Positions 1 to 64,000 of a DNA stretch of 64,000 nucleotides are shown piece after piece. The stretch covers positions 4,584 through 68,583 of the forward strand of contig CAYXVY010000201.1 in NCBI GenBank assembly GCA_964468745.1. Reading direction: 5' to 3'. The stretch's first letter is position 1. Every line of letters begins with the position of its first letter. The position numbers and the translations under genes were made by a program. A model generated the notes under the pieces. It did no database searches and had not been told where the DNA came from. It saw only the letters and a list, made by a program, of their open reading frames with translations. The DNA is from an uncultured Planctomycetales bacterium (GTDB taxonomy: Bacteria; Planctomycetota; MHYJ01; JACPRB01).

Positions 1-225
1 CATTCCAGGTTTTCGTCAATGATCCGGGGAACTTCACGCAGGATTATGTGCGCTACCTGGAACGGAAGTTCCGGACGTACCTGCCGTTCGCCGAAGTTCC
101 CATCCGGCTGCAGTTGCGCTCGAAGAGAGGCCGCTGAGGGGACAAAGCGCACGGGGCGTGTGGGGGGCGCAGCGCGCTGTTTTGGGGATCATCAGCACAC
201 CCCAAATGAAAAGCTGTGTGCGCTT

Positions 226-2133
226 TCAACGCGCGAACAGGACGACCTTGTTGCGCCCGCCGTTCTTCGCCTGGTACAGAGCCTCGTCCGCATAGCGCAC
301 GAGAGTCGAGTGCGTGTCTCCAGCGCCGAGTTCGGCGACGCCGAGGCTCACCGTGCACGGAATCGTCCGTCCGTCGAACATGAAGTGCTCCTGTTCGATC
401 GCCGCGCGAATCTGCTCCGCGACCCCCATCGTGGCCGCCGCCGTTCGGCCCGGCAGATAGGCCACGAATTCCTCACCGCCGTACCGCCCGACCATACCGC
501 CCAGACGCAGGACGTGGTCTTTCACGATTCGCGCCGCCTGGCTGAGAACGACGTCCCCGCCCGCGTGGCCGAATTCGGTGTTCTTTTGGCGGAAATGGTC
601 CAAGTCGAACATGAGCACCGTCAGCGGCGCTTTCTGCTGGCGGTGCGCCTCGACTTCCTCCTCGAGCCGCGCGAAGAAGAATTGGCGCGTGAAGAGCTGC
701 GTGAGGCCGTCGATCGTCGCCTTCTCGAAGAAGCGCGCGTTTTGCAGGGATACGCCGACTTGCGCGGCGAAGATCGTCACGAGTTCCTGATCATCTTCGT
801 CGAACGCCCGGCGGTGACGGCGGTCGGTCACGCATAGTACGCCGACGGGTTTCGATTCGCCCCGCAACCCCTCTCTCCGCGCGACGATCGGCACCACCAT
901 ATACGCGCGCGCCTCATAGGGACGTCCCGGCGTATCTGCATCCGTCGCACGGAGGGCCACATTATTCGCGAACGCGAGCCCCGCGACCCCGTCGCCCGGT
1001 TTGATCGCGATCGATTCGGCCAGCGGCTTCTGCAAATGCGTCGAATGAGCGATGCGCAGCACGGCGGCGGATTCGTCGAGCAGCATGAGCGTTGCCTTCG
1101 AGCAGTCGAAGATGCGTCCGAGGCTCTCGACCGCCTCGCGGACGATCAGCTCGCGCGAGAGGAAGGAACTGATGCGGCGGGACGTCTCGCTCAATCTGAT
1201 CAGCTTCTGACTGCGCTCCGTCTGCCGTTCGTAGCTCAGGACATTTTCGATCGCCAGCGCGCCTTGCGTCGCGATGCCGCCAAGCAGCTGAAGGTCCGGC
1301 GGCGTGTAGTTCTTGAGCGGGTTCAGGGTGTCGGCGTGAATCGCGCCGAGGATGCGGTCTTGCTTGACGATCGGGGCGCACATCGCGGACTGGATGTTCT
1401 GCTCGAGGATGCTCTGGCCGCCGATGAATCGCTTGTCCGCCGCGGCATTGCGCGTGATGATCCCTTCGCGCTTTTCGATCGCCTCGTTGATGATCGTGTA
1501 GCTCACCTTAGTGAAGCCGTCCGCCTCGCTGCGCGCCGTCAGACGCTTGCCGGCTACCCGGAGATGGCCGATCTCGTCGTAGAGCAGGATGAATACCCTA
1601 TCGGGACCGAAGACGTCGGAGATGATCGTGATCAGCCCGTCGAGGAGGTCCTCGAGATTGAGCGTCGCGTTCAGCGTCGAGGAGACCCGATAAAACGTCT
1701 CGAGGTGCGTGGCGATGCGGTCGGACTTCCGAAGCGCGTCGAGCATCAGGTGGGGATCGCTTGACATCTTGACGCGCGACTCTATGACCGACTTGCCGAG
1801 CTTTGCTTCCAGCGCGTCGTCCGCGACGTAGTCATGCGGCAGAGCCGGCGTCTCGTCGCTGAAGAGGAGCGAGAGGGGTCCGATCGTGAGAATGTCGCCG
1901 TGGCGCAGTGCCTCTTCGGTGACGTCGCGGCTGTTGACCGTCAGCGCGGCCCGGGGTTCCGCGCGGGAGAGCCGGTATTCGCCGTCGCGGTACTTGATCA
2001 CCGCGTGGGTGGGCTGGACGCCGGGCTCGTCCAGGATGATCGAGTTCTGCGCGTCGCTGCCTATCATGCTCGTTGAGGAGAGCAGCAATGCTGTTCCCAT
2101 CTGCTGACCATCGATGAAGACGATTTGTGCCAC
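226..2133 (-). CDS. FHA-GAF-GAF-GGDEF diguanylate cyclase
   Basis: N-terminal FHA-like segment (GDILTIGPLSLLF), two GAF-like regions, C-terminal RYGGEEF GGDEF signature. Confidence 0.85.
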   Translation of the reverse strand: MAQIVFIDGQQMGTALLLSSTSMIGSDAQNSIILDEPGVQPTHAVIKYRDGEYRLSRAEPRAALTVNSRDVTEEALRHGDILTIGPLSLLFSDETPALPHDYVADDALEAKLGKSVIESRVKMSSDPHLMLDALRKSDRIATHLETFYRVSSTLNATLNLEDLLDGLITIISDVFGPDRVFILLYDEIGHLRVAGKRLTARSEADGFTKVSYTIINEAIEKREGIITRNAAADKRFIGGQSILEQNIQSAMCAPIVKQDRILGAIHADTLNPLKNYTPPDLQLLGGIATQGALAIENVLSYERQTERSQKLIRLSETSRRISSFLSRELIVREAVESLGRIFDCSKATLMLLDESAAVLRIAHSTHLQKPLAESIAIKPGDGVAGLAFANNVALRATDADTPGRPYEARAYMVVPIVARREGLRGESKPVGVLCVTDRRHRRAFDEDDQELVTIFAAQVGVSLQNARFFEKATIDGLTQLFTRQFFFARLEEEVEAHRQQKAPLTVLMFDLDHFRQKNTEFGHAGGDVVLSQAARIVKDHVLRLGGMVGRYGGEEFVAYLPGRTAAATMGVAEQIRAAIEQEHFMFDGRTIPCTVSLGVAELGAGDTHSTLVRYADEALYQAKNGGRNKVVLFAR

Positions 2134-2191
2134 GTGGTGCTGTCCCCCACCCCCAATACGTTGCCGAGAATTCTACGGTATACTGCGGCCC

Positions 2192-3856
2192 ATGCAACGC
2201 CTCGTCGCACTTCTTCTAATTGCGAGTCTGTCGCGGTTCGGTTGGACGCAGGAGTCGGAGGAGCGCGGACAGTTCGTCATCCACATGGCAGGGAAGAAGG
2301 TCGGTACGGAGGAGTGGCGCGTCGAGAAGTTCCCCGAGGGAGGTACCGGCGTCTTCGCGAAGACGAAGCTAACGATCGAATCGAAGGGCAACGCGCTCGT
2401 CGCCGCGAACGACACCGCGCTCAAGCTCGACAAGGACGGGCGCGTCGCCACGTACGCGGGCATCGCGAAGGTGAACGATCTGGAGCAGGAGACGCGGATC
2501 GAGGTAAAGGCGGGCAAGGCCGCGATCGCCACGAAGTCCGGCGGCAACGAAGCGACGAAGGAGGCGAAACTCGGCGAGAAGTCGCACCTCCTCGACAACA
2601 ATTGCTTCATCCAGATCGGTCTCATCGCGCGAACGTACGACGCGAAAAAGGGACGTTTTTACCCCATCCGCATCTTCGCGATCGGGACGCTCGGCGAGCT
2701 CGACGCGTCGATCGATGATCGTGGCCCGATGCGGATGACGTCGGGCGACAAGTCCGTCGACGTGCGCCACATCATCGTCAACGTCGGCCGGCTCGGCATC
2801 AGCGTCTACCTGCGCGGTGACGGGCGTGTGGCGGCGGTCCGGAATCCGATGCAGGGCGTGACGGCCTACCTTGCGGAGTACGAAGGATGGGTCGTCGGCG
2901 GTTTGCGCGTTGAGATCAAGCGCCCGGACGGCGTTGTCGAGTCCGAAGTGACGTTTAAGAGCGGCGGCATCACGCTCTCCGGCTCGTTCACACGGCCGCG
3001 CGAGCTCAAACGCCTGGCGGCAGCCGTTGTGCTCGTCTCGGGTTCCGGCCCGCAGGATCGCGATGAAAACGTCGTCGGCGCGAAAGTCGAGGATGCGTTC
3101 CAGTGGAGCATCTTCAAGAGCACGGCGTATGAGCTCTCGGCCGCCGGGTTCGGCGTGCTTCGTTACGATGACCGCGGCGTGGCGAAGAGCGAAGGGGTAT
3201 TCGACCTGGCCAAACTGAGCGATTTCGTGGCGGATGCGGCGGCGGCCGTGGCGTACCTGCGGACTCGGGACGACGTCGATCCGGACCTCGTCGGCATCGT
3301 GGGCCACAGCGAGGGGGGGATTGTCGCGCCAATCGTCGCGAACAAAGACGCGCGCGTGCGCGCTCTATTCCTGATGGCCGGAACGGGCAGACCGCTTGAC
3401 GCCGTCATTCTCCAGCAGAGCGAGGCGGGGTTGCGCGAACAGGGCGTGTCCGAAGACGTCATCGCGCGCCAGCTGGAGAAGCAGCGCGCGCAATTCGCGG
3501 AGATCCGAACCTGCGAGAGCGACTGGATTACCATCGACGAGCGGGAGACGTTCATTGGGTGGCTGCGCGAACACTTCGAACACGATCCCGCCAGGGAGAT
3601 CGCCGGAGTGAAGGCGGCCGTCGTCGTCTTCCAGGGCATGAAGGACGCGCAGGTCTATCCGGAAAATGCGGAGTTGCTCGAGAAGGCGATGAAAGGGGCG
3701 GGGAAGGAGAATTTCGAGGTGCGACGCTATACCGACCTCGACCACCTGTTTATGAAGCACAAGGCGGGCATCGCGGACTACGCGGACGCGTCACGGCGCG
3801 TCGACGAGTCGTTTCTTCGCGAGCTTGCGACCGCGCTCGGGAAATGGCTGCGATGA
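2192..3856 (+). CDS. secreted alpha/beta-hydrolase (dienelactone hydrolase / S9-like)
   Basis: signal peptide MQRLVALLLIASL, nucleophile elbow GHSEGG, VVVFQGMKD motif; start chosen at the ATG that gives the signal peptide. Confidence 0.7.
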   Translation: MQRLVALLLIASLSRFGWTQESEERGQFVIHMAGKKVGTEEWRVEKFPEGGTGVFAKTKLTIESKGNALVAANDTALKLDKDGRVATYAGIAKVNDLEQETRIEVKAGKAAIATKSGGNEATKEAKLGEKSHLLDNNCFIQIGLIARTYDAKKGRFYPIRIFAIGTLGELDASIDDRGPMRMTSGDKSVDVRHIIVNVGRLGISVYLRGDGRVAAVRNPMQGVTAYLAEYEGWVVGGLRVEIKRPDGVVESEVTFKSGGITLSGSFTRPRELKRLAAAVVLVSGSGPQDRDENVVGAKVEDAFQWSIFKSTAYELSAAGFGVLRYDDRGVAKSEGVFDLAKLSDFVADAAAAVAYLRTRDDVDPDLVGIVGHSEGGIVAPIVANKDARVRALFLMAGTGRPLDAVILQQSEAGLREQGVSEDVIARQLEKQRAQFAEIRTCESDWITIDERETFIGWLREHFEHDPAREIAGVKAAVVVFQGMKDAQVYPENAELLEKAMKGAGKENFEVRRYTDLDHLFMKHKAGIADYADASRRVDESFLRELATALGKWLR

Positions 3857-4194
3857 AGAAGCTGTTCGAGATCCTCTCGCCGGACGAGAAGGCGCAGGTG
3901 GAGAAGAGCCTCGATGCGACGACGGCCCCGACGCCGCGCGCGCGGGAAAAGACGCAGAACGTCCGTCGCATCGTCGAGGAGCGCTGCGTGGTCGATCCGG
4001 AGGCCGAGGCGCGCTGGAGCGCAAGCACGGAGCGCGTGCGGCAGAAGGTGCTTGCCGAGACGATCTGGAGGCTCGGGTGCATAATCGAGGGGTCGTCCAC
4101 AGCGGTGATGGGGCTGGATTCGTTCTCGATGGGACACGGCTTCAAGCTCGCGCATCGCAAGCTCGATGCCGGAGCGGCGTTTATACTGTTTTAG
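3844..4194 (+). CDS. hypothetical protein (116 aa)
   Basis: ORF begins MAAMKKLFEIL right at the hydrolase stop, with a 13-nt overlap; no recognisable domain. Confidence 0.35.
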   Translation: MAAMKKLFEILSPDEKAQVEKSLDATTAPTPRAREKTQNVRRIVEERCVVDPEAEARWSASTERVRQKVLAETIWRLGCIIEGSSTAVMGLDSFSMGHGFKLAHRKLDAGAAFILF

Positions 4195-4205
4195 CGGGTG
4201 CGACC

Positions 4206-4730
4206 ATGAGGCGAATCGCGGTGCTGGGGCTGCTGGCCGCGGCCGGGTGCAATATCCCGAGCTACACGAAGGGGGAATGGCCGGCAGAGCTTCCGCCGGA
4301 GCAGTTCTACGTTGACGCGTACACCGCGGATCACGCTAATGCGAAGGTGCAGTCGTCGAACGACTACTTCGACTGGGTACTGCGTTTCTACAAGGGCTAC
4401 CAGGTCGTGCCGGGGTGGGAGAAGCAGGAGGCGGGGCTGAAGAAGCAGCTCGGCGACGAGGCGTACGCGGCCATCGCGCCGCGCCTGTGGGACCTGGGCC
4501 GCGTGATTTCGGCCGAGTGGGCCAAGCTCAACACGACGCGCAAGATCGACAGCGCGATGCTCCAGCTATGGGGAAACGTGCTGCAGAAGTCGTGTGCGGC
4601 GAAGAAGCTGGACGCCGCGATCGACAGGATCAACGCGGACGTGAAGGACGTGCTCGTCGGCACGCTCGCGAAGGCGGACGTCGTGAAGAAGGACCGGTAC
4701 GCCGACGTGCTGCCCGCGAAGACGCCGTAA
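4206..4730 (+). CDS. hypothetical lipoprotein
   Basis: MRRIAVLGLLAAAGC lipobox-type signal; the upstream part of the long ORF is non-genic. Confidence 0.55.
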   Translation: MRRIAVLGLLAAAGCNIPSYTKGEWPAELPPEQFYVDAYTADHANAKVQSSNDYFDWVLRFYKGYQVVPGWEKQEAGLKKQLGDEAYAAIAPRLWDLGRVISAEWAKLNTTRKIDSAMLQLWGNVLQKSCAAKKLDAAIDRINADVKDVLVGTLAKADVVKKDRYADVLPAKTP

Positions 4731-4760
4731 CAGCTGGAGCAGAGGGTCAGTCGATAATCC

Positions 4761-5414
4761 ATGTCTGCAATCGCCATCGTGGTCTGCCTCGTCGCGCTGG
4801 GCGCGCTCGGCTGGCTGGGCTGGATCAGCGTGCAGAGTCTCCGGCAGGCGGCATTGATGCGCGGCGCACACGATACGGTCACGCGGGACATGCAGGACGC
4901 GTCCGTCGCGCTGTACGGCGACGTGCGCGTCGAGCGGGGATTGGGCGGCGCGGGCCACTCGTGCCTCTGGCGTCGCACGGTCTACGAGGAGCGGTCGGGA
5001 TGGGGCCGGCGCCGGCACTGGCGCACCGTATCGGACGAGGCGGACATCGCGGACTTCGTCTTGATGGTTCATGGGGCCGAAGTGCGCATCGACGAACTGC
5101 CGACCGAGGTGCAGGGCGCGGCATCCGATCGCGGTTACGAGGGGGGCGGGTTCTTCGGGTTCGGCGGCCCCGATTCGCGCCACACCGAATACTGGCTGCC
5201 GGTCGTTCCTCAACTCACGATCGTGGGGCGACTGGAGAATCGCGGGGGCCGCTGGCTGTTGAAGCGCGACACGACGATCGGTCTGCTGTTTTCCGCGGAG
5301 GCTCCCACAGTCGCGGCGCGAGCGGAGCTGATGAAGGGGCTTGCGGGCATCGCCGGAATTGTTGCAGGCATCGTCTTTGTCATCTGGTTTCTTACATCGA
5401 ACAATCTGCGCTGA
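4761..5414 (+). CDS. membrane protein with N- and C-terminal TM helices
   Basis: hydrophobic helices at both ends (IAIVVCLVALGALGWLGW and GIAGIVAGIVFVIWFL) around a Gly-rich middle. Confidence 0.5.
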   Translation: MSAIAIVVCLVALGALGWLGWISVQSLRQAALMRGAHDTVTRDMQDASVALYGDVRVERGLGGAGHSCLWRRTVYEERSGWGRRRHWRTVSDEADIADFVLMVHGAEVRIDELPTEVQGAASDRGYEGGGFFGFGGPDSRHTEYWLPVVPQLTIVGRLENRGGRWLLKRDTTIGLLFSAEAPTVAARAELMKGLAGIAGIVAGIVFVIWFLTSNNLR

Positions 5415-5563
5415 TCTGGATCGGAACCCACCTTCGCCGACTTTCACAAGGCACAGTGTGCTTGCGGGCTTCGGCGGGCGAGTCGGGATTTAAAAATGAA
5501 GCACCCTACGGCGGGTACCGCAGGGCGCTTCGGCAGGAGCGAAGTTGTGGGAATCTGGTGCGG

Positions 5564-7180
5564 TCAGGCTCTCTTCGCTGCCTCCCTAAGAATTGCGCCG
5601 GTCAGCCCGATCAGGAGTAGAAGCCCCGCGATTGCGGGGATCGCGCCGCCGGAATCGTTGTCGAGAACTGATCCTGAGCAGGCGCCGCCCTTATTCTTGC
5701 GGCCGCCCACCGATCCGAAGATCGAGCCCGGGAATGCATTCGGATCTTCGCGGATTCCGATGCCGTCATTCCCGCACCATTTGCGGTCGGGAGGCGTGAT
5801 CAGCATCTGCTCGGCGGTCGTGAGGCAGAGGTGCGTGGCGGGGGCGCCTACGAGCGCCGACGGCGCATCGACCGTGAGCCCGCTTGTCGCCGGCGTCACC
5901 GCGCCGACGGCGTAATCGTACGACCCATCGTCGGCGCCGACGTAGATCTTGTCCTTCACCACGTTTGGCCAGATGCCCGTGGCGCCGCTGAAGGGCCACG
6001 CGCCGCGCTGTGCCGGCAGGTCAGGGGCGCTGGGCGGTCCCGGGGGGCCTGTCACGAGCCTCGGAATCCACCACGCATGCAAAGTGAGGCCACCCTTGAA
6101 GCTGCCGTTCGCGCCGGAGGTCGCAAACAGGTAATTGCCGATCACCTTGATCTGGTGGAACACCGTCGGGAATCCCGCGGAGCCCGCCACAAAACCGGAG
6201 ATCACGGCGGTCGTCAGCGGGATCGTCGCCGAGTCGGCGTCATATACGTCGATCATGGCCCCGTAGACGGGGGGCGGCGACGAGAGCAGCACGGCTCTGC
6301 CGACGATGAGGTAGTTCCGTCCGGTGGCGATACCGGGGATGCCTGCGGGTGCCGTCCACGTCTGAATGCGATGCGAGTCGTCGTCGAGGCCGGCCAGCGG
6401 CATGCTCTTGATTCGCGTCCCCCACGGCACGCCCGTGGAGCCGGTGCCACCGATCTGCGTCGCGAGCGACGGGAACGGCGGTCCATACGTCGTCATGGAC
6501 GGCGTCGGATTCCACGGGTCCTGCGTGGCGCCCGCGAGAAGCACGTCCGTCTCGCGCAAGTCGATGCACCAGATCGCGTCCATCGTCGATCCACTCGGCG
6601 ACTTGTCCGTCCAGAACCAGCGATACGCGGGATTGACCGACGTAAAGGCGCCGCCGGTCGATCGCGTGAAGCCGGCGTCCGTGGGGGCGTATCCCGACCC
6701 GAGATGCACGAAGAGTTCGTTGATGTTGCTGACGTGTGGATCGAAGAACTCGTGGGTGCTGCCGCTGGGGTACGTTCCCACGACGAAGTAGTGCGGATTG
6801 AGAGGGGGCACATTCACGTACACGGCGCCCTGAAGCGAACCGGTCGTGCCCGTCACTGTCACGGGCGTGCCGTTCCCCGGCCCGATGCGGCGGACGCCGA
6901 CGCTCCCCGGCGAGATCGCCAGGACCACGGACGGGTTGATGTTGCTTGGGTGGCCGGCGAGTTCGTACATCGACTGTCCCGTGCTGGCCGAGCTCTCGAA
7001 CGTATCGATCCCTGCACCCGTGGTCCGGATGCGGCTCAAATACGCGAACCCCGGCCCGTGGTACGCGTACGAGTAGTCGCGAACGGTTGCTTGAGCCTGC
7101 GGGCTGTCTACGGCAATGCCCGCGAAAGCGACGACCGCGCTTGCGATGAACAGAAAACGCGACCCCACAAAACTGCGCAT
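5564..7180 (-). CDS. secreted protein, paralog A, MYXO-CTERM-like C-terminal sorting signal
   Basis: signal peptide MRSFVGSRFLFIASAVVAFAGIA; C-terminus GGACSGS...AIAGLLLLIGLTGAILREAAKRA (Cys, TM helix, basic tail); about 55% identical to the protein at 34397..35968. Confidence 0.75.
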   Translation of the reverse strand: MRSFVGSRFLFIASAVVAFAGIAVDSPQAQATVRDYSYAYHGPGFAYLSRIRTTGAGIDTFESSASTGQSMYELAGHPSNINPSVVLAISPGSVGVRRIGPGNGTPVTVTGTTGSLQGAVYVNVPPLNPHYFVVGTYPSGSTHEFFDPHVSNINELFVHLGSGYAPTDAGFTRSTGGAFTSVNPAYRWFWTDKSPSGSTMDAIWCIDLRETDVLLAGATQDPWNPTPSMTTYGPPFPSLATQIGGTGSTGVPWGTRIKSMPLAGLDDDSHRIQTWTAPAGIPGIATGRNYLIVGRAVLLSSPPPVYGAMIDVYDADSATIPLTTAVISGFVAGSAGFPTVFHQIKVIGNYLFATSGANGSFKGGLTLHAWWIPRLVTGPPGPPSAPDLPAQRGAWPFSGATGIWPNVVKDKIYVGADDGSYDYAVGAVTPATSGLTVDAPSALVGAPATHLCLTTAEQMLITPPDRKWCGNDGIGIREDPNAFPGSIFGSVGGRKNKGGACSGSVLDNDSGGAIPAIAGLLLLIGLTGAILREAAKRA

Positions 7181-7379
7181 TGGTGAGCCCCTCCAACGAT
7201 CGACCCTGTTGGCACCGCACCCGACATCGTCCTTGCATATCCATTTGCGAAAGGGCCCGCGACTTCTTGAGAAATCTTCACGACCAAAACAATTTCGATG
7301 CAATGTGTCACTTCGGAGTTGGCTTTTCTGTGCGGACGCTATGAGAATGAGGGCGCGCATGCACGAACTTGAAACGCGG

Positions 7380-8105
7380 ATGGGAGGATCGGCAGAGAAC
7401 TTCCCGAACACGACGTGGGCGTCCCTCTTTTCGATGACAGACGCGGCGTCGGCCGCGGCGCGACAGGAGGCGTTGAGCAAGATCGTCGGGCGGTATTGGC
7501 GGCCCGTCTACGCCTACGTGCGCGCCTCCGCGGGGAAGCCCGTCGAAGACGCGAAGGATCTCACGCAGGCGTTCTTCTGCCACATGATCGAGGACGACAT
7601 GTTCGCGAAGTACGTCCGCGAGCGCGGGCGGTTTCGCGACTACCTCAAAGGCGCCTTGCGCAATTTCCTCGCGGAATCGTACCGTTCAAGCTCGGCGCTG
7701 AAGCGCGGCGGCGGCCGTGCGGTCGTTCCGCTCGACACGGCCCAGATGGAAACGGAGGCGTTCGGCCGGCAGCTGCGGGAGGCGAATCCTGAGGAGATGT
7801 TCGACCGTCAGTGGGCGCGCGACCTGCTCATGGAGGCGCTGCAGGACCTGCGCCGCCAGCTCGAGGGCGAGGGACGGCAGGACCAGTGGCGCGTGTACGA
7901 GACGATCGAACTCTCAAGCGAGAGCCCCGTGCCGAGCTACGAGGACATCTCGAAGCGCTTCGCGATTTCGACGCACGAAGTGAAGAACGCGCTGTTCGCG
8001 GTGCGCGGCCGGCTGCACCGCATCCTCCGCGAGAAAATCTCGTCGATCGTGACGTCGGAGCGCGAGCTGCGCGACGAGATGAAACACCTGTTCGGGAGCA
8101 GCTGA
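7380..8105 (+). CDS. ECF-like sigma-70 family factor (kinase-associated type)
   Basis: conserved N-terminus MGGSAENFPNTTW shared by three paralogs; sigma region 2 YWRPVYAYV...DLTQAFF; region 4-like C-terminus. Confidence 0.7.
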   Translation: MGGSAENFPNTTWASLFSMTDAASAAARQEALSKIVGRYWRPVYAYVRASAGKPVEDAKDLTQAFFCHMIEDDMFAKYVRERGRFRDYLKGALRNFLAESYRSSSALKRGGGRAVVPLDTAQMETEAFGRQLREANPEEMFDRQWARDLLMEALQDLRRQLEGEGRQDQWRVYETIELSSESPVPSYEDISKRFAISTHEVKNALFAVRGRLHRILREKISSIVTSERELRDEMKHLFGSS

Positions 8106-8107
8106 CC

Positions 8108-10162
8108 GTGATCCCGGAGGATTTCGTCGAGCGTGCGAAGCGCGGACTTGTTGCGCAGTCGCACCAGCGCGTCGGCGAACTCGCCGTGTCGCGCGGCTGG
8201 ATCACGCGTGACGATCTCGCGAAGCACCTCCAGAGCGAGCCGTACGGCCGGGCGGAATCGCTGGTCGAGCGCGGCCTGCTCTCGCAGGATCAGCTGAAGG
8301 ACCTTTTCGAGGCCGTCGATCAGGGCGCTCCCACGGAACTGGGCGATCGATACGAGATCATCCGTCGCATCGGATCCGGCGCGACGTCCGACATCTTCGA
8401 GGCGCGCGACCGCGTGCTCGGACGCCACGTCGCGCTGAAGCGCATCCACGGTGACTACGTCGAGATCACCGAGCGCAGCCGGCGCGAGGCGGAGGCGACG
8501 GCGCGGTTGTCGCACCCGGGGATCGTCACGCTGCATGACTTCATCGAGCGCGATGGCCAGTTTCTGCTCGTCATGGAACTCGTCCGCGGGCACACGCTCA
8601 CGGAAGTTCTGCGAGAGAAGGTCGACTTTGCGCGGTCGGCCGCGATCCTCGAAAAAGTCGCGCGCGCCGTCCACTACGCCCACGAGCGTGGGATCATCCA
8701 CCGCGACCTCAAGCCGAACAACATCCTCATAGGGGAGGACGGCGAGCCGAAAGTCGCCGACTTCGGACTCGCGCGGCTGGTTGACTACAGCGATTTTACG
8801 AATGACGGCATCGTGCTCGGCACGCCGTTTTATATGGCGCCCGAGCAGGCGTCGGGGCAGAAGGACGCGATTTCGCCGCGCACGGACGTGTATGCGCTCG
8901 GCGCGGTGCTCTACGAAGTGCTCGCGGGCCATCCGCCGTTCTCCGACGTGGATGAGTTGCGCGCGATCGATTTGATCATCCAGGTCGAGCCGGTAGCGCC
9001 CAGCCAGCTGCGCAAGGGAGTGCCGCACGAGCTGGAAACGGTGATGCTTACGGCGATGCAGAAGGAGCCGGGCGCGCGATACGCGTCTGCGCTGGAATTC
9101 GCGGAGGAGCTGTCTCGCTGGCAGCGCGGGCAGCCCGTCACCGCGCAGGCGCCGAGTCCGCCGCCGCGCGTTTCGCGCGCCATCTGGCGTCGGCTTGGCG
9201 TGCACATGCCGTCGGCCGCGGCGCGTCGCATCGCTCGGGTGAAAGCGCGAGGCGCGGAGCCGGCGCGAATCCCGCAGCGTATCGAGCCGCTCGAGGCGAA
9301 CATGCGCGAGGCGATCGCGCTGCTCGAGGGGGCGCACGCGATCCTCGAGCGCGTCTCGCAGAGTTTCTACATGAAGGGCGCACGTGCGGACGACGGCGGG
9401 AGCCGCCTTGAAGCAGCCGAAGCGCTCATCGCGCAAGTGATAGCGCGGCTGCCGAATCTCGCGTCCGCATACGTGTTGCAGGGCCGCGTGCAGGGGATTC
9501 GCGGCGCGTTCGACGATGCGGAGGATTCCTTCCGCGATGCGCTCGTGCTGGATCCGGACCTCGCCACGGCCCACTACCAGCTCGGACGCCTGCTGGTCAT
9601 CCGTTCGATCCTCTCGATCGGCGGACCGCGGACCGACGTCCCGGAGGCGGCGCGGGAACTGGAGGTTGCGCGCGCGGGAGCGCCGACGTCGCCGCTTCAG
9701 AGGCAATTTGTCGACGCGCTGCTCGCGTTCGCTCACGGAAACAGGGACGAGGCGGTGCGGCAGGCGACGGTCGGGACCGAGCTGTTCGACGGCGAGCCCG
9801 GCGTCGAGGAATTTCATTGGCTGATCGGTGTGGCGGACGTGCGGCCGCCTGCGCGCCTCGCCGCGTTCGAACGGGCGCTCGACATCCGGCCGCGCTATCC
9901 GCTGGCGCAATTGTGTCGCGGCGTGCTGCGCGGTGCGATGGGAGACGTGAGGCGCGCGATGGCGGATGTCGAGTCAGCGCAGAAATTGAGTCCGTTGCTC
10001 GTCGAGGCGTGGTACTGCCGGGGAGTCCTTCGGGCGCAGGGGAAGGATGCGAAGGGAGCGCGTGCGGACTTCGCGCGGGCCCTCGAGCTCATGCGCGACG
10101 ACTCGCCGCACCGGGCTACGGTCGAGGAGCGTCTGGCGCAGTCGGGTGCGCGAGGGTCGTAA
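8108..10162 (+). CDS. Ser/Thr protein kinase with N-terminal tandem MshEN-like motifs and C-terminal TPR repeats
   Basis: GTG start 3 nt after the sigma stop; RVGELAVSRGWITRDDLAKHLQ and RAESLVERGLLSQDQLKDLF motifs; IIHRDLKPNNIL, DFGLAR, APE kinase motifs; TPR-like C-terminal region. Confidence 0.75.
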   Translation: MIPEDFVERAKRGLVAQSHQRVGELAVSRGWITRDDLAKHLQSEPYGRAESLVERGLLSQDQLKDLFEAVDQGAPTELGDRYEIIRRIGSGATSDIFEARDRVLGRHVALKRIHGDYVEITERSRREAEATARLSHPGIVTLHDFIERDGQFLLVMELVRGHTLTEVLREKVDFARSAAILEKVARAVHYAHERGIIHRDLKPNNILIGEDGEPKVADFGLARLVDYSDFTNDGIVLGTPFYMAPEQASGQKDAISPRTDVYALGAVLYEVLAGHPPFSDVDELRAIDLIIQVEPVAPSQLRKGVPHELETVMLTAMQKEPGARYASALEFAEELSRWQRGQPVTAQAPSPPPRVSRAIWRRLGVHMPSAAARRIARVKARGAEPARIPQRIEPLEANMREAIALLEGAHAILERVSQSFYMKGARADDGGSRLEAAEALIAQVIARLPNLASAYVLQGRVQGIRGAFDDAEDSFRDALVLDPDLATAHYQLGRLLVIRSILSIGGPRTDVPEAARELEVARAGAPTSPLQRQFVDALLAFAHGNRDEAVRQATVGTELFDGEPGVEEFHWLIGVADVRPPARLAAFERALDIRPRYPLAQLCRGVLRGAMGDVRRAMADVESAQKLSPLLVEAWYCRGVLRAQGKDAKGARADFARALELMRDDSPHRATVEERLAQSGARGS

Positions 10163-10196
10163 CGCGCGAGGCCGGCTGTCGTTCAAGTAACATCGG

Positions 10197-11075
10197 ATGA
10201 GCGCTGCTGAGAGCATCTTCTGGAATCTCGCCGTTGCCGCCGCGGCGGAGGGGGAAGTCGTCATCGCGGAGGCGGAGCGGCTCGCGCGGCACGCGGAGCG
10301 CCTCGGCCTGTCGACGGAGCGTGCGGCCGAGATCCGCGCGGAGGCCGTCGCGAAGAAGCCCGTTTCGCTGCGCATGCCCAAAGACGAAATGGCGCGGCTC
10401 GACTGTCTCCGTTCCGTGCTCGACATCGCCGCAGCCGACGGTTCGATCTCGCCCCGGGAATTCGCCATCGCGCGTGCACTGGCCACGAAGGCGGGAGTCG
10501 CGGAAGGGAAGTTGCAGTCGATGGCGCGTTCCGCGCTTAGAGGGGTCAAGCGCGGAACCGCACTGGAAACCGAGGCAGGCATGGTGGAGGAAATTGAGTT
10601 GGCCCCGGTGTCGACGCCGCCGCGTCGAAGCGAGTTCGTGCGCTCGCTGCCGTTTTCAGCATCGACTACACGGCTGTGCACGTCGTGCGGTCGCGAGTTC
10701 GCGAACAGCCGCCCGGAGGCGCGAACGTGCCCCATGTGCGAGCCGACGCCGGAATCGATCGCCGACGAGAGGGTCGACAGGCTCCTCGGCTTCGCGATGT
10801 GGCCGTGCCTTGCGGTCGCCGCTGTCGTGCTCGAGTTGATGTTCGGCACCTGGAACTGGGCCTGGAGAACTTCCTCTGCGTGGGGGTCAAGCGCATGGAG
10901 TGACACCGGCGGCAATTATCGGCGCCGGAGGCATCAGGGGACGTTTGCGCTGCTTGCCTACGTCCTGCCCTTCGGAGCCGCCGCACTTGCGACCGCCGCG
11001 GCCGGCTTCGCGCTCTACATTTTCGTGTACGGCGCGACGCGTGCGGTCGTCGGACTCCGTCGCGGCGGGCGCTAA
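10197..11075 (+). CDS. TerB-like domain / zinc-ribbon membrane protein
   Basis: TerB-like N-terminal domain (DGSISPREFAIARALA), CxxC...CPMC ribbon, C-terminal TM helices. Confidence 0.5.
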   Translation: MSAAESIFWNLAVAAAAEGEVVIAEAERLARHAERLGLSTERAAEIRAEAVAKKPVSLRMPKDEMARLDCLRSVLDIAAADGSISPREFAIARALATKAGVAEGKLQSMARSALRGVKRGTALETEAGMVEEIELAPVSTPPRRSEFVRSLPFSASTTRLCTSCGREFANSRPEARTCPMCEPTPESIADERVDRLLGFAMWPCLAVAAVVLELMFGTWNWAWRTSSAWGSSAWSDTGGNYRRRRHQGTFALLAYVLPFGAAALATAAAGFALYIFVYGATRAVVGLRRGGR

Positions 11076-11116
11076 TCCTGTGGCGCAGCCGACAGGGGCG
11101 CGTGTAAACTGACCCC

Positions 11117-11734
11117 ATGCTGGTGCTTTCCGCCTGGCTCGCAGGCATCGTGATCGTGACGCTGGTCTATGCCGTGCTTGTCGAGTACCTGATCCACCGC
11201 TTCCTCGATCATCGCCGCTTCAAGATATTCGGATGGCACCCCGCGCTCCTCGCGCATCTCTACCAGACGCATTCGATGGAGCACCACCAGGACTACGGCG
11301 ACAAGGAGTCGTACGTCTACAGCGGGTGCCCGAAGCCGATGGACTGGATCGACTTGCCGCTGCTGCTGTGCAGCCACATGATCGTGATCCCGCTCTACGT
11401 CGGCGCGTGGTTCCTGACGGGATGGCCGGGCATTGCCGCGTGTGGCGCGTACGTTTTCTTCCACTACCTGTTCCTCTACAGCACGGTTCACTATGCGATG
11501 CATCATCCGGGGACGGCGGGGCTGCATCGCGCGCCGATCGCCCGGGGGATGAATTTTCACCACTGGCTGCATCACCGCCATCAGCACAAGAACTACGCGT
11601 TCACCATCCCGATCTTCGACTACGTCTTCAGGACGAAATGGATGGGCACGGACGCGGAAAAGCAGGAGTTCGCCCAGGAGATTCTCTCGCGCACGCCGCA
11701 ACCGCTGCCGGCGCGCGAAGTGGCGAAGGTCTAA
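11117..11734 (+). CDS. fatty acid hydroxylase / sterol desaturase family protein
   Basis: His boxes HRFLDH, HHQDY, HHWLHHRH; multiple TM helices. Confidence 0.75.
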   Translation: MLVLSAWLAGIVIVTLVYAVLVEYLIHRFLDHRRFKIFGWHPALLAHLYQTHSMEHHQDYGDKESYVYSGCPKPMDWIDLPLLLCSHMIVIPLYVGAWFLTGWPGIAACGAYVFFHYLFLYSTVHYAMHHPGTAGLHRAPIARGMNFHHWLHHRHQHKNYAFTIPIFDYVFRTKWMGTDAEKQEFAQEILSRTPQPLPAREVAKV

Positions 11735-11820
11735 GGGGCTTGAGGTGTCGCAACCCTTCGACCCGCTCCGCTCCCTCGGGGCAAGTGGCCGCCAATGACC
11801 GACTATTTCCTGCCGGCCAC

Positions 11821-12471
11821 TTAGAATCCGAATTCGAAGCCGGCGCTGAACCCGACCGCCTCGAAGCCGTCGACGGACCCTGTGTCGCCGGACAGGTTGT
11901 CCTTCACGTCGAGTGACGCGAAGATGTAGTTCAGGCGCGCCTCGGCGACGAGTCGCATCGATCCCCACACGCGATAGCTCACGCCGAACAGCGCGTGCAT
12001 CGTCACCCCCGCGCCGCCGTCGACATCGACGTCGATGATGCCGGGGGCCTCTGCATGTCCGTCGCTCAGCTTCACAAGCCCGAGACCGGCGCCGACGTAC
12101 ACGTCGAGAGGATCGTCGGTCTTGAGCCGGTGATATTGGGCGCCGACGCTGAGCATTATCATGTCGATGCCGGCATCGGCGACGGGCAGGTTGGCGACGC
12201 CGAACACCTTCTTCATCGGATCCTCGTGATCGAAGGCGGCGTAATAGAGCTCCGCGGTGAGCGACCAGTCGTCATTCAGACGATGCGATGCGTTGAGGCT
12301 GCCGCCGATGATGTCGTTGGCAGGTTTTCCGAAGGAGGTCCAGACGTGGAAGCGAGCGCCGACGCGCCATTGCTCCTGTTGCTCGGTCTGGACGTCGAGG
12401 TCCCGCGTCAGCGAGACGGTCGACGTGGCCGCATCGGTCTGCAGGAACGCGATCAGGCTGACGTGAAGCAT
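11821..12471 (-). CDS. outer-membrane beta-barrel protein
   Basis: alternating amphipathic beta-strand pattern, C-terminal FEFGF aromatic terminus. Confidence 0.55.
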   Translation of the reverse strand: MLHVSLIAFLQTDAATSTVSLTRDLDVQTEQQEQWRVGARFHVWTSFGKPANDIIGGSLNASHRLNDDWSLTAELYYAAFDHEDPMKKVFGVANLPVADAGIDMIMLSVGAQYHRLKTDDPLDVYVGAGLGLVKLSDGHAEAPGIIDVDVDGGAGVTMHALFGVSYRVWGSMRLVAEARLNYIFASLDVKDNLSGDTGSVDGFEAVGFSAGFEFGF

Positions 12472-12630
12472 GGTGTCTCCAGTGGTGCTTGACTGGGAAG
12501 ATCAGATGCGGCGCACGTGAGGTTACGGTGACGATGTGGTTAAGGCGCCTTCACGAATCTGGAGGCGTCCGTGCGCGCGAGACTCGCTGCGGCCGCGGGC
12601 CATCTTCGTTTGCTGAGGGTCGGCGAAGGC

Positions 12631-12668
12631 TGGTGGAATGCCCTAGACGATTTGAGAACTAGCGTGGT
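12631..12668. repeat. direct repeat copy A (tggtgga..ctagacg.tttgaga)
   Basis: about 27 of 36 nt identical to copy B at 13162..13196; both copies carry tggtgga. Confidence 0.5.
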
Positions 12669-13105
12669 CAACGTTTTCGCGAACGAGCCAGCGCTTTGAG
12701 GCGTGAGAAGTCGCCGTCGATGAGGGCCTGCTTCTTGGCGTGCGTCCAGCCTTTGAGTTGTTGCTCGCGGTCCCGAGCGGACGAGGCGGACGCGTGCGTC
12801 TCGAACAAGACGATGCGTTCGACGGGGTTACGTCGCGTGAAGTTGCCTCCCCAACCGATTTGATGGCGGCGTGCCCGCTCGCGCGGGTGGACACGAGTCA
12901 TGCCGACGTAATACCGGCCATCCTTGAGAACGGCGATGTACACGTACCACACACCACGGTGTGCTTCGAGACGCGAAAGTTCGCCGGGAAATCGGAAAGA
13001 AAATCGCGTTTGTTTCGAGGAGTGGTTCGACTCGCGTGTTTGGAGGCGCTCGCTCACCACACTTCGACATCGGTCAGGATTCAGGGGGGCGCAGTGCTTT
13101 CGCAA
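12668..13105 (-). CDS. GIY-YIG nuclease superfamily protein (UPF0213-like)
   Basis: GVWYVYIAVLKDGRYYVGMT GIY-YIG motif; local GC lower than surroundings; true start may lie downstream of the first ATG. Confidence 0.65.
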   Translation of the reverse strand: MRKHCAPLNPDRCRSVVSERLQTRESNHSSKQTRFSFRFPGELSRLEAHRGVWYVYIAVLKDGRYYVGMTRVHPRERARRHQIGWGGNFTRRNPVERIVLFETHASASSARDREQQLKGWTHAKKQALIDGDFSRLKALARSRKR

Positions 13106-13161
13106 TCCTCATGTTTGCACTGAGCGAGGGACCCGCAGCTACGCTGCGGGACCGAGTCGAA

Positions 13162-13196
13162 GTGGTGGACCACTCTAGACGCTTTGAGAGCCGCGG
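13162..13196. repeat. direct repeat copy B
   Basis: matches copy A; gtggtggacc shares 8 nt with the ssrA 3' end (ggtggacc). Confidence 0.5.
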
Positions 13197-13222
13197 TGCG
13201 GGAGTCGCGGGCGTAGGAGGGA

Positions 13223-13567
13223 TCAACGTAGCCTCAACACGGTCTCACGAACGATTGCAAATCGTCCCCGTAGTCTCTCGCCAGCAGCATCGATGGTCCT
13301 CTGCACCGCGCCTCGGACTTGCATCGGTAGACTGTTGCGCAGCCGCAGCAGAAGGATTCCGGCATGAGGGAGCTTCTGCGCGAAGATCAATTCTCCGAAG
13401 TCCTTGTCCTCGGTAATCAGGATGCGATCTTCAGCGTGCGCAATCGCCAGTATCTGCTCGTCCGATTGCCCGCGCGCCACGAGAGCGACGGATGTGGCGT
13501 CATGACCGAGGCTTTGAAGATGGACCGCAAGGCTGACGCCGAGGTTCTCGTCGACGAGGAACTTCAC
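13223..13567 (-). CDS. DUF5615 / Mut7-C PIN-like putative toxin
   Basis: MKFLVDENL...ILITEDKDFGEL pattern of PIN-like DUF5615; 4-nt overlap with the upstream DUF433 gene. Confidence 0.65.
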   Translation of the reverse strand: MKFLVDENLGVSLAVHLQSLGHDATSVALVARGQSDEQILAIAHAEDRILITEDKDFGELIFAQKLPHAGILLLRLRNSLPMQVRGAVQRTIDAAGERLRGRFAIVRETVLRLR

Positions 13568-13809
13568 GCAGAGCGACTTTCGGGCAGAGGAATGATCTCC
13601 TCGTGTCCTGCCAGCCCTGCGGCATAGGCGAGACAGGCCCGAACGCCAGCGTCCGTCAGCTGAGGGTTTTCCTTCAGGAGTTCCCCGACCGACATGCCCT
13701 GCGCCAGGAGATCGAGGACCCGCTGCACGGTGACGCGAGTACCACGCACGATGGGCTTACCGCCCATGACCTTCTGATTCACAACGATGCATTCCTCGGC
13801 AGGGCTCAT
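13564..13809 (-). CDS. DUF433 putative antitoxin
   Basis: GGKPIVRGTRVTVQRVLDLLAQGMSVGELLKENPQLT, typical of DUF433; start taken at MSPAEE. Confidence 0.6.
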   Translation of the reverse strand: MSPAEECIVVNQKVMGGKPIVRGTRVTVQRVLDLLAQGMSVGELLKENPQLTDAGVRACLAYAAGLAGHEEIIPLPESRSA

Positions 13810-13867
13810 GAATGAACTGTAACACTCGCTGATGACGCGTGCAAGGCGCGTCCCTGTGATCGACGGG

Positions 13868-15751
13868 TTATCGCCGCGACGCACGACCTAATCGCTCTTC
13901 GATGGCCGCAATGACTTCGACGAGAGACTCGAGCAGTCGGTCCTCTTGCGGGCCGCCCGCGACCTGCCGCAAGGCGACTTCCTTCGCCAGCAGCGTCGCG
14001 AGATACCGGAAGCGGCGCGCCGAATCGGCCGCCACAAGCAGGTAATCCGGATGTGAGCCGTTGAACTCCCACCGGCCGGCGCCGAGGCGCGATCGCCACC
14101 GGCCCGAGGGATCCTTCACCTCGATCGGCTCTGGAATCCCAACGTCTTCTCGCTCCGGCGCCTCGATTTCTTGCGCCACCTCGATCCTTGCCTCACTTGT
14201 CGCCCGTCGCTCCGCCTGCCTCGCCTCGATATGGACGACCGCTTCACCAATCGCATCAGCGAGGTATGTCGCCTTCGCCCCTTTCGTGGCGAGTCGTCCC
14301 GGTCCCTCCATCCGCCAGACGAAGTCCACGCCGCTCCTGATCGCGCGCCCCGTGGCGTCGAGAGCGCGAGCGATGAGCGACTTCTCCGCCCTCACCGGAA
14401 GGCGGCATATGCCCGGCACAATGCGAACGCTATCAAGCGGACCTGGCTCATAGATCTCGGGGGTATCCTGTTCGCCTGTCGGCACGGATTCGCGCGTAAT
14501 CGCTCCCTCGACCGAGTCGCCCGACCCGGGTTCGCCATGCGGCGCCTGAACGGGGAAGAGCTCGTAGTGCGGCAGCCGGCGGTGGAATTCGCGAAAGACG
14601 TCCTTCAGTCTCTTGTGGAGCGCCCGGTCTGCCTCATGAGCGCGCGACTGCGAAAAGCGAGCCAGCCACTCGCTCACGCGCTCCCCGAGTGCGAGCATCG
14701 CGGCGGCGAAGACCTCGGCTTTCTCGTTCGGCACGATGCCGCGGCGCGTGCCGGGCGCAACGTCCAGGAACGGCGCATCCACGATGCCGGTCAGCCGCCC
14801 GCTCTGCCATGGTACATGGCGCAAGTCGACGGCTTCGAGCAGCGTGAGATCGTTCGAAACGACCGTTCCCGCGCACGCGAGCGTGACTTGCCCCGGCCCG
14901 TGTTCCTCGGGCAGATAGTGAAGCTCGACACGGATCGGCAGATGGCCTTCGACCTGCCACTCCCGAACCTCCGTCAGCGGCACCCCTTGGAAGCGCTGCG
15001 GCCTCACGGGGAAGTCCTGCTGTGCGCGACCTCGTGCGAGGCGGTCGACGACGCGGAGGCGCACGTCGCGTTGAAGGAGCTGGCCACGCAGCTCGAAAGC
15101 GAGAAAGTCGGCGAGACGGCGTCCCGACATCAACCGCTGCGCCGACGGATGAAGGTCTCGAATCACGACCTCCGTCCACGTCGGCTCCATCGTCTTCTGC
15201 CCACGCTCGGGTCCTACAGAGCCGTCCGACTTTTCCTCTTCCAGCTGCAGCACCCATGTCTCCGATCCCTTCACCCGCGAGCGGATCGCGAGGTGGCGTC
15301 CGACGGACCAGAAGCCGAGCAGGCCGATGCCGTACTTGCCCTGCTGGAGCAGTTTGTAACGCTGCTCCGGCGTCAGACGCTGCTTGTAAGAGTGGCCGAT
15401 GTGCGTGGCGATGTGGTTGAGCGCGTCGGGGCGCGCCATTTCCGGCAGAACACCCACACCGTTGTCGAATATCGAGAGGCCGATGCTGCCGTGGTGCCGG
15501 AGGCGTGTCACCGTGACCTCGGTCGCGCCTGCGTCGAGCGAGTTTTGGATCAATTCCGCGACGGCCTTTTTCGGATCGTTCTGCGAGCGCGCAAGGAGCC
15601 GGATGAGATCGAACGGGTCCGCCGGCTTGAGCCGGACGCGGCGTGTCTCGCGCGGAAGCGTAGGGGCGGGCATGCGTGCATGATTGTCCCCTGTCGGATC
15701 GGGATGAAGCGTCTCATCCGGCGCGACGGCATCGTCGGTCGAGTTCGACAC
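13868..15751 (-). CDS. GHKL (MutL/Hsp90/MORC-like HATPase) ATPase-domain protein, 627 aa
   Basis: Bergerat N-box ELIQNSLDAGATEV, G1 box FDNGVGV, G2-like box KYGIGLLGFWSVG; long C-terminal region of unknown function. Confidence 0.6.
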   Translation of the reverse strand: MSNSTDDAVAPDETLHPDPTGDNHARMPAPTLPRETRRVRLKPADPFDLIRLLARSQNDPKKAVAELIQNSLDAGATEVTVTRLRHHGSIGLSIFDNGVGVLPEMARPDALNHIATHIGHSYKQRLTPEQRYKLLQQGKYGIGLLGFWSVGRHLAIRSRVKGSETWVLQLEEEKSDGSVGPERGQKTMEPTWTEVVIRDLHPSAQRLMSGRRLADFLAFELRGQLLQRDVRLRVVDRLARGRAQQDFPVRPQRFQGVPLTEVREWQVEGHLPIRVELHYLPEEHGPGQVTLACAGTVVSNDLTLLEAVDLRHVPWQSGRLTGIVDAPFLDVAPGTRRGIVPNEKAEVFAAAMLALGERVSEWLARFSQSRAHEADRALHKRLKDVFREFHRRLPHYELFPVQAPHGEPGSGDSVEGAITRESVPTGEQDTPEIYEPGPLDSVRIVPGICRLPVRAEKSLIARALDATGRAIRSGVDFVWRMEGPGRLATKGAKATYLADAIGEAVVHIEARQAERRATSEARIEVAQEIEAPEREDVGIPEPIEVKDPSGRWRSRLGAGRWEFNGSHPDYLLVAADSARRFRYLATLLAKEVALRQVAGGPQEDRLLESLVEVIAAIEERLGRASRR

Positions 15752-15944
15752 GGAATTGAACCTCCTTCAAGTGGTGCGGATCCAAGGACCAATGCAAACC
15801 CAGGCGTTCGGCGATCTCCTTGGCGATCAACTCTCGCGTATCGATCGGCCGTGCGTCGTCAGCTCGGATGACGCGACGCCGGACAGCATGACGCTGCCTT
15901 CGTCTGTGCGTAATGGAAGGCTCCTTGAACTGAATGGAGAGTGC

Positions 15945-16277
15945 TCAAGCGGCGGAACGCAACTTCACGCGGTCCAGGGGGCTCGGGCTGCCGAGCACGA
16001 CTTCGTCGAGCGAGACTTCGCGTCGCAGACGCTTCAGCTTCCCGGCCCCATAGCCTTCGTGGACCGCGCAGGCGGCGAGATAGGCGCGCCAGTTTCCGAT
16101 GGGGCCAAACGGCGCACCGCTCTGGATCTGCTGCAACACTCGGAGGATCGCTTCCTGCAGCCAATCTTCGGCGTCGTGTCTTCCAGCGCGTGTCCGATAG
16201 CGGATGAACGACACCATGACGGACCATTCATCGCGAGCCGTGTTCTGTAGCGCTTCGATCGCGGCGGTATCCGGCAT
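15945..16277 (-). CDS. hypothetical protein with sigma-70 region-2-like segment (possible remnant)
   Basis: DAEDWLQEAILRVLQQ...WRAYLAACAVHE resembles ECF region 2.1-2.2; only 110 aa. Confidence 0.3.
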   Translation of the reverse strand: MPDTAAIEALQNTARDEWSVMVSFIRYRTRAGRHDAEDWLQEAILRVLQQIQSGAPFGPIGNWRAYLAACAVHEGYGAGKLKRLRREVSLDEVVLGSPSPLDRVKLRSAA

Positions 16278-16620
16278 ATCCCCTCCGGGCAGGGCATCTC
16301 TGGGAAAAGTGCTCGGCGGGGCTGATCGAGCGTGGGCGGGTCAGCGTGGGTCCGTCGAGCCACACTGAGGCTGTACGCTTGTACGTTGGAATCCGACTCC
16401 CGTCACCAACGATTGTGCGGCACCTTCAGAGGCGGTCGTTCCGCGCGATCGATGTCAACTTCCTGGCGTGGCGTTCGCGAAATTCCGCGAACCATTCGAG
16501 TGAACCACGATGGCGATACGCCGCGTTTCGAGACCAACGGATGGGTTCGTGCGTTGCGGAGGCGTCCCGATGCTTCCGATTGGCACGCAGTCGCTTGCCG
16601 CAGGTTCAATACGAGGAAGG

Positions 16621-16989
16621 GTGGTGGACCCGGGGAGAATCGAACTCCCGTCCCAAGGTGAATCAACGGGGGCGTCTACGCGCGTAGTCCGCGGTTTATC
16701 TCGTCCGCTGGACGCCCACGGACGGGCTTCCAGCGGACCTTCCGGCTGTGAACCGTTCACCTAGACGCCCCGCCAGACGAGCGTTTCGGCATAGCCCACC
16801 TTTAGCGTCGATCGTGACCCACGGCTTGCGCCATGGCAGGCATGGTCACGAGGACGTCACGGACTAAGCCGCGAGAGCGTAATGCGGTTCAGCATTTGAA
16901 GTTGTGCTCGATGTTTAGCGAGGCCCACGAGCGTCCTCGGCGCGCAGCCTTCCATCTCCTCGACCCGGTCGATACCAGTTCGGGCCCAC
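16621..16989 (-). ncRNA. ssrA: tmRNA (transfer-messenger RNA)
   Basis: 5' GGGCCCGAACUGGUAUCGACCGGG matches the tmRNA 5' consensus; 3' T-arm GGGAGUUCGAUUCUCCC with acceptor CGGGUCCA; G3-U wobble in the acceptor stem; internal reading frame ends ...YALAA-UAG; smpB lies immediately upstream. Confidence 0.9.
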
Positions 16990-17151
16990 TTCGACTTCGC
17001 GGCGCTGTGCGCCGCTTCGCTCAGTGCGAGCACGCCTTCGCCGCGAAGGCGAAGTGTGGTGAGCGAGGCGCGCAGCGCCGAGTCGAATCCACCGCTTTCC
17101 AAAGATCACTTAATAAGACTGCCGACGCCGTTCATCCTAACAGAATCCCTG

Positions 17152-17625
17152 TCACCGGCGCATCGTCCGACGCCGCAAGTCCCGATCGCTTTCGCGCTTC
17201 TTGATCGAATCGCGCTTGTCCCACGTCTGCTTGCCGCGCGCGAGGCCGACCTCCAGCTTCGCGAGGCCGCCCTTGAAGTACAACGCGAGAGGCACGAGGG
17301 TGAATCCCTTCTCCCGCAGCTGGTGCGCCAGCTTGTCGATCTGGCGCCGCTTCAGCAGCAGCTTGCGCGACCGCTTCGGCTCGTGATTGAGCGGCCCCGC
17401 ATTGGCGTACAGGGCGATGTCCATTCCGACAATGAACGCCTCGCCGTTCCGGATCTTCCCCCACGCCTCGTGAATGCTCACGCGACCGTTGCGGATCGAC
17501 TTCACTTCCGATCCTGCGAGCACGAGCCCCGCCTCGACCTTCTCGATAATCTCGTACTCGAACCAGGCCCTGCGGTTCTTCTGGACCATCTTGATCTCGC
17601 CGTCGTCGGCGCTTTTCGGACTCAC
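17152..17625 (-). CDS. smpB: SsrA-binding protein SmpB
   Basis: NRRAWFEYEIIEKVEAGLVLAGSEVKSIR and GFTLVPLALYFK motifs, basic C-terminal tail. Confidence 0.92.
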   Translation of the reverse strand: MSPKSADDGEIKMVQKNRRAWFEYEIIEKVEAGLVLAGSEVKSIRNGRVSIHEAWGKIRNGEAFIVGMDIALYANAGPLNHEPKRSRKLLLKRRQIDKLAHQLREKGFTLVPLALYFKGGLAKLEVGLARGKQTWDKRDSIKKRESDRDLRRRTMRR

Positions 17626-17653
17626 GGCGCCATTCTACGTCGCGATTTGAGAT

Positions 17654-18355
17654 TTGCGATTTGCTATCATCGCAGTTCCCATGATGCTCGAAATCTTCCA
17701 GGCCGTGACCGGCATCTTCGTCGTCGTGTACGACGGCCAGCATGCCCTCAAGTTCACCCTTGGCCGGGCGCAGCAGGTCGTCGGCCCCGGCATCCATTTC
17801 AAGTGGCCGATCATCCAGAAGTACAAGGTCAAGGAGACGAAGCACACGACGCTCGACCTCGACCCGCAGGTCATCCAGCTCAAGGACGACCTCGTCTATG
17901 AGGTCGACGCGAAAGTCGTGTACCAGATCGTGGACCTCCGCAAGGCGATGATCGAAGTGGACGACCTGGTCGCGGGCCTGCGCAACAGGGTTGCCATGTC
18001 CGTGCAACGCGTCGTCAAGGCGCAGGACCGGCAGTCGATCGGCGACGTCGTGTCGCTGATCGCGCAGGTGCGGCAGGAACTGCGCCCCATCGAGGAGCAG
18101 TGGGGCGTCACGATCCACGAGTTCGGCTTCTCGAACCTGTCGCCGTCACCGGCAACGCTCGAAGTCACGCAGCTGCGGCTGCTCTCGGAGGAGAAGCTGC
18201 GCCTCTATCGACAGTTCCTCGACCAGAGCGGTCTGACGCGCGAGGCGGCCGTCGCTCTCATTGCGGGGGCCGTCGTGACCGTGCCGAAAATCGACGGCGG
18301 ACCGCCGCCTCCTCCGCCTCCGGCGCCTCCGAAGCCGGACGAGGAAGGTGCGTAG
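17654..18355 (+). CDS. SPFH/Band-7 domain protein
   Basis: stomatin/prohibitin-like core (VVYQIVD..AMIEVDD), N-terminal TM helix, Pro-rich tail. Confidence 0.65.
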   Translation: MRFAIIAVPMMLEIFQAVTGIFVVVYDGQHALKFTLGRAQQVVGPGIHFKWPIIQKYKVKETKHTTLDLDPQVIQLKDDLVYEVDAKVVYQIVDLRKAMIEVDDLVAGLRNRVAMSVQRVVKAQDRQSIGDVVSLIAQVRQELRPIEEQWGVTIHEFGFSNLSPSPATLEVTQLRLLSEEKLRLYRQFLDQSGLTREAAVALIAGAVVTVPKIDGGPPPPPPPAPPKPDEEGA

Positions 18356-19348
18356 GTGGAGTACGCGCGGCGCGCGCTCCGCGCGATCGTCGAGTGGGCG
18401 ATGCGTCATCCGACGGAGGCGATCCTTCTCGTCATCTTCATCGCGCGCCTCTTCGCCACGACGGTGCAGAGCGGCTGGGTGGGCGTCCTCTTCCGTTTCG
18501 GTCGCGCGCGACGCGTCATCGAGCCCGGCTTCCGCTGGCTCATTCCGGGCCTTGAGCACGTCCGGAAGATCCACTCGAAGGCGATCACGCAGGTGCTGCC
18601 GGCGCAGCGCATCGCCATCGCGGACGGCCTCGTCTACGACGTCGGCGCGAGTCTCGTGTACCGGGTGCGCGATCCGATGAAGGCGATGATCGAAATCGAC
18701 GACGTGACGGCAGGGTGCGCGACGGCCGGCGCACTTGCGGTGTGGGACGTGCTTCGCGAGCGTCGCCACGATGAGCTTCGCGACCGCGAACTGCTCGACG
18801 AAGCGCTCACACGCAACGTGCGCGCACGAATCGCGATTTGGGGACTCGATGTCGATCGCGCCGGTTTTACGACCATCGCGCCCACGGCCAAGACGATTCG
18901 CCTGACCCAGCTGGAGCCGCTTGTCTTCGAGCGCGCGCTGGCGATGGGGGCGTTGACGGCAGGCGGCCTCTCGACGGTCGAGGCGCTCTTGCTGCTTGGC
19001 TCCGACCGCAAGATCACCTCGCACGCGCACGCGCGGTATCGCGATCGCGCCCTCCGCCGTCCGCCGCCGACGATCGCCGCGCGACGGATTGCCGAGAAGC
19101 TCTCGGAGGAGGAAGCGGCGTTCGTCGAGGAGGAGATCGACGCGCTGCTCAGCGACGAGTTCATGGTCACCACCGCGGCGGAGGAGGCGCTCGAGAAGCG
19201 CGGCCGCGTGATCGTCGCGCGGCTTCGGGAACGGTTGCGCCGCGTCGGCGATCTCGAGGCCGCGGTGAGGGCCGAGGAACTGATCAAGCGCATCGAGAAG
19301 GCCGAAAAGCAAAAGGAAACCGAGCAGGCTGAGGAAGAGACGGAGTGA
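18356..19348 (+). CDS. SPFH/Band-7 domain protein (second paralog)
   Basis: GTG start directly after the previous stop; LVYRVRDPMKAMIEIDD core; coiled-coil acidic C-terminus. Confidence 0.65.
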   Translation: MEYARRALRAIVEWAMRHPTEAILLVIFIARLFATTVQSGWVGVLFRFGRARRVIEPGFRWLIPGLEHVRKIHSKAITQVLPAQRIAIADGLVYDVGASLVYRVRDPMKAMIEIDDVTAGCATAGALAVWDVLRERRHDELRDRELLDEALTRNVRARIAIWGLDVDRAGFTTIAPTAKTIRLTQLEPLVFERALAMGALTAGGLSTVEALLLLGSDRKITSHAHARYRDRALRRPPPTIAARRIAEKLSEEEAAFVEEEIDALLSDEFMVTTAAEEALEKRGRVIVARLRERLRRVGDLEAAVRAEELIKRIEKAEKQKETEQAEEETE

Positions 19349-20022
19349 TGCGCTGCTGGTACGTCTATCTGGCGCGCTGCGCAGACGGCACCCTGTACAC
19401 CGGCGTCACGACGGATCTTGCGCGCCGAATGGCGCAGCACTGCGACGGCACCGGCGCCAAGTACACGCGGAGCCGCGGCGGCGCGAGGCTCGTGTCGTGG
19501 GAGGCGCACGCGACGAAAGGGCGGGCGCTCTCGCGCGAAATCGCGGTGAAGCGGTTGACGCGGGCGCGCAAGCTGGAGATCCCGCGCGTCGAGGGAATCC
19601 GGCCTGCGGCCCCCGCGGACATGACGTTCATCAGGCGCACCATCGCGACCATCGGCATGGACGACGAGCGGATGTCGCACGAGCAGTACGTGATCGTCGG
19701 AGCGCGCCACGGCTTCGCGCGCATCAAGCCGTACGCGAAGTGTTTCGAGCTGGGAAGTGTCGTGGTGCTGCCGTGCTACCGGCGGCGCGGGGTCGGCGCA
19801 TCCTTGGTGCGTTTTCTGGTCGCGCGCTTTCCGTCCCGCCGCATCTGGCTGACGACGGCAAGCCCAGAGTACTTCGAGAAGCTGGGGTTCCGGCGGGGAA
19901 GGCCGCCGGCGGAGCTGCGCGCGAAGCTCTCGAAGCTGGCCCGGGTGCATGGCCGGCGGGACATCGTGCCGATGGCCTGCGCACGGCCGCAACGCCCGGC
20001 GCTAAGTCCTGCCGATAAATAG
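19348..20022 (+). CDS. GIY-YIG domain fused to GNAT acetyltransferase
   Basis: CWYVYLARCADGTLYTGVTTDLARRMAQH GIY-YIG motif; C-terminal VVLPCYRRRGVGASLVRFL GNAT motif A; TGATG stop/start overlap with upstream gene. Confidence 0.65.
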   Translation: MRCWYVYLARCADGTLYTGVTTDLARRMAQHCDGTGAKYTRSRGGARLVSWEAHATKGRALSREIAVKRLTRARKLEIPRVEGIRPAAPADMTFIRRTIATIGMDDERMSHEQYVIVGARHGFARIKPYAKCFELGSVVVLPCYRRRGVGASLVRFLVARFPSRRIWLTTASPEYFEKLGFRRGRPPAELRAKLSKLARVHGRRDIVPMACARPQRPALSPADK

Positions 20023-20026
20023 GGGA

Positions 20027-20425
20027 GTGGGACTCGCGACCAAACTGAGAGAGCGTTCGCCGGCGATCCGCGTCGTGCTTCTGCCGCGTGACACGAACGA
20101 GGTGGGCTCCGTCTTCGGCGGTGTCATCATGAGCCTCGTCGACCAGGCCGCCGCCGTCGAGGCGCGCAGGCACACCGACGAGCGCGTCGTCACCGTCTGC
20201 GTGCGGGAACTCGTCTTCAAGAAGCCGGTGTTCGTGGGCGATATCGTCAGCTTCTACTGCAAGACGTTGAAGGTCGGTACTACCTCGATCACGGTTCATG
20301 TCGATGTTGAAGTCCAGCGACGAGCGGACTCGTCGATCACCGAGGAGGTGACCGAGGCCGATCTCGTCTTCGTGGTCGTCGACAAGGATCTGCGGCCGAT
20401 GCCGATCAAGAAGAACAGCCGATAA
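20027..20425 (+). CDS. acyl-CoA thioesterase (hotdog fold, YciA-like)
   Basis: NEVGSVFGGVIMSLVDQAAA...FKKPVFVGDIV hotdog thioesterase pattern. Confidence 0.75.
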   Translation: MGLATKLRERSPAIRVVLLPRDTNEVGSVFGGVIMSLVDQAAAVEARRHTDERVVTVCVRELVFKKPVFVGDIVSFYCKTLKVGTTSITVHVDVEVQRRADSSITEEVTEADLVFVVVDKDLRPMPIKKNSR

Positions 20426-20508
20426 GCCGCGCCCGTCGCTTTAAAATGAAGCGAGCCCCAGCCGGCGAGGGCAGGGGCCCGTTTCGAGGACTGGCCTTGC
20501 GATGGGTT

Positions 20509-21804
20509 TTATGGGCGTAGTCTGGCGGCGGTGAGGGCGAGCATCGTCAGGGCGAGCGCCATGACGAGCGCGTTCCCCGCGTACATGCCGCGCGTCGCGT
20601 CGAACATCTGGCAGTCGTTGCCGCCGTCCTTGCTCTTCGGGCCGGCGACGGGGACGGGTACGATCAGGTCCGGCACTGTGTCCGCGTTGATGTCGAACGA
20701 AGTCCACGGGCTGAAGTTGCCGGCGCTGTCTTCGGCGCGGTACTTCCACGCCCAGTTGCCGACTGGCAGGGCGACGACGATCTGTGCCTGGCTGCCGCTG
20801 GCCAGGAAATTCGTGCTCTCGGTCGCATTGCCCGTAAATCCCATGGTCGTGATGGCGCGTTCGATGTGCCAGCGGATGGTGTCGCCATCGACGTCCGCGA
20901 CCATCGCCTTGAACCACACCTGCGAGCCCACGACGACTCCGCCCGTCGGAATCGGATTCACGCCGCCGCCGTCGAACTGCCCGGGGGCGCTCACGATGGG
21001 CGGCTGGTTTACCGGCGGCGAGGTGCCGCAGATGAAATCCGTGTCCGTCTCGGGGTTTGCGCCGTAGGAGACCGTCGTGCTGGTCGTCACACCGTCCGTG
21101 GCATAGACCGACCAGTGATAGAGCTCGCCGTCCGTGAGGCCGGTGAGCGTGATGGAGGCGGAGGTTGCCGTCACAGTAACGGAGTGCGTGGGCGTTCCCG
21201 TGAACGTCGTGCTCGTGGGCACGCATTCGACGTGCACCTTGTAGGTTACCGCGGAGACCGCAAATGTGGGATCCGCGGGCGTGCTTGTCGTGGTTGTCGA
21301 GGACGTAATGCTCTCGATGTCGCACGTGACGATGGCCTCAGCGCCTTCGCTGTAGCCGCCGGTTGCGATGACCGTCGTGGCGTCGGAGCGAAGCTGCACC
21401 AGGTTCTTCACAGTGATCGTCGTTGTCGTCGGCGGCGGTACCGCCGTCGTGGTCACCGGAGGAGTGGTCGTAGTCGTCGTGGGAGGCGTGGTTGTCGTCG
21501 TCGTGGGAGGTGTCGTCGTGCTCGTCGTCGGCGGTTTGGTCGTTGTCGATGCCGGCGGCGTCGTCGTGGTGGTCGTGGGAGGCGTCGTCGTATCCGACGC
21601 GGGCGGCTCGCTGGTCGTGGGTGCTGTGCTCGTGTCCGTCGTGCCGTCCGGAAGCGGCGCCGTCGCGGCGAGTGCGATCGCGATGCCGATCGCCAGGATC
21701 GGAATCACCAGGATGCGGGACTTCCGCAAAACGTTGCTCACAAGGCCCTCCTCGCAAAACCCCAGTCCAAGCAAAACTGCTGAACTAACCCCACCGCTCC
21801 CCAT
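20509..21804 (-). CDS. secreted Thr/Pro-rich FN3-like protein with MYXO-CTERM-like sorting signal
   Basis: long TTTPP low-complexity linker, FN3-like segments (GELYHWSVYATD, WAWKYRAEDSAGNFSPW), C-terminus GGNDCQM...ALVMALALTMLALTAARLRP; alternative GTG start at 21741 gives a better signal peptide. Confidence 0.65.
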   Translation of the reverse strand: MGSGGVSSAVLLGLGFCEEGLVSNVLRKSRILVIPILAIGIAIALAATAPLPDGTTDTSTAPTTSEPPASDTTTPPTTTTTTPPASTTTKPPTTSTTTPPTTTTTTPPTTTTTTPPVTTTAVPPPTTTTITVKNLVQLRSDATTVIATGGYSEGAEAIVTCDIESITSSTTTTSTPADPTFAVSAVTYKVHVECVPTSTTFTGTPTHSVTVTATSASITLTGLTDGELYHWSVYATDGVTTSTTVSYGANPETDTDFICGTSPPVNQPPIVSAPGQFDGGGVNPIPTGGVVVGSQVWFKAMVADVDGDTIRWHIERAITTMGFTGNATESTNFLASGSQAQIVVALPVGNWAWKYRAEDSAGNFSPWTSFDINADTVPDLIVPVPVAGPKSKDGGNDCQMFDATRGMYAGNALVMALALTMLALTAARLRP

Positions 21805-21877
21805 ACGAAGGGGGGCCCCGTTTTCCGTACCCGATTCGTAAAGATTTGTGCCCGGACCAGGGGGTGGCAGGGAGGGG

Positions 21878-24721
21878 CTATTCCTGCTGTTTGGCCAGCA
21901 GGGTGTCGATCTGCGCCCTGAGGGCCTCTCGCAGGGGCCACTGGGGGGGCGCGACGTCGAGGCAGGTGCGGAAATCGTCGATGGCTCCCTTGAAGTCTCC
22001 CGTGGCCTGCCGGACCATGCCGCGATTGTGGTACGGCTCCGGGCGTTGCGGATACTGCCGCACCGACTCTTCGGCGTCGGCCATCGCGCCCGGAAAATCC
22101 CGTGTCGTGGCCTTGAGGGCCGTGCGGTTGACGCGCGCGGGGAAGAACCGCGGGTTGAGCTCGAGCGCACGATCGTAGTCCTGCATGGCGCCGACCGGAT
22201 CGTTGCGCTGGCGCTTGAGGTCGGCGCGGCGGCAGTGCGTCGCGGGATCCGTCGGATTGAGCAGGATCGCCTGCGAGTAGTCGTCGAGGGCACGCTTCCA
22301 TTGTCCGCGCGCCTCGTAGGTCTCGCCGCGCTTGAGGTGCGGCGCCGGATTCGCCGGCATGATGCCGATGGCGCTGGAGAAATCCTCGAGGGCGCCGTCG
22401 AGATCGCGGCGCGCCGCGCGCAGGGCGCCGCGATTGAAGTAAGCGAGCGCGCAATGGACGTTGATCCGGATCGCCTCGCCGTAGTCCGCCATCGCGGCGT
22501 CCTGCTCGCCGAGCGACTGCCGCGCGTTGCCTCTATTCACGTACGCGAGCGCGAGCTTGGGATCCTTCGCCATCGCGGCGTTGGCGTCGTCGATCGCGCC
22601 CTGCAGATCGCCCGATAGGGCTTTCGCGAAAGCCCTGTTGCAGAGCGCGCCGGCGTCGTCCGGCCGCATGCTCATGTACTGCTCGATGTCGGCGATGCCC
22701 CCCTTCGGATCGCCCGACTGGGCGCGCGCGAAGCCGCGGTTGTTGTAGGCCGGCGCGAAGCGCGGCGCGAGACGCAGCGTGGCGGTGTATTCCGCGATCG
22801 CGTCCGCCTGGCGGCCGCGGGCGATCCACGCGTTGCCGCGCAGGAATCGCGCGCGCGCGTAGTGGGGACGCAGCTTGAGCGCCTGTCCGAAATCGTCCGG
22901 CTCTCCGCGGGCCATGCCGCGCAGGAGCCAGAATTCCTCGCACCCGAGACGACCTGAGAACGTCTTGATGGCGTCATCGCTCAGCCGAACAACCTCGTCG
23001 CGCCGCAGCTGCGCGAGCGCGCGATACACTGCCAGCAGCGACCGGTCGGCATCCTCCGCGGCGTCGGGCCGCCTCGTGGCCGACGCGAGATGGCGCGCGG
23101 CGGTGTCCAAGTGCTGCATGACGCGTTCGTCGGGCGTGAGCGTGTCGTGCATCCGCTGGACGAACGCGTCCATCGCGCGCTCCTGGTACAGCCGTGCGAG
23201 ATGGTAGTGCGCCCCCGAATCGTTGGGGCTGCACCGTTCCGCCGCGCGGAGCGCCCGCTCCGCGGCGTCGAGGTCCCCGAGCATGTGACGCCCGATGCCC
23301 AGCGTGACCCACGCGTGCGAATCCTCGGCGCCTCCCCCCTCCCGCACGATCGCGTCCAGTTCGTCGCACGCTTTCTTGACGCGCGCCAGCTCGGCGAAAA
23401 TCGCGTCGCCTTCGACGTGGAACCACGGACGTGCACCGCGGATGACGGCTTCGATCGGCCGCACGAGTTGCTCCGCCCGCAGCCGGCGCTCGGCCTCGCC
23501 CGCGCGCGCGAAACTCCAGATCGAGGCGCCGATGGCGACGATCAGAACGGCGGCGGTGGCGGTGACCCGCCTGCGCACTGAGAACCAGCGGCTCAGCTTG
23601 CGGACCACGCCCGGCGCCTGCGCATAGACGGGCTCGCCGGCGAGGTAGCGCAGCAGCTCCTCTGAGAACTCCTCCGCGTTCACGTAGCGCCGGGACGGAA
23701 CCGGGTCGAGCGCCTTCAGGCACACCGTCTCAAGCTCCACCGAGACGCGCGGATTGAGATTGCGAGGGCGCTCCGGCGGACCTGCGAGGATCTTGTTGAA
23801 GACCTCGATAGGGTGGGCACCGGTATGAGGTGGCCGGCCGACCAGCATCTCGTAGAGGATCGCCCCGAGCGCATAGACGTCGGTTCGAGCGGTCACCTGG
23901 TCGATGCCGCTTTGTACCTGTTCCGGAGCCATGTACGGCGGCGTGCCGACCACGAATCCCGTCTCGGTCACGCGCGCCTCGTTTTCCTGCAGGAACGCCA
24001 GACTGAAATCGGCGACCTTCGGCTCACCCATCTCCGTGACGATGATGTTCGCGGGCTTGAGGTCGCGATGGATGATGCCGTTCTGATGCGCGTAGTGAAC
24101 CGCGCGCGAGACTGTCGCGAGGAGGCGGATCATGGACGGAAGCGCCCGTCGCGCCTGCGGCATCAACTCCGTCAGCGTCTTGCCCTTCACCAACTCCATC
24201 ACGAGGTACATGTGGCCGTCCTCCTCGCACGCGTCGTGCAGCGTGACGAGGTTCGGGTGCGCGAGGCGCGCCGCGGCCGTGCACTCGCGATAGAAGCGCT
24301 GACGCATCGTCTCAAAACTCTTGGCGCGCGGGCGCAGGACCTTGAGCGCGACCTCGCGGTGGAGCTCGCGGTCGAGGGCGCGGTAGACGATGGCCACGCC
24401 CCCTTCGCCGAGCCGCTCGATGATCTCGTAGCGGCGGAATCTCGGAAGCTCCAGCTTGGCGGTGTCGTAGAGCGCCTCCGACACCTCCGGCGCCAGCCCG
24501 CGCGGGACGGCGCCGTTCAAGTACTGGCGATGGCGCTCCTCGCGGCGCAGCTCTTCAAGCGCTTTGTCGTCGATCAGTCCGCGCTCGCGCATGAGATCCG
24601 CCAGGAGGACCGATTCGCCGCGGGCGAGCCGCTCCTGCTGCTCGCGAAGGCACTCTTGCACGGCCTCCTGGGGGACAATGCCGCGTTCGACGGCCAGACG
24701 CCCGACTATCGTGTCTGCCAC
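21878..24721 (-). CDS. Ser/Thr protein kinase, MshEN-like N-terminus, TM helix, periplasmic TPR repeats
   Basis: GRLAVERGIVPQEAVQECL and LADLMRERGLIDDKALEEL motifs; IIHRDLKPANII, DFSLA, APE kinase motifs; TM helix VTATAAVLIVAIGASIW; many TPR repeats. Confidence 0.8.
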   Translation of the reverse strand: MADTIVGRLAVERGIVPQEAVQECLREQQERLARGESVLLADLMRERGLIDDKALEELRREERHRQYLNGAVPRGLAPEVSEALYDTAKLELPRFRRYEIIERLGEGGVAIVYRALDRELHREVALKVLRPRAKSFETMRQRFYRECTAAARLAHPNLVTLHDACEEDGHMYLVMELVKGKTLTELMPQARRALPSMIRLLATVSRAVHYAHQNGIIHRDLKPANIIVTEMGEPKVADFSLAFLQENEARVTETGFVVGTPPYMAPEQVQSGIDQVTARTDVYALGAILYEMLVGRPPHTGAHPIEVFNKILAGPPERPRNLNPRVSVELETVCLKALDPVPSRRYVNAEEFSEELLRYLAGEPVYAQAPGVVRKLSRWFSVRRRVTATAAVLIVAIGASIWSFARAGEAERRLRAEQLVRPIEAVIRGARPWFHVEGDAIFAELARVKKACDELDAIVREGGGAEDSHAWVTLGIGRHMLGDLDAAERALRAAERCSPNDSGAHYHLARLYQERAMDAFVQRMHDTLTPDERVMQHLDTAARHLASATRRPDAAEDADRSLLAVYRALAQLRRDEVVRLSDDAIKTFSGRLGCEEFWLLRGMARGEPDDFGQALKLRPHYARARFLRGNAWIARGRQADAIAEYTATLRLAPRFAPAYNNRGFARAQSGDPKGGIADIEQYMSMRPDDAGALCNRAFAKALSGDLQGAIDDANAAMAKDPKLALAYVNRGNARQSLGEQDAAMADYGEAIRINVHCALAYFNRGALRAARRDLDGALEDFSSAIGIMPANPAPHLKRGETYEARGQWKRALDDYSQAILLNPTDPATHCRRADLKRQRNDPVGAMQDYDRALELNPRFFPARVNRTALKATTRDFPGAMADAEESVRQYPQRPEPYHNRGMVRQATGDFKGAIDDFRTCLDVAPPQWPLREALRAQIDTLLAKQQE

Positions 24722-24757
24722 TTCACCTACTGTACGACGGTGGGACTCGGGTCCCGT

Positions 24758-25477
24758 CTACTCCAGCCACGAAAAGAGTCCGCGCAGCTCGTCGGCGAGT
24801 TCTTCGGCGGACCGCACGGTCTCGCGCACCTGCGCCTTGAGAGCCTCCCTGAACGCCTCGCGCGCGACACGGAGATAATTGCTGACGCTGTCCTCCGTGA
24901 TTCCCAGTTGTTTCGCGACGGCCGTGTACGTAGCCTGTCCGTCCCCCTCGAGATCGTAGAGGCGGAAGACCTCGAAGCACTTCATGCGATCCTGCTTGTG
25001 AAACGTCTCGCGGACCGACTCCACGGCCGCGCGGATCACCGCGGCCCGCCATTCGCGCTCGAACACCTCTTCGGGACCGAATTCGCGGGCGGCCGCGAGG
25101 TTCTCCTCCGCGCCCAGCTCCGCCTGGTCCAGCGTCAGGTGCGCGATCTTCCCGCCCCTCCGCACCGCGTGATCGATCCGCCGCTGGTCGGCGACAAAGT
25201 TGCGGACGCTTGTCTTCAGGAAGTTGCGGAAGCGTCCGCGCTCCTCGTCCGCCTTCTCGAGAAAGCCGGATTCCATCAGATGGAGAAAGAAGGCCTGCGT
25301 CAGGTCCATCGACGCGGTCGCGTCGTGATTGCAGGAGGTGCGCACGTACCAGTACACGGGCTTCCAGTAGCGTTCGATGAGCGTGTTGAGTGCGGTCTGG
25401 GAGTCCTTCTCCTCGCCGCGCGCGTGCGAGACGAGGGTCCACAGCGTCGATGGAAACGCTACCGGTGCGGTGTCCAC
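24758..25477 (-). CDS. ECF-like sigma-70 family factor (paralog 2)
   Basis: MDTAPVAFPSTLW N-terminus, YWKPVYWYV..DLTQAFF region 2, HTH-like region 4. Confidence 0.7.
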   Translation of the reverse strand: MDTAPVAFPSTLWTLVSHARGEEKDSQTALNTLIERYWKPVYWYVRTSCNHDATASMDLTQAFFLHLMESGFLEKADEERGRFRNFLKTSVRNFVADQRRIDHAVRRGGKIAHLTLDQAELGAEENLAAAREFGPEEVFEREWRAAVIRAAVESVRETFHKQDRMKCFEVFRLYDLEGDGQATYTAVAKQLGITEDSVSNYLRVAREAFREALKAQVRETVRSAEELADELRGLFSWLE

Positions 25478-25522
25478 GATTCCGATGATAACGCAAACCC
25501 GCCGGCACCTGTCAGCGGATCG

Positions 25523-26617
25523 CTATCCGGGCTTCCCCCAGACGAGAGGCTGCAGCGCGGGCTCATTCTGTTTGAAGCCGGCAATGCTCACCTGCGCGGC
25601 CAAGTTCTCGGCGACCCTCATGAACGCGCGCGCCGCAGGGTGATTGGGATCCGCTTCGACGATGGGACGCCCCGCGTCCGCCGTCGTGCGAATCGTCGTG
25701 TCCAGCGGGATGGCGCCGAGGAAGGGGAGTCCCATCCCTGTGGCGATCGACCTCGCGCCGCCCACGCCGAAGATGTCGTCGTGATTGTGGCACTTCGGGC
25801 ACTCGTAGCCGGACATGTTCTCGATGATGCCGAGCACCGGCACGTGAAGCTTGCTGAACATGTCTACCGCCTTCGTCGCGACGTTGAGCGCAACGTCCTG
25901 CGGCGTCGAGACGACCGCGGCGCCGGTCAGCGGGATCATCTGGCAGAGCGAGAGCTGGACGTCGCCCGTGCCGGGGGGCAGGTCGATGATGAGATAGTCG
26001 AGCTCGCCCCACTCGACGCCCCCGAGGAACTGCTCCATGTATTTGTGGAGGATCGGGCCTCGCACCGTCACGGCCTGGCCGGGGGGCGAGAAGAGGCCGA
26101 TCGAGACCATCGGCATGCCGTACACGCGCGGCGGCACAAGTTTCGTCGAAGGCGTGGTCGTCGGCTGCCAGCCCGGGGCCATGCCGAGGATCTTCGGGAT
26201 GCTCGGACCGTAGATGTCCGCGTCCATCACGCCGACGCGTGCGCCGAGCTTCGAGAGCGCGAGCGCGATATTCGCACTGACCGTCGATTTGCCGACGCCG
26301 CCCTTGCCGCTGGCGATGGGGACGACGTTGCGCACGGTCGTGAGCATGTGCTGCTTGGCCGAGACGGTGCTTCGCACTTGCGAGGTCATCTGCACATCGA
26401 CCTTCTCGATGCCGGGCAGCCGCTTCACGGCATCGATCGACTGCTGTTTCAGCTGCTCGCGCACCGGGCACGCGGGCGTGGTGAGTTCGATGGTGAACGA
26501 GACGACGCCTCCGCACGACTTGACATCCTTCACGAAGCCGAGCGAGACGATGTCGCGGTGCAGGTCGGGGTCCTGAACGGATTTGAGCGCGTTCAGGATC
26601 GCGGGGATTTCAGCCAT
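25523..26617 (-). CDS. mrp: Mrp/ApbC/NBP35 iron-sulfur cluster carrier ATPase
   Basis: N-terminal MIP18/DUF59-like domain, SGKGGVGKST P-loop, CPKC motif. Confidence 0.88.
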   Translation of the reverse strand: MAEIPAILNALKSVQDPDLHRDIVSLGFVKDVKSCGGVVSFTIELTTPACPVREQLKQQSIDAVKRLPGIEKVDVQMTSQVRSTVSAKQHMLTTVRNVVPIASGKGGVGKSTVSANIALALSKLGARVGVMDADIYGPSIPKILGMAPGWQPTTTPSTKLVPPRVYGMPMVSIGLFSPPGQAVTVRGPILHKYMEQFLGGVEWGELDYLIIDLPPGTGDVQLSLCQMIPLTGAAVVSTPQDVALNVATKAVDMFSKLHVPVLGIIENMSGYECPKCHNHDDIFGVGGARSIATGMGLPFLGAIPLDTTIRTTADAGRPIVEADPNHPAARAFMRVAENLAAQVSIAGFKQNEPALQPLVWGKPG

Positions 26618-26682
26618 AGGCAGAGTAGCGTAGTGGCAACTGTGGCAGGGGTCAATCCGATACTGCTGGGACAAGCGTTCAC

Positions 26683-27939
26683 GTGGGGGACCTGTCGATC
26701 GAGCGTACGTCATGGAGAGAATTGCCGCACGCCGCGGAGTTCAACGTGCACGGGAAAATGACGGCGGCCGGCGTCATGTCGTTCAAGGGGACGATCGATG
26801 CCGCGGTTGACGGCCCCGTGAGCATTCTGTTGCTGGGCCTCAAACATGTGCCGTTCCTGCCGAGCATCTCGCTGTCTTACCTTTCGGATCTCGTTGTGCG
26901 ACTGCAGCGGCGCGGCGGCGGGATCGCGCTCGTGCAGGCCGACGGCAAGATCAAGGTCGTTCTCGCATCGCTCGGGCTTGTGCAGTTCTTCCAGTTCAGC
27001 GACGACTACGAACGCGCCCGCGTCTTCGCGCAAGAGCAGTCGAAGCAACTGCTGGCGCAGCCGCGGATCGTGATACATCGCGGTCCTGGAGAGGGACAGG
27101 TGTATCCCGTCGCCGGCGATCCAGTCGTCGTCGGGGGCGATCCCGAAGCGACGATCGTCGTGCGAGCGGCCAACATCAACCGTCGTCACGCGCAGATCTC
27201 CGGCGGCCGCGTCAAGGATCTCGGCTCTAAGATGGGGACGTACGTCGGCCAGAAGCGCATCGCGGACGAGGCGCTGAAGAACGGCGACATCATCCGGATC
27301 GCCGACCTCGAGCTTCGATTCGTCGAGGGCTCGCGTCTACTTTCGAATCACGCAGACGCCGCCGTTCTGGTCGGCGAGCGCGCGCATGAAGTCTTCGCGC
27401 GCGTCGGCGCCGACGCCGATCGTATGGATCTTCACGCGGCGCGTGCGGTTCATCTCGATCATCTTCGACAGGATTTCGCCAGGCTCGATGATGCGCCCGT
27501 TGTTCGGGACGCCGTCGGAGAGGAGATAGATCGTGTCGACGCCCGCCTTGAACGCGTTCGCCTCGACGGTCTCGCTACGCTTGAGCGCCTCCTTCGGCTC
27601 CTTCCTCTCGCTCAGGAGGAACGCGCGTTCGAGGGGGTCGAAGATGTTCGTCTGGCCGTCCGGCTCGAGAGCGTCGATGAACGCGATCGCCTTCTCCTTG
27701 TTTGCGCGCGTCGCGGCTTCGAGTCCCTCGTCGAGCCACGGCTGGTACTCGTGGTTGTAGATGATGATGTTGAAGCGCACGTCCTCCTTCAGCCGCCAGA
27801 TCGCGTTGCGCAGTTCGTGCTTGGCGACGTCGATTTTTCGGCCCTTGAACTCCTTCGCACGCGGGATCGGATCGCCGCCGCCGGTGGCCACCTCGGTCTC
27901 GTCCGGCTTCCATTCCGCGGGCTCTTTCATCGAGCCTGA
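26683..27939 (+). CDS. STAS (anti-sigma antagonist-like) + FHA domain protein; 3' end uncertain
   Basis: STAS-like region followed by an FHA domain; recognisable sequence ends near 27330, but the frame has no stop until 27939. Confidence 0.5.
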   Translation: MGDLSIERTSWRELPHAAEFNVHGKMTAAGVMSFKGTIDAAVDGPVSILLLGLKHVPFLPSISLSYLSDLVVRLQRRGGGIALVQADGKIKVVLASLGLVQFFQFSDDYERARVFAQEQSKQLLAQPRIVIHRGPGEGQVYPVAGDPVVVGGDPEATIVVRAANINRRHAQISGGRVKDLGSKMGTYVGQKRIADEALKNGDIIRIADLELRFVEGSRLLSNHADAAVLVGERAHEVFARVGADADRMDLHAARAVHLDHLRQDFARLDDAPVVRDAVGEEIDRVDARLERVRLDGLATLERLLRLLPLAQEERAFEGVEDVRLAVRLESVDERDRLLLVCARRGFESLVEPRLVLVVVDDDVEAHVLLQPPDRVAQFVLGDVDFSALELLRTRDRIAAAGGHLGLVRLPFRGLFHRA

Positions 27940-28920
27940 GCGATCGAGGACAAATGCGACACGCTTCGAGATCACGGGGATGCCGTAGAACTTGGCCGGC
28001 TCGCTCGCCGTGCCGCCCGCGTCGGGCTTCCGCTCCGGAGGCTTTTCGTACTTGCCCCCGAGGAGGGCCGCCTTGTTCGCCGTGAACCAGGCCTTCCACG
28101 CCGTGTAGTCGCCGCGGCTGTCGACGCCGGTCAGGGCGACGAGCACGGCGTTGATTTCCTCGCGCAGCCGTCCCGTCGCGTCTTTGAGCGCCTCGATGAG
28201 CGGCTCGATCCCCTTCGAGTCGTCGATTCGATGCAAGGCATCGACGGCCGCGAGCTTCACGGGGAAGTCCGGCGACCGCTTGAGGGCGTCCGCGATGGCG
28301 GGGATCGACTCGGCTTCGCGCCGATGGCCGAGCGCGTCGAGGATGGAGACGAGCGCACGGCCGTCCTTCTCCCGCCCCGCGGCCTTTCGCAGCGCGTCCT
28401 GTGCCTCCGACGCGGCGCACTCGCCCAGCGCCTCCGCTGCGGCGCCTCGCATGGCCCAGTCGGAATCGCCCAGCCTGGAGACGAGCGACTTCACAGCCTC
28501 GCCGCTCTTCATGCGAATGAGCGACGCGCGGATCGCCGGCTTGACGCCCTCCTCGGCGAAGATCTTCGCTTCGAGCGCCTTGGCTTCGGCCGAGAGGGCG
28601 ACGTATTCCTCGCGTTGCTTGATTTCGTCGCCCTTCCATTCCACGGTGCCGATCTGCATCTTCGCGTGGACGGGGCTCGCCTCCATCTTGCGGATGCGAT
28701 CGAGCTTGTCCGACTGATACGTGCGTATGTTGCCGGTCGAGACGGCCCAGAGGTCGAGCAGCAGCGCAGCCGATTCGGGTTTGTCGAACTCGCCGAGCTT
28801 TGTCGCGGCCTCGGCGCGCGCGGCCGTCGCCGGGTTCTTCAGCGCGGCCTTCGCGGCGTCGCGAACGGCGTTCCAGTCCCCCTGAGCCGAGAGCAGGAGG
28901 AGGAGTGCGATCGTGCTCAT
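27337..28920 (-). CDS. HEAT-repeat + von Willebrand factor A domain protein (secreted)
   Basis: signal peptide MSTIALLLLLSA, PBS-lyase HEAT-like repeats (RGAAAEALG, AAVDALHRIDD), C-terminal vWA (VAFVLDRSGSM...IHTIGVG). Confidence 0.75.
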   Translation of the reverse strand: MSTIALLLLLSAQGDWNAVRDAAKAALKNPATAARAEAATKLGEFDKPESAALLLDLWAVSTGNIRTYQSDKLDRIRKMEASPVHAKMQIGTVEWKGDEIKQREEYVALSAEAKALEAKIFAEEGVKPAIRASLIRMKSGEAVKSLVSRLGDSDWAMRGAAAEALGECAASEAQDALRKAAGREKDGRALVSILDALGHRREAESIPAIADALKRSPDFPVKLAAVDALHRIDDSKGIEPLIEALKDATGRLREEINAVLVALTGVDSRGDYTAWKAWFTANKAALLGGKYEKPPERKPDAGGTASEPAKFYGIPVISKRVAFVLDRSGSMKEPAEWKPDETEVATGGGDPIPRAKEFKGRKIDVAKHELRNAIWRLKEDVRFNIIIYNHEYQPWLDEGLEAATRANKEKAIAFIDALEPDGQTNIFDPLERAFLLSERKEPKEALKRSETVEANAFKAGVDTIYLLSDGVPNNGRIIEPGEILSKMIEMNRTRRVKIHTIGVGADAREDFMRALADQNGGVCVIRK

Positions 28921-28983
28921 CCCCGAACCTCCCTTGTCCCGCCCATTATGCAGGATCGGGATTGGGATTGGGACCGGGATTCG

Positions 28984-30246
28984 CTAGTCGAGGCTGTCGA
29001 GCAGCGCGCGCAGCTTGCGCGCCCGTGTCGGATGGCGCAGCTTCTCGATCGCCTTGAGTTCGATCTGGCGTACGCGCTCGCGACTCAGATTGTAGATCTT
29101 CGCGATGTCTTCGAGCGTGTACGAATCGCCGTGGCCGAGCCCGAATCGCAGACGAACCACCTCGCGTTCCCGTGGCGAGAGCGTGTCGAGCACGCGCGTC
29201 ATGCCCTCGAGCAGCGAGCGCGCGTCGGCCAGAGGCTCCTCGCGGGGAGCCGCGACAGTCTCGGCGAGGGAAGACTCGTCGCCCTGCACGTGGTCGAGGC
29301 TGAGGCAATGGACTGCCGTGCGGAAGACCCGCTGCGCCTGCGCGCGCGAGATGTCGAGCTTCGCGGCGAGTTCGTACGGCGTCGGGTCGCGTCCCTCCCG
29401 GTCGCGGAACTTTTTCACGGCGTCGCGGATCATCTGCGGCGCCTCGGCGAGATTGACGGGCTGCCGGATGAGGCGAAATTTGCCGGCGAGGGCGCGCGTC
29501 ATCGACTGCTTGATCCACCAGAACGCGTACGAGTGGAACTGGCACACCTCGCGTGCGTCGTATTTCTCCGTCGCGTAGAGGAGGCCGACGTTGCCTTCCT
29601 GGATCAGCTCGAGGATCTGCGACGGGTGGCGCGCGACCTGCTTGGCGACGTGAACAACGAGGCGCAGATTTGCGGACACGAGTGCGTTGCGAACGACGAC
29701 GAACGCGCGATGAACGGCCAGAGCGCGATGCAGGCGGTAGTTGCGGCCGCGTTCGTGGCGAGTCCCTTCGTGCTCGACTGCGCGGAGCAGCCGGCGCAGG
29801 ATGCCGATGCGCAGCTTCAACTTGAGCGCGAGGTCGCGGCCTTCCGCATAAACTTCTCTGCCACCGTCTTCGACGATTTCGCGCAGGCGGGCGATGACCG
29901 GCGCCAGGAGTCGAAGATGTGCGTGGAAGTCGCGCTCCGACAGCCCCCCGATGTTGAAGGCCTTCATGGCCGGCCTGCGGCCGCGCAGGACGTCGGCGAC
30001 GAGCGCGATCGCGTGCGGCCAGAGTTCGGGCACGGCACTGGCCGCGTTGATGAACATCGCGCGGCGGCGTGCCATCGTCCGTGCGAGATGCCGCTCCTGC
30101 TCCTTCTCGAGCAAAGGCGTGCGTGCGGCTTCGACCAGATAGCGCCCGATTGGATCCGATGCGGCTCCGGCACCGCGAGCGGGTGCGTCCGATTCGGCTG
30201 TCCCCTGCTGCCCCCAGTCGCCTTGCGCAGTTTCTTTGAATGTCAT
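28984..30246 (-). CDS. sigma-70 family alternative sigma factor (regions 2-4)
   Basis: ELIQEGNVGLLYATEKYD region 2 and TLEDIAKIYNLSRERVRQIELKAIEKLR region 4; start taken at MTFKETAQ. Confidence 0.7.
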   Translation of the reverse strand: MTFKETAQGDWGQQGTAESDAPARGAGAASDPIGRYLVEAARTPLLEKEQERHLARTMARRRAMFINAASAVPELWPHAIALVADVLRGRRPAMKAFNIGGLSERDFHAHLRLLAPVIARLREIVEDGGREVYAEGRDLALKLKLRIGILRRLLRAVEHEGTRHERGRNYRLHRALAVHRAFVVVRNALVSANLRLVVHVAKQVARHPSQILELIQEGNVGLLYATEKYDAREVCQFHSYAFWWIKQSMTRALAGKFRLIRQPVNLAEAPQMIRDAVKKFRDREGRDPTPYELAAKLDISRAQAQRVFRTAVHCLSLDHVQGDESSLAETVAAPREEPLADARSLLEGMTRVLDTLSPREREVVRLRFGLGHGDSYTLEDIAKIYNLSRERVRQIELKAIEKLRHPTRARKLRALLDSLD

Positions 30247-30377
30247 CGTGGTCTGCCTCCAGCAACTGAACTGGTAGCACAGTATCAAACGACGTGCCAC
30301 TGTTATGGAATGCAAGGCGTTTGAGTGCAGCATGTTGCGTGGTGGCATACACGCGGCCGTGAAGAAACACCGATACT

Positions 30378-32534
<2,157 letters not shown>

Positions 32535-32632
32535 GCGATCATCGTAGCGCCTGCGGCGGACGAATACACCGAAATTATCGGTATTCGTAAGTCCTTGCGC
32601 GCCAAGGAAAGTCGTGTCTCATCGATGAGACA

Positions 32633-33472
32633 TTAGGCGCTGCGCTCGTGGAGGCGGTACCGGTCGAGCAGCCCCATTTTCGAGCTGTAATCCGAGGGCA
32701 GCGATTGGAGGATGCGCGCAACCTCGTCTGCCATCTTGCCTGCGGTCGGGTAGCTCGTCCTCGCGAAATTTTGGAAGTCGGCGTCGGCAACCGGGTGAAC
32801 GCGTCGCAGCGGCGGGATCTCGCCAGCCGCGATCAGCGCGAACGCCTTGCCGCTCAGCAGCGACAGGAAGAGGAGGTGCAGCGCGTCGATGTCCGTGCCC
32901 TTGTCCGCCACAGGGGGTGCCGTGGCGGGGTCAAAATGGCGCCTGAGCTGGCCGACGGCGAAATCGACGATGTGCGGATGCCCGTTCGAGGAGAGGATCA
33001 CGTTCGGCGGCGCGATGCCGCCGTGGACGATGTCGCGCTCGTGGCTGAACTCGATCGCCCGTGCGACTTCGTAAAACGTCTGCATCGCGGGAAGCGGCTC
33101 GAGCGTCGTCTTTTCAAGCGGGTCTCCATGCACGTAGTCGCGCACCGTGAAGTAGCCGCCGCCGACCGTGGAGAGCTTGTGATACGTGACGATCACCGGA
33201 TGCTGCAGTGCGGCAAGCGGTTTCAAATGGGCGCAGACGGCCGCGACGGTTGAAGGATCGTTCGTGCGGCCCAGCACGCGCAGGACGAGGGTGTGAGGCC
33301 GCGTGTTGTCGGTCGCCTCCATCACGCCGGGTCCGAGCGTGCGCAGGAGGGTGTACTTGCCGAACTGGTTGGCAGCGCCCTCCGGGGTGCGTTTGGCAGG
33401 CCCGGAAGGCTTCTCCGGCCCCGCCAGCATGCGCTGGAGTTTCGCGACGTTTATGTCCGACAGGTCCGCCAT
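32633..33472 (-). CDS. kinase-fold pseudokinase translationally coupled to the ECF-like sigma
   Basis: kinase-like fold with Gly-loop LGPGVMEA, VAIK replaced by LVLRV, catalytic loop HGGIAPPNV (no Asp or Lys), DFG replaced by DFA; ATGA overlap with the sigma stop at 33472. Confidence 0.65.
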   Translation of the reverse strand: MADLSDINVAKLQRMLAGPEKPSGPAKRTPEGAANQFGKYTLLRTLGPGVMEATDNTRPHTLVLRVLGRTNDPSTVAAVCAHLKPLAALQHPVIVTYHKLSTVGGGYFTVRDYVHGDPLEKTTLEPLPAMQTFYEVARAIEFSHERDIVHGGIAPPNVILSSNGHPHIVDFAVGQLRRHFDPATAPPVADKGTDIDALHLLFLSLLSGKAFALIAAGEIPPLRRVHPVADADFQNFARTSYPTAGKMADEVARILQSLPSDYSSKMGLLDRYRLHERSA

Positions 33473-34194
33473 CAGGGCTTCGGCTCGCCGAGGAGATCCG
33501 ACATCTCCTCGCGATACTCCTCCTCCGAAAGAGTGTACTCCTTCACGCGGTCGCTGATGTGTTCGCGCAGCCGGCGGCGCGCGTCGGCCAGATAGTTCGT
33601 GACGTCCCAGATCTTCAGCCCGAGCTCTTTCGCGACGGACTCGTACGAGACTACGGCGTCGGCCGACAGCTGGTAGCGTTCGAACACTTTCATGTACATC
33701 TCTTTGCCTTCCGCCGCATACGAGCGCCGCAGCGCGTCGATGGCGTGCGTGAAGATGGTCCGCACCCACTCCGAACGATAGAGGTCCTCGGGCGTCCCAT
33801 CCGCACTCACCGACACTTCGCCGTCCTCGTCCGCGGCCATGTCGAGCGACACGATCTTCTGTCCTCCGCCTCGTCGCTGTGCCTGCTGTTCGGCGTATTG
33901 ATTGCGGAGGTAATTCTCGAGGGCGGTGCGAAGGAGGGCGTGGAAACGGCCGCGTTCGCGGTCGGCGCCGGCGAGGAATTCCTTCTCAATGATGTTGGTG
34001 ATGAACGACTGGGTGAGGTCTTTGGCGTCCTCGTTCGAGCGGTTCCACTTGCGTCGGACGTAGACGTAGATCGGACGCCAGTAGAGGGCGAGGAGCCGCT
34101 GGAGAGCCTCGCGGCGTTCAGGACCCTCGAAACGCCCAGCTCGAATGATGGCGGACCAAGGGGTGGCAGGGAACCGCTCGGGGCCCTCTCCCAT
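33472..34194 (-). CDS. ECF-like sigma-70 family factor (paralog 3)
   Basis: MGEGPERFPATPW N-terminus, YWRPIYVYV...DLTQSF region 2; start placed by alignment to the two paralogs. Confidence 0.7.
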   Translation of the reverse strand: MGEGPERFPATPWSAIIRAGRFEGPERREALQRLLALYWRPIYVYVRRKWNRSNEDAKDLTQSFITNIIEKEFLAGADRERGRFHALLRTALENYLRNQYAEQQAQRRGGGQKIVSLDMAADEDGEVSVSADGTPEDLYRSEWVRTIFTHAIDALRRSYAAEGKEMYMKVFERYQLSADAVVSYESVAKELGLKIWDVTNYLADARRRLREHISDRVKEYTLSEEEYREEMSDLLGEPKP

Positions 34195-34396
34195 CTCCGT
34201 ATCCTGTTGAGGCTGCCGGTCGGTCACGTGTCCTCCGTGTCCCATTATACACACGCCGTGCGAGTGGCGTTCAGGCCATAAAGTGCTGCCCGGAATTTTT
34301 GAAATTTGATTAAATATGGCTGGTCCGGGCGGTGTAGAGCATACGGACACGGGAATCACGGGAATCTGGTGCGGTGGGCTCTCTAGCTTGGAGGTT

Positions 34397-35968
34397 ATGG
34401 TGATGCGCATCCCTAAGTTTCCAGGGCGGCTGGCGTTCAGCGCGGCGCTCGTGGCTGTCTTCCTTGTGATGGGGGTCAGCAGACCTGAGGCTCAGGCCAC
34501 GGTCATTGACTACTCATATGCGTATCATGGCCCCGGCTGGTCGTACGTCACGCGCATCTGGACCAACGGGGTCGACATCGACACGTATCGCAGTTCCGCA
34601 GGGACATCGGGGACGATAGCGCATCTTGACGCGCATCCGAGCATCTTCAACCCGAGCGCCATCTACGGTATCGTCCCGGGGACGGTCGGCGTGAAGCGCA
34701 TCGGCCCCGGCAGCGGCGTCCCCGTCAATACGTACCTCACGACGGGCTCCGCGCAGGGCGCGTGCTACGTCAACTCGCCGCCGCTCAACCCGCACTACTT
34801 CGTGGTCGGCAAGTACGCGTCCGGCGGGTCGCTCGAATTCTTCGACGTCCATAATCAGAACGTTTCCGAGATCTTCGTCCATATCCCCACGGGTCACGAG
34901 CCGCAGGACTGCGCGTTCGCGAAGGCGACGACGACAGCCTTCAGCCCGGCCAACCCGGCCTTCCGCTGGTTCTGGATCGATAAGGCCCCCACGGGCTCGA
35001 CGGCGGAGACCTTGTACTACCTTGACCTGCGCACTGCCGACGTGCAGCTCTCAGGCGGCGCCGTCCAGAATCCGTGGAACCCGACGCCCCAGATCTCGAC
35101 CTACGGCCCCCCGTTCTCGAGCCTGGGGACGCAGCTCGGCGGCGTCGGCCCTAGCGGCGTATCGTGGACCGGCCGCTTCATCACCATGACGGGTATCAGT
35201 GGCCTCGATGACGACAGCCATCGCCTTCAGACGTGGGTTAACGCGGCCGGCCGGCCGTTCCTGATCCACGCCCGCAACGTCCTCATCTCGCCCCTTCCTC
35301 CGGTCTACGGCGACGACGTCACCGTGTACGCCGCCGATGCGGCCTCGGGCGTCCTGCCCACGACCTTCACTACGACGGTGACGACATCCGGCATCCCGAC
35401 GGTGGCCCACGACATCAAGGTCATCGGGAACTTCCTGTTCGTAACGGCGGGAACGAACGGTTCGGCGAAGGGCGGCGACGGGGTTTACTCGTACTTCATC
35501 AATCCCGGCGGCACGCTCACAGCGCGCGGATCGCTTCCGTTCCTCGGTGCGACGGGCATCTGGTCGAACTTCGTCAACGACAGGCTGTACATCGGCGCCG
35601 ACGACAGCAGCGCCAGTTACGGGGTGTGCCCCGTCGATCCGCTGACGAGCGGCCTGACGACCGACACGGGCACGAATCCGCTTCTGGGCCTCTCGACACA
35701 CCTCGCGCTCTCCATCGCGGAGCAGCAGCTCATCACGCCTCCCGATCGCAAGTGGGTCGGCAACGACGGCATCGGCGTCCGCGAGGACTCGAGCTCGTTC
35801 CCCGGCACCGCCTTCGGCAATCCAAACGGCAGGTCGCGCAACGGCGGCGCATGCTCCGGCGCGCTCCTCGGTGAAGAGAACGGCGGCGGCCTCGGCGCTC
35901 TTGCCTTCATGGTCCTGCTCGTCGGCTTGGCCGGCGCTACCCTGCGTGAAGCAGGCAGAAAGACCTAG
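34397..35968 (+). CDS. secreted protein, paralog B, MYXO-CTERM-like sorting signal
   Basis: signal peptide MRIPKFPGRLAFSAALVAVFLVMG; C-terminus GGACSGALLGEENGGG...FMVLLVGLAGATLREAGRKT; collinear similarity to 5564..7180. Confidence 0.75.
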   Translation: MVMRIPKFPGRLAFSAALVAVFLVMGVSRPEAQATVIDYSYAYHGPGWSYVTRIWTNGVDIDTYRSSAGTSGTIAHLDAHPSIFNPSAIYGIVPGTVGVKRIGPGSGVPVNTYLTTGSAQGACYVNSPPLNPHYFVVGKYASGGSLEFFDVHNQNVSEIFVHIPTGHEPQDCAFAKATTTAFSPANPAFRWFWIDKAPTGSTAETLYYLDLRTADVQLSGGAVQNPWNPTPQISTYGPPFSSLGTQLGGVGPSGVSWTGRFITMTGISGLDDDSHRLQTWVNAAGRPFLIHARNVLISPLPPVYGDDVTVYAADAASGVLPTTFTTTVTTSGIPTVAHDIKVIGNFLFVTAGTNGSAKGGDGVYSYFINPGGTLTARGSLPFLGATGIWSNFVNDRLYIGADDSSASYGVCPVDPLTSGLTTDTGTNPLLGLSTHLALSIAEQQLITPPDRKWVGNDGIGVREDSSSFPGTAFGNPNGRSRNGGACSGALLGEENGGGLGALAFMVLLVGLAGATLREAGRKT

Positions 35969-35994
35969 AAAACGTCCCAACATCGTCCCGCGTA

Positions 35995-36033
35995 AAACAC
36001 CCCGCGGCCAAAAGCCGCGGGGTGTTTTCTTTC
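35995..36033 (+). terminator. rho-independent terminator
   Basis: GC-rich hairpin caccccgcggc-caaaa-gccgcggggtg followed by ttttctttc, directly after the paralog B stop. Confidence 0.7.
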
Positions 36034-36037
36034 ATAG

Positions 36038-36820
36038 ATGGTCATGAATGTCGTCGTATGGCTCCTGATCGCCCTCGTCGCGCAGGAGGACCGGCATCGC
36101 GAGGCGATCGAGAAGGGACTCAAACTTCCACCGCCGGAAGAGGTCGAGACTTGGTCGGCCAAGGGCGAACACTTCAAGCGGGCGCTCGGCATCCTGCTCG
36201 ACAAGAAGAACTGGGCGAAAGCGCTCGCCGCCGTCGAAGAACGCACGGGCCTCTCGGCCGAGAAGATCGACGTCACGGTCAAGTTCGCCAAGCTCGAACA
36301 GCCCGCGATGGGGAACGGCGTCGCCGGACGCGGGGAAGTGGCGCTCGACATCAACAAGCTCGCCAGCTACGAGAAGTCGGTCATGGAATACGAGAAGCTG
36401 CGCGACAAGACGCTCGTCGTCATTCCGCCGGCACGCACGCCTCAGATCCTTCACCACGAGCTCACGCACTGCTTCCAGAACCTGAAGCAGCCGCTGTGGT
36501 TTCTCGAAGGTATGGCCACGTACGTCGCGAACGACGGCCACTTCATCGCCTACTTTCGGCACGACAAGATCAAGGTGCAGGCGATCGACGCCACCTACGA
36601 GCACAAGCACCTCTACGCGCGCGGCTGGGCGTTTTTTGAGTTCGTGAAGGCGAAGCACGGCGAGGACAAGCTCAAGCAGCTGATCGCACGCGCGGTGAAG
36701 GACGGCAAATCGGTGGAGGAGGCGGCGGCGGAAGTCACCGGCACGGACTGGGAGACCCTCAAGGGGCAGGAAAAGGACTGGTCGGCAAAGTGGATCTCGT
36801 CGTACAAGATCCAGAAGTAA
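36038..36820 (+). CDS. putative zinc metallopeptidase-like protein (HExxH)
   Basis: HHELTH motif; otherwise unrecognised. Confidence 0.45.
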   Translation: MVMNVVVWLLIALVAQEDRHREAIEKGLKLPPPEEVETWSAKGEHFKRALGILLDKKNWAKALAAVEERTGLSAEKIDVTVKFAKLEQPAMGNGVAGRGEVALDINKLASYEKSVMEYEKLRDKTLVVIPPARTPQILHHELTHCFQNLKQPLWFLEGMATYVANDGHFIAYFRHDKIKVQAIDATYEHKHLYARGWAFFEFVKAKHGEDKLKQLIARAVKDGKSVEEAAAEVTGTDWETLKGQEKDWSAKWISSYKIQK

Positions 36821-36863
36821 CGGGTCCTTCGTTGCCGATATATCTCTTGTCCCGGGGGTTTTA

Positions 36864-38078
36864 ATGCCGCTGCATCTGGCGCTGTTGCTGATCCTGGCCC
36901 AGTCGGGCGACGGGCTCGGCGATACAAAGGTCTTCCGCGAGTACGACTTTTCCGTGCGCCCGCCCGCCGCTTGGAAGGCCGTCCTTCTCCTGCCGCCCGC
37001 GTTCGTCCGCTTCGAGGCGCCCGAGGGAGGGCCCGTCGGCGCGCAGGTGGTTCTGCGTCAGTACGAGCCCCAATTCCCAATGACGTTGAAGGTGTTCTTC
37101 GACGAAATCGTCTCGCCTCACTTCAAAGGTGAGCTCGCGGATCTCAAGATCACGACCGACGAGAACCTGACCGTATCCGGCCACCCGTGCCGTCTCGTCG
37201 TCGCCCAGGGGAAGAAGAAGGACGGGGCGGCGCACGCAATCGTCACCGCGATCGCGGCGCGCGGCTACAAGGAGTTCTTCTTTGTCGATGGGGCTTGCGC
37301 GGGCAAGGACGTCGACACGCTGATTGCGCTCATCCGCAAGGTCGTGGGCAGCTTGACGCTCGGGCTTCCCGATTCCAAGGAGGAGGCCGACTGCATCGCG
37401 AAGCTGCCCGCACTGGGCTTCCGCGCGGAAGTGACGGGCGATCGCTGGTACCGCGTGACCGTTAAAGGGCAGAAGTTTGGCCACCAGCACGTGGTCATCC
37501 GCGAAGGGAAGCTGAACGGTCGTCCGGCCTACGAGTGGGACGTCGATCAGGCGCTCAAATACAGCGACGGCGGCACGTCCATCCGTTCGCGTGGCGCGTT
37601 CACGCCGGACGGTCTCTCGCAGAAGTGCGATTACGAGTTCGTCGTCGAGCAGAAGGACCAACCGAAAAAAACCTACCTCGAGACGGTCGAGATCGCCAAC
37701 GGCGAGGCGACCGTCACCCGCACGATTGCGGGCGTGACCGAACTCAAGAAGGTCCTGCGCCTTTCCGAGAAGACGTACCTCACCGACGCGGCGGATGTCG
37801 TGCGCGGGCTGGCTGCGCTCGCCGGGAAGGGGACGTGGGGGCTGCGCGTGCTGAACCCCTTCAGCGACGTCGCGCAGATCGAGGAAATCGAGTGCGGGCC
37901 GATGGAGCGCATCAAGATCGAGGACGAGTCCGTCGACGGCGCGGTGATGCTGGTGAAAGTCGCGCGGCGACGTCAGACGGCGTACTACGTAGATTCGCAG
38001 GGCGCCCTGCTGAGCGTGGGCGCCGCCAATCACGCATTCAGGGTCTATCGTTGCACGAAGGACGAAGCGCTGAAGTAG
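36864..38078 (+). CDS. hypothetical secreted protein
   Basis: signal peptide MPLHLALLLILAQS; no recognisable domain. Confidence 0.45.
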   Translation: MPLHLALLLILAQSGDGLGDTKVFREYDFSVRPPAAWKAVLLLPPAFVRFEAPEGGPVGAQVVLRQYEPQFPMTLKVFFDEIVSPHFKGELADLKITTDENLTVSGHPCRLVVAQGKKKDGAAHAIVTAIAARGYKEFFFVDGACAGKDVDTLIALIRKVVGSLTLGLPDSKEEADCIAKLPALGFRAEVTGDRWYRVTVKGQKFGHQHVVIREGKLNGRPAYEWDVDQALKYSDGGTSIRSRGAFTPDGLSQKCDYEFVVEQKDQPKKTYLETVEIANGEATVTRTIAGVTELKKVLRLSEKTYLTDAADVVRGLAALAGKGTWGLRVLNPFSDVAQIEEIECGPMERIKIEDESVDGAVMLVKVARRRQTAYYVDSQGALLSVGAANHAFRVYRCTKDEALK

Positions 38079-38099
38079 TCGGACGAGGGGGGAAATCGA

Positions 38100-39023
38100 A
38101 TGACAGTTGCGCTGTGGACGGCCACCGCCTGGTACATCCTGCTGTCGGGCGGCCCCGTGGACACGGACTTGGATGCGCTGGGGTCGAAGTACGGGCTCAC
38201 GCGCGTCACGGACGCGGCGACCGGGCGAGAGGTGCTGCGCGCCCCGGGGCTGACGCTTGTCGTCGCGCCGGGGCTCTCCATGGCGCTCTGGAACGGAGAG
38301 CCGAAGGCGCTGTCGCGGCCTTGCCGCATCGTCGGGGGTCGCGTGGTCGTGCCCGCTGAGGTTGAAAGCTGGTTCGCGGGCCGTCCGGCGCGCAGACCCG
38401 GCCGGGAACCCGTGGTCGCCGCGCCGCCGTCGCACCGTGAGCGCACGCCCAAGAACTTCCGGCTTGTCATCGATCCAGGGCACGGAGGCGTTCACACGGG
38501 GGGCAAAGGCGCTTCGGGCCTGATGGAGAAGGAAGTCACGCTCGACGTGTCACTGCGCCTCGGCAAGCTTCTCGAGGAGTATGGCGTCGACGTCGTTCTC
38601 ACTCGAACGCGGGACCTGCACTTCGACGCCGACGTGGACGATGATCTCCAGAAGCGGATCGACATCGCCAATCGCGCGAAGGGCGATTTCTTCATGTCCA
38701 TTCACGCGAACTGGCATCCGACTGCGTCGCCGCGCGGATTCGAGGTGTTCGTCCCGCGCCACTTGGAGCGTTCGCGCCTGTCGAGCTCGACAATGGCGCA
38801 GGAGATCGAATCGCAGTTCAAGCGGCACCTTGACACGGAGAATCGCGGCATCAAGGAGGCGGGATTCCGCGTCCTGAAGGGAACCGTCGCGCCCGCCGTG
38901 CTCGTGGAGCTCGAGTTCCTGTCGAACCGTCGCGGCGAGGAGGAACTCAGCGACGCGTCGCATCGTCAGAAACTTGCGGGGCTGCTCTTCGCGGCGATCA
39001 AGAGCTATATCGCGCGCCGATAG
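38100..39023 (+). CDS. N-acetylmuramoyl-L-alanine amidase (Amidase_3)
   Basis: LVIDPGHGG, catalytic Glu in EKEVTLDV, SIHANW motif. Confidence 0.8.
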   Translation: MTVALWTATAWYILLSGGPVDTDLDALGSKYGLTRVTDAATGREVLRAPGLTLVVAPGLSMALWNGEPKALSRPCRIVGGRVVVPAEVESWFAGRPARRPGREPVVAAPPSHRERTPKNFRLVIDPGHGGVHTGGKGASGLMEKEVTLDVSLRLGKLLEEYGVDVVLTRTRDLHFDADVDDDLQKRIDIANRAKGDFFMSIHANWHPTASPRGFEVFVPRHLERSRLSSSTMAQEIESQFKRHLDTENRGIKEAGFRVLKGTVAPAVLVELEFLSNRRGEEELSDASHRQKLAGLLFAAIKSYIARR

Positions 39024-39042
39024 GCCGCTATAGTTACTCCCC

Positions 39043-39624
39043 ATGTCGAAGCCGTTTCTCGCGGCGGTCGTGTTCCTTGCCGGATGCGCGGGGAGCGTTC
39101 CGGCCGACCCCAAGGGTCTCGAGCCGTTCGCGCGCTATAAGGGCGCGCTGGCGCTCGCGGAGTCCGGCGATCCGCTCGACGAGCGCGAGCTGTTGACGCT
39201 GCTGAACGACCCTGATCCGCTGGCTCGCGATGGGGCCGTCGTGGCGCTCGGGCGGCTGGGGAAGGCGGAGCACGTGCCGGCGCTCATCGAAATGACATTC
39301 CTGGTCGCGGAGAAGCCCGACATGCCGCTGGTGAGGGCGGATGCGGTGCGCGCCCTGGCGCGGATCCGGGACCCGCGCGGCGTCCAGCCGATCGTCGCGG
39401 CCGTGAAGGACGTGTCCCCGGACGTGCGGCGCACGGCTGTCGTGGCGCTCGGCGCGTTTCCGGACCACGCGGCGGCGCTCGAGGCGCTCATCGACGCGGT
39501 CGAATCGAAGGAGTCACCCGTCGCGCAGAACGCGCGCGAGACGCTTGCGCGGATCGCAAATCGGAATGACATTCCGCCGCTGCGGGAAGCGTGGCTGGCG
39601 TGGCTCAAGGAGCGCGCGCCGTGA
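39043..39624 (+). CDS. HEAT-repeat lipoprotein
   Basis: lipobox FLAGC; repeated DxxVRxxAVxALG PBS-lyase HEAT-like units. Confidence 0.6.
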   Translation: MSKPFLAAVVFLAGCAGSVPADPKGLEPFARYKGALALAESGDPLDERELLTLLNDPDPLARDGAVVALGRLGKAEHVPALIEMTFLVAEKPDMPLVRADAVRALARIRDPRGVQPIVAAVKDVSPDVRRTAVVALGAFPDHAAALEALIDAVESKESPVAQNARETLARIANRNDIPPLREAWLAWLKERAP

Positions 39625-40187
39625 TCGAAACGCTCCTGCTCTCGAAACGGCTCAAGTACGACGGCACGCAGATCGATTCGCTGTGGGCGTACCGCGCGTT
39701 CGGTGTCCAGGGGGACTCGATCGTCGCGTGGATCGGCCCTTGCGCGATCCCGACGCGCCACATGATCGACCAGGAGGACGTGCGCTCGAAGTCCGTGATC
39801 AAGAGCCCCCTGATGCTGCACTTCATCGCGGAGCATTTCGACGCGCCGCCGGACCTCGAAAAGGCCGTGCTGCGGCAGCGCCTCTTTTCGACGATCGTGC
39901 GCGACGCGTTCGAGCTCGCCAGCGGCCACCACGTGCAGCGCGACGGCGACGACATCTTCGACCATCGCGCGAAGCTGACGATCTCGATCGCGGCCGCGAC
40001 GCCGGTGTCGGTCAAGTTCCATTTCGGGATCAACGTGAAGAAGGCGACGGGCGTCGGCGTCGAGACCGCCGGCCTCGGCCAGTACAAGATCGATCCGGTG
40101 GCGTTCGCGAAGGACGTGCTCTCGCGCTACGAGCGCGACATGAACGGCATCGACGATGCGCGGACGCGCGCTCGCGGAGCACACTAG
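39621..40187 (+). CDS. conserved hypothetical protein (DUF366-like)
   Basis: GTG start overlaps the upstream stop; no known catalytic motifs. Confidence 0.4.
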   Translation: MIETLLLSKRLKYDGTQIDSLWAYRAFGVQGDSIVAWIGPCAIPTRHMIDQEDVRSKSVIKSPLMLHFIAEHFDAPPDLEKAVLRQRLFSTIVRDAFELASGHHVQRDGDDIFDHRAKLTISIAAATPVSVKFHFGINVKKATGVGVETAGLGQYKIDPVAFAKDVLSRYERDMNGIDDARTRARGAH

Positions 40188-41225
40188 GTGGCCGAGCCAT
40201 CGCGCGTGCGTCGGTTCCTGGTCAACGTCCTGAGGGTCGCCGTTTCGGCCGCGATGCTCGTGGTCGCGGTGCGGATGATCGACGTCCGGGATGCGCCGTA
40301 CATGAAGCTGCCGGACGGTCGGTATCTGCCGTTTACGTCTTTCCACGAGGCCAACGAGCTCGGCGCGAGGGTCGAGTTCCGTCCCGGACTGCTGTCGGTC
40401 CTTAAAAGCGTGAATGTCGCCTGGCTTCCCCCGCTGGTGCTCTCGCTTGTCGTTTCGATCGCGGCACTCTCGTGGCGCTGGTGGACGCTGCTGCGCGCGA
40501 ACGGGTTCGAGGTCCCGTATCGACGCGTCTTTACGCTGCTCTACGTCGGCGCGTTCTTCAATCAGATCCTGCCCGGAGCCGTCGGCGGCGACGCGGTGCG
40601 GATGTATTTCGCTTCTCGCGACGAGCAGCGCAAGGCCGCAGCCGCGGCCACGGTCGCGCTGGACCGGCTGATCGGGCTCGTGACGATGATCGTTGTGGCG
40701 TCGATCGCGGTCATTCCTCTCATCCGCACGCCGGAATTGCGCATCCCTGTCATCACCGTCGCGTCGCTGGCCACGGCCGCCGTCCTGGGAACGCTGCTCT
40801 ACTTCTCGCCGCTCGGTCGTCGCCTGCGCGGAGCCCTGCCGTTTCAGAAGCAGGTGCAGGAGATCGACGGCGTTCTGCACTCGATCAAGCACGGGCCGCG
40901 GACGCTGGCACTCGCCGTAGCGCAGTCGCTGATCGCACAATTCACGGCGGTGTTCGTCGTGTATGGGCTGGCGCTGGCGCTCGGCATCCGTGTCGGTATC
41001 CTGCCGTTTTTGCTCTTCGAAGTGCTTATCTTCATCCTGGTCGCGGTGCCGATCAGCGTGGGCGGCTGGGGTGTGCAGGAGGTCGCCTACGCGCAGCTCT
41101 TCGCGCTCGCCGGCGTGCCGCCGAACGAGGCGGTTGCGCTCTCGGTGCTGTTCAAGCTGGCAGGTCTCGTCATCAGTCTCCCCGGCGGACTCCTGTTTGC
41201 GCTCGGCGTTCACCGCCGCCCGTGA
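40188..41225 (+). CDS. lysylphosphatidylglycerol-synthase-TM-like (flippase-like, UPF0104) membrane protein
   Basis: GTG start directly after the previous stop; at least 8 TM helices; FFNQILPGAVGGDAVR signature. Confidence 0.6.
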   Translation: MAEPSRVRRFLVNVLRVAVSAAMLVVAVRMIDVRDAPYMKLPDGRYLPFTSFHEANELGARVEFRPGLLSVLKSVNVAWLPPLVLSLVVSIAALSWRWWTLLRANGFEVPYRRVFTLLYVGAFFNQILPGAVGGDAVRMYFASRDEQRKAAAAATVALDRLIGLVTMIVVASIAVIPLIRTPELRIPVITVASLATAAVLGTLLYFSPLGRRLRGALPFQKQVQEIDGVLHSIKHGPRTLALAVAQSLIAQFTAVFVVYGLALALGIRVGILPFLLFEVLIFILVAVPISVGGWGVQEVAYAQLFALAGVPPNEAVALSVLFKLAGLVISLPGGLLFALGVHRRP

Positions 41226-41247
41226 TTCTGGTAGTCTCCTCCTTTCC

Positions 41248-43083
<1,836 letters not shown>

Positions 43084-43104
43084 CTCTCGTATAATCGGTG
43101 ATCC

Positions 43105-45834
43105 ATGTCGAACACCCGCGTGTGGGGGGACTACGAAGTTTTCATGGATCAGGTCCTCGGCCGCGGCGGCATGGGCGCGGTGTACCGCGGGCGGCAGGTG
43201 TCGGTCGACCGCCCGGTCGCGATCAAGGTCCTCAAAAAGGAACTCGCGAACGGCGACTTCATCAAGCGGTTCCAGCGCGAGGCCACGCTGCTGGCGCGGC
43301 TCATCGACTCGCACATCGTGCAGGTGTTCGGCGCCGGAGAAGGCGAGGGCGAGTACTTCTTCGCGATGGAGTACGTCGAGGGTCAGGATCTTTCGAGCAT
43401 GATCCGCTCGGGCAAGCAGTTCGATGCGCGCGAGGTGCTCGACATCGCGATCCAGACGGGGCTGGCGCTCAAGGCCGCGTGGCGCCTCAAGATCGTGCAT
43501 CGCGACATCAAGCCATCGAACATCATCATGACGCGCGACGGTCAGGCCAAAGTCATGGACTTCGGCCTCGCGAAAAATCCCGACATGGAGCTGACGCGCA
43601 CTGAACTCAGCATGGGCACGGCGAAGTACATCTCGCCGGAGCAGGCGACGGGCGGCGTGGTGGACATCCGGGCCGACCTGTACTCGCTCGGGTGCGTGCT
43701 GTACGAAATCGCGACGGGCAGCGTGCCGTTCGTGGGCGACAGCCCGACGTCGGTCATCTATCAGCACGTGCACAAGGCGCCCGCGTCGCCGAGCAAGCTC
43801 AACCCCGGCGTGCCGGAGGAGCTGTCGGCTCTCATCCTGCGAGCCCTCGCGAAGCGGGCGGACGAGCGCTACCAGTCGCCCGACGATCTCATCTCCGACG
43901 CGAAGGCCATCCAGGAAGGCGTGTCGCCGGACGAGCGGACGATGCTGCTGGCGCAGACGCAGGCGTCGCGCTCCAGCGCGCAGACAATGCCGATGCACGA
44001 CGGCGATCCGACGCTGCTCCGTCAACAGCAGGGCGTCCAGCAGAGTGACGTGCAGCCGTCGTCCAGCAAGGCGCCCCTGATCGCGAGTCTGTTCGTGGCG
44101 CTGCTGATCGTCGGCGGCGTCGGCTGGTTCATCGTGAAAAGCCTCGGCGTGGAGGATCCGAATCTCGCGGGCGGAGGCAGCACGGTTCAGCCTCCCCCTC
44201 CGACGACCGACGGTCCGCCGCTCACGACGACGCAGCCTCCTCCACCGACGACGGGCACGACGCCGGTGACCACCACGCAGCCGCCTCCGCCGACGACAGG
44301 TGAGACGCCGGTGACGACCGCCCAGCCTCCCCCGCCGACGACCGAGGTTCCGCCCGTGACCACGACGCAACCTCCGCCGCCCACGACCACGACCCCTCCG
44401 GTCGATACGTTCGCCGATCGTCTCGAGCAGGCGCAGACGCTGCTCAAAGCGGAGAAGTGGCAGGAGGCCCGCGACGTGCTCAGCGCGCTCGCGAAGCAGA
44501 TGCCGTCGGATGACAGGCGCCTTTCCGAGGTGCGGCTCAACGGCGTGCTCTGCGACTTCCAACTCGCGATCCTGAACGCGAAAGGCACTGGCAATCGCGA
44601 CCTCCAGATCCAGAACTACGAGGCGGCGCTCGCGCTGCTGCCCGAGGGCGATTCACGCCGGGCCGAAACGGAGCGGACGATCCGGCTGCTCAAGTACGGA
44701 AAGCACTACGACGCCGGCAAGGAACGGATGGGCGGGGATTGGGAGCGCGCGGCGGAGCAGTTTGCGCAGGCACAGCAGTACGCGGACGGAGCGCCGAAGG
44801 CCGAGGCGATCGAGATGCAGGAATTCTGCGTGAAGTACGCGCGCGCGATGGACGTGCTCTACACGAAGCAAAATGTCGACGAGGCGCTGCCGCTCTTCAA
44901 GGCGCTCCTGTCGAAGAGCTTCGGCTTCGCGAACGATTTGCAGACGCGCATCACGACGTGCGAGAACGCAATCGCCGACCGTGTGCGGGTCGAGCGCGAC
45001 GCCAAATTGGCGAAATTCAGGGAGGCATTCGACCGCGGGCGCGATGCGTGGAAACGCGGCAAGTGGGCCGAGGCGAAGGAGGCGCTCGACGCGGCGGCCA
45101 AGCTGGCGGTCGATCCCGCGACCGACGAGTTCATCGCGTTGCACAAACAGGCCACAGCGGCCACAAACGTTCCGGCCGGCATGGTATTTATCCCGGCGGT
45201 GAAGTTCACGTTCGGCAACGGCGGCGCGGAAAGCGTGACCGGGCCGAAGCAGGATCGCGAGCTGTCCGCGTATTGCATCGACTTGCGGGAGGTGACCGTC
45301 AGCGAGTACCGCAAGTTCCTCGCGGCAAACGTCGGACACTCGAAGTGCCCCGCCGGCGAGACTGACGAAAAGAAGCAGGGCACCCATGAGCCGCTCAACT
45401 GGGCGATGCAGCGCGACGATGCCAAGTCGGCGACGGGCGTCGACTGGTACGACGCCGCCGCCTACGCGGCGTGGGCGGGGAAGAAGCTGCCGACGGAGTT
45501 CCAGTGGGAACGCGCGGCCGGCACGGACTTATTCGGGGGCGAGCGTCGCGCGTACCCGTGGGGGAACGAGTACGGGCGGGGCGAGGGAACGAGTCCGGTC
45601 GGGTGCGAGGGGATGGGGAACGGTACGCTCGAGTGGTGCGCGGATTGGTTCGACCGCTACGCCGGAGGCACCGCGAAGAACGGGGACTTTGGCGAGACGA
45701 AAAAGGCGCTGCGGGGCGGGTACCAGGACGAGTCAAGCGCCAGGGAAGAGACGCGCGTGGTGCACCGCAAAGCGCTGCGGCCGGACTCGCGCCGTTCGTA
45801 TGTCGGATTCCGGTGCGTCCAGCCGGTGGAGTAG
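43105..45834 (+). CDS. Ser/Thr protein kinase with TM helix, Pro/Thr-rich repeats, TPR-like region and C-terminal FGE-sulfatase (SUMF1-like) domain
   Basis: VHRDIKPSNI, DFGLAK, SPE kinase motifs; TM helix LIASLFVALLIVGGVGWFIV; five 15-aa QPPPPTT units; C-terminal FGE-type fold motifs (WAGKKLPTEFQWERAA, RGG, GFRCV). Confidence 0.8.
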   Translation: MSNTRVWGDYEVFMDQVLGRGGMGAVYRGRQVSVDRPVAIKVLKKELANGDFIKRFQREATLLARLIDSHIVQVFGAGEGEGEYFFAMEYVEGQDLSSMIRSGKQFDAREVLDIAIQTGLALKAAWRLKIVHRDIKPSNIIMTRDGQAKVMDFGLAKNPDMELTRTELSMGTAKYISPEQATGGVVDIRADLYSLGCVLYEIATGSVPFVGDSPTSVIYQHVHKAPASPSKLNPGVPEELSALILRALAKRADERYQSPDDLISDAKAIQEGVSPDERTMLLAQTQASRSSAQTMPMHDGDPTLLRQQQGVQQSDVQPSSSKAPLIASLFVALLIVGGVGWFIVKSLGVEDPNLAGGGSTVQPPPPTTDGPPLTTTQPPPPTTGTTPVTTTQPPPPTTGETPVTTAQPPPPTTEVPPVTTTQPPPPTTTTPPVDTFADRLEQAQTLLKAEKWQEARDVLSALAKQMPSDDRRLSEVRLNGVLCDFQLAILNAKGTGNRDLQIQNYEAALALLPEGDSRRAETERTIRLLKYGKHYDAGKERMGGDWERAAEQFAQAQQYADGAPKAEAIEMQEFCVKYARAMDVLYTKQNVDEALPLFKALLSKSFGFANDLQTRITTCENAIADRVRVERDAKLAKFREAFDRGRDAWKRGKWAEAKEALDAAAKLAVDPATDEFIALHKQATAATNVPAGMVFIPAVKFTFGNGGAESVTGPKQDRELSAYCIDLREVTVSEYRKFLAANVGHSKCPAGETDEKKQGTHEPLNWAMQRDDAKSATGVDWYDAAAYAAWAGKKLPTEFQWERAAGTDLFGGERRAYPWGNEYGRGEGTSPVGCEGMGNGTLEWCADWFDRYAGGTAKNGDFGETKKALRGGYQDESSAREETRVVHRKALRPDSRRSYVGFRCVQPVE
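44185..44406 (+). repeat. 45-bp x5 in-frame tandem repeat (QPPPPTTGxxPVTT)
   Basis: tandem nucleotide repeats (acgcagcctcctccaccgacgacg...) inside the kinase gene. Confidence 0.7.
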
Positions 45835-45977
45835 GAAGTTTGGGGTTGGAGGTTCAATCTGCTCCCGCCTCCTACGTCCAACCTTGAACGCCTCACCTCC
45901 ACCTTGCTCCCACTTCTAACTTCCAACAGCCCGCCACCGCGGCTATACTCCCGCGACCATTTCCTGGAGGCTACTGG

Positions 45978-46301
45978 ATGCTTAGACTGATCGCGTTGCT
46001 CGTCGTGACTGCGGTTGCCGTGCCCGGGTGCGGTGGCGGCGCCAATCCGCAGGACGAGGAAAAGCGCAAGAACGAGATGGCGGCGCTGAGGCTCGACATG
46101 AACTCGAAGTTTGCGGACCTCGAGAAGCGCTATGCCGGCGTGCTGCAGATGGAGCAGCAGGCGAAGAACGCGCTCGAAGACGCGAAAAAGATGACGCGCG
46201 TCACGGGCGACGTCGTGGCGGTCCTCAAGGCGCAGGAAGCGGCGCTGAAGGACTACCTCCGCGCCATCCAGGAAGCGATCAAGGCGCTCGAACCCAGGTA
46301 G
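45978..46301 (+). CDS. small coiled-coil lipoprotein
   Basis: lipobox AVAVPGCGG; helical, Lys/Glu-rich remainder. Confidence 0.5.
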   Translation: MLRLIALLVVTAVAVPGCGGGANPQDEEKRKNEMAALRLDMNSKFADLEKRYAGVLQMEQQAKNALEDAKKMTRVTGDVVAVLKAQEAALKDYLRAIQEAIKALEPR

Positions 46302-46309
46302 CGCGTCTC

Positions 46310-47107
46310 GTGAAGCCGCTCTCCGCTCGCCACGGGTGGGCGGCGCTCGGCGTCGCGCTGCTGCTGTACGTCATCGCGGCGAAGGCCGTGGGAGCGGGCG
46401 GGCCTCTCCCGCTGGCCGCGGCGGCGATCCAGCTTGCGTTCGTCGTGGCAGCGATCGGCGTTGTCGTCGCCGGCCGCCTCCGGACTGACGAAGCTCTCTC
46501 ACTACGCGCGCCGTACGCGGCCGAGGTCGGCCTCGCGCTTCTTGGCACCGTCGCCCTCCATCTCATCCTGCGCAGCCTCGATCCGGTACTCATGGACGGG
46601 CTGCGGCAATTCGGTTGGGACTCGACGGCTGAGCTGGAGCGATTCGAAAAGTACATTCTCGCCGAGCTGGCGCGCAATCCCGTCGCGGTCGTGCTGACGG
46701 TGGCCGCGCTGCCGGCGCTCTGCGAGGAGACGCTCTTCCGCGGTGTGATCCTGAATGGCCTGAATCGCTCTCACGGCCCGGCCGCCGCACTCCTGCTGAG
46801 CTCGGTGCTTTTCGCGATGGTTCACCTCGCGCCGGCGCGGATCGTCATGACGTTCGTCCTCGGGCTCTGGTTCGGTATCGCGGCGCAGCGCAGCCTCTGG
46901 CCGGCGATCGCCGCGCACGCGGCGAACAACGTCCTCGCGCTGCTGCTCCCGAAGACGCTGCCCGCGCCGGGGCTGACCGCGCTGCTGGCACTGCCCGTCT
47001 TGGCCGGAACGCTCGTGCTGTTCCGCCGCCGTTACGCGCGCGGCTCGGTTTCGGGCTTGGCCGAGTACAAGTCGGGAGACGGAGGGAACGGCGCCGGCTC
47101 GGTGTAG
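46310..47107 (+). CDS. CPBP-family (CAAX) intramembrane metalloprotease
   Basis: EETLFRG, FAMVHL and HAANN motifs in TM helices; GTG start after the upstream stop. Confidence 0.7.
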   Translation: MKPLSARHGWAALGVALLLYVIAAKAVGAGGPLPLAAAAIQLAFVVAAIGVVVAGRLRTDEALSLRAPYAAEVGLALLGTVALHLILRSLDPVLMDGLRQFGWDSTAELERFEKYILAELARNPVAVVLTVAALPALCEETLFRGVILNGLNRSHGPAAALLLSSVLFAMVHLAPARIVMTFVLGLWFGIAAQRSLWPAIAAHAANNVLALLLPKTLPAPGLTALLALPVLAGTLVLFRRRYARGSVSGLAEYKSGDGGNGAGSV

Positions 47108-48339
47108 GGGGCCTCGCCGGTCAGCACCTTGCGAAGCTCGTCCGTCCGCTTCGTCCCCGCGTTGATCTCGATGTCCACCACCGCGATCTGCCGCTCCTTC
47201 ACCTTGAGCTCGTCCTCGAGCTGCTTGCGCTTCAGCCGCAGCGCCTTTTCCTTTTTCTGCAGATCCTCGACCTCGACTTCGGCCCGAAGGCGGTGGATCT
47301 GTCCCCGCTTGCGCGAGATCGTGTGCCGCACGCCGTTGACGATCTCGTACTTCGCGCCGATCGAATTATCGACAAGCTCCGCCCGCAGGTCCTTCTCGAG
47401 GAAGAGCTGGCCCATCCAGCCGTATACGACGTCCAGCTCGCGCCGCACGTCCGCGATCCGCTTCTCGAGTTCGTTGCAGCGCACGTCCGGATCGCCCTCG
47501 ATGCCGTACTGTTTCAGGGTCTCGCGGTTCCGGCCGATCTCCTCGCGGAGGCGGTCGTTCTCCTGGCGCAGCCCGTTGATTGTGCGCTGCCGATCGAACG
47601 CAAAGTCGAAGATGAGGCGGAGGTCCCCCGTGGTCCGGTCGGCAAAGTCGCTTTCTGCCGCGCGCGAGCCCGCGTCGGCGTACGCCTTGAGCTTCTTTTT
47701 CTCGACCTTGTGGATGGAGCCGCGGACGACGAACTCCTTGCCCTTCGCCTTCAGCTTTTCGAAGAGCCCGCCGTTCTTGCGCTCGACGTCCAGCGTGCGC
47801 AGGTTCTCCTCGAGTTTCTCGATCTCGAGGTCGATCTTCATGACCTCCTCGAAGAGCTGGCGATAGCGGTCCCGGTCGTCGAGCGACTTGTAGACCGTGT
47901 ACGAGCCGGCGCCGAGCTCGACGAAGCGCTTCTCGCGCTCGCGGGCGAACTCCCCGGCGCGCTTCTCGTTGTCGGCGACGGCCTTGTCGATGTCGGTGAT
48001 CTTCCGCGCGGTGTCCCGGATGCGCGCGATATCGGTCCGGAAATCCTCCTCGCTCTTGCGCAGGCTCTGGACGGAGTGGAGGAACTTGACGAGTTCCGAG
48101 GAGCGCACGCCGGAGAGGTCGAGCGTCGTGATCGACTTCCCGAGCGCGATGCACTCGGCGGAGATCTGCTGCTCGAGCCGCCGGATGTCGGCCTCGAGCT
48201 GATCGATTTCGCGTTTCCGTGCGTCCATTGCAGGGGCCGGACCCGTCCCGGCCGTCTGGAATAGAGAGTAGCAAGGCGCGGAGAGCAAGGCCAGTGCGCG
48301 CAAGAAATCGCGCGGAACGCCCTTTCCGGCGCTTTTCAT
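47032..48339 (-). CDS. long coiled-coil protein
   Basis: heptad-rich Glu/Arg/Lys sequence throughout; alternative start at 48228 (MDARKREIDQ); 3' end overlaps the convergent CPBP gene by about 75 nt. Confidence 0.5.
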   Translation of the reverse strand: MKSAGKGVPRDFLRALALLSAPCYSLFQTAGTGPAPAMDARKREIDQLEADIRRLEQQISAECIALGKSITTLDLSGVRSSELVKFLHSVQSLRKSEEDFRTDIARIRDTARKITDIDKAVADNEKRAGEFAREREKRFVELGAGSYTVYKSLDDRDRYRQLFEEVMKIDLEIEKLEENLRTLDVERKNGGLFEKLKAKGKEFVVRGSIHKVEKKKLKAYADAGSRAAESDFADRTTGDLRLIFDFAFDRQRTINGLRQENDRLREEIGRNRETLKQYGIEGDPDVRCNELEKRIADVRRELDVVYGWMGQLFLEKDLRAELVDNSIGAKYEIVNGVRHTISRKRGQIHRLRAEVEVEDLQKKEKALRLKRKQLEDELKVKERQIAVVDIEINAGTKRTDELRKVLTGEAPYTEPAPFPPSPDLYSAKPETEPRA

Positions 48340-48393
48340 TGACAGTCTGGGACGACGACGCTTAGAATTCGCCCTTCGTAATTTACGTTTGCT

Positions 48394-48654
48394 ATGGTCG
48401 GATCCCACGATAAATTCGCCGCGTCGCTGACTCCCGATGAACGGATGCTGGTCACGATGCGCGACGAATTGTATGACGGTTCTTGGGAACAGATGCTCAA
48501 GGACCTCAAGGATCGGTTGAAGGGCAAGCCGTACATCTTCAAGCTCGTCAACCGCATCCAGGACGACATCCAGAGGATCGAGAAGCTGGGCGACTACGAA
48601 CGGAAGCATCGGGTGAATCTCGCCCAGTACCTGAAGCAGAAGGAGGAGAAATGA
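48394..48654 (+). CDS. small hypothetical protein (86 aa)
   Basis: ATGA-coupled to the downstream lipoprotein gene. Confidence 0.4.
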   Translation: MVGSHDKFAASLTPDERMLVTMRDELYDGSWEQMLKDLKDRLKGKPYIFKLVNRIQDDIQRIEKLGDYERKHRVNLAQYLKQKEEK

Positions 48655-50012
48655 GGGCTCTCATTGCCGCGTTCGGAATTCTTCTGCTGGCGGGCGCGCC
48701 GGGGTGCGGCGGCGCCTCGACGCCCGAGTACTTCGGGTCGCTCCAGGACTTCAACGACCCCGGCCTGAAATCGCTGCGCGACGAGATCCAGAGCCTCCCG
48801 TTCCGCCACATCGAATGGGAGTACAAGTTCTCCGCGAAGGAGATCGCCCGCGTCACGTTCGGTCGCGAAAACCTGTACTTCGAGACGCCCGACTTCCGCG
48901 TCATCGCGGTCGACCGCTTCAACGGCGTGACCAAGTGGATCTACGAGGTCGACACGCACACGCCGCTCGACTGGGCGCCCATCGAGGCGTACGGCGTCCC
49001 CGACGAGATCCGCCGCCTCGAGACGGAGCTGCGGGCGAACAACCGCAAGATCGAGGACATCATCAAGGAGAAGGGGCCGGGCGAGGACTCGAAGGCGGCC
49101 CAGAAGAAGCGCGACCAGACACGCGAGCTGCTCCGCCAGGCGCAGACGGGCGACAACGTGTACTTCGTGTCGCGCGGCATCATGTACTGCCTCGTGCGCA
49201 CCACCGGCGGCCTCCTCTGGACGCGCCAGCTCAGCAAGGAGTTTTCGCCCTCCGGGCAGCCGTTCGCCATCCGCAGCCACATCTTCATCCCGGGCGCCGA
49301 CCGCTCGCGCGTATGGGCGCTCGACGTCGAGAAGCGCGGCATCAGCGTGAACTTCTACCGCACAAGCATCGGGACGCACGACAACGACGTGACGAACCGG
49401 CCCGTGTACGAGGATCCGTCGCTTTATTTCGTGTCGCACGACGGAAACGTGTACAGCTACAACCTGAGCGGGCAGGAGAACTGGCACTACTCGACCGAGG
49501 ACGAGATCAAGGCCGATCCGCTGATCTTCAAGTACAACGTGATGGTGCAGGGCCGCGCCGTGCGCTCGACGAAGTACCTGTTCGTGGGCGGCATGGATCA
49601 CGCGTTCTACGCGATCGACGCCGCGGGCGGCAACCTGATCTGGAAGTACGAGACGGCGGGGCAGATCAAGACACCGGCCGTCGCGCGTGGCGAAACGGTC
49701 TACGTGAAGACGGAGCTGGGCGCGCTCTTCGCGCTCGAGGTCGAACCGAAGATTGCGGGCGGCCCGAAGCGCGGCGGAAGTCTGCGCTGGAAGCTCCCGC
49801 TCGGCGAACGCTTCCTCGTGAAGGGCAAGGACTACGTGTACGTCATGGGTGCGGACCGCGAGATCTACCAGCTCAATGAGATGACGGGCGAGGTGATCGG
49901 GCGCCGCAAGCTCAACCTGCTGCAGCACGTGGTCACGAACGTGGTCGACGACATCCTTTACGTCGCGCATCCGGCGGGCTACGTGTGGGCGCTGCGCGAG
50001 TCGAAGGACTAG
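48651..50012 (+). CDS. PQQ-like beta-propeller repeat lipoprotein (BamB-like fold)
   Basis: lipobox LLAGAPGCGG; repeated PQQ-type motifs (YFVSRGIMYCL, LYFVSHDGNVYSY, FYAIDAAGGNLIWKY, VYVKTELGALFAL). Confidence 0.65.
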   Translation: MRALIAAFGILLLAGAPGCGGASTPEYFGSLQDFNDPGLKSLRDEIQSLPFRHIEWEYKFSAKEIARVTFGRENLYFETPDFRVIAVDRFNGVTKWIYEVDTHTPLDWAPIEAYGVPDEIRRLETELRANNRKIEDIIKEKGPGEDSKAAQKKRDQTRELLRQAQTGDNVYFVSRGIMYCLVRTTGGLLWTRQLSKEFSPSGQPFAIRSHIFIPGADRSRVWALDVEKRGISVNFYRTSIGTHDNDVTNRPVYEDPSLYFVSHDGNVYSYNLSGQENWHYSTEDEIKADPLIFKYNVMVQGRAVRSTKYLFVGGMDHAFYAIDAAGGNLIWKYETAGQIKTPAVARGETVYVKTELGALFALEVEPKIAGGPKRGGSLRWKLPLGERFLVKGKDYVYVMGADREIYQLNEMTGEVIGRRKLNLLQHVVTNVVDDILYVAHPAGYVWALRESKD

Positions 50013-50563
50013 CCCGGGTCTGCGTCGCGGTTGCGATCGGTCGTGAGTCGGTCGTTCGGCGTGAAGTCGTGTCGGCGCTCGGCGCCGGCCTCGGCGTCGA
50101 GGATCTGCGCGAGGCGATCCTCCAGACGTATCTCTTCGCCGGATTCCCGCGGGCGATCAACGGCCTGTGGATCCTGCGGGAGGAGGACGGGACGCCGCCC
50201 GCGAAACCACCCCGGCGCCCGACGCTCGCGGCCGGCCGTCGGTTGTGTCGGAAGATCTACGGTAGGGACTATGAGCCGATGCTGCGCAACATGCGCCGTA
50301 TGAGCCCGGACGTCGCCGCGTGGATCATCGAGGAAGGGTACGCCAAAACGTTGTCGCGGCCGCGATTCACGGCGCGCGAGCGCGAGCTCATGATTGTGCC
50401 GACGTTGGTGGCGATGGACGCGTGGCGGCAGCTCCCAAGCCACGTCCTGGGTGCCAGGAACGTGGGGGCGACCGCCGCAGAGCTTGCCCGCGTGGTTCGC
50501 GCGGTGTCGAGTCTGCTGGGTGTAGGACGGGTCCGCAAGGCCGTGGCGTTTCTGGGGAGGTGA
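49985..50563 (+). CDS. carboxymuconolactone decarboxylase (AhpD-like) family protein
   Basis: TARERELMIVPTLVAMDAWRQLPSHV CMD-family helix motif; start uncertain (GTG at 49985 or 50069). Confidence 0.55.
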   Translation: MGAARVEGLARVCVAVAIGRESVVRREVVSALGAGLGVEDLREAILQTYLFAGFPRAINGLWILREEDGTPPAKPPRRPTLAAGRRLCRKIYGRDYEPMLRNMRRMSPDVAAWIIEEGYAKTLSRPRFTARERELMIVPTLVAMDAWRQLPSHVLGARNVGATAAELARVVRAVSSLLGVGRVRKAVAFLGR

Positions 50564-50565
50564 AG

Positions 50566-52185
50566 ATGCGTTTCGTGGCATTGGGCATCCTCGCGCTGGC
50601 GTGCACCGCACAGGATCCGGCACCCGCCGAAGCGGACGCGGTTTACATCAACGGCACGATCTATACGACCGACGGGTCCATCATCGTGTCGGCCCTCGCC
50701 GTCAAGGGCGACCACCTCATGCTCGTCGGCAGCGATACGGAAGTCCGCGCCGTGACGGGCGTCTCGACGAAGGTCACTGATCTCAAGGGCCAGTGCGTGA
50801 CCGCGGGGCTCATCGACGCGCACGGCCACATGTCCGGCTTGGGCAGCTACGCGATGGGACGACTCGACCTCAAGGACGCACGGAGCTTCGACGACGTGCT
50901 CAAGGCCGTGAAGTCGGCGGTCACGAAGGCGAAGCCGGGCGAGTGGATCCTCGGCGGCCGCTGGGATCAGGCCTCGTGGGGACTCAAGGAGCTGCCGACG
51001 CATGAGAAACTCAGCGAGATCACGCCGGACAATCCGGTGTGGCTGGATCGCGTCGACGGCCACGCGGGGCTCGCCAACGCGGGCGCCATGACCGCCGCGG
51101 GCGTACGTCGGGACACGTCCAACCCGCGCGGAGGCGAGATCCTTCGGGACGCGAACGGCGACGCGACGGGAATGTTCATCGATAACGCGACCGGGCTCGT
51201 CGAATCGAAGATCCCGGGCGGCCGGCGGACAGCGAAGGACCTGATCCTCGCCGCGCAGGAGCGCTGCCTGGCCGTCGGTCTGACCGGCGTGCACGACGCA
51301 GGGATCGGCGAGGGGGAGATCGCCGCGTATCGCGAACTCGCCCGCGAGGGGAAGCTGAAAATCCGCATCTACGCGATGCGCGCCGGAATGGGCGACGGCA
51401 AGCCCGAGATCGGCGACCGTTTCACGATGCGAGCGATCAAGCTGATGATCGACGGCGCGATGGGTTCGCGCGGCGCGTGGCTGCTCGAGGACTACGCCGA
51501 CCGCGCAGGCCACCGCGGCCTCCCCGTAACGACATCCGAGCGCATCAGGGATGTCGCGACGTGGGCGCTCGCGAACGGCTGGCAGGTGTGCACGCACGCG
51601 ATCGGAGACCGCGGCATTCGTGAGGTTCTCGACGCGTACGAAGCGTCGCTGAAGGCGAATGCCGTCGAGGATCACCGATTCCGCGTGGAGCACGCGCAGT
51701 GCGCCGAGCTCTCCGACATCCCGCGCTTCGCGAAGCTTGGTGTGCTCCCGTCGATGCAGCAGACGCATTGCACGAGTGACATGCGATGGGCCGAGGCGCG
51801 CGTCGGGCCGGAGCGCGTGAAGGGCGCCTACGCGTGGCGCACGTTCACGAAGGCCGGCTCGCGCATCGCCGGCGGAAGCGATTTCCCCGTCGAAAGCGAG
51901 AACCCGCTCTGGGGAATCTACGCGGGGGTCACGCGGCAGGATCACGACGGCAAGCCGGAGGGCGGATGGCGTCCCGAAGAGCGCCAGACGCGCGGAGAGG
52001 CCCTGCGCTCCTTCACGATCGACGCGGCATACGCAGCGTTCGAGGATCAGCAGAAAGGCGGCCTTGCGAAGGGAAAGCTGGCCGACTTCGTGGTCTGGTC
52101 GACCGATATCGTGAAGTGCCCGCCGCGCGATCTGCTGACGGCCAAGCCGGTGCAGGTGGTGATCGGCGGAAAGATCGAGCGGTAG
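50566..52185 (+). CDS. amidohydrolase family lipoprotein (Amidohydro_3)
   Basis: lipobox LALAC; GLIDAHGH metal-binding motif; VCTHAIGD and C-terminal GSDFPV motifs. Confidence 0.8.
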   Translation: MRFVALGILALACTAQDPAPAEADAVYINGTIYTTDGSIIVSALAVKGDHLMLVGSDTEVRAVTGVSTKVTDLKGQCVTAGLIDAHGHMSGLGSYAMGRLDLKDARSFDDVLKAVKSAVTKAKPGEWILGGRWDQASWGLKELPTHEKLSEITPDNPVWLDRVDGHAGLANAGAMTAAGVRRDTSNPRGGEILRDANGDATGMFIDNATGLVESKIPGGRRTAKDLILAAQERCLAVGLTGVHDAGIGEGEIAAYRELAREGKLKIRIYAMRAGMGDGKPEIGDRFTMRAIKLMIDGAMGSRGAWLLEDYADRAGHRGLPVTTSERIRDVATWALANGWQVCTHAIGDRGIREVLDAYEASLKANAVEDHRFRVEHAQCAELSDIPRFAKLGVLPSMQQTHCTSDMRWAEARVGPERVKGAYAWRTFTKAGSRIAGGSDFPVESENPLWGIYAGVTRQDHDGKPEGGWRPEERQTRGEALRSFTIDAAYAAFEDQQKGGLAKGKLADFVVWSTDIVKCPPRDLLTAKPVQVVIGGKIER

Positions 52186-52202
52186 AATCACGTCTAGGTA
52201 GT

Positions 52203-52970
52203 ATGAGATTCGCTGTCGCGCTCCTGCTCCTCGGTTCGGCCGCGTGGGCCGACGAGGTCACGCTCAAGAACGGCAAGAAGTTCACCGGGATCGCGCGCGA
52301 GCAGGGCGAGACGGTCGTCCTCGAAATGGCGATCGGCACCGTCATGATCCCGAAGGACCAGGTGTCGAACGTGACGTTCGCGGAGACGCCGCTGCACCGC
52401 TTCCACGACGCGCTGAAAGCGTGCGCGAAGGTCGACGAGTTCCTCAAGCTCGCGCGCGCGACGACGATCCCGCGGTTGGCGAACGTCGCGTACGCGAAGA
52501 TCGTCGAGCTTGACGCCGAACACGCCGAAGCCCGGAAGGTGCTCGGGCACGAAAAGGTCGCCGGCGCTTGGACCACGCGGGAGGAGCGGGAGGAGATGGC
52601 GCGCGCGGAGAGGGAAGAGCAGCGTGATAAAGAGATCTTCGCGAAAATCGCGGAGAAGCGCCGCCAACGCGACGAGCTCGCCGCGGTCGAACGAACGTAC
52701 GCGCGACGCGTGGAGCCCGTCGAGGACGACTATGGGCTCGCGTATCCGTGGGGCTACTCGTTCTTCCGCCGCCGGGTGGCGCCGGGGGCCGCGGCGGGCG
52801 TTCCGCTCTGGACGCCGCTGTACTATCCCGAATTCTGCCCGCTCGATCCGTTCTCGTGCCGGAGGCCGGCCGTGGCGACGCGCGAGGCGCTCCCGGGAGT
52901 CGGCTTCAACACGCCGCATCACCAGGCGCTGTACAAGTACTACAGCTACGGCGGCGGCAGGCCGCGGTAG
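52203..52970 (+). CDS. secreted hypothetical protein (tandem paralog 1)
   Basis: signal peptide MRFAVALLLLGSAAWADE; the two tandem paralogs share the N-terminal motif AWADE(V/I)TL(K/R)(N/T)G.K..GIARE. Confidence 0.5.
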   Translation: MRFAVALLLLGSAAWADEVTLKNGKKFTGIAREQGETVVLEMAIGTVMIPKDQVSNVTFAETPLHRFHDALKACAKVDEFLKLARATTIPRLANVAYAKIVELDAEHAEARKVLGHEKVAGAWTTREEREEMARAEREEQRDKEIFAKIAEKRRQRDELAAVERTYARRVEPVEDDYGLAYPWGYSFFRRRVAPGAAAGVPLWTPLYYPEFCPLDPFSCRRPAVATREALPGVGFNTPHHQALYKYYSYGGGRPR

Positions 52971-52998
52971 AATCAAGGCAGCAGACAGGAGACGAACG

Positions 52999-53802
52999 AT
53001 GAGACGTGCACTGGTCGCCGCCCTCGTGGCGCTCGCCGGAACGTCGGCGTGGGCCGACGAGATCACCCTCCGCACCGGAACCAAGATCGTCGGCATCGCG
53101 CGCGAGGAGGCCGGACGCATCATCGTCGAGATGAACCTCGGTACCGTGACCTTCGCGAAGGAGGATGTCGTCTCCGTCACGCCGGGTCGCACCGCGCTGC
53201 ACGACTACAACGACAAGGCCGCAGCCATCAAGGACAGCAAGAGCGCGAAGGACTACGTCGATCTCGCCCGCTGGGCGCGGCAGAACGGGGTCTCCCGGCA
53301 CGTGAAATCGAATCTCGATCAGGCGCTCGCCCTCGACGCGAACAACGAATGGGCGCGCCGCGAGCTCGGCTACACGCTGCACAAGGGCAAGTGGATGACG
53401 CAGGACGAGGTGATGCGCGACCAGGGTTTCGTGAGTTTCGAGGGCCGCTGGATGACGCTGCTCGAGAAGGAGCTCATCGTGAAGCGGCGTCTCGAGGCGG
53501 AATCGTCGCGCCAGGCGGCGGAAGCGCAGAAGCGGGTGCGCAAGGACGCCGAGCGGATCGCGCGCGATCAGGCGATGCAGGAATACTGGGACGACGTCGC
53601 CGAGCGCGATCGCATGCGCCGTACCGCCGTGCAGGGCTACGGCGACTGGCGTCACGGCTGGGGCTACCGCCCGTACGGAGGGCGCTACTACGGCTGGTAC
53701 GGCGACGCGACGGCCGTCTTCGACGTGTACGGGCTGCTCCGCGACCGGGGCCATTTCGGCGGCGCCAAGCCGACGCCTTCGCTGCCGAAGTTCGACAAGT
53801 AG
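52999..53802 (+). CDS. secreted hypothetical protein (tandem paralog 2)
   Basis: signal peptide MRRALVAALVALAGTSAWADE; paralogous N-terminal domain; Trp/Tyr/Gly-rich C-terminus. Confidence 0.5.
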   Translation: MRRALVAALVALAGTSAWADEITLRTGTKIVGIAREEAGRIIVEMNLGTVTFAKEDVVSVTPGRTALHDYNDKAAAIKDSKSAKDYVDLARWARQNGVSRHVKSNLDQALALDANNEWARRELGYTLHKGKWMTQDEVMRDQGFVSFEGRWMTLLEKELIVKRRLEAESSRQAAEAQKRVRKDAERIARDQAMQEYWDDVAERDRMRRTAVQGYGDWRHGWGYRPYGGRYYGWYGDATAVFDVYGLLRDRGHFGGAKPTPSLPKFDK

Positions 53803-53927
53803 GCGCATCGCGCCTGATCCCGATCCCGATCCAAATCCCGATCAGTCGGACGGGCGGATTCGGGATCGACAGGTGCGCGTCAGCGGCCTGATGTTCCTCG
53901 TGAGATCGGGATCGGGGTCGAGATTTC
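53803..53927. repeat. intergenic GGGATY hexamer-repeat element with inverted arms
   Basis: gatcccgatcccgatccaaatcccgatc opposed to gagatcgggatcggggtcgagat; related copies at 28954..28982 and 61341..61368. Confidence 0.55.
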
Positions 53928-54716
53928 CTAGTAGCGGAAGCCGACTTCGAAGAACGCGCCGCTTACCGTCATCATCCCTTCCGCTTTCTCGACGTTCGAG
54001 CGGTCGTCCTCCACCGAGAACACTATCTTGCGGAAGCCGACGCCGAGGAAGAACCCGTTGTAGCCGCCGCGCGCGACGATGGTCATGTCGTAGGCCTTGC
54101 CCGAGACTCCTCCCGCAACGTCGGGGATGATCAGGCCGTCCACCTCGACGGCAACCGACGCGTAGCTCGAGAAATAAAGCTCGCCCGCAAAGCCCAGCGT
54201 CGGGAATCCCCCCTTCAGGTCGGCCCGCTCCGTGAATCCTCCGCCCGTGACTTCGCCTTCGAGCAGGATCGCCTTGGCGCCGAGGCGAGGCCCGAATCGG
54301 ATGTCGACGATCAGCGAGAAGGGCAGCCGGAAGTCGTATTCGTACACGAGGGACGTGACGGACCAGTCGAACGTGCTGTCGACGGCGGTGCCCGCGGTGA
54401 AGGACTGGCCGGCGAATGAGATCGTCTGGTTCAGCGTTGCGTCGCCGCCGAACGTGGCCTTCCAGTGATCGAAGCAGAGGCGGCCGATGAGAGGAATGCT
54501 GACCCACGCTCCGAAGTTGTTGACGCGCTCCTCATCGGAGAGGCCCAGGTCGCCGGCGAGATCCACGTCCGTTCCGTTCACGCCGGCGTCGCTCGCCGAG
54601 AATTCCCCTTCGAACTTAGCGTTCCAGAGTCGGTAGCGTCCGCCGACCCACTGATCCTGCGCCACCGCGGCGGAGGACGCGCACAGCAGCACGACGGCGC
54701 AAGCGACGGTTCGCAT
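53928..54716 (-). CDS. outer-membrane beta-barrel protein
   Basis: signal peptide MRTVACAVVLLCASSAAVA; amphipathic beta-strands; C-terminus FFEVGFRY. Confidence 0.55.
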   Translation of the reverse strand: MRTVACAVVLLCASSAAVAQDQWVGGRYRLWNAKFEGEFSASDAGVNGTDVDLAGDLGLSDEERVNNFGAWVSIPLIGRLCFDHWKATFGGDATLNQTISFAGQSFTAGTAVDSTFDWSVTSLVYEYDFRLPFSLIVDIRFGPRLGAKAILLEGEVTGGGFTERADLKGGFPTLGFAGELYFSSYASVAVEVDGLIIPDVAGGVSGKAYDMTIVARGGYNGFFLGVGFRKIVFSVEDDRSNVEKAEGMMTVSGAFFEVGFRY

Positions 54717-54936
54717 CAGGCTCTCCCTTCCAGAATCCACTCTATATACCGCACTACCAGCGCTTCTGCGCAGCAAGAGTTGTGCCTAAATTGGGGGCGC
54801 AACCCTATGCGCGACAGGCTGTTGCGGTCCGCGTGCCGCGCGCGCGCGCCGTGTCGGCATTCCCGACAACTCCGTGTCCGATTTCCCATCAGCGGCGCCC
54901 TCGTTTTCGGTAAATGGCTATCATCCTGACGGATCG

Positions 54937-55245
54937 ATGAGCGCCTCCTACGAACGAATCTACCGCGCCGTGTGCCGCATCCCGAAGGGGCGCGTCGCCA
55001 CGTACGGTCAGATCGCCGCGGTCGCGGGCATTCCGAAGCAGCCTCGCGCGGTCGGCTACGCCCTCTCCGCGCTGAATGACGATCGCGTCCCGTGGCATCG
55101 CGTGATCAACGCGAAGGGCGAGATCAGTCTTCGGTCGGAGCTGGGCGACGAGCGCGCTCAACGGACGCTGCTGGAGCGCGAAGGGATCGCATTCGACAAG
55201 GCGGGACGAGTCTCGCTGTCGCAATTCCGCTGGCGGTCCCGCTGA
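54937..55245 (+). CDS. alkyltransferase-like (MGMT DNA-binding domain, no active-site Cys) protein
   Basis: YGQIAAVAGIPKQPRAVGYALSAL with PWHRVIN in place of the PCHRV active site. Confidence 0.6.
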   Translation: MSASYERIYRAVCRIPKGRVATYGQIAAVAGIPKQPRAVGYALSALNDDRVPWHRVINAKGEISLRSELGDERAQRTLLEREGIAFDKAGRVSLSQFRWRSR

Positions 55246-55248
55246 CGG

Positions 55249-56712
55249 CTACTTCGCCTCGGGCTGGTACCGCACGATCGGCTCGCGGCTGGCCTTGACC
55301 TCGTTCAGCCGGCGGACCGGCATCGTGTGCGGCGCGTCGAGGAGCTTCTTCGGGTCGGTCTTTGCCTCCCCGAGGATCGCGATCATCGCGTCGGCGAAGC
55401 CGTCGAGCGTCTCGCGGTTCTCGCTCTCGGTCGGCTCGATCATCATGCACTCCGGCACGATGAGCGGGAAGTAGATCGTCGGCGGATGGAATCCGTAGTC
55501 GAGCAGCCGCTTGCCGAAATCGAGCGTGTGCACGCCGAGCTTCTTGAGCGGCGTCCCGTCGATCACGAACTCGTGCATGCACGGCCGGTCGAACGCGATC
55601 TTGAAGTGCCCCTTGAGCCGCGACATCAGGTAGTTCGCGTTGAGCACCGCGTTCTCTGCGTTCGCGCGGATCCCGTCCGGCCCGTGATACCGGATGTACG
55701 TGTAGCAGCGCACGTGCATGCCGACGTTCCCGAAGAACGCCTTCACGCGGCCGATCGACTTGGATCGATTGTAGTCGAGCGCGAACTTCTCCCCCTCGCG
55801 CACGATGCGCGGCACCGGGAGGTAGGGCTCGAGGTGCTTCTTGCAGGCGACGGGGCCCGACCCCGGCCCGCCGCCGCCGTGCGGCGTCGAGAACGTCTTG
55901 TGCAGGTTGAAGTGCTGGACGTCGACCCCGAAATCGCCCGGCCGCGCGATCCCCTGGATCGCGTTCATGTTCGCGCCGTCCATGTACACCTGCGCGCCCG
56001 CCTTGTGGACGATGTCGGCGATGTTCGCGATCTCCTCCTCGAAGAGCCCGAGCGTGCTCGGGTTCGTGATCATGATCGCGGCCGTCTTGTCGGTGATCTT
56101 CTTTTTCAAATCCTCGAGATCCACTCCGCCGCGCTTGTTCGATTTCACGCTCACCGTCTTGAAGCCGGCGAGGGTGCACGTCGCGGGATTCGTCCCGTGC
56201 GCGCTGTCGGGGATCAGCACCTCCGTGCGGTGCCCCTGCTTCTGCTCGACGAGATACGCCTTGATGATCAGGATGCCCGTGAGCTCGCCGTGCGCGCCTG
56301 CCGCCGGTTGGAGCGTGACCGCGTCCATGCCGGAGATCTCCACGAGATAGCGCTGAAGCTCGTGCATCACCTCGAGCGTTCCCTGCACCTGCTCCGCCGG
56401 CTGGTGCGGGTGCACGCGCGCGAACCCCGATAGCGACGCGACCTTCTCGTTGATCTTCGGGTTGTACTTCATCGTGCACGACCCGAGCGGATAGAAGTGC
56501 GTGTCGATCGAGAAGCACTTCTGCGAGAGCCGGACGTAGTGGCGCACGAGCTCGAGCTCCGCGACCTCCGGCAGCGCCGCCGGCTTTTCGCGCAGCAGCT
56601 TCGCCGGGATCATCGAGTCGAGCGGCTGCTTCGGGTCGGGCTGGCCGATGTACCCGCCGTGACGGCCCGGACTGCTTTTCTCGAAGATGAGCCGGTCGTA
56701 GTCGTAGCTCAT
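55249..56712 (-). CDS. gcvPB: glycine dehydrogenase (decarboxylating) subunit 2
   Basis: MSYDYDRLIFEKSSPGR N-terminus, PLP-binding HKTF motif region, 487 aa; ATGA overlap with the gcvPA stop. Confidence 0.92.
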   Translation of the reverse strand: MSYDYDRLIFEKSSPGRHGGYIGQPDPKQPLDSMIPAKLLREKPAALPEVAELELVRHYVRLSQKCFSIDTHFYPLGSCTMKYNPKINEKVASLSGFARVHPHQPAEQVQGTLEVMHELQRYLVEISGMDAVTLQPAAGAHGELTGILIIKAYLVEQKQGHRTEVLIPDSAHGTNPATCTLAGFKTVSVKSNKRGGVDLEDLKKKITDKTAAIMITNPSTLGLFEEEIANIADIVHKAGAQVYMDGANMNAIQGIARPGDFGVDVQHFNLHKTFSTPHGGGGPGSGPVACKKHLEPYLPVPRIVREGEKFALDYNRSKSIGRVKAFFGNVGMHVRCYTYIRYHGPDGIRANAENAVLNANYLMSRLKGHFKIAFDRPCMHEFVIDGTPLKKLGVHTLDFGKRLLDYGFHPPTIYFPLIVPECMMIEPTESENRETLDGFADAMIAILGEAKTDPKKLLDAPHTMPVRRLNEVKASREPIVRYQPEAK

Positions 56713-58058
56713 GAGTGCACCGCCTCGGCCAGCGCCTGCGCGAACCGGTCGATGTCGTGCGGCGTGTTCTTCTCCGTCGCGCACAGGAGCACCGCGCGAC
56801 GCAGGTCGTGATACCAGTGTGAGACGGGCAGGCCGCCGATGAATCCCGCCTGGGCGAGCTTTCGATTGACGACCTCGGCTTCCGCGGGCATCTCGACGAC
56901 GAACTCGTGGAAGAACGGCGCCGCATGCGGCCGTTTGACGCCGCGGATCTGCGTCACGGCCTTCTCGAGCGCATGCGCCCGCTGGGCGCAGATCGTCGCG
57001 ACGTTCCGCACGCCCGACGCGCCGAGAGCGGACATCGTCATGGTCGCGCGAAGCGCCATCAATGCCTGGTTCGTGCAGATGTTGCTCGACGCCTTCTCGC
57101 GGCGGATGTGCTGCTCGCGCGTCTGGAGCGTGAGGCACCACGCGCGCTTTCCGTTCGCGTCGACCGTCTGGCCGCTGATCCGGCCGGGCATCTGGCGGAT
57201 GTACTTCATCTTCGCCGCCATGAAGCCGCACCACGGACCGCCGTACGAGAGCTCGATGCCGAACGGCTGCGCGTCCCCCACCGCGACGTCGAAGTCGCAG
57301 GCGCCAGGCGGCTTGAGCACGGCCAGGGAGATCGGATTCACGCTCGCGATCGCCAGCGAGCCGCCCGAATGCGCGGCTTTCGCGATCTCGTCCAGGTCTT
57401 CGATGTTCCCGTAAAAGTTCGGATTCTGGACGATGACGCCGGCGGCGCCCTCCGAGACGGTTCGCACCGACGCCGCGCTCGTCAAGCCGTCGAACGTCCC
57501 GATCTCGATGATGTCGACGCCGAGTTGCTTGAACTGCGTGCGCAACACCTCGCGGTACTGTGGATTGACGGCAGCCGATACCGCGATGCGGCGACGGCCC
57601 TTCTCGTCGATATCGAGCGCGAGCGCCGCGGCCTCGGCAAGCGCGGTCGAACCGTCGTAGTGCGACGCGTTCGCGACGTCGAGCCCCGTCAGTTCGCAGA
57701 TCATCGTCTGGTACTCGAAGATTGCCTGCAGCGTCCCTTGGCTCGCCTCAGCCTGGTACGGCGTGTACGACGTCACCCATTCGCCGCGCAGGCCCACCTG
57801 TTCGATCGCGGCCGGGATGAAGTGCGAGTATCCGCCGCCCCCGAGGAAGGCCGTGTGCGAGTCGGTCGTGATGTTCTTGGCGGCGAGCGCCGACATGTGC
57901 GCCAGCAGGTCCTGCTCCGGCAGGGAAGGGGGCAGGTCGAGCGGCCGCTTGAGGCGGAGCGCTGCGGGAATCTGTGCGAAGAAGTCGTCCGTCGATTTCG
58001 CGCCGCACGCCTTCAGCATCGCCTGCCGTTCGGCGTCGGTGTTTTGGATGTAGTCCAT
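56709..58058 (-). CDS. gcvPA: glycine dehydrogenase (decarboxylating) subunit 1
   Basis: typical GcvPA sequence (TSYTPYQAEASQGTLQAIFEYQTMICELTG). Confidence 0.92.
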   Translation of the reverse strand: MDYIQNTDAERQAMLKACGAKSTDDFFAQIPAALRLKRPLDLPPSLPEQDLLAHMSALAAKNITTDSHTAFLGGGGYSHFIPAAIEQVGLRGEWVTSYTPYQAEASQGTLQAIFEYQTMICELTGLDVANASHYDGSTALAEAAALALDIDEKGRRRIAVSAAVNPQYREVLRTQFKQLGVDIIEIGTFDGLTSAASVRTVSEGAAGVIVQNPNFYGNIEDLDEIAKAAHSGGSLAIASVNPISLAVLKPPGACDFDVAVGDAQPFGIELSYGGPWCGFMAAKMKYIRQMPGRISGQTVDANGKRAWCLTLQTREQHIRREKASSNICTNQALMALRATMTMSALGASGVRNVATICAQRAHALEKAVTQIRGVKRPHAAPFFHEFVVEMPAEAEVVNRKLAQAGFIGGLPVSHWYHDLRRAVLLCATEKNTPHDIDRFAQALAEAVHS

Positions 58059-58113
58059 TCAGTCCCTGGTCCTTAGTCCTTGGTTCTTAGTCGCGCTCGG
58101 GGTCCCCAAGGGA

Positions 58114-58563
58114 CTACACGAAATCGTCGTCGTCCGGATCGCCGTCTTCCTTCTCGCCGCCCTTCTCCCCCTCCTCGGACGACGCGATGAACTCCTTGTA
58201 CTCCTTGGCGGTCATGAGCGCTTCGCCTTCGGCGGCATCGCTGACCTTCACCTTGACGATCCAGCCGTCGTCGAACGGGCTGTCCTTCAGGATGTCGAGG
58301 TTTTCGACGAGCTTCTCGTTCACCGCGGTCACCTTCCCGGTGACGGGGGAAACGAGATCGGCGACGGTCTTGACCGACTCGATCTCGCCGAACGCCGCGC
58401 CCTGCTCCACGGAGTCGCCGACCTTCGGCAGCTCGATGTGAACCAGGTCGCTCAGCTGGTGCACGGCGTAGTCGGTGATGCCGATCGCCGTCTCACCCTT
58501 CTTGTTCGTGCGAACCCACTCATGCGTTTCCGCGTACTTCGCATCTTCCGGCCGAGCAGCCAT
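58114..58563 (-). CDS. gcvH: glycine cleavage system H protein
   Basis: lipoyl-lysine motif ESVKTVAD; start at MAARPEDAKYAETHEWV; unusually long acidic C-terminal tail. Confidence 0.88.
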   Translation of the reverse strand: MAARPEDAKYAETHEWVRTNKKGETAIGITDYAVHQLSDLVHIELPKVGDSVEQGAAFGEIESVKTVADLVSPVTGKVTAVNEKLVENLDILKDSPFDDGWIVKVKVSDAAEGEALMTAKEYKEFIASSEEGEKGGEKEDGDPDDDDFV

Positions 58564-58621
58564 GCGTCGATTCTCCCTGTTGATCGAGCGTAAATAATCG
58601 GGGCCGCGAGCCCCTGTCAAG

Positions 58622-59704
58622 TCATTTGGCCCTTTTGTAGAAGGGCATCGGGACGATCGTGGCCTTCTCCCGCTTGCCGCGGACGTCGATTTCCACAGCC
58701 CCCGTCGCATGCTGCGGCTTGACGTAACCCATCCCGATCGGCTTGTCGAATGTCGGAGACCACGTGCCGCTCGTCACGACGCCGGTCTTCACGCCTCCCG
58801 AGTACAGGTCCATGCCCGTGCGCGGGACGCGCTTGCCGTCCACGTGGAGGCCGACCAGCTTTTTGGTGGCGCCGCCCTTCTTCTGTGCGTCGATTACGGC
58901 GCGTCCGACGTACTCCACCTTGTCCGACAGCGCGAAGTTTAGGCCAGCCTCGACGGGCGTCGTCTGGTCGTCGAGGTCGTTTCCGTATAGAGGCATCGAC
59001 GCCTCCGTGCGCAGGGTGTCGCGTGCGCCGAGGCCGATGGGGAGGATGCCGAGGGGCTTGCCCTTCGCGAGGAGCGCGTCCCAGACGGCGTGCGCCTTGT
59101 CGTTCTGAATGTAGATCTCGAATCCGTCCTCGCCCGTGTAACCGGTGCGCGAGACGAGCGTCCTCGCGCCGAGGACGCTGAAATAGTCCATCGTGTAGTA
59201 CTTGAGCATCGACGGATCGAAATCGAGCGCCGCCTTGATGGCGTCGATGGATTTCGGACCCTGGACGGCGACGAGCGCGACCTTCGACGTCTGGTCGTCG
59301 ATCTTCACGTTGAGGCCGGTTGCATGCTTCTGCATCCACTCCAGGTCCTTCTCGCGGTTCGAGGCGTTGACCACGAGGAAGAAGCGGTCGGTCGACGTGT
59401 CTTCGGAGCAGATCAAGTCGTCGATCACCGTGCCCTTCTCGGTGAGAAGGAATGTGTACTTGCAACGGCCGCTCGGCATCGAGCCGACGTCGATCGTGAC
59501 GATCTTCTGGAGGTACTTCTTGCGGTCGGGGCCACCGACCCAGACGCGCCCCATGTGAGAGAGGTCGAAGAGGCCGACGGCGGTGCGGACGGCCTTGTGC
59601 TCGTCGATGATGCCGGAGTACTTGATCGGCATGTCCCAGCCGTGAAAGTCCACGATCTGGGCGCCGAGCTTGACGTGCGCGTCGTACAGGACAGTGCGAG
59701 CCAA
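58622..59704 (-). CDS. gcvT: glycine cleavage system aminomethyltransferase T
   Basis: typical GcvT sequence (LFDLSHMG, GYTGEDGFEI). Confidence 0.92.
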   Translation of the reverse strand: MARTVLYDAHVKLGAQIVDFHGWDMPIKYSGIIDEHKAVRTAVGLFDLSHMGRVWVGGPDRKKYLQKIVTIDVGSMPSGRCKYTFLLTEKGTVIDDLICSEDTSTDRFFLVVNASNREKDLEWMQKHATGLNVKIDDQTSKVALVAVQGPKSIDAIKAALDFDPSMLKYYTMDYFSVLGARTLVSRTGYTGEDGFEIYIQNDKAHAVWDALLAKGKPLGILPIGLGARDTLRTEASMPLYGNDLDDQTTPVEAGLNFALSDKVEYVGRAVIDAQKKGGATKKLVGLHVDGKRVPRTGMDLYSGGVKTGVVTSGTWSPTFDKPIGMGYVKPQHATGAVEIDVRGKREKATIVPMPFYKRAK

Positions 59705-59760
59705 GAGAGCCTCCCCCGGTTAAGAGGAGGGAAGTCTATCAAACGCCCGCGGCGCCGTCG

Positions 59761-60108
59761 CTAATTGCGCTGGAGCTCGTGGACCTTCTGCTTCACCTTC
59801 TCGAGGGGGATGAAGAGATACAGTGAAGCCAGGCTCATCACGACGAACAGCCCCAGGATGACGATAACGATGAACGGGCCGGTCTTGCCGTCGAGTGTGC
59901 CGCATGCGATGAGGACGAGCGGGACTGCGGCGACGGCCGCGAATAGATACCAGAACGAGCGGATGAAGTGGCAGACCGCGAGCACGTGGACCGTGGGGAC
60001 AGGGATGGGGTCGACTCCCACGTCGCGGTAGAGCTGGGCGTAGACGGGGGCTTTCCAGCAGGCGACGCCGAAAAACCACGAGCAGAGGAAGAGCCAGGCG
60101 GCCGCCAT
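59761..60108 (-). CDS. small membrane protein (115 aa, 3 TM)
   Basis: hydrophobic ORF between accA and gcvT; the rest of the long ORF is antisense to accA. Confidence 0.4.
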   Translation of the reverse strand: MAAAWLFLCSWFFGVACWKAPVYAQLYRDVGVDPIPVPTVHVLAVCHFIRSFWYLFAAVAAVPLVLIACGTLDGKTGPFIVIVILGLFVVMSLASLYLFIPLEKVKQKVHELQRN

Positions 60109-60185
60109 CCAGATGCGGTGGGAGATCCGGTTCGGCTTCGCGGCGTCGCTCACGCGCCCATCATGTCGAAATGAGGGCGCGATTG

Positions 60186-61193
60186 CTATGCCTTGGATTG
60201 CGCGGCGCCGACGAGCTTCGACGATTCCTCTTCCGAGAAGACGCCGATCTTGCGGTATTTGTCGTAGCGCTTCTCCAGGAGCCGGTCGATGGGGTCGCGG
60301 TCGAGCTCCTCGAGATAGCGCACGATCGTGTCGCGAAGGATCTCCGCCGACTTCTTGTGGTCGCGATGGGCGCCGCCCGGAGGCTCCGGAATGATGTCGT
60401 TGATGATCCCGAGATTCTGAAGGTCCGGCGCCGTGAGCCGCAGCAGCTCCGCCGCGAGCGGCGCCTTCGTGCTGTCGCGCCACAGGATCGCCGCGCACCC
60501 TTCGGGCGAGATCACCGACAGATACGAGTTCTCCAGCATCGAGAGGCGGTCTGCGACGCAAATCCCGAGCGCGCCGCCGCTGCCCCCCTCGCCGATGACG
60601 ATTGAAATGATCGGCGTCTTGAGTCTCGACATCTCCATCAGGTTGCGCGCGATGACCAGCGCCTGGCCGCGCTCCTCCGCGCCGATCCCCGGGTACGCGC
60701 CAGGCGTGTTCACGAGCGTGACTACGGGGAGGCGGAACTTCTCGGCCAGCTTCATCTTCTCGAGGGCCTTGCGGTACCCCTCGGGGTGCGGGCTGCCGAA
60801 GTTGCGCTCCAAGCGTTCCTTCGTCGTCTTGCCCTTGCACTGCGCGATGAGCATGATGCGGCGGCCGCCGACGCGGCACAGGCCCGTGATCAGCGCCTTG
60901 TCGTCGCCGTACGCCTTGTCCCCGTGAAGCTCGGTAAAGTCGGGGAAGATGAGGGGGATGTAATCGGTCGTCTCCGGCCGGTTCGGGTGGCGCGCGATCT
61001 GCACGCGCTGCCAGGCCGTGAGCTTGGCGAAGATGTCCTTGGCCCGCTGCGCCCACTCCTCGCGCAGCTTCGCGATCTCGCCCGCCATGTCCACGCCCGA
61101 TTTTTTCTGAACGTTTTCGAGCGTGGCGATCTTCTGGTCGATGTCGACGAGCGGTTTCTCGAAGTCAAGCCCGCTGGCCGGACTCTCTGCCAT
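60186..61193 (-). CDS. accA: acetyl-CoA carboxylase carboxyltransferase subunit alpha
   Basis: typical AccA sequence (VNTPGAYPGIGAEERGQ, SIVIGEGGSGGAL). Confidence 0.92.
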   Translation of the reverse strand: MAESPASGLDFEKPLVDIDQKIATLENVQKKSGVDMAGEIAKLREEWAQRAKDIFAKLTAWQRVQIARHPNRPETTDYIPLIFPDFTELHGDKAYGDDKALITGLCRVGGRRIMLIAQCKGKTTKERLERNFGSPHPEGYRKALEKMKLAEKFRLPVVTLVNTPGAYPGIGAEERGQALVIARNLMEMSRLKTPIISIVIGEGGSGGALGICVADRLSMLENSYLSVISPEGCAAILWRDSTKAPLAAELLRLTAPDLQNLGIINDIIPEPPGGAHRDHKKSAEILRDTIVRYLEELDRDPIDRLLEKRYDKYRKIGVFSEEESSKLVGAAQSKA

Positions 61194-61371
61194 AAATCTT
61201 GGTTTGCTCCTCCCTCACATTATCGGCCGGAATTGTTCATTTATGATCGAGCATCAGGGTGCTCGAATCAACCCGAAAATCGAAAGATTAGGGTTTTCTA
61301 ACCACGGAGGGGTGGGAAGCGAGGTGCGAGGTGCGTGAGCGGGGATGCGGGATTGGGATCGGGATTCGTCG

Positions 61372-62346
61372 TTAGGTTGGGTTGCTCTTCGGTTTCCTCG
61401 CCGCAGCCGCGTCCCCGATCTTCGACGCCGGCTTGTTTGCAATGTCGCCCGTCTTCGATCCCGGCCTGTTCGCGACGTCGCCCTCGCGGTCCCCTTTATT
61501 CGACGGCTCCACCTGCCGCATGCGGATTTGCGTGTCCTTCTTTTCCCACTTCGTCAGCTCGTAGATGACCGTCGTCATGTCCTGGAAGCGATCCGCCGGC
61601 TTCTTCGCCAGCATCCGCTGAACGAGAGCGTCGAGGTCGCTCGACACCGTCGGCACCACGGACCGCATCGACGGCACCGGCTCCGTGAGGTGCTTCTGCA
61701 AAATCGCCCGCTCATTCGTCCCGATGAACGGCGGCCGCTTCGTCAGCAGCTCGAACATCGTCGCGCCGAACGCATAAATGTCCGTGCGCGTATCGCACTT
61801 GTCGCCGCGCACCTGCTCGGGCGCCATGTAAAGCGGCGTCCCCTCCGCGCGGTGTCCCCAGGGCCAGAACCGGTCCCACTTGGTCTGCGCGAGCGAGAAG
61901 TCGATCAGCCGGCACTCGGAATTCGCCGCCACGAGCACGTTTTCGGGCTTCAGATCCTTGTGGATGATGTCGAGCGAATGGATGTACGACAGCGCCTCGG
62001 CGATCTGCCGAAGGATGTAGAACTCGTGCGACAGCGACCGGTCCGGCGTGTACCACATCGCGTACTTGAGGTTCTCGCTCTCGAAATACTCCATCGTGAA
62101 GAACGGCTGCGGACTGTACGCGACGTACTCGTACACCTTGATGATGTGGCGATGGTTGAGTGACTTTGTGAGCGTTGCTTCCTTCTTGAACTGTCTGACT
62201 TTGCGCGACTGTTTCGCGTTCTCCGCGGAGATCTGCTTCAGGGCGAAGATGTGGCCGCGATTGTTGGTCGTGCGCCAGACCGTGCCGACGCTGCCGTCCT
62301 TGATCTTTTCGACGATGCTGTAGCCGGCTAGAAGCTTGCCGATCAT
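61372..62346 (-). CDS. short Ser/Thr protein kinase with C-terminal degenerate peptide repeats
   Basis: IIHKDLKPENVL, DFSLA, APE kinase motifs; C-terminal GDVANRPGSKTGDIANKPASKIGD repeats. Confidence 0.75.
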   Translation of the reverse strand: MIGKLLAGYSIVEKIKDGSVGTVWRTTNNRGHIFALKQISAENAKQSRKVRQFKKEATLTKSLNHRHIIKVYEYVAYSPQPFFTMEYFESENLKYAMWYTPDRSLSHEFYILRQIAEALSYIHSLDIIHKDLKPENVLVAANSECRLIDFSLAQTKWDRFWPWGHRAEGTPLYMAPEQVRGDKCDTRTDIYAFGATMFELLTKRPPFIGTNERAILQKHLTEPVPSMRSVVPTVSSDLDALVQRMLAKKPADRFQDMTTVIYELTKWEKKDTQIRMRQVEPSNKGDREGDVANRPGSKTGDIANKPASKIGDAAAARKPKSNPT

Positions 62347-62407
62347 TCGAGGAGGATTGTATAAGGGAAGCCGCCATTATCCAACTTCCGAAATTCGGAA
62401 TCAAGGT

Positions 62408-63055
62408 ATGGGGGAGCTAGCGCTCGCGCCGGAACAGTACGCCGCCCTCGACTCCGTTGGGCGCACCCTGGGTGCGACGGCGATGCGCACGCAGCAGGCG
62501 CCGCCGTTCCCGGGCGGACCGGCCAGCGCGTCGGTGAAGCTCGCGTGGGAGTCGCCGAGCCGGCACGGACGCCTCGTCGCCGCCGTCAACGAGCTGGAAG
62601 GCAGTTCCACGCAGAGCACCTGGATTTCAATCGAGGACACGCGGCTCCACACGTCCGCCTGGTTGCGCGCCTCCACGCGTGCCCTCGAGGCCGACTGCCT
62701 CGGCGCTCACGTGCCGCATCGACGAAGCGCCATCGGCGATGCCGCGCTCGACGAAGCGCTGGTTCTTGGCATGCCCCCCACGTCGGAGGAGCTGAGCGCG
62801 CTCTATGGTCCCGGCTCCTACGACACCGATTCCGCCGTCCGTGCCTCTGACTCCCTCCTCGAGCGTTGCCGCCCCATGCTGGTGAATATCCTCGCATCGC
62901 TGCGTGAACTCGGCGACTTCATCGTCGAGGTCCAGGACGGCACGCTCAGCGTCCGGTTCCCGCACCTGCTCCCATCGGCTGATGCCTACAGCGCTGCGAT
63001 CGATGCGGCGTCGACGCTGCTCGATCGTGCGGTCGCCCAGGAATCGCCCGCGTAA
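62408..63055 (+). CDS. hypothetical protein
   Basis: ORF with consistent coding composition; no recognisable domain. Confidence 0.4.
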   Translation: MGELALAPEQYAALDSVGRTLGATAMRTQQAPPFPGGPASASVKLAWESPSRHGRLVAAVNELEGSSTQSTWISIEDTRLHTSAWLRASTRALEADCLGAHVPHRRSAIGDAALDEALVLGMPPTSEELSALYGPGSYDTDSAVRASDSLLERCRPMLVNILASLRELGDFIVEVQDGTLSVRFPHLLPSADAYSAAIDAASTLLDRAVAQESPA

Positions 63056-63156
63056 GCAGCCGGAATCCACCAGTCGATCATTTGGTGCTGTCGGGACCGC
63101 CGCCGTCAGCGTCAAAAGCAATGGACGGATCGACTATGATCGTTTCGAGGCCCAAG

Positions 63157-63813
63157 ATGCGAGTCGCGTTGTTCCTGCTGCTGGCGGGGGCGGCCCTCGC
63201 CGACACGTCCCTGCCGCGCCGCGACATCGTTGAGACCGCGTGGCGGAAAGGCGACTGGCAATTCGTCACGAACGACCCCTTTATCGTGGAAGAGGACGCG
63301 GGCGCCGTGCTGGCCCTGCAGATCACGGGGAATGGCGAATCGTGTGCGATTCGACGTCGACTCTTCGATCTTCGACCGCCGATGCGCGTACGCCTGCGGA
63401 TGCGATGGACGGAACAGGCGAAAGGGACCGCTCACCCGAGCGCGCACATCCTGCTCGACCCGCCCGCGCTCGATCACGACTGGTGGAAGAGCCCGATGAC
63501 CGGCGGCGCGTGGACAGGCGAACAGCGAGTGTGGCTCTTCCATTTCGCCACGCACGATCACTGGCGCCAGGTCGGTATGTGCACGAATCTCGAGGCGGCG
63601 CCGGGGCGCCACAAGTTCAGCATCGCCGAGGACGTGTGGACGACCCTGCAAATGACTCTCGAGAAGGACTCCATCACCATCGCCGCCGACGGGAACAAGA
63701 TCGCGACCACGACGGTGGATCTTGCGACGACCAGGCGATTCGCGGTCGGCTTCGGCGACCAGACGTCGACGCGGGTGGAGCTCGACGAGCTTCAGGTCCT
63801 CCCCGGGCGCTAA
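63157..63813 (+). CDS. hypothetical secreted protein
   Basis: signal peptide MRVALFLLLAGAALA; Trp-rich. Confidence 0.45.
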   Translation: MRVALFLLLAGAALADTSLPRRDIVETAWRKGDWQFVTNDPFIVEEDAGAVLALQITGNGESCAIRRRLFDLRPPMRVRLRMRWTEQAKGTAHPSAHILLDPPALDHDWWKSPMTGGAWTGEQRVWLFHFATHDHWRQVGMCTNLEAAPGRHKFSIAEDVWTTLQMTLEKDSITIAADGNKIATTTVDLATTRRFAVGFGDQTSTRVELDELQVLPGR

Positions 63814-64000
63814 CATCTGGCCTAGGGCGTTGCGCGGAAACAAGTTGGTCAATTTCTGCCGCGCACGCAGCGGCTTATGTTCTGCAATGTTCCCGACTTA
63901 ACGCAGAGCGCGCTGAGCAAGACAAGAGGGATTCGGGGCGCGGAGGGGATGTGCCGTCCGCCGGCCCGCGCACAGCGCGGGCGCGTCCATGCAGACTCAG

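Follow-up and report, generated by a model that had tools for sequence, protein, structure and literature searches.

A kinase-linked ECF sigma factor family in an uncultured Planctomycetales bacterium, with a rare exported propeller neighbor as probable local transcriptional output

Kinase-linked ECF sigma factors are plentiful in Planctomycetota, in Acidobacteria-rich soils and in related habitats. To our knowledge, the only such pairs studied so far are EcfP/PknT and EcfK/PknS, both belonging to ECF43. In both pairs, the sigma factor is phosphorylated directly by the kinase (PMC13147305, PMC8999054). The kinase-associated groups that have no anti-sigma factor comprise ECF43, ECF59–62, ECF217, ECF267 and ECF283 (PMC7826278). 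ECF43 sigma factors do not have the acidic DAED sequence in region 2.2, and carry a phosphorylated threonine there instead (QTTA or STTA).

Here, we analyzed a 64,000-nucleotide stretch of DNA from an uncultured Planctomycetales bacterium (GCA_964468745.1 CAYXVY010000201.1:4584-68583), referred to as the window, in which three pairs of a sigma factor gene and a kinase-type gene lie within less than 30 kb (Table 1). A preliminary description had proposed that the three loci have the same parts. The sigma–kinase pair was indeed found at all three, but the paralogous secreted protein only at two (proteins A and B), the protein at the third locus (C) being unrelated. The locus is a modestly novel variation on kinase-linked ECF signaling. 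The reading we favor, at somewhat better than even confidence, is that of a kinase-linked ECF pair whose rare exported propeller neighbor is its probable local transcriptional output.

Table 1. Features of the three loci and their surroundings (positions in the window).
Feature	Position	Strand	Description
Protein A	5564..7180	-	538 aa; signal peptide, predicted β-propeller, C-terminal tail
A/sigma-1 divergent intergenic region	7181..7379	.	199 bp, 53.8% GC
Sigma-1	7380..8105	+	241 aa, ECF-type; FPNTTW N-terminus; region 2.2 EDAKDLTQ
Kinase-1	8108..10162	+	684 aa, GTG start; Hanks-type domain at residues 82–325; C-terminal TPR
Protein C	20509..21741	-	about 410 aa; signal/anchor helix, Thr/Pro-rich linker, all-β region, Cys tail
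Kinase-2	21878..24721	-	947 aa; kinase domain, one TM helix, long TPR array
Sigma-2	24758..25477	-	239 aa; FPSTLW N-terminus; region 2.2 TASMDLTQ
GAF-GAF sigma-54 activator (EBP)	30378..32534	-	directly downstream of pseudokinase
Pseudokinase	32633..33472	-	279 aa, soluble, kinase fold only
Sigma-3	33472..34194	-	240 aa; FPATPW N-terminus
Sigma-3/B divergent intergenic region	34195..34402	.	208 bp, 55.3% GC
Protein B	34403..35968	+	521 aa, paralog of A; architecture and tail as in A
404-aa protein	36864..38078	+	no family match; homologs in L004 and L008
CPBP/Rce1-like protease gene	about 46303-47107		syntenic site in L004 also occupied

Sigma factors and their kinase partners

The three sigma factors (239–241 aa) share 34–37% pairwise identity and all start with M-x6-FP-x-T-x-W, confirming them as the roughly 240-residue paralogs with a common N-terminal signature that had been proposed. 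With the ECF model TIGR02937 (cut-off 42.9 bits), sigma-2 and sigma-3 scored 63.2 and 45.6 bits, respectively, and sigma-1 fell just under at 42.0 bits; sigma-2 also exceeded the cut-off of Sigma70_r2 in Pfam. Judged from their sequences, all three would belong to the ECF (group 4) sigma-70 factors. The acidic D-A-K-D sequence of region 2.2 (E-D-A-K-D) is retained in sigma-1 and sigma-3, while sigma-2 is the sole deviant of the three, with TASMD in its place and the acidic residues partly gone. The first position of region 2.2 was D in 82 of 87 members of the sigma family, a figure that is biased because the pattern used to retrieve the sequences included the region 2.2 motif. The earlier label "ECF43-like" does not hold, since the hallmark of ECF43, loss of the acidic motif, is absent, and with D-A-K-D kept in sigma-1 and sigma-3 an ECF43-style phospho-switch is not obviously applicable. 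Since the family retains its acidic region 2.2, it must use a control point other than that switch; candidates are the threonine of DLTQ and the invariant one in the FPxT motif near the N-terminus.

Each sigma gene is closely followed by its partner. The sigma-1 stop codon and the GTG start of kinase-1 are separated by 2 nt and sigma-2 and kinase-2 by 36 nt, and the sigma-3 stop overlaps the pseudokinase start in the sequence TGATG. All window pairs have a conserved adjacent Ser/Thr kinase-type gene and no anti-sigma gene. The pairing was also found in a sample of 80 metagenome loci whose sigma genes belong to this family, 64 of which had at least 300 bp downstream and were counted as having room for a partner: a kinase open reading frame directly followed the sigma gene in 52 of these 64, and the K/HRD/N/D[FW]G motifs were intact in all complete kinases. 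The proposal that sigma factor and Ser/Thr kinase form a real unit is thus borne out, and the pair is of an already known, abundant, kinase-linked ECF kind. In the favored reading, the Hanks-type kinase encoded just 3' of the sigma gene would control the sigma factor, most likely by phosphorylating it.

The catalytic motifs are intact in kinase-1 (VALK, HRDLKPNN, DFG) and kinase-2 (VALK, HRDLKPAN, DFS), and by the presence of the Lys, the HRD Asp, the Asn and the DFG Asp both are predicted to be active Hanks-type kinases. The third kinase-like protein has LVLR for VAIK, HGGIAPPN (HGG for HRD) and DFA for DFG, and is therefore a pseudokinase, as had been suggested. No transmembrane segment was predicted in kinase-1, a soluble TPR kinase, or in the pseudokinase; kinase-2 has one transmembrane helix (residues 386–404), with its TPR array predicted to be periplasmic.

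As the partner of sigma-3 is a pseudokinase, it could act only by binding, and in the favored reading it would represent a kinase that has decayed. Alternatively, it may be a phosphorylation-independent anti-sigma factor or chaperone-like binder, in which case the unit would be a novel mode of regulation and not a pair in decay, a possibility that we hold tentatively. A pseudokinase at a second locus from another genome (L004) has likewise lost the catalytic Lys, the HRD Asp and the DFG (LALR, HGG, DTG), yet the two are 42% identical and each is translationally coupled to its sigma gene, the sigma factors being 68% identical. Moreover, since sigma-3 keeps its acidic region 2.2, its binding to core RNA polymerase should not require phosphorylation. 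Against this, the two examples are orthologs of each other, the binding is putative, and an active kinase could still regulate sigma-3 in trans. A natural sigma–pseudokinase pair kept in two genomes could reveal non-catalytic regulation of a sigma factor by a kinase fold.

A rare family of exported proteins

A and B had been described as full-length, collinear paralogs, and they indeed align from residues 8–537 of A and 9–520 of B with about 53–55% identity (E = 0). Both have a predicted signal peptide and C-terminal helix. In A, the signal peptide (cleavage motif AQA) is followed by the propeller, a Gly-rich linker, and a tail consisting of GGACSGS, a transmembrane helix and LREAAKRA, by which the protein may be anchored at the surface.

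Neither protein matched any Pfam or NCBIfam family, nor any PDB chain by sequence. An exhaustive HMMER search gave 15 matches in 1.84 billion representatives, and such a search was required: word-indexed searches with A and with a 16-sequence alignment returned only A itself and one protein from a metagenome-assembled genome (MAG). The initial scan of metagenomes, made with the propeller alignment, gave no match, and among genome contigs only the 4-kb P0002 contig was retrieved. The family is thus very rare and previously unannotated, and its homologs come from Planctomycetota MAGs.

An AlphaFold model (pLDDT 74.7, pTM 0.75) predicted a β-propeller of the seven-bladed type. The model resembles the lactonase/YVTN-type propellers 6nau (6-phosphogluconolactonase), 6igb (PpgL) and 3vgz (YncE), the archaeal S-layer YVTN propeller 1l0q, and BT1954 (8bn0), at the level of the fold only, with a sequence identity of merely 8–13%. 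Membership of a lactonase-type (PF10282-like) family was rejected, since the fold alone is similar and no sequence match was found in Pfam, NCBIfam or the PDB; nor do A and B show evidence of a lactonase active site.

Aligned with one another, 20 tails show a cysteine that is nearly invariant, then a transmembrane helix, and R/K residues at the end. The preliminary description had called these tails MYXO-CTERM signals, a class found only in Myxococcia and Polyangia (Haft 2023). Like MYXO-CTERM and the JDVT-, Synerg- and CGP-CTERM signals (Haft 2023), they belong to exported proteins and combine a Gly-rich motif containing a cysteine with a transmembrane helix and a basic end; they differ from MYXO-CTERM by having 12–16 residues, some of them acidic, between the cysteine and the helix. 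The assignment failed at the model level: TIGR03901.2 did not match A, B or C, either as whole proteins or as tails (E ≤ 10), and its weak matches to 8 of the 20 tails all fell under the cut-off of 20 bits, the top scores among family members being 18.4, 15.3 and 12.2 bits. If the tails are processed, MYXO-CTERM-like signals range beyond Myxococcota. A CPBP/Rce1-like protease gene is present in the same syntenic block as B. The similarity of its product is to CPBP proteins generically, far under every Mrt model cut-off (for example, 25.6 against 100 bits for Mrt_core), and a role as myxosortase is kept only as a lead.

Protein C ends in GGNDC, a transmembrane helix and RLRP. No similarity between C and either A or B could be detected, Pfam gave no match for the FN3 domain named in the preliminary description or for any other, and a structure model built from only three sequences (pLDDT 39) was discarded as unusable. 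By sequence, C appears unrelated to A and B, with the tail type as the sole common feature. At this locus, the favored reading would have a sigma-2/membrane TPR kinase pair followed by an unrelated protein with the same type of tail. A Cys-tail protein of any sort was present at 1 of the 80 metagenome sigma loci.

Association of the propeller with sigma factors

Seven members of the A/B family have an informative gene context (A, B, L004, L005, L006, L008 and L010); L001/L007 and L009, which break off at the gene's 5' end, and P0004, which has no contig, were left out. Five of the seven adjoin a sigma gene of the window family and a sixth adjoins a canonical ECF sigma gene. The L004 propeller gene diverges from a sigma gene that precedes the pseudokinase described above, and its L008 counterpart from one encoding a protein 64% identical to sigma-3. 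In L006, sigma, an active FGE-sulfatase kinase and the propeller are encoded in this order and all in one direction, the sigma factor being only 30–40% identical to the others. The canonical ECF sigma gene lies immediately upstream of the propeller gene in L005, and a secretin gene lies upstream in L010; neither locus has a sigma gene of the window family. Together with the window, L004, L006 and L008 cover three separate lineages within the sigma family and show two arrangements of the genes. The preliminary description had spoken of a fixed partnership. Seen from the propeller, the association recurs in L004, L006 and L008; seen from the sigma factor it is not fixed, as an A/B homolog was found at 0 of the 80 other metagenome loci.

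B, L004 and L008 share a syntenic block (EBP, pseudokinase, sigma / propeller, 404-aa protein, Amidase_3, HEAT_2, DUF366) and thus count as one evolutionary event, leaving about three independent associations. The GAF-GAF activator has a counterpart at the corresponding place in L004 (53% identity) and is therefore a member of the block, and in both L004 and L008 the propeller gene has a homolog of the 404-aa protein (28–30% identity) downstream of it. Across these genomes, the sigma-3 orthologs are 64–68% identical, but the propellers at the same position merely 28–29%. A and B, at about 53–55%, are more alike than sigma-1 and sigma-3 (36%), which implies that the A/B duplication is younger than the split between the sigma factors. 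B is then probably the ancestral copy, and A a younger copy recruited opposite a different sigma factor.

The divergent regions had been described as unusually AT-rich. At 53.8% and 55.3% GC they are well below the window (about 65%), but they are not unique, being two of its four lowest-GC intergenic regions. The A/sigma-1 spacer presumably holds both promoters. The motif search that had been proposed found no motif common to the A/sigma-1 and sigma-3/B spacers: no −35/−10 dyad was common to at least three of four divergent regions, blastn-short gave no significant match between intergenic regions, and MAFFT alignments, in which the L004 spacer is interrupted by an assembly gap, yielded no convincing block. 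The sigma-3/B spacer and L004 share only the 10-nt sequence TTGATTAAAT, which is not significant. The divergent regions yielded no sigma-54 promoter, despite the two sigma-54 activators nearby. Because the divergent regions share no promoter-like motif, we can only infer that A and B are transcribed by the adjacent sigma factors.

We considered the possibility that the adjacency has no regulatory meaning, and that the propeller gene lies beside sigma–kinase pairs through descent (synteny) or chance. These genomes are packed with such pairs (the window has five kinase-like genes and three sigma factors of the family, besides one primary-type sigma factor and two sigma-54 activators), and the single block of B, L004 and L008, the 0/80 result and the missing promoter motif are all consistent with this explanation. 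However, an ECF-type sigma gene adjoins the propeller gene in six of the seven contexts, across three sigma lineages, two orientations and one canonical ECF sigma factor, and the younger copy A again sits divergent from a sigma–kinase pair across a spacer of about 200 bp. We therefore regard a meaningless adjacency as unlikely.

The preliminary description had left open whether the secreted protein is regulon output or ligand. A role as sensor, ligand or co-receptor feeding the kinase would make the propeller the input of the module. The single transmembrane helix and large, predicted periplasmic TPR domain of kinase-2 could allow it to bind an exported partner, and the kinase that precedes the propeller gene in L006 is a long one whose FGE-sulfatase domain may, by analogy, have the same orientation, since the FGE-sulfatase domains of kinases in Planctomycetota reportedly face the periplasm in most cases (PMC11032199). 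However, neither of the partners of A and B themselves, kinase-1 and the pseudokinase, spans the membrane, so that they cannot directly contact an exported protein. Kinase-2, the only membrane kinase of the set, has the unrelated protein C as its neighbor. An input role is thus very unlikely, and output is the better reading.

In the reading we prefer, then, A would stand opposite sigma-1 and its predicted active, soluble TPR kinase, and B opposite sigma-3 and its decayed partner; propeller genes would neighbor such pairs within one small group of related, uncultivated Planctomycetota, most likely as the local output of the sigma factor. A bolder version, that this clade has an undescribed surface-display system hard-wired to kinase-linked ECF sigma factors, with one unit carrying a conserved pseudokinase, seems to us rather doubtful; if true, that unit would represent an undescribed, phosphorylation-independent control of an ECF sigma factor. 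As each sigma factor has one defined gene as its candidate target, simple reporter tests are feasible, within the practical limit that every member comes from an uncultivated organism.

Comparison with described kinase-linked ECF systems

For the planctomycetal groups, no description of a conserved β-propeller or Cys-tail neighbor or of a pseudokinase partner was found in the accessible literature. Compared by description only, ECF59–ECF62 and ECF217 (Jogler 2012, Casas-Pastor 2021) resemble the window pairs in phylum, the homologs coming from Planctomycetota MAGs, in the microsynteny of sigma and kinase genes, and in the TPR or FGE-sulfatase domains of the kinases. ECF groups other than ECF43 reportedly keep a DAED-like motif, as do sigma-1 and sigma-3. 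The ECF43 pairs EcfP–PknT of Vibrio parahaemolyticus and EcfK–PknS of Xanthomonas citri share with the window an ECF-type sigma gene adjoining a Hanks-type kinase gene with no anti-sigma gene, a sensor-like C-terminal part of the kinase, and sigma control of nearby envelope or surface functions, which for A and B would be the putative role of the adjacent sigma factors. The window sigma factors differ from those of ECF43 in the D-A-K-D of sigma-1 and sigma-3, in their length (about 240 aa), their conserved FPxT motif at the N-terminus and an extension at the C-terminus, and in having a pseudokinase as one of their partners.

Gene layout of the three modules

Because the GC content of the window is ~65%, many of its long open reading frames are spurious; the genuine genes were chosen by codon-position GC, after which the start codons were refined. 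The preliminary description of a module consisting of an ECF-type sigma factor, a kinase and a MYXO-CTERM-type secreted protein was largely correct as an observation; it went too far in calling the repeat "threefold" and the partnership "fixed", and in applying the labels ECF43 and MYXO-CTERM. A sigma gene and a kinase-like gene are present in all three modules, but the repeat does not extend to the secreted protein of module 2 (C), which has no similarity to the secreted proteins A and B of modules 1 and 3, and has only the type of C-terminal tail in common with them. A and B are indeed collinear paralogs, 53% identical from end to end. The three sigma factors are also paralogs, as described, mutually 34–37% identical and all starting with M-x6-FP-x-T-x-W. 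Two of them scored above the cutoff of the general ECF model TIGR02937 and one was 0.9 bit under it. A tblastn search of the window with all nine proteins yielded no additional copies of A/B or the sigma factors, and two further kinases.

Features of the window
Feature	Position	Strand	Remarks
GGDEF cyclase gene	226–2133		
A (module 1)	5564–7180	-	
A/sigma-1 spacer (module 1)			199 bp
Sigma-1 (module 1)	7380–8105	+	
Kinase-1 (module 1)	8108–10162	+	GTG start 2 nt past sigma-1 stop
Kinase-1 N-terminal extension	8108–8350		
tmRNA gene	16622–16987	-	tag peptide AEPHYALAA; adjoins smpB
smpB	17152–17625	-	
C (module 2)	20509–21741	-	136-nt gap from kinase-2
Kinase-2 (module 2)	21878–24721	-	36-nt gap from sigma-2
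Kinase-2 N-terminal extension	24480–24721		
Sigma-2 (module 2)	24758–25477	-	
HEAT/VWA protein	27337–28920		adjoins sigma-70
Sigma-70, 454 aa	28984–30348	-	regions 1.2, 2, 3, 4; primary or group-2 type; between modules 2 and 3
Sigma-54 enhancer-binding protein, GAF-GAF	30378–32534	-	directly downstream of pseudokinase
Pseudokinase, 279 aa (module 3)	32633–33472	-	start overlaps sigma-3 stop (TGATG)
Sigma-3 (module 3)	33472–34194	-	
B/sigma-3 spacer (module 3)			208 bp
B (module 3)	34403–35968	+	
Sigma-54 enhancer-binding protein, FHA-GAF	40963–43083	+	
Fourth kinase	43105–45834	+	C-terminal FGE-sulfatase domain; no adjacent sigma
CPBP/Rce1-like intramembrane protease	~46303–47107	+	
Further kinase	61372–62346		

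Kinase-1 and kinase-2 have strong Pkinase matches, TPR repeats and intact catalytic motifs. The third kinase-like protein has the motifs LVLR/HGGIAPPN/DFA, in which the catalytic Lys and Asp are absent, and is thus a pseudokinase, as had been noted. Kinase-1 has no transmembrane helix and the pseudokinase is soluble; kinase-2 has one helix (residues 386–404), and its TPR array is predicted to lie outside the cell membrane. Ahead of the kinase domain, both active kinases carry an extension of ~80–95 aa containing RxGELAVxRGxIxxxxL-type repeats; residues 17–42 of kinase-1 gave a weak match to an MshE-related c-di-GMP-binding motif model (19.7 bits; cutoff 38).

The tmRNA and smpB genes, an ordinary housekeeping pair, account for part of what looked like a 1.4-kb gap between genes. 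The divergent spacers had been called unusually AT-rich. Their GC contents, 53.8% (A/sigma-1) and 55.3% (B/sigma-3), are low for the genome, but two further intergenic regions match them.

The secreted proteins and their C-terminal tail

Neither A nor B matched any Pfam or NCBIfam model or, by sequence, any PDB chain. The AlphaFold model of A, built from 16 sequences, was all-beta (pLDDT 74.7, pTM 0.75), and all full-length family members have an N-terminal signal-like helix. A and B are predicted to be exported β-propellers that end in a sorting-type tail, and nothing in these results points to a catalytic function. Their family is a new, very rare one: of 1.84 billion cluster representatives searched exhaustively with a profile, only 15 proteins were recovered at E ≤ 1e-3, a slight underestimate, since neither homolog search returned B, which is filed in a large protein collection under a cluster represented by a 46-aa fragment. 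The named members are "hypothetical proteins" from Planctomycetes/Planctomycetota MAGs. Gene A itself is present in the source samples SRR15166930 and SRR15166932.

All members of the family end in a Gly-rich motif, one Cys, 8–16 residues, a transmembrane helix and R/K. This is the design of MYXO-CTERM and its kin, four Cys-containing tripartite signals that were described by Haft and are processed by CPBP (Rce1-like) proteases (10.1101/2023.06.07.544157); MYXO-CTERM itself has been reported in Myxococcia and Polyangia only (10.1101/2023.06.07.544157). By score, however, the tail is not a member. A, B and C matched no C-terminal sorting model, whether scanned as whole proteins or as isolated tails. 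Weak matches to the MYXO-CTERM model TIGR03901.2 came from 8 of 20 tails, the best at 18.4, 15.3 and 12.2 bits against a cutoff of 20. The CPBP/Rce1-like protease gene of the window has a counterpart at 13214–14020 of L004, a locus from another assembly, in a syntenic block shared with B. Both genes have generic CPBP similarity only, with all myxosortase-type models far below cutoff; the protease is a possible candidate for the enzyme that processes the Cys tails.

Only two homologs of C were found, both on short contigs and both with the Cys-helix-KLRP tail. On one of these contigs (L091), the sequence ahead of the C homolog encodes the C-terminal end of a TPR protein; judged by eye, this end is closely similar to that of kinase-2, a hint that the kinase-2-to-C order is conserved in a close relative.

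Association of propellers and sigma factors in other genomes

In L004 (GCA_964464755.1), the gene of propeller P0010 diverges from that of a 249-aa sigma with 68% identity to sigma-3. After this sigma come a 290-aa pseudokinase (LALR/HGGLRPRN/DTG), which shares 42% identity with the pseudokinase of the window, and a GAF sigma-54 activator. Downstream of the propeller are a 415-aa protein, Amidase_3, HEAT_2, DUF366, LPG_synthase_TM, an FGE-sulfatase kinase, a small protein, the CPBP protease and a PQQ propeller, an order that essentially matches that of the window across 30.4–50 kb. The GAF-GAF activator is 53% identical between the two loci, and the kinase domain of the fourth kinase 66%. The sigma/propeller spacer of L004 (~3340–3440) contains an N run between near-duplicate sequence (20 nt, 95% identity), probably an assembly artefact, which limits promoter comparison.

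In L008, propeller P0011 has as its divergent neighbor a sigma sharing 64% identity with sigma-3; the contig ends within the gene of this neighboring sigma. L006 has a co-directional operon of a 243-aa family sigma (FQSTLW; 30–40% identical to the others), an active kinase of 1002 aa whose FGE-sulfatase domain is of the type also found in the fourth kinase of the window, and a propeller. A canonical 195-aa ECF sigma, with no kinase, lies directly upstream of the propeller in L005. Upstream of the propeller in L010 is a secretin gene, represented by its 3′ end. Including the window, the propeller is thus paired with a family sigma in five of seven informative contexts, and with some ECF-type sigma in six; L001/L007 and L009 start at the propeller gene and, being uninformative upstream, were not counted. 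This supports the proposed signaling unit with a conserved surface-protein partner.

The converse was examined in JGI metagenome contigs, where an alignment of five sigmas of the family matched at least 587 stretches, from which 80 loci were kept. A/B homologs were absent from all of these loci, even with filtering disabled and a threshold of E ≤ 10, and a single locus (L031) encoded a Cys-tail protein. This gene (689–2413, + strand), which shortly precedes a family sigma, encodes a glucose/sorbosone-dehydrogenase-like propeller with features resembling PKD repeats, ending in poly-Gly, Cys and RRARCSR. Since propellers of the A/B family are mostly found beside sigmas while the 80 sigma loci contain no member of that family, the dependence runs one way: the rare propellers accompany sigmas, whereas the sigma family mostly has other neighbors. 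Viewed from the sigma family, the partnership is not "fixed".

A kinase ORF directly follows the sigma in 52 of the 64 loci with ≥300 bp downstream, and is upstream or divergent in some of the remainder (L016, L028, L049). All complete kinases have intact motifs, and many are short (~275 aa) and soluble, with DWG replacing DFG. The N-terminal F-P-x-T of the sigmas is nearly invariant (F in 82, P in 76 and T in 83 of 83 aligned sequences). In a subtype comprising 16 of the 80 loci (L023, L026, L027, L035, L039, L045, L051, L053 and eight more), the sigma and ~275-aa soluble DWG kinase are joined by a ~120-aa Gly-rich protein, predicted to be a multi-pass membrane protein.

The propellers form two subfamilies (A, B, P0002, P0004 and P0010, P0011, P0018, P0009) with 26–30% identity between them. 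Where the sigma-3 position is conserved, sigma identity is 64–68% and propeller identity only 28–29%, indicating rapid evolution of the propeller, as is the case for many surface proteins. In this comparison, A and B share 55% identity, against 36% for sigma-1 and sigma-3, so that the A/B duplication would be much younger than the sigma split. P0002 occupies a B-type position, with Amidase_3, HEAT_2 and DUF366 after the propeller gene, suggesting that B is the ancestral copy and that A came to lie beside another sigma–kinase pair that already existed. Such a placement would argue for a functional reason behind the adjacency.

Possible control and comparison with known ECF groups

The secreted protein had been suggested to be either the regulon output or the ligand of the signaling unit. 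A direct ligand–sensor relation is unlikely, since kinase-1 and the pseudokinase are cytoplasmic while A and B are exported. ECF sigmas usually control neighboring genes, and the simplest model is that the propeller gene would be the transcriptional output of the adjacent sigma. The promoter-motif search that had been proposed found no ECF-like dyad or conserved block common to the divergent spacers, and no sigma-54 site in them. Control of sigma-3 may operate through binding by the pseudokinase, as suggested by the conserved absence of catalytic residues from the latter, the tight coupling of the two genes and the intact acidic region 2.2.

The sigma–kinase pair is of a widespread, already known kind. 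Kinase-associated ECF groups without anti-sigma factors include ECF43, the planctomycetal ECF59–62, ECF217, ECF267 and ECF283 (PMC7826278), and TPR and FGE-sulfatase domains are common on Planctomycetota kinases (PMC11032199). Direct sigma phosphorylation has been demonstrated for ECF43 members (PMC13147305, PMC8999054), of which the hallmark is loss of the acidic DAED of region 2.2. In contrast, EDAKD is retained in both sigma-1 and sigma-3, sigma-2 alone being altered (TASMD); judged by this hallmark, the ECF43-like label does not hold. Other kinase-linked groups retain a DAED-like motif and may work differently (PMC8999054), which fits the sigma family described here. What is known, then, is the kinase-linked ECF pair; what is new is its combination with a new, very rare propeller family with a MYXO-CTERM-like tail, a combination that includes a sigma–pseudokinase pair.

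Follow-up and report, generated by a model that had tools for sequence, protein, structure and literature searches.

An integrase-less islet in the ssrA 3′ end of a planctomycete carries a predicted toxin-antitoxin pair and a predicted GHKL ATPase

We wanted to establish whether the DNA immediately 3′ of the tmRNA gene (ssrA) in a 64-kb window (the whole stretch of DNA analyzed here) is an inserted island, as a preliminary description of the sequence had proposed, and what the 627-aa ATPase encoded there might do. All of the genes named in that description were recovered with ARAGORN, Rfam, and Pfam, and the features considered here all lie on the minus strand. Reading along that strand, smpB (17152–17625; assigned by its SmpB homologues) provides the native context upstream of ssrA, and synteny with the Band_7 genes is seen in L088, L094, and L097. 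The tmRNA gene itself (16622–16987; ARAGORN, tag AEPHYALAA) is intact, with an Rfam RF00023 match of 145 bits that spans the full length of the model (positions 1–374 of 374), and integration targeted its 3′ end. The DNA that follows, from 16620 down to 13172, carries four co-directional genes, which encode a 110-aa protein (orf110), the 627-aa ATPase, a DUF433 protein, and a DUF5615 protein.

The borders of this block, which the preliminary description could not see, are given by a 10-bp direct repeat, GGTCCACCAC. Its left copy (16621–16630, minus strand) comprises the 9 terminal nt of the tmRNA and one further nucleotide, and its right copy (13162–13171, minus strand) was located by junction alignment and by counting the 10-mer, which occurs twice in the 64-kb window where 0.09 copies are expected by chance; repeats longer than 10 bp flanking the block were searched for and are absent. 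The inserted DNA between the copies (13172–16620) measures 3449 bp (3459 bp when one copy of the repeat is counted in) and begins 1 nt past the CCA of the full-length tmRNA. A comparison of the ssrA locus with that of relatives, which had been suggested as a check, yielded empty sites in four related contigs, L094 (L094/L107), L097, L101, and L104, all of which lack the block. In each of them the tmRNA end runs directly into TTCGACTCG, which is the sequence starting at window position 13161. Because the tmRNA end of the relatives joins the DNA found past the second repeat copy in the window, we regard the block as a real insertion. In L094, SmpB is 90% and the tmRNA 99.5% identical, and the empty-site relatives as a group stand at very different distances (SmpB 90, 66, and 63% identical). 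Further, a hairpin lies directly 3′ of the tmRNA end in L094, as does one with another stem in L097; its native counterpart in the window (CCCGCAGC-GTA-GCTGCGGG; 13132–13150, minus strand), formerly 3′ of ssrA, is now 3.46 kb away from the tmRNA. A second copy that duplicates the terminus of the RNA is the signature of integration into tRNA and tmRNA genes. No recombinase or integrase domain was detected (E ≤ 1) in any ORF or spacer ORF of 13074–16760. Overall, we conclude that window positions 13172–16620 are a ∼3.46-kb integrase-less islet that lies in the ssrA 3′ end, has a 10-bp duplication of the RNA terminus at its borders, and leaves the tmRNA intact, much as the island without an integrase that had been proposed.

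Because no recombinase lies in the block, our view of how it integrated comes from the repeat alone: the islet would have entered by site-specific recombination of the tyrosine-recombinase type, and its integrase may have been lost later or supplied in trans. We also considered that the block is ancestral at ssrA and that the relatives deleted it, giving a deletion polymorphism. Recombination between the short direct repeats would leave exactly the empty junction that we see, and L093, a ∼89% identical relative, likewise has orf110 followed by the ATPase gene. However, an identical loss would be needed repeatedly, as four relatives at unlike distances share the junction; the second repeat copy restates the end of the tmRNA, as expected of integration; and more distant homologues of the ATPase are never found at ssrA. 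We consider deletion very improbable. We also looked for the same genes in place at orthologous loci and for signs that the ATPase belongs to a conserved housekeeping family, either of which had been named as speaking against an island, and found neither.

The repeat borders also changed the content of the islet. A small GIY-YIG protein gene (12668–13105, minus strand; PF01541, E = 2e-10) had been counted as part of the island, but it lies outside the repeats; its homologues directly follow the tmRNA in L094, L097, and L101, where the contig reaches far enough, and one adjoins smpB in L092. The GIY-YIG gene is thus native flank and is ruled out as islet cargo. Base composition was less informative. 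Relative to the genes of the window (mean GC3, 0.783; S.D., 0.076), the DUF433/DUF5615 pair and the GIY-YIG gene have a somewhat low GC3 of 0.66–0.69 (z = −1.2 to −1.6), which is what remains of an earlier claim of lower-GC DNA. The signal is weak, and all genes of the block fall inside the range of the window's genes, with the ATPase gene looking native (GC3, 0.77; z = −0.2) and orf110 at 0.75. Empty-site relatives and a direct repeat derived from the target prove the insertion far better than composition does.

The first gene of the islet, orf110 (15945–16277, minus strand), had been noted for a segment resembling region 2 of sigma-70 factors and offered as a possible partner of the ATPase. 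It matches Sigma70_r2 only weakly (E = 0.005; 17 bits, where 24 are required), and likewise TIGR02937 (16 bits against 42.9), and a profile search gave no match to region 4. An assignment as an ECF or other sigma-70-type sigma factor was rejected on these grounds. Exactly one homologue was found among 5.8 billion clusters, an 80% identical protein of equal length in the ∼89% identical relative L093. Substitutions between the two are distributed over the codon positions as 11/11/28 with zero indels, and because of this pattern we consider orf110 to be coding under weak constraint. Could orf110 be one half of a two-gene system with the ATPase, in which a sigma-region-2-like protein targets or regulates the ATPase or RNA polymerase? 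The genes are co-directional with a gap of 193 nt, the arrangement is colinear in L093, and the codon-position bias can be taken as a sign that the protein is expressed. Nevertheless, the single homologue comes from a near relative; no homologue lies beside ATPase family members of 40–78% identity, not even upstream of those 64–78% identical; and the sigma match is under threshold with region 4 missing. The two-gene system is therefore barely credible to us; orf110 is a genuine gene, but an orphan rather than a conserved ATPase partner.

At the other end of the islet, a gene for a DUF433 (COG2442) protein, a predicted antitoxin (13564–13809, minus strand; PF04255, E = 2.5e-23), is followed by one for a PIN-like predicted toxin of the DUF5615/Mut7-C/PIN_10 type (13223–13567, minus strand; PF18480, E = 3e-26; PF01927, 5e-8; PF18478, 2e-6). 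For DUF433, the ATG at 13809 is the more likely start, and a GTG at 13884 is the alternative (ORF 13564–13884). The DUF5615 start overlaps the DUF433 stop by 4 nt (GTGA), so that the pair and its overlap, both reported previously, hold up (Pfam E = 2.5e-23 and 3.3e-26). Gene pairs of the PIN-COG2442 (DUF433) kind have been predicted to be type II toxin-antitoxin modules (Makarova et al. 2009, PMC2701414). The window pair resembles these modules in having DUF433 upstream of the PIN-like gene, the 4-nt overlap, and strong Pfam matches, with no difference of substance, the toxin here coming from the DUF5615/Mut7-C branch of PIN-like domains. By gene order and Pfam, we regard the pair as a predicted type II toxin-antitoxin, which could act as an addiction module holding the islet in place.

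At other loci, too, the ATPase has links to mobile contexts, and at two of them the same two families recur beside it. In L039 (Planctomycetota; ATPase 45% identical), the order is tRNA-Ala, DUF433, DUF5615, and ATPase, followed by an ISL3 transposase; in L084 (Gemmatimonadota; ATPase 40% identical), it is ATPase, DUF433, and DUF5615; and in L052, genes for a MobA/VirD2 relaxase and a DUF433 protein lie upstream of the ATPase gene. One may ask whether the ATPase, DUF433, and DUF5615 form a single three-gene system, in which the ATPase would detect an invader or stress and, by way of the DUF433 antitoxin, regulate the PIN-like nuclease toxin, like ATPase-regulated toxin-antitoxin defense modules. 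Both families adjoin the ATPase gene co-directionally at three distant loci (the window, L039, and L084), all three DUF5615 genes in ∼0.77 Mb of flanking DNA are immediate neighbors of the ATPase gene, and the intervals between the genes are small (58 nt or an overlap in the window, 56 nt in L039, and 245 nt in L084). Yet the pair is absent at 84 of the 87 loci, which implies that the ATPase does not need it; the order differs, with the pair upstream of the ATPase gene in L039 and downstream in the window; the pairs are only 31–43% identical and their GC3 is unlike that of the ATPase gene; and DUF433-PIN pairs are abundant, self-contained (PMC2701414), and prone to accumulate in islands. A three-gene system is, in our judgment, improbable.

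The 627-aa protein (13868–15751, minus strand; HATPase_c_3, E = 2e-13) is the main cargo. Its predicted layout (AlphaFold2 pLDDT, 81 and 87) comprises a Bergerat ATPase domain (residues 37–230), a transducer-like domain (231–342), a long helix (343–392), a disordered acidic linker (406–430), an Ig-like domain (441–526), and a family-specific C-terminal module (535–627). In an alignment of 45 homologues, 70 columns are invariant, and GHKL motifs I–IV (ExxxNxxD, DxGxG, the G-rich loop, and the conserved T) are invariant in 45 of 45; the invariant residues include Glu-66, Asn-70, Asp-73, Asp-96, Gly-98, Gly-100, Gly-138/Tyr-140/Gly-141/Gly-143/Gly-146, Thr-193, and Arg-336/Arg-337. Pfam matches HATPase_c_3 in all 45 members. 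Substitutions relative to L093 fall 4/4/37 by codon position, and because of this we consider the gene to be under purifying selection. With all motifs present, the protein is, as predicted from sequence, a GHKL (Bergerat-fold) ATPase. The modeled ATPase and middle domains found Hsp90, MORC, and topo VI-B in Foldseek searches over 360–480 aligned columns (E ∼ 1e-12 for Hsp90 N+M; target-normalized TM-score (TMt), 0.46–0.49 for MORC2/3, with the 0.49 reached on MORC3), which suggests an Hsp90/MORC-like fold for this part, and the Ig-like part matched Ig domains.

Named GHKL families were tried and set aside. For MutL, the TIGR00585 match covers residues 60–104 only and reaches 28.5 of the required 180 bits, and no C-terminal Pfam domain occurs in the 45 members. 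For Hsp90/HtpG, the NF010683 score of 25.3 bits falls short of the cut-off of 455, and there is no PF00183 match. For MORC, the S5-domain motif GhXhhpXXRhl, as defined by Iyer, Abhiman, and Aravind (2008, PMC2292703), was found by regular expression in 0 of 45 members. The C terminus, described earlier as uncharacterized, bore this out under remote-homology search: it matches nothing in Pfam or, by sequence or by fold, in the PDB, and a phmmer search of 1.84 billion representatives with the C-terminal 93 aa returned only 188 matches, almost all C-terminal in proteins of ≤672 aa, marking the module as family-specific. Its invariant residues are WRSR, W, N, HxD, KE, and E. By analogy with MORC, paraMORC, MutL, and Hsp90, the most likely mode of action of the ATPase is that of an ATP-gated dimeric clamp, in which the Bergerat fold (Glu-66/Asn-70/Asp-96/G-loops) would bind ATP, the invariant Arg-336–Arg-337 of the transducer domain would sense the γ-phosphate, and the Ig-like domain and C-terminal module might serve partner binding, dimerization, or as an unrecognized effector site. 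The consistently basic ATPase domain (median pI, 10.1 across the family) suggests that the substrate is nucleic acid.

How is this family distributed? In a scan of one genome each for 185,579 species, we confirmed at least 210 matches in several phyla (a lower bound, as strict patterns were used), and 188 clusters at 50% identity carry the protein. No member was found in 72,556 plasmids, 50,697 phage records, or the IMG/VR contigs. A neighbor-joining tree of 84 homologues follows the phyla. No neighbor recurs in 87 loci, and neighbor strands are random: 145 immediate neighbors represent 138 Pfam families, no family occurs more than three times, and most have common metabolic or housekeeping functions. 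An SNF2-type helicase is a neighbor at one locus; in L087, an SNF2 helicase gene lies on the opposite strand. Close homologues (64–78% identity) occupy four different contexts, none at ssrA. We infer that the ATPase belongs to a family that is undescribed and patchy in its distribution, and whose members are accessory chromosomal genes that nearly always stand alone.

Several of these observations would also suit a lineage-restricted cellular protein that is inherited vertically, for instance a chaperone paralogue resembling Hsp90 or a clamp for DNA repair or chromosome organization, for which the islet would be incidental, for example a chromosome piece captured and moved between close relatives. 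Consistent with this are the tree, coherent by phylum; the strong conservation over the full length (40–47% identity between phyla and the 70 invariant columns); the native GC3; the solitary gene with housekeeping neighbors; the want of plasmid, phage, or viral copies; and Hsp90 as the best fold match. Against it, the 210 confirmed matches among 185,579 species and the 188 clusters at 50% identity are, even allowing for the strict patterns, far too few for a core function in those phyla; the gene lies here within a precisely bounded insertion missing from relatives; its context changes even among 64–78% identical homologues; the protein falls under the curated cut-offs for HtpG, Hsp90, and MutL; and its ATPase domain is basic, whereas that of Hsp90 is acidic. 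We view this alternative as unlikely. Native GC3 and a tree by phyla, which count against our main reading, would also suit long residence or vertical descent.

The ATPase had also been put forward as a candidate defense gene, and we still treat it as a candidate. In PADLOC-DB v2, its best match is REase_II (E = 0.0012; residues 63–171 only), and the best for the family is 5e-6, covering the GHKL part only; the PADLOC check that had been proposed thus found no family beyond the generic GHKL motif. Membership in a known PADLOC defense family was rejected, as there was no significant full-length match and no partner genes at the ATPase loci. Further, no PD-(D/E)xK, DUF4263, or other nuclease or effector domain is recognizable in the protein. 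Also counting against defense are the 84 other loci, in which no partner gene or defense-island context recurs, the phylum-wise tree, and the lack of plasmid, phage, or viral copies described above. On the other hand, the ssrA islet, the patchy distribution, and the presence of one toxin-antitoxin family next to the ATPase gene in three independent cases favor an accessory or mobile role. We consider an accessory role, conflict-related or in DNA maintenance, more likely than core housekeeping, and this is the weakest step of our argument. As a whole, the locus is best explained as an integrase-less ssrA islet with a toxin-antitoxin addiction module and an accessory, stand-alone, clamp-like ATPase, to which we assign a probability of about 0.55. 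A bolder proposal, which we hold to be unlikely, is that the family is a mobile conflict or immunity gene of a new kind, a MORC-like ATP-gated clamp with a C-terminal effector that spreads on integrase-less islets targeting tRNA and tmRNA genes. Were it true, the C-terminal module (WRSR…W..N..HxD…KE…E) would be an unrecognized effector, and the ATPase would act alone or coupled to the DUF433/DUF5615 PIN-like pair.

The ATPase shares an N-terminal GHKL domain fused to other domains with the BbrUII/HgiDII-type restriction enzyme, MzaB, and TmtA of PADLOC and with VcSduA (GHKL-Shedu, PMC12137116), a single GHKL-effector protein able to defend against phage. However, similarity is confined to the ATP-binding motifs (residues ∼57–171; E = 0.001–0.05 for the window protein), and the window ATPase has no recognizable nuclease domain. 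With prokaryotic MORC and paraMORC1–5 (PMC2292703), it shares all ATP-binding motifs, placement in HATPase_c_3 by Pfam, a C-terminal extension that is peculiar to the family and has invariant polar residues, and a patchy distribution, and like them it is predicted to have a transducer (S5-like) domain in which a basic residue is conserved; some paraMORC3 members are likewise stand-alone genes. Whereas ∼70% of MORC operons have SF-II helicase, methylase, or endonuclease genes (PMC2292703), no helicase, methylase, or restriction-endonuclease neighborhood is seen here, and the tree is not scrambled across phyla. The Ig-like domain and the WRSR…HxD…KE module set the family apart from the paraMORCs, as judged by their descriptions. 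Hsp90/HtpG and MORC2/MORC3 are similar in size (∼600–630 aa) and give the best structural agreement across the ATPase and middle domains, but sequence identity is 12–17%, the C-terminal half is different, and the basic ATPase domain is a further departure from Hsp90.

Islands and cryptic prophages at the 3′ ends of ssrA and tRNA genes are well known, for example CP4-57 of Escherichia coli and VPI of Vibrio cholerae at ssrA. Unlike these, the window islet is only 3.46 kb long, is without integrase, excisionase, or phage genes, has a short (10-bp) repeat, and carries a main cargo gene that looks native in composition. Like them, it sits exactly at the tmRNA 3′ end with a repeat that regenerates the RNA terminus, has empty sites in relatives, and counts a toxin-antitoxin module among its cargo. 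We conclude that the islet itself is of an ordinary kind and that the predicted GHKL ATPase it carries is a novel variant.

At ssrA, the tmRNA gene, we recovered every feature of the preliminary description, using ARAGORN, Rfam and Pfam. All lie on the minus strand, in the order smpB (17152-17625), an intact tmRNA gene (16622-16987; detected by ARAGORN and, at full length and 145 bits, by Rfam), a 110-aa ORF (orf110; 15945-16277) with a sigma-70 region 2 match below threshold, a 627-aa GHKL ATPase (13868-15751), a DUF433 ORF (13564-13884, with the start probably at the ATG at 13809), a DUF5615/Mut7-C/PIN_10 ORF (13223-13567), the start of which overlaps the DUF433 stop, and a small GIY-YIG ORF (12668-13105). 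The last four have strong Pfam matches. As had been described, no integrase is present: no ORF of the block or its spacers contains a recombinase domain, and a search of the spacers for integrase remnants found none.

We compared the locus with relatives obtained via SmpB and via the tmRNA 3' sequence, all of which are metagenomic contigs or metagenome-assembled genomes with uncertain taxonomic labels and uncertain linkage to one organism. The comparison revealed empty sites. In contig L094, whose SmpB and tmRNA are 90% and 99.5% identical to those of the window, the alignment covers window positions 18088-17096 and 16989-16622 and then jumps to 13171-12897, and the junction reads ...GGGTCCACCA/TTCGACTCGGTCCCGCAGCGGAGCTGCGGG... 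(junction marked by a slash). In the window, the tmRNA end reads ...GGGTCCACCA/CCCTTCC... and the sequence 3.46 kb further on reads ...TGGTCCACCAC/TTCGACTCGGTCCCGCAGCGTAGCTGCGGG.... The 10-mer GGTCCACCAC occurs only twice in the 64-kb window, at 16621-16630 and 13162-13171 (0.09 expected by chance). Further, the tmRNA end runs directly into TTCGACTCG in three more relatives, namely L097 (SmpB 66% identical), L101 (63%) and L104. Because of the L094 junction, the repeat and the three further empty sites, we conclude that the segment 13172-16620, with its four genes (orf110, ATPase, DUF433 and DUF5615), was inserted in the 3' end of ssrA and that the insertion duplicated the terminal 9-10 nt of the gene. 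The island proposed for this side of ssrA therefore has exact borders, given by the empty sites and the 10-bp repeat. Deletion in the relatives rather than insertion in the window is less parsimonious, since four lineages would each have had to undergo it; under either reading the block remains a discrete, repeat-bounded unit. The GIY-YIG gene, which had been counted among the island genes, belongs instead to the native downstream flank beyond the repeat, as does a hairpin at 13132-13150 (minus strand), and a GIY-YIG homologue lies further on from the empty tmRNA end in L097 and L101 and adjoins smpB in L092.

Searches for long att repeats using the 16- and 28-nt tmRNA 3' ends (up to 3 mismatches), together with a seed-10 repeat search, gave nothing; the true repeat is just 10 bp and is visible only via the empty-site contig. 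Composition (GC, GC skew and GC3) was not decisive as evidence for an island: GC3 is 0.783 +/- 0.076 for window genes, 0.77 for the ATPase and 0.75 for orf110, and the lower GC that had been noted amounts to values of 0.66-0.69 for the DUF433/DUF5615 pair and for the GIY-YIG gene, low but still within the normal range. We propose that integration would have been carried out by a site-specific recombinase, since lost or acting in trans. As an element the islet is ordinary: it is one of the islands that target t(m)RNA genes, in a minimal form that lacks an integrase. It represents a textbook kind of event, documented here with base-pair borders in the Planctomycetota, in which, to our knowledge, mobile elements are little known, and it illustrates that integration can leave no trace other than 10 duplicated bp of the tmRNA end.

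Variability of the ssrA flank extends to other members of the clade, and six further contigs carry unrelated flanks. In L090, the genes directly following the tmRNA include those for an MNT-like protein (NTP_transf_2) and a partner of 146 aa (L090:10952-12145), which may form a further toxin-antitoxin module at this hotspot. One long flank was examined, that of L103, a more distant relative; it contains ordinary genes only, with no integrase beside ssrA. The tmRNA and smpB genes are co-directional in the window, L090, L094 and L097, unlike in L088/L089 (a relative with SmpB 74% identical), where the tmRNA gene has the opposite orientation and runs towards smpB (L088:6127-6489; L089:2326-2688). 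We also note that two GIY-YIG genes flank smpB-ssrA in the window, the small stand-alone gene at 12668-13105 and a GIY-YIG/GNAT acetyltransferase fusion at 19345-20022, and that both are kept near smpB in relatives (L088, L090, L092, L097, L101 and L102). A Band_7 (SPFH) gene pair (17654-19348), divergently upstream of smpB, is syntenic in L088, L094 and L097, where the first gene is 79-99% and the second 51-55% identical. Finally, about 220 nt downstream of the tmRNA (16385-16405), the stretch GACGGGAGTCGGATTCC resembles the tmRNA T-arm GACGGGAGTTCGATTCTCC at 14 of 19 positions, which could be a decayed partial tmRNA copy or chance.

Within the islet, orf110 matches sigma-70 region 2 at 17 bits against a threshold of 24 and has no region 4. 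Among 5.8 billion protein clusters we found one homologue, of equal length and 80% identical, encoded on the 1.2-kb contig L093. This contig aligns colinearly with window positions 16481-15269 (orf110, spacer and ATPase start) at 88.6% identity. Substitutions between window and L093 by codon position number 11/11/28 in orf110 and 4/4/37 in the ATPase, with no indels; from this distribution, orf110 is a genuine gene, though a weakly constrained one. Non-coding DNA flanks orf110 at 15752-15944 and 16278-16480 and is 87-91% identical to L093. Its conservation equals that of the first and second codon positions of orf110 and exceeds that of synonymous sites, a pattern suggestive of putative regulatory or RNA elements; an Rfam search of these two stretches returned nothing. 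An equally long 110-aa ORF beside the tmRNA in L088/L089 is unrelated (E=0.27). The preliminary description had considered that the ATPase might act together with this small upstream ORF, but no other family member has orf110 upstream, not even those with 64-78% identity to the window's ATPase. It is an orphan, not a conserved partner of the ATPase, and may be what remains of an ECF sigma gene.

The cargo is the more useful result: a GHKL ATPase family that is well conserved, yields good structural models and has a C-terminal domain not found elsewhere. A word-indexed search retrieved 875 homologues, the best 120 of which are near full length, 43-78% identical and named at most "ATP-binding protein", and curated libraries offer nothing beyond that name. 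In an alignment of 45 homologues (mean column identity 49%, 70 invariant columns), the Bergerat motifs E66/N70/D73, D96-x-G98-x-G100, G138-K-Y-G-I-G-L-L-G146 and T193 are invariant, as is an R336-R337 pair in the second domain. The GHKL motifs are intact, and the ATPase is under purifying selection. AlphaFold2 was applied to the full protein (pLDDT 81) and to its C-terminal half (pLDDT 87). In the predicted layout, residues 37-230 form a GHKL domain and 231-342 an alpha/beta domain resembling a transducer; a helix of 50 residues (343-392) and a disordered, acidic linker (406-430) precede an Ig-like sandwich (441-526), and residues 542-622 make up a small module with three strands and three helices. 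Foldseek against the PDB matched Hsp90 N-terminal plus middle domains (E about 1e-12), MORC2/3 (TM-score on target 0.46-0.49) and topo VI-B, and a BFVD fold search returned generic GHKL proteins only (e.g. Hsp90, rIIA and topoisomerase II). The models thus point to an Hsp90/MORC-like two-domain fold followed by an Ig-like domain and a family-specific C terminus.

The C-terminal half is new. In the last 93 residues, W552, R553, S554, R555, W561, N564, H567, D569, K590, E591 and E608 are invariant, and phmmer with this segment against 1.84 billion representative proteins gave only 188 matches. Two of these, the long repetitive proteins P0314 and P0351, match the WRSR...W..N stretch 10-11 times each, have Pfam matches that look compositional and are probably artefacts; all the others are at the C terminus of proteins of at most 672 aa. 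Nothing in Pfam matched the module at E<=1, a profile against PDB sequences gave chance matches only, and Foldseek with the C-terminal model gave Ig-domain matches only and no fold for the last 90 residues. Because the phmmer matches are confined to family-like C termini and neither Pfam nor PDB sequences contain the module, we consider it specific to the ATPase family.

A scan of 185,579 species (one genome each) yielded 210 loci encoding an ATPase relative, a lower bound because two strict peptide patterns were used. The best 80 of these all come from metagenome-assembled genomes, distributed over Planctomycetota, Acidobacteriota, Myxococcota, Binatia, Eisenbacteria, Gemmatimonadota and a few others. 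The gene is also present in complete chromosomes, among them OZ244999.1, OZ245006.1 and OY761158.1. When all ORFs from 87 loci were clustered all-against-all, no conserved partner emerged and nothing recurred beside the ATPase in more than six loci; the strands of immediate neighbours are even (35/35 upstream, 40/35 downstream), and 145 immediate neighbours fall into 138 Pfam families, the commonest of which (AAA_14/DUF4143) occurs three times. The closest homologues, at 78%, 72%, 64% and 64% identity, each have a different and unrelated context; one of their loci is L087, from a metagenome that also yielded L089, whose ssrA locus lacks the ATPase. None of the other ATPase loci has a tmRNA. 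A tRNA lies within about 1.1 kb at four, with a convincing repeat at none (a tRNA-end match in L087 falls within the ATPase gene). In a quick neighbour-joining tree the sequences group largely by phylum, and PLSDB plasmids, INPHARED phages and IMG/VR contigs contain no homologue. Taken together, distribution, neighbours, tree and mobile-element collections indicate that the ATPase is a patchy, stand-alone chromosomal gene under strong purifying selection, exchanged or inherited mainly within phyla.

The DUF433/DUF5615 pair belongs to PIN-COG2442, a predicted toxin-antitoxin class (PMC2701414). When about 0.77 Mb of flanking DNA was scanned with HMMs made from the pair, DUF5615 genes were detected at only three loci, at each of which they directly adjoin the ATPase co-directionally: the window (13223-15751) and L084 of the Gemmatimonadota (L084:432-3188), both in the order ATPase, DUF433, DUF5615, and L039 of the Planctomycetota (L039:1164-3843), in the order tRNA-Ala, DUF433, DUF5615, ATPase. 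It is unlikely that all three are immediate neighbours by chance (by our own estimate, which assumes about ten flanking genes at each locus, the probability is of order 0.01). One explanation, a live minority alternative, is a functional three-gene system, as the recurrence of the co-directional arrangement at three distant loci in two phyla would suggest; against this, 84 of the 87 ATPase loci lack the pair, and the pairs are only 31-43% identical to one another. In our reading, ATPase and pair share mobile or variable regions, and the predicted toxin-antitoxin pair would serve as an addiction module that stabilises the islet. Elsewhere, DUF433 occurs alone 5.5 kb from the ATPase in L068 and, with no DUF5615, 1.5 kb upstream of it in L052, a Thermoanaerobaculia metagenome-assembled genome in which a MobA/VirD2 relaxase (1730-3685), DUF433 (4153-4440) and the ATPase homologue (5950-7932) hint at a conjugative or mobilisable element. 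In L039, an ISL3 transposase gene (5379-6635) lies 1.5 kb downstream of the ATPase and contains a 9-nt copy of the tRNA-Ala 3' end (CCTCCACCA; L039:5396-5404), which may be an att remnant or chance and is not a convincing repeat. The occasional linkage to one toxin-antitoxin family and the presence or absence at a defined site make the ATPase experimentally approachable.

We propose that the ATPase would act as a dimeric clamp gated by ATP, with R336/R337 as sensors of the gamma-phosphate and the C-terminal module as the site of dimerisation or of an effector function. Its substrate would be nucleic acid, to which the basic ATPase domain (median pI 10.1 throughout the family) is a weak pointer, and its role would be accessory, not core. 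A defence role, for which the ATPase had been put forward as a candidate, is possible but rather unlikely. With regard to known families, the MutL/Hsp90/MORC-type Bergerat ATPase of the preliminary description is borne out in motifs and predicted fold but not in membership: the protein scores 28.5 bits for MutL against a curated cut-off of 180 and 25 bits for the HSP90 family against 455, and the MORC signature motif is missing in 45/45 family members. The searches suggested for defence systems and for the C terminus did not supply a relative either, since matches to PADLOC families (REase_II 0.0012, TmtA and MzaB) are confined to the ATP-binding motifs and the C terminus matches its own family alone. 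As an immune or DNA-maintenance clamp, the ATPase would add a branch to the MutL/MORC/Hsp90 radiation; as a housekeeping protein, it would be a lineage-specific chaperone or DNA clamp worth annotating. VcSduA, a GHKL-effector fusion, demonstrates that defence by a single protein is possible (PMC12137116). The nearest concept is the paraMORC radiation, some members of which stand alone and have unexplained C-terminal domains (PMC2292703). Overall, we infer by analogy that the ATPase functions in the manner of the MutL, MORC, paraMORC and Hsp90 group while belonging, by the tests run, to none of them.

Follow-up and report, generated by a model that had tools for sequence, protein, structure and literature searches.

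A conserved Hanks-fold pseudokinase encoded beside an ECF-type sigma factor: a candidate non-catalytic sigma partner

Introduction

Of the several ECF sigma factor groups with a linked Ser/Thr kinase, only ECF43 has a mechanism that has been worked out: a phosphorylated threonine replaces a missing acidic patch (PMC8999054). For those kinase-linked sigma factors in which the acidic patch is intact, the mode of control is an open question in the field (PMC8999054). The locus considered here, which lies within a 64-kb stretch of DNA that was analysed as a whole (the window), raises this question in a pointed form. An ECF-type sigma factor gene with an intact acidic motif is followed by a gene for a protein that has the fold of a Hanks-type kinase and has lost most of the elements of catalysis. 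What, then, does such a protein do beside a sigma factor, and why has it been kept? The locus appears to be a variant of a known sigma/Ser-Thr-kinase module.

Organization of the locus

The locus is a two-gene unit in which the sigma gene comes first and the pseudokinase gene second, both on the minus strand. Its main features are as follows.

34244-34250, minus strand: conserved GTATAAT box, putative housekeeping-type -10 element of the operon
33472-34227, minus strand: gene for an ECF-type sigma factor (sigma-3) of 251 aa, read from GTG 34227
33470-33474, minus strand: gene junction TGATG, base 33472 belonging both to the stop codon of the sigma gene (TGA) and to the start codon of the pseudokinase gene (ATG)
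32633-33472, minus strand: gene for a soluble Hanks-fold pseudokinase, 279 aa, N-terminus MADLSDINV

Two details of an earlier note on this DNA had to be corrected. The junction had been described as an ATGA overlap at 33472; when the sequence was re-read, stop and start were found to overlap by 1 nt in the context cccTGATGgcg. Among orthologous loci, the spacing of the two genes extends from a 4-nt overlap (ATGA) up to a gap of 88 nt. The sigma start had been placed at ATG 34194 (240 aa), and the true start is probably GTG 34227, upstream of it, which has GGAGG 4 nt upstream and agrees with the 251-aa NCBI call (P0011). The residues DRQPQQDTE, which precede the Met of ATG 34194, are conserved in sigma orthologs, and that Met is itself replaced by Ile in two of them; a further alternative, ATG 34245, would give a protein of 257 aa.

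A scan for two-hexamer sigma-70 promoters and terminators returned nothing useful, and the operon promoter is for this reason proposed from a -10 element only. Comparison of upstream regions places the GTATAAT box 7-16 nt 5' of the sigma start codon in eight of nine orthologous loci. Conservation of a TATAAT-type box suggests transcription of a housekeeping type rather than autoregulation, which would fit control of the sigma factor at the post-translational level. Promoters that are candidate targets of sigma-3 lie in the divergent intergenic region 34228-34400.

Domain searches of the neighbouring genes found no protein with an anti-sigma domain, and there is no anti-anti-sigma (STAS) gene near the locus. 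Elsewhere in the window there are three other, active kinases, two of which are paired with paralogous sigma factors and carry TPR repeats while the third carries an FGE-sulfatase domain, as well as FHA-domain regulators. The three kinase genes are located at 24721-21881, about 8100-10159 and 43105-45831.

The sigma factor

The first gene product is a weak member of the ECF type, but a real one. Sigma-3 matches TIGR02937 with 45.6 bits (cut-off 42.9), the profile of its family matches Mycobacterium tuberculosis SigE and AlgU in a PDB search, and its AF2 model consists of helices throughout and has both sigma2 and sigma4. The Foldseek PDB neighbours of this model are all ECF sigma factors, at E-values of only ~1e-3 and TM-scores of 0.25-0.3. 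Pfam sigma domains score below their cut-offs, which points to a divergent member of the ECF group. As sigma2 and sigma4 are its only sigma domains, sigma-3 fits the definition of an ECF (group 4) sigma-70 factor, and it has a conserved N-terminal extension in addition. Its orthologs are 57-81% identical.

The core-binding motif of sigma-3 lies in region 2.2.

34009-34029, minus strand: D67-A-K-D-L-T-Q73 of sigma region 2.2, an acidic core-binding motif of the canonical form DxxDxxQ

In a profile alignment, the family sequence "sneDAkDLtQ" stands against "NQHDAEDLTQ" of M. tuberculosis SigE, and the DAKD motif is near-invariant among 30 members of the sigma family. The idea that sigma-3 kept DAKD while its kinase-coupled paralogs lost it was rejected because the motif is near-universal, with active and dead partners alike; in the window, only sigma-2 departs from it. 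The Thr of DLTQ was likewise dismissed as a phospho-acceptor, an identical DLTQ being present in M. tuberculosis SigE. Three Ser/Thr sites that are conserved in kinase-coupled sigma factors are lost in those of the pseudokinase clade, where they have become Ala, Cys, Lys, Arg or Thr and not the phosphomimetic Asp or Glu. A preferential loss of Ser/Thr in this clade was rejected, as the difference between 3/7 Ser/Thr columns and 13/55 other columns is not significant. The Thr and Ser of an N-terminal FPxTxWS motif remain conserved in the clade.

Fold and catalytic losses of the pseudokinase

That the downstream protein has a protein-kinase fold, as the earlier note proposed, is supported by comparisons of sequence and of predicted structure. 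It matches Pfam Pkinase (PF00069) at E=6.4e-9 (36 bits, cut-off 31.7), and its top PDB match by sequence is M. tuberculosis PknA (E=1e-9). Its AF2 model (pLDDT 78.6, pTM 0.74) retrieves RIPK1, PknB and PknA with Foldseek, at E-values of ~1e-10 to 1e-11 and TM-scores of ~0.6. Searches of Pfam and NCBIfam found in it no anti-sigma domain, HxxxCxxC zinc motif or HATPase_c match (anti-sigma and zinc at E<=1).

The motifs by which the protein had been recognized as degenerate can all be found in it, and each aligns with a catalytic position.

33314-33337, minus strand: degenerate Gly-rich loop LGPGVMEA (residues 46-53), aligned with GxGGMGxV
33275-33289, minus strand: beta3 strand LVLRV (residues 62-66), aligned with VALKV, the VAIK Lys being replaced by Arg65
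33002-33025, minus strand: catalytic loop HGGIAPPN (residues 150-157), aligned with HRDLKPxN
32957-32965, minus strand: DFA (residues 170-172) where kinases have DFG, with the activation segment and APE deleted directly after it

The Gly loop is shortened by four residues (LGPG----VMEA), a deletion common to all members of the pseudokinase family, and the position of the VAIK Lys is occupied by Arg or His throughout. In the catalytic loop the Arg and Asp of HRD are lost (HRD to HGG) and the Lys has become Ala. Alignment also brought out losses that had not been listed before. The alphaC Glu is His82 in this protein and is variable (H, E, D or other) in its relatives, and the activation segment, including the P+1 loop and GTxxYMAPE, is missing from the stretch that joins DFA to the alphaF Asp194, a gap of ~19 columns relative to the long kinases of the window and of ~40-60 relative to short sigma-coupled kinases.

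Most catalytic elements are thus lost, but the statement that every one has been replaced goes too far. The Mg-binding Asn157 in the catalytic loop and the DFG residue Asp170 are invariant in the whole pseudokinase family, so that positions of metal ligands are retained. Neither the catalytic Lys nor the catalytic Asp was found at a shifted position in alignments of the family; Asp147 is not conserved and is Gly in most relatives. In four of the features by which a kinase is judged competent (Gly loop, VAIK Lys with alphaC Glu, HRD Asp with loop Lys, activation segment with APE) the protein is deficient, and, as judged from its sequence, it is catalytically dead and unable to carry out phosphotransfer. 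Some binding of a ligand or metal may persist, given the invariant Asn157 and Asp170 and the Arg at the VAIK position.

Distribution, synteny, and selection

The pseudokinase family is rare. It comprises about 12 metagenomic lineages, one of them labelled Planctomycetota. A search of 1.84 billion representatives returned ~8 clusters at 50% identity that are full-length members, the remainder being ordinary kinases; another search, word-based and over 5.8 billion proteins, retrieved 9 homologs. A scan of GTDB species representatives with the pseudokinase alignment yielded no relatives, which were obtained instead with an alignment of the sigma factor and from metagenomes. In 12/12 lineages the gene immediately before that of the pseudokinase, in the same orientation, codes for an ortholog of sigma-3.

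The family is under purifying selection. Full-length reading frames are intact in the ~12 lineages, though the accompanying sigma factors have diverged to 60% identity, and many positions of the pseudokinase are invariant. In genes trimmed of the extension of the reading frame into the overlapping sigma frame, dN/dS is 0.12-0.48 for the pseudokinase (0.15 at a dS of 0.31) and 0.13-0.27 for the sigma factor. GC3 of the pseudokinase gene is 0.85, which is typical for genes of the source genome.

One subclade (L002/L009) has a further gene at the locus, an active MshEN-like/TPR kinase (GSGGMG, HRDLKPAN, DFG, APE) that adjoins the pseudokinase. This arrangement hints at cooperation of the pseudokinase with a real kinase; the available flanks of nine other pseudokinase loci contain no active kinase.

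Origin from active sigma-coupled kinases

The place occupied by the pseudokinase is that of an active enzyme in more distant relatives. Sigma factors with ~40% identity to sigma-3 have a catalytically intact short kinase as the next gene downstream in 69/80 GTDB loci, and in most cases the two genes overlap by ATGA. All 61 complete short sigma-coupled kinases bear a C-terminal hydrophobic anchor. This sigma family with short, C-tail-anchored active Ser/Thr kinases is found in Acidobacteriota, Planctomycetota and other phyla. The present locus has in common with it the N-terminal sigma extension, DAKD, an RGGG linker motif, gene order and tight coupling. The kinase of the wider family possesses GxGGMG, VALK, HRDLKPxN, DWG, APE and a transmembrane tail, whereas the pseudokinase retains of these only the Asn and the Asp of DFG/DWG. 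The two ends of the protein point to its source.

33416-33463, minus strand: N-terminal helix motif LSDxxVxKLQRMLAGP (residues 4-19), specific to sigma-coupled kinases
32651-32701, minus strand: C-terminal motif LPSDYSSKMGLLDRYRL (residues 258-274), equivalent to the juxtamembrane helix of active tail-anchored kinases

Both motifs are common to the pseudokinases and the active short sigma-coupled kinases, and together they mark the pseudokinase, by sequence, as a degenerate and de-anchored descendant of such enzymes. In the active kinases the C-terminal motif is followed by a hydrophobic anchor that is absent from the pseudokinases, and the pseudokinase has gained a Pro-rich linker relative to the active short kinases. 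In the AF2 model a helix is predicted at residues 6-16 with low confidence (pLDDT ~50), and confidence is also low at residues 267-279, as would be expected for interaction motifs that fold on binding. This line of descent from short C-tail-anchored active kinases cost the protein its Gly loop, four catalytic residues (Lys, Arg, Asp and Lys), the activation segment and the anchor. What it kept are the two terminal motifs, the family-specific helix at the N-terminus and the juxtamembrane one at the C-terminus.

The observation that started this analysis, a dead kinase in the syntenic slot that active kinases occupy beside paralogous sigma factors, is therefore a genuine one, and the protein is a conserved pseudokinase. 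The broader suggestion drawn from it, that the conserved role of the kinase domain in this module is binding rather than phosphotransfer, does not extend to the module at large; for the present clade, a role without catalysis, probably one of binding, is the best reading. Intact catalytic motifs in 69/80 loci indicate that phosphotransfer is under selection there.

Proposed function and alternatives

The reading that we favor, with a probability of about one half for the explanation as a whole, is that the dead descendant of a kinase serves as a non-catalytic partner of the sigma factor, plausibly an inhibitory one. The operon would provide an ECF-type sigma factor with an intact DAKD motif from its first gene and a soluble, dead Hanks-fold protein from its second, the 1-nt overlap of stop and start keeping synthesis of the pseudokinase in step with that of the sigma factor. 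The pseudokinase would act stoichiometrically, docking via its retained N- and C-terminal motifs, and the sigma factor would plausibly be kept inactive, in the manner of an anti-sigma, until it is set free by another input, which could be a ligand, proteolysis or a kinase that acts in trans.

The argument for this reading has several parts. Catalysis and anchor have been lost, yet purifying selection has preserved the protein beside the same sigma factor, which argues for a partner function independent of phosphotransfer. With the catalytic parts gone, control of the sigma factor would most likely be exerted by binding and not by phosphorylation. By the logic of ECF43 (PMC8999054, PMC13147305), a sigma factor that keeps DAKD should bind core RNA polymerase without being phosphorylated and would need some other form of control. 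Direct binding to the sigma factor, inhibition as the direction of the effect and the existence of a releasing signal are inferred. Against the reading stands the loss, with the activation segment and P+1 loop, of the site at which a kinase normally binds its substrate, and any contact with the sigma factor would have to be made by other surfaces. The active kinase beside the pseudokinase in the L002/L009 subclade and the invariant Asn157 and Asp170 also weigh against it. The components of the reading differ in strength: a non-catalytic role directed at the sigma factor is rather probable, and the specifically inhibitory, anti-sigma-like version is tentative, with the odds leaning against it. 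A bolder form, which we hold to be doubtful, would make the pseudokinase a true anti-sigma whose structural class is new; by extension, the hundreds of short tail-anchored kinases paired with this sigma family would be membrane-tethered anti-sigmas that free their sigma factors by phosphorylation. The present clade would then be a natural "kinase-dead" variant in which binding is uncoupled from catalysis.

A positive role would account for the co-occurrence of sigma factor and pseudokinase equally well. As an adaptor or scaffold, the pseudokinase could bind the sigma factor or an active kinase and present the sigma factor to a Ser/Thr kinase acting in trans, or else activate such a kinase allosterically, as in eukaryotic pseudokinase-kinase pairs, and the sigma factor would still be regulated by phosphorylation. 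The intact kinase adjoining the pseudokinase in the L002/L009 subclade speaks for such a role, as do the three other active kinases and the FHA-domain regulators of the window and the conserved Thr and Ser of FPxTxWS. It nevertheless seems unlikely, since the available flanks of nine other loci are devoid of active kinases, the intact acidic motif of sigma2.2 makes an activating phosphate of the ECF43 type unnecessary, and three Ser/Thr positions of the kinase-coupled relatives are lost in the clade.

Were the pseudokinase instead a modulator of other kinases, as a heterodimer or as a decoy competing for their partners, its linkage to the sigma factor would serve co-expression only. Pseudokinases are often allosteric partners or competitive inhibitors (bioRxiv 10.1101/2025.01.12.632604; PMC12599244), and several paralogous kinases are encoded in the same 64 kb. 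Strict adjacency to one sigma ortholog in 12/12 lineages, often with overlapping stop and start, makes this improbable, as does the retention of terminal motifs specific to sigma-coupled kinases.

More improbable again is a non-canonical enzyme that uses Arg65, Asn157 and Asp170 to bind a nucleotide or other ligand and carries out atypical chemistry, as do some "pseudokinases" that AMPylate or glutamylate. The invariance of Asn157 and Asp170 and the conserved Lys-to-Arg change at VAIK, which in ActPs2 has been discussed as possibly compatible with ligand binding of a non-canonical kind (bioRxiv 10.1101/2025.01.12.632604), would be accommodated; however, the Gly loop is four residues shorter, the alphaC Glu is not conserved, the catalytic loop is without an acidic residue, the activation segment is deleted, and Asn and Asp have structural roles in the kinase fold too. 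Finally, the many lost catalytic elements and the rarity of the family might suggest a functionless relic of a decaying kinase gene, a notion that is in practice refuted by the intact frames, low dN/dS, GC3 and invariant positions described above.

Significance

The locus amounts to a natural experiment, in which the partner kinase of one clade has died and lost its anchor and has been kept all the same. It offers a simple, soluble two-protein system in which the function of the partner can be probed, with the N-terminal helix and the C-terminal motif as candidate docking motifs. It also brings a sigma-linked member to the conserved pseudokinase families of bacteria, which are few and of which no published one is tied to transcription.

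Comparison with known systems

Among the closest parallels are the ECF43/Hanks-kinase pairs, Vibrio parahaemolyticus EcfP-PknT and Xanthomonas citri EcfK-PknS, in which an ECF-type sigma gene likewise adjoins a Hanks-fold gene and no classical anti-sigma is present (PMC8999054, PMC13147305, PMC7826278). In these pairs as in the present locus, regulation of the sigma factor is presumed to fall to the kinase-fold protein. PknT and PknS are active receptor kinases, whereas the pseudokinase is dead and soluble. ECF43 sigma factors are without the acidic DAED (consensus QTTA) and need phospho-Thr for beta' binding (PMC8999054, PMC13147305). Sigma-3 resembles them in its adjacent Hanks-type gene but has D67-A-K-D70 where ECF43 lacks DAED and carries a phospho-acceptor Thr (QTTA/STTA), and its retention of DAKD argues that it is not ECF43-like. 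Other kinase-linked ECF groups that have been published are ECF59-62, 217, 267, and 283.

The published bacterial Hanks-type pseudokinases (ActPs1-3 including the MviN domain, GLW, DLHK, CP1, and DYD; EssB/YukC; SidJ) are likewise conserved families with degraded motifs. Deletions of the activation loop occur in ActPs3/MviN and a Lys-to-Arg change in ActPs2, GLW replaces HRD in the family of that name, the HRD Asp is kept in DLHK, and the DFG Asp is lost in ActPs1-3 and GLW (PMC12599244; bioRxiv 10.1101/2025.01.12.632604). The combination seen here, with Arg at VAIK, HG-x at HRD and the DFG Asp kept, fits none of ActPs1-3, GLW, DLHK, CP1 and DYD as judged by the motifs described in these two papers. 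The present family also differs from the published ones in its taxa, in the absence of an accessory domain and of a membrane anchor, and in its strict linkage to a sigma factor; sigma factors are not mentioned in PMC12599244 or bioRxiv 10.1101/2025.01.12.632604. A search of the literature found no paper that links a pseudokinase to an ECF sigma factor or an anti-sigma.

In concept, regulation of a sigma factor through binding by a member of a kinase family recalls the anti-sigma serine kinases SpoIIAB and RsbW. These are catalytically active GHKL (histidine-kinase-like) ATPases that operate by partner switching, whereas the pseudokinase is dead, belongs to the Hanks or eukaryotic-like type and does not have the GHKL ATPase fold. 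With the classical ECF anti-sigmas of the ASD/zf-HC2 class I (RseA, RsiW, and ChrR), it has in common a gene immediately downstream, co-translation and presumed 1:1 binding; it falls outside that class because it takes the form of a bilobal kinase fold and not of a helical bundle.

The sigma-3 operon

The sigma-3 gene and the pseudokinase gene downstream of it are expressed from the same operon, with overlapping stop and start codons, and comprise the following features.

34227-33472, minus strand: sigma-3 gene, from its probable start codon
33474-33472, minus strand: sigma-3 stop codon TGA
33472 to 32633, minus strand: pseudokinase gene, 279 aa, N-terminus MADLSDINV
34244-34250, minus strand: GTATAAT box, at the same position in the orthologous loci L002, L005, L006, L008, L009, L011 and L013

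The junction reads cccTGATGgcg, so that stop and start have one base in common, rather than the ATGA overlap described in the earlier note. The same note began sigma-3 at ATG 34194, and here the evidence points upstream: because DRQPQQDTE, just upstream of that Met, is kept in sigma-3 orthologs, because Ile replaces the Met in two of them, and because the NCBI call (P0011) is 251 aa, the start is likely GTG 34227, which has GGAGG 4 nt upstream. The GTATAAT box, which precedes the sigma start codon by 7-16 nt at eight of nine orthologous loci, overlaps ATG 34245 in the window and therefore favours GTG 34227. It suggests a housekeeping-type -10 element and housekeeping-type transcription that is not autoregulated, and its position suggests an mRNA that is leaderless or has a very short leader.

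Sigma-3 scores 45.6 bits against TIGR02937 (cut-off 42.9), the PDB matches of a profile of 30 relatives include Mycobacterium tuberculosis SigE and AlgU, and the structural neighbours of its AF2 model are exclusively ECF sigmas, at E values of only ~1e-3; overall, this is consistent with an ECF-type sigma, the Pfam evidence being weak. The near-invariant EDAKDLTQ of the family falls on SigE HDAEDLTQ in the profile alignment, and hence the canonical, beta'-contacting acidic sigma2.2 motif is intact. With DAKD intact, sigma-3 should, as judged from sequence, not need phosphorylation in order to bind core RNA polymerase. Three Ser/Thr positions (38, 103 and 238 in 257-aa numbering), whose conservation among kinase-coupled sigmas is 91% or more, have given way to other, non-acidic residues in pseudokinase-linked sigmas; their replacement would fit a loss of phospho-control, but the excess of Ser/Thr loss over that of other residues is not significant (3/7 vs 13/55). 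The sigma2-sigma4 linker has an RGG motif (mostly RGGG; R119-G121 in 251-aa numbering) that is invariant across the family alignment of 30 members, with active and dead partners alike, and most of the family also keeps DTxxG...FPxTxWS, an N-terminal extension.

A catalytically dead kinase fold

The pseudokinase is a dead, soluble kinase fold that is maintained by selection. That it has a kinase fold, as read from the sequence at the outset, is borne out by a Pfam Pkinase match just over the cut-off (E=6.4e-9, 36 bits vs 31.7), by M. tuberculosis PknA as its best solved relative by sequence (E=1e-9), and by an AF2 model made from nine homologs (pLDDT 78.6, pTM 0.74), a complete bilobal kinase matching RIPK1, PknB and PknA at E values of ~1e-10 to 1e-11. 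Its catalytic elements were compared by alignment to PknA, the window's own active kinases and 15 active relatives.

Catalytic elements of the pseudokinase
Gly-rich loop: canonical GxGGMGxV; pseudokinase LGPGVMEA, four residues deleted
Beta3 (VAIK): canonical VALKV; pseudokinase LVLRV, Lys to Arg
AlphaC Glu: canonical Glu; pseudokinase His
Catalytic loop: canonical HRDLKPxN; pseudokinase HGGIAPPN
Metal-binding motif: canonical DFG or DWG; pseudokinase DFA
Activation segment with APE: canonical present; pseudokinase deleted

The catalytic losses proposed earlier were confirmed, and no conserved Lys or Asp at a shifted position was found in the family alignments. The statement that every catalytic element is replaced holds for most of them but is slightly overstated, since Asn157 and the DFG Asp170 are kept and are invariant across the family.

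Distribution and selection

The pseudokinase belongs to a rare family from uncultured bacteria. Among 5.8 billion proteins, a word-based search turned up just nine homologs (42-100% identity, 265-299 aa), and when 1.84 billion cluster representatives were scanned in full with an HMM, ~8 clusters showed the full-length architecture, the matches ranked under these being ordinary multi-domain kinases. Contigs of the homologs, three further loci located by way of sigma orthologs and six that a metagenome scan supplied together represent ~12 distinct lineages. The same catalytic substitutions occur in all family members, and in all ~12 lineages the next gene upstream, on the same strand, encodes a sigma ortholog of 60-81% identity, the two genes overlapping by as much as 4 nt or standing as far as 88 nt apart. 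One lineage has two tandem sigma-3-like genes ahead of the pseudokinase (L006 1020-2601, L093 3-1015). At two loci synteny with the window is extended, taking in LPG synthase, DUF366, HEAT, amidase and two unknown genes on the divergent side, and sigma, pseudokinase, GAF-sigma54 activator, RpoD-like sigma and Mrp on the other. Nei-Gojobori dN/dS is 0.12-0.48 for the pseudokinase (0.15 at dS 0.31) and 0.13-0.27 for sigma-3, and the pseudokinase GC3 of 0.85 is typical for genes of the source genome.

Descent from a short partner kinase

A sigma alignment scan of one genome per GTDB species found at least 475 sigma-3 relatives, mostly in Acidobacteriota and Planctomycetota, the closest among the matches listed being from a Planctomycetota MAG (64% identity). 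At 69 of the best 80 loci a short kinase (~300-365 aa) with HRDLKPxN, and in most cases GxGGMG, is encoded downstream of the sigma gene, which it overlaps as ATGA in most of the 69; the other 11 comprise one pseudokinase, four loci cut by contig ends and six without a clear call. A hydrophobic C-terminal tail anchor is present in 61/61 complete short active kinases and in none of the pseudokinases. The short active kinases (L014-L092) have DWG in place of DFG, and the complete ones all lack an extracytoplasmic sensor domain. This short-kinase family is a large one, with at least 475 GTDB matches, and no experimental study of it was found.

Two elements are common to active and dead partners: an N-terminal helix motif, LSDxxLxxLRxxxxxP, and a C-terminal motif that reads P-VxAYRExxLER in active kinases, where it stands before the membrane anchor, and LPSDYSSxVGLLERY in pseudokinases. 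The pseudokinase thus derives from the short active kinase, the cognate kinase of its sigma family, with catalysis, activation segment and anchor lost and a Pro-rich linker gained. It keeps the family-specific terminal motifs, for which AF2 confidence is low, a common finding with motifs that fold upon binding.

Genomic context

Three paralogous sigma modules lie within the 64-kb window, sigma-1 and sigma-2 with long active Pkinase-TPR kinases and sigma-3 with the pseudokinase.

229-2133, minus strand: FHA-GAF-GAF-GGDEF protein (also L002 3710-5623, L009 1491-3461)
About 7347-8102, plus strand: sigma-1, 36% identical to sigma-3
About 8100-10159, plus strand: long active Pkinase-TPR kinase after sigma-1
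21881-25477, minus strand: sigma-2 module with long active Pkinase-TPR kinase
25477-24761, minus strand: sigma-2, 33% identical to sigma-3
28987-30348, minus strand: RpoD-like sigma, 454 aa, regions 1.2, 2, 3 and 4
30381-32534, minus strand: GAF-GAF-sigma54 activator, immediately downstream of the pseudokinase
34316-35968, plus strand: divergent gene, probable start near 34397, ~520-550 aa, signal peptide
43105-45831: fourth active kinase, with FGE-sulfatase domain, after an FHA-GAF-sigma54 activator

Sigma-2 carries ATASMDLTQ in place of the EDAKDLTQ of the rest of the family, the first acidic Asp of its sigma2.2 motif being lost and Thr and Ser gained. With a sigma54 activator and an RpoD-like sigma beside the sigma-3 pair, three classes of sigma-related regulator are clustered; pseudokinase, activator and RpoD-like sigma have the same order in L010. 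No classical anti-sigma gene was found near the pair. The divergent gene, syntenic in L005, L010 and L011 and without a Pfam match, is a candidate sigma-3 target. In the intergenic region 34228-34400, GATTCCCGT occurs twice as a direct repeat, and there is an AT-rich box, ATTTAA, that L005 and L008 have as well. In L002 and L009 the FHA-GAF-GAF-GGDEF protein is encoded close to the sigma-pseudokinase pair, and in the window it is 30 kb off; its recurrence hints at phospho-Thr reading linked to c-di-GMP signalling.

Proposed role of the pseudokinase

The pseudokinase would act as a stoichiometric, non-catalytic partner of sigma-3, and we put the probability of a non-catalytic, sigma-directed role at about 60%. 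It would most likely keep sigma-3 inactive until another input releases it; a specifically inhibitory, anti-sigma version of the role is proposed only tentatively. The P+1 loop, the usual substrate-binding site, is deleted, and any sigma binding would therefore involve other surfaces. The earlier observation was real, with minor corrections, and its reading, binding in place of phosphotransfer, serves well for the pseudokinase clade but not for the module generally, because active partners keep all catalytic motifs.

A scaffold or adaptor role would fit the L002/L009 subclade, in which an intact kinase (GSGGMG, HRDLKPAN, DFG, APE) with an MshEN-like N-terminus adjoins the pseudokinase (L009 7702-10935, with TPR repeats by Pfam; L002 9641-12067); no HRD-type kinase occurs within the available flanks of nine other pseudokinase loci. 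The invariant Asn and Asp, together with the Lys-to-Arg exchange, leave a small chance that the protein may bind a ligand or have an atypical activity. A decaying relic is excluded by family conservation, sigma linkage, dN/dS and GC3.

Comparison with known systems

The closest mechanistically understood systems are the ECF43 pairs (EcfP-PknT, EcfK-PknS), in which sigma2.2 is QTTA or STTA and phospho-Thr provides the missing charge (PMC8999054, PMC13147305). The sigma-3 family, its acidic sigma2.2 being intact, stands apart from ECF43, whose defining sigma2.2 feature it lacks; the Asp loss and Thr/Ser gain of sigma-2 resemble the ECF43 phospho-switch logic. Other kinase-linked ECF groups are ECF59-62, 217, 267 and 283 (PMC7826278).

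Compared by their descriptions, the seven published bacterial pseudokinase families differ from the sigma-3 pseudokinase in motifs, taxa and architecture, as do EssB/YukC, SidJ and MviN, and neither paper describing bacterial pseudokinases mentions sigma factors (PMC12599244; bioRxiv 10.1101/2025.01.12.632604). Full-text literature searches found no paper in which an ECF or anti-sigma system is tied to a pseudokinase. The sigma-3 pair is a sigma/Ser-Thr-kinase module of known type in which the kinase has turned into a conserved pseudokinase, and it offers a clean two-protein system for studying the control of kinase-linked sigmas whose acidic patch is intact. The kinase-type anti-sigmas SpoIIAB and RsbW are active enzymes of the GHKL fold, which is unrelated to the Hanks fold, whereas the partner of sigma-3 is a Hanks fold and is dead.
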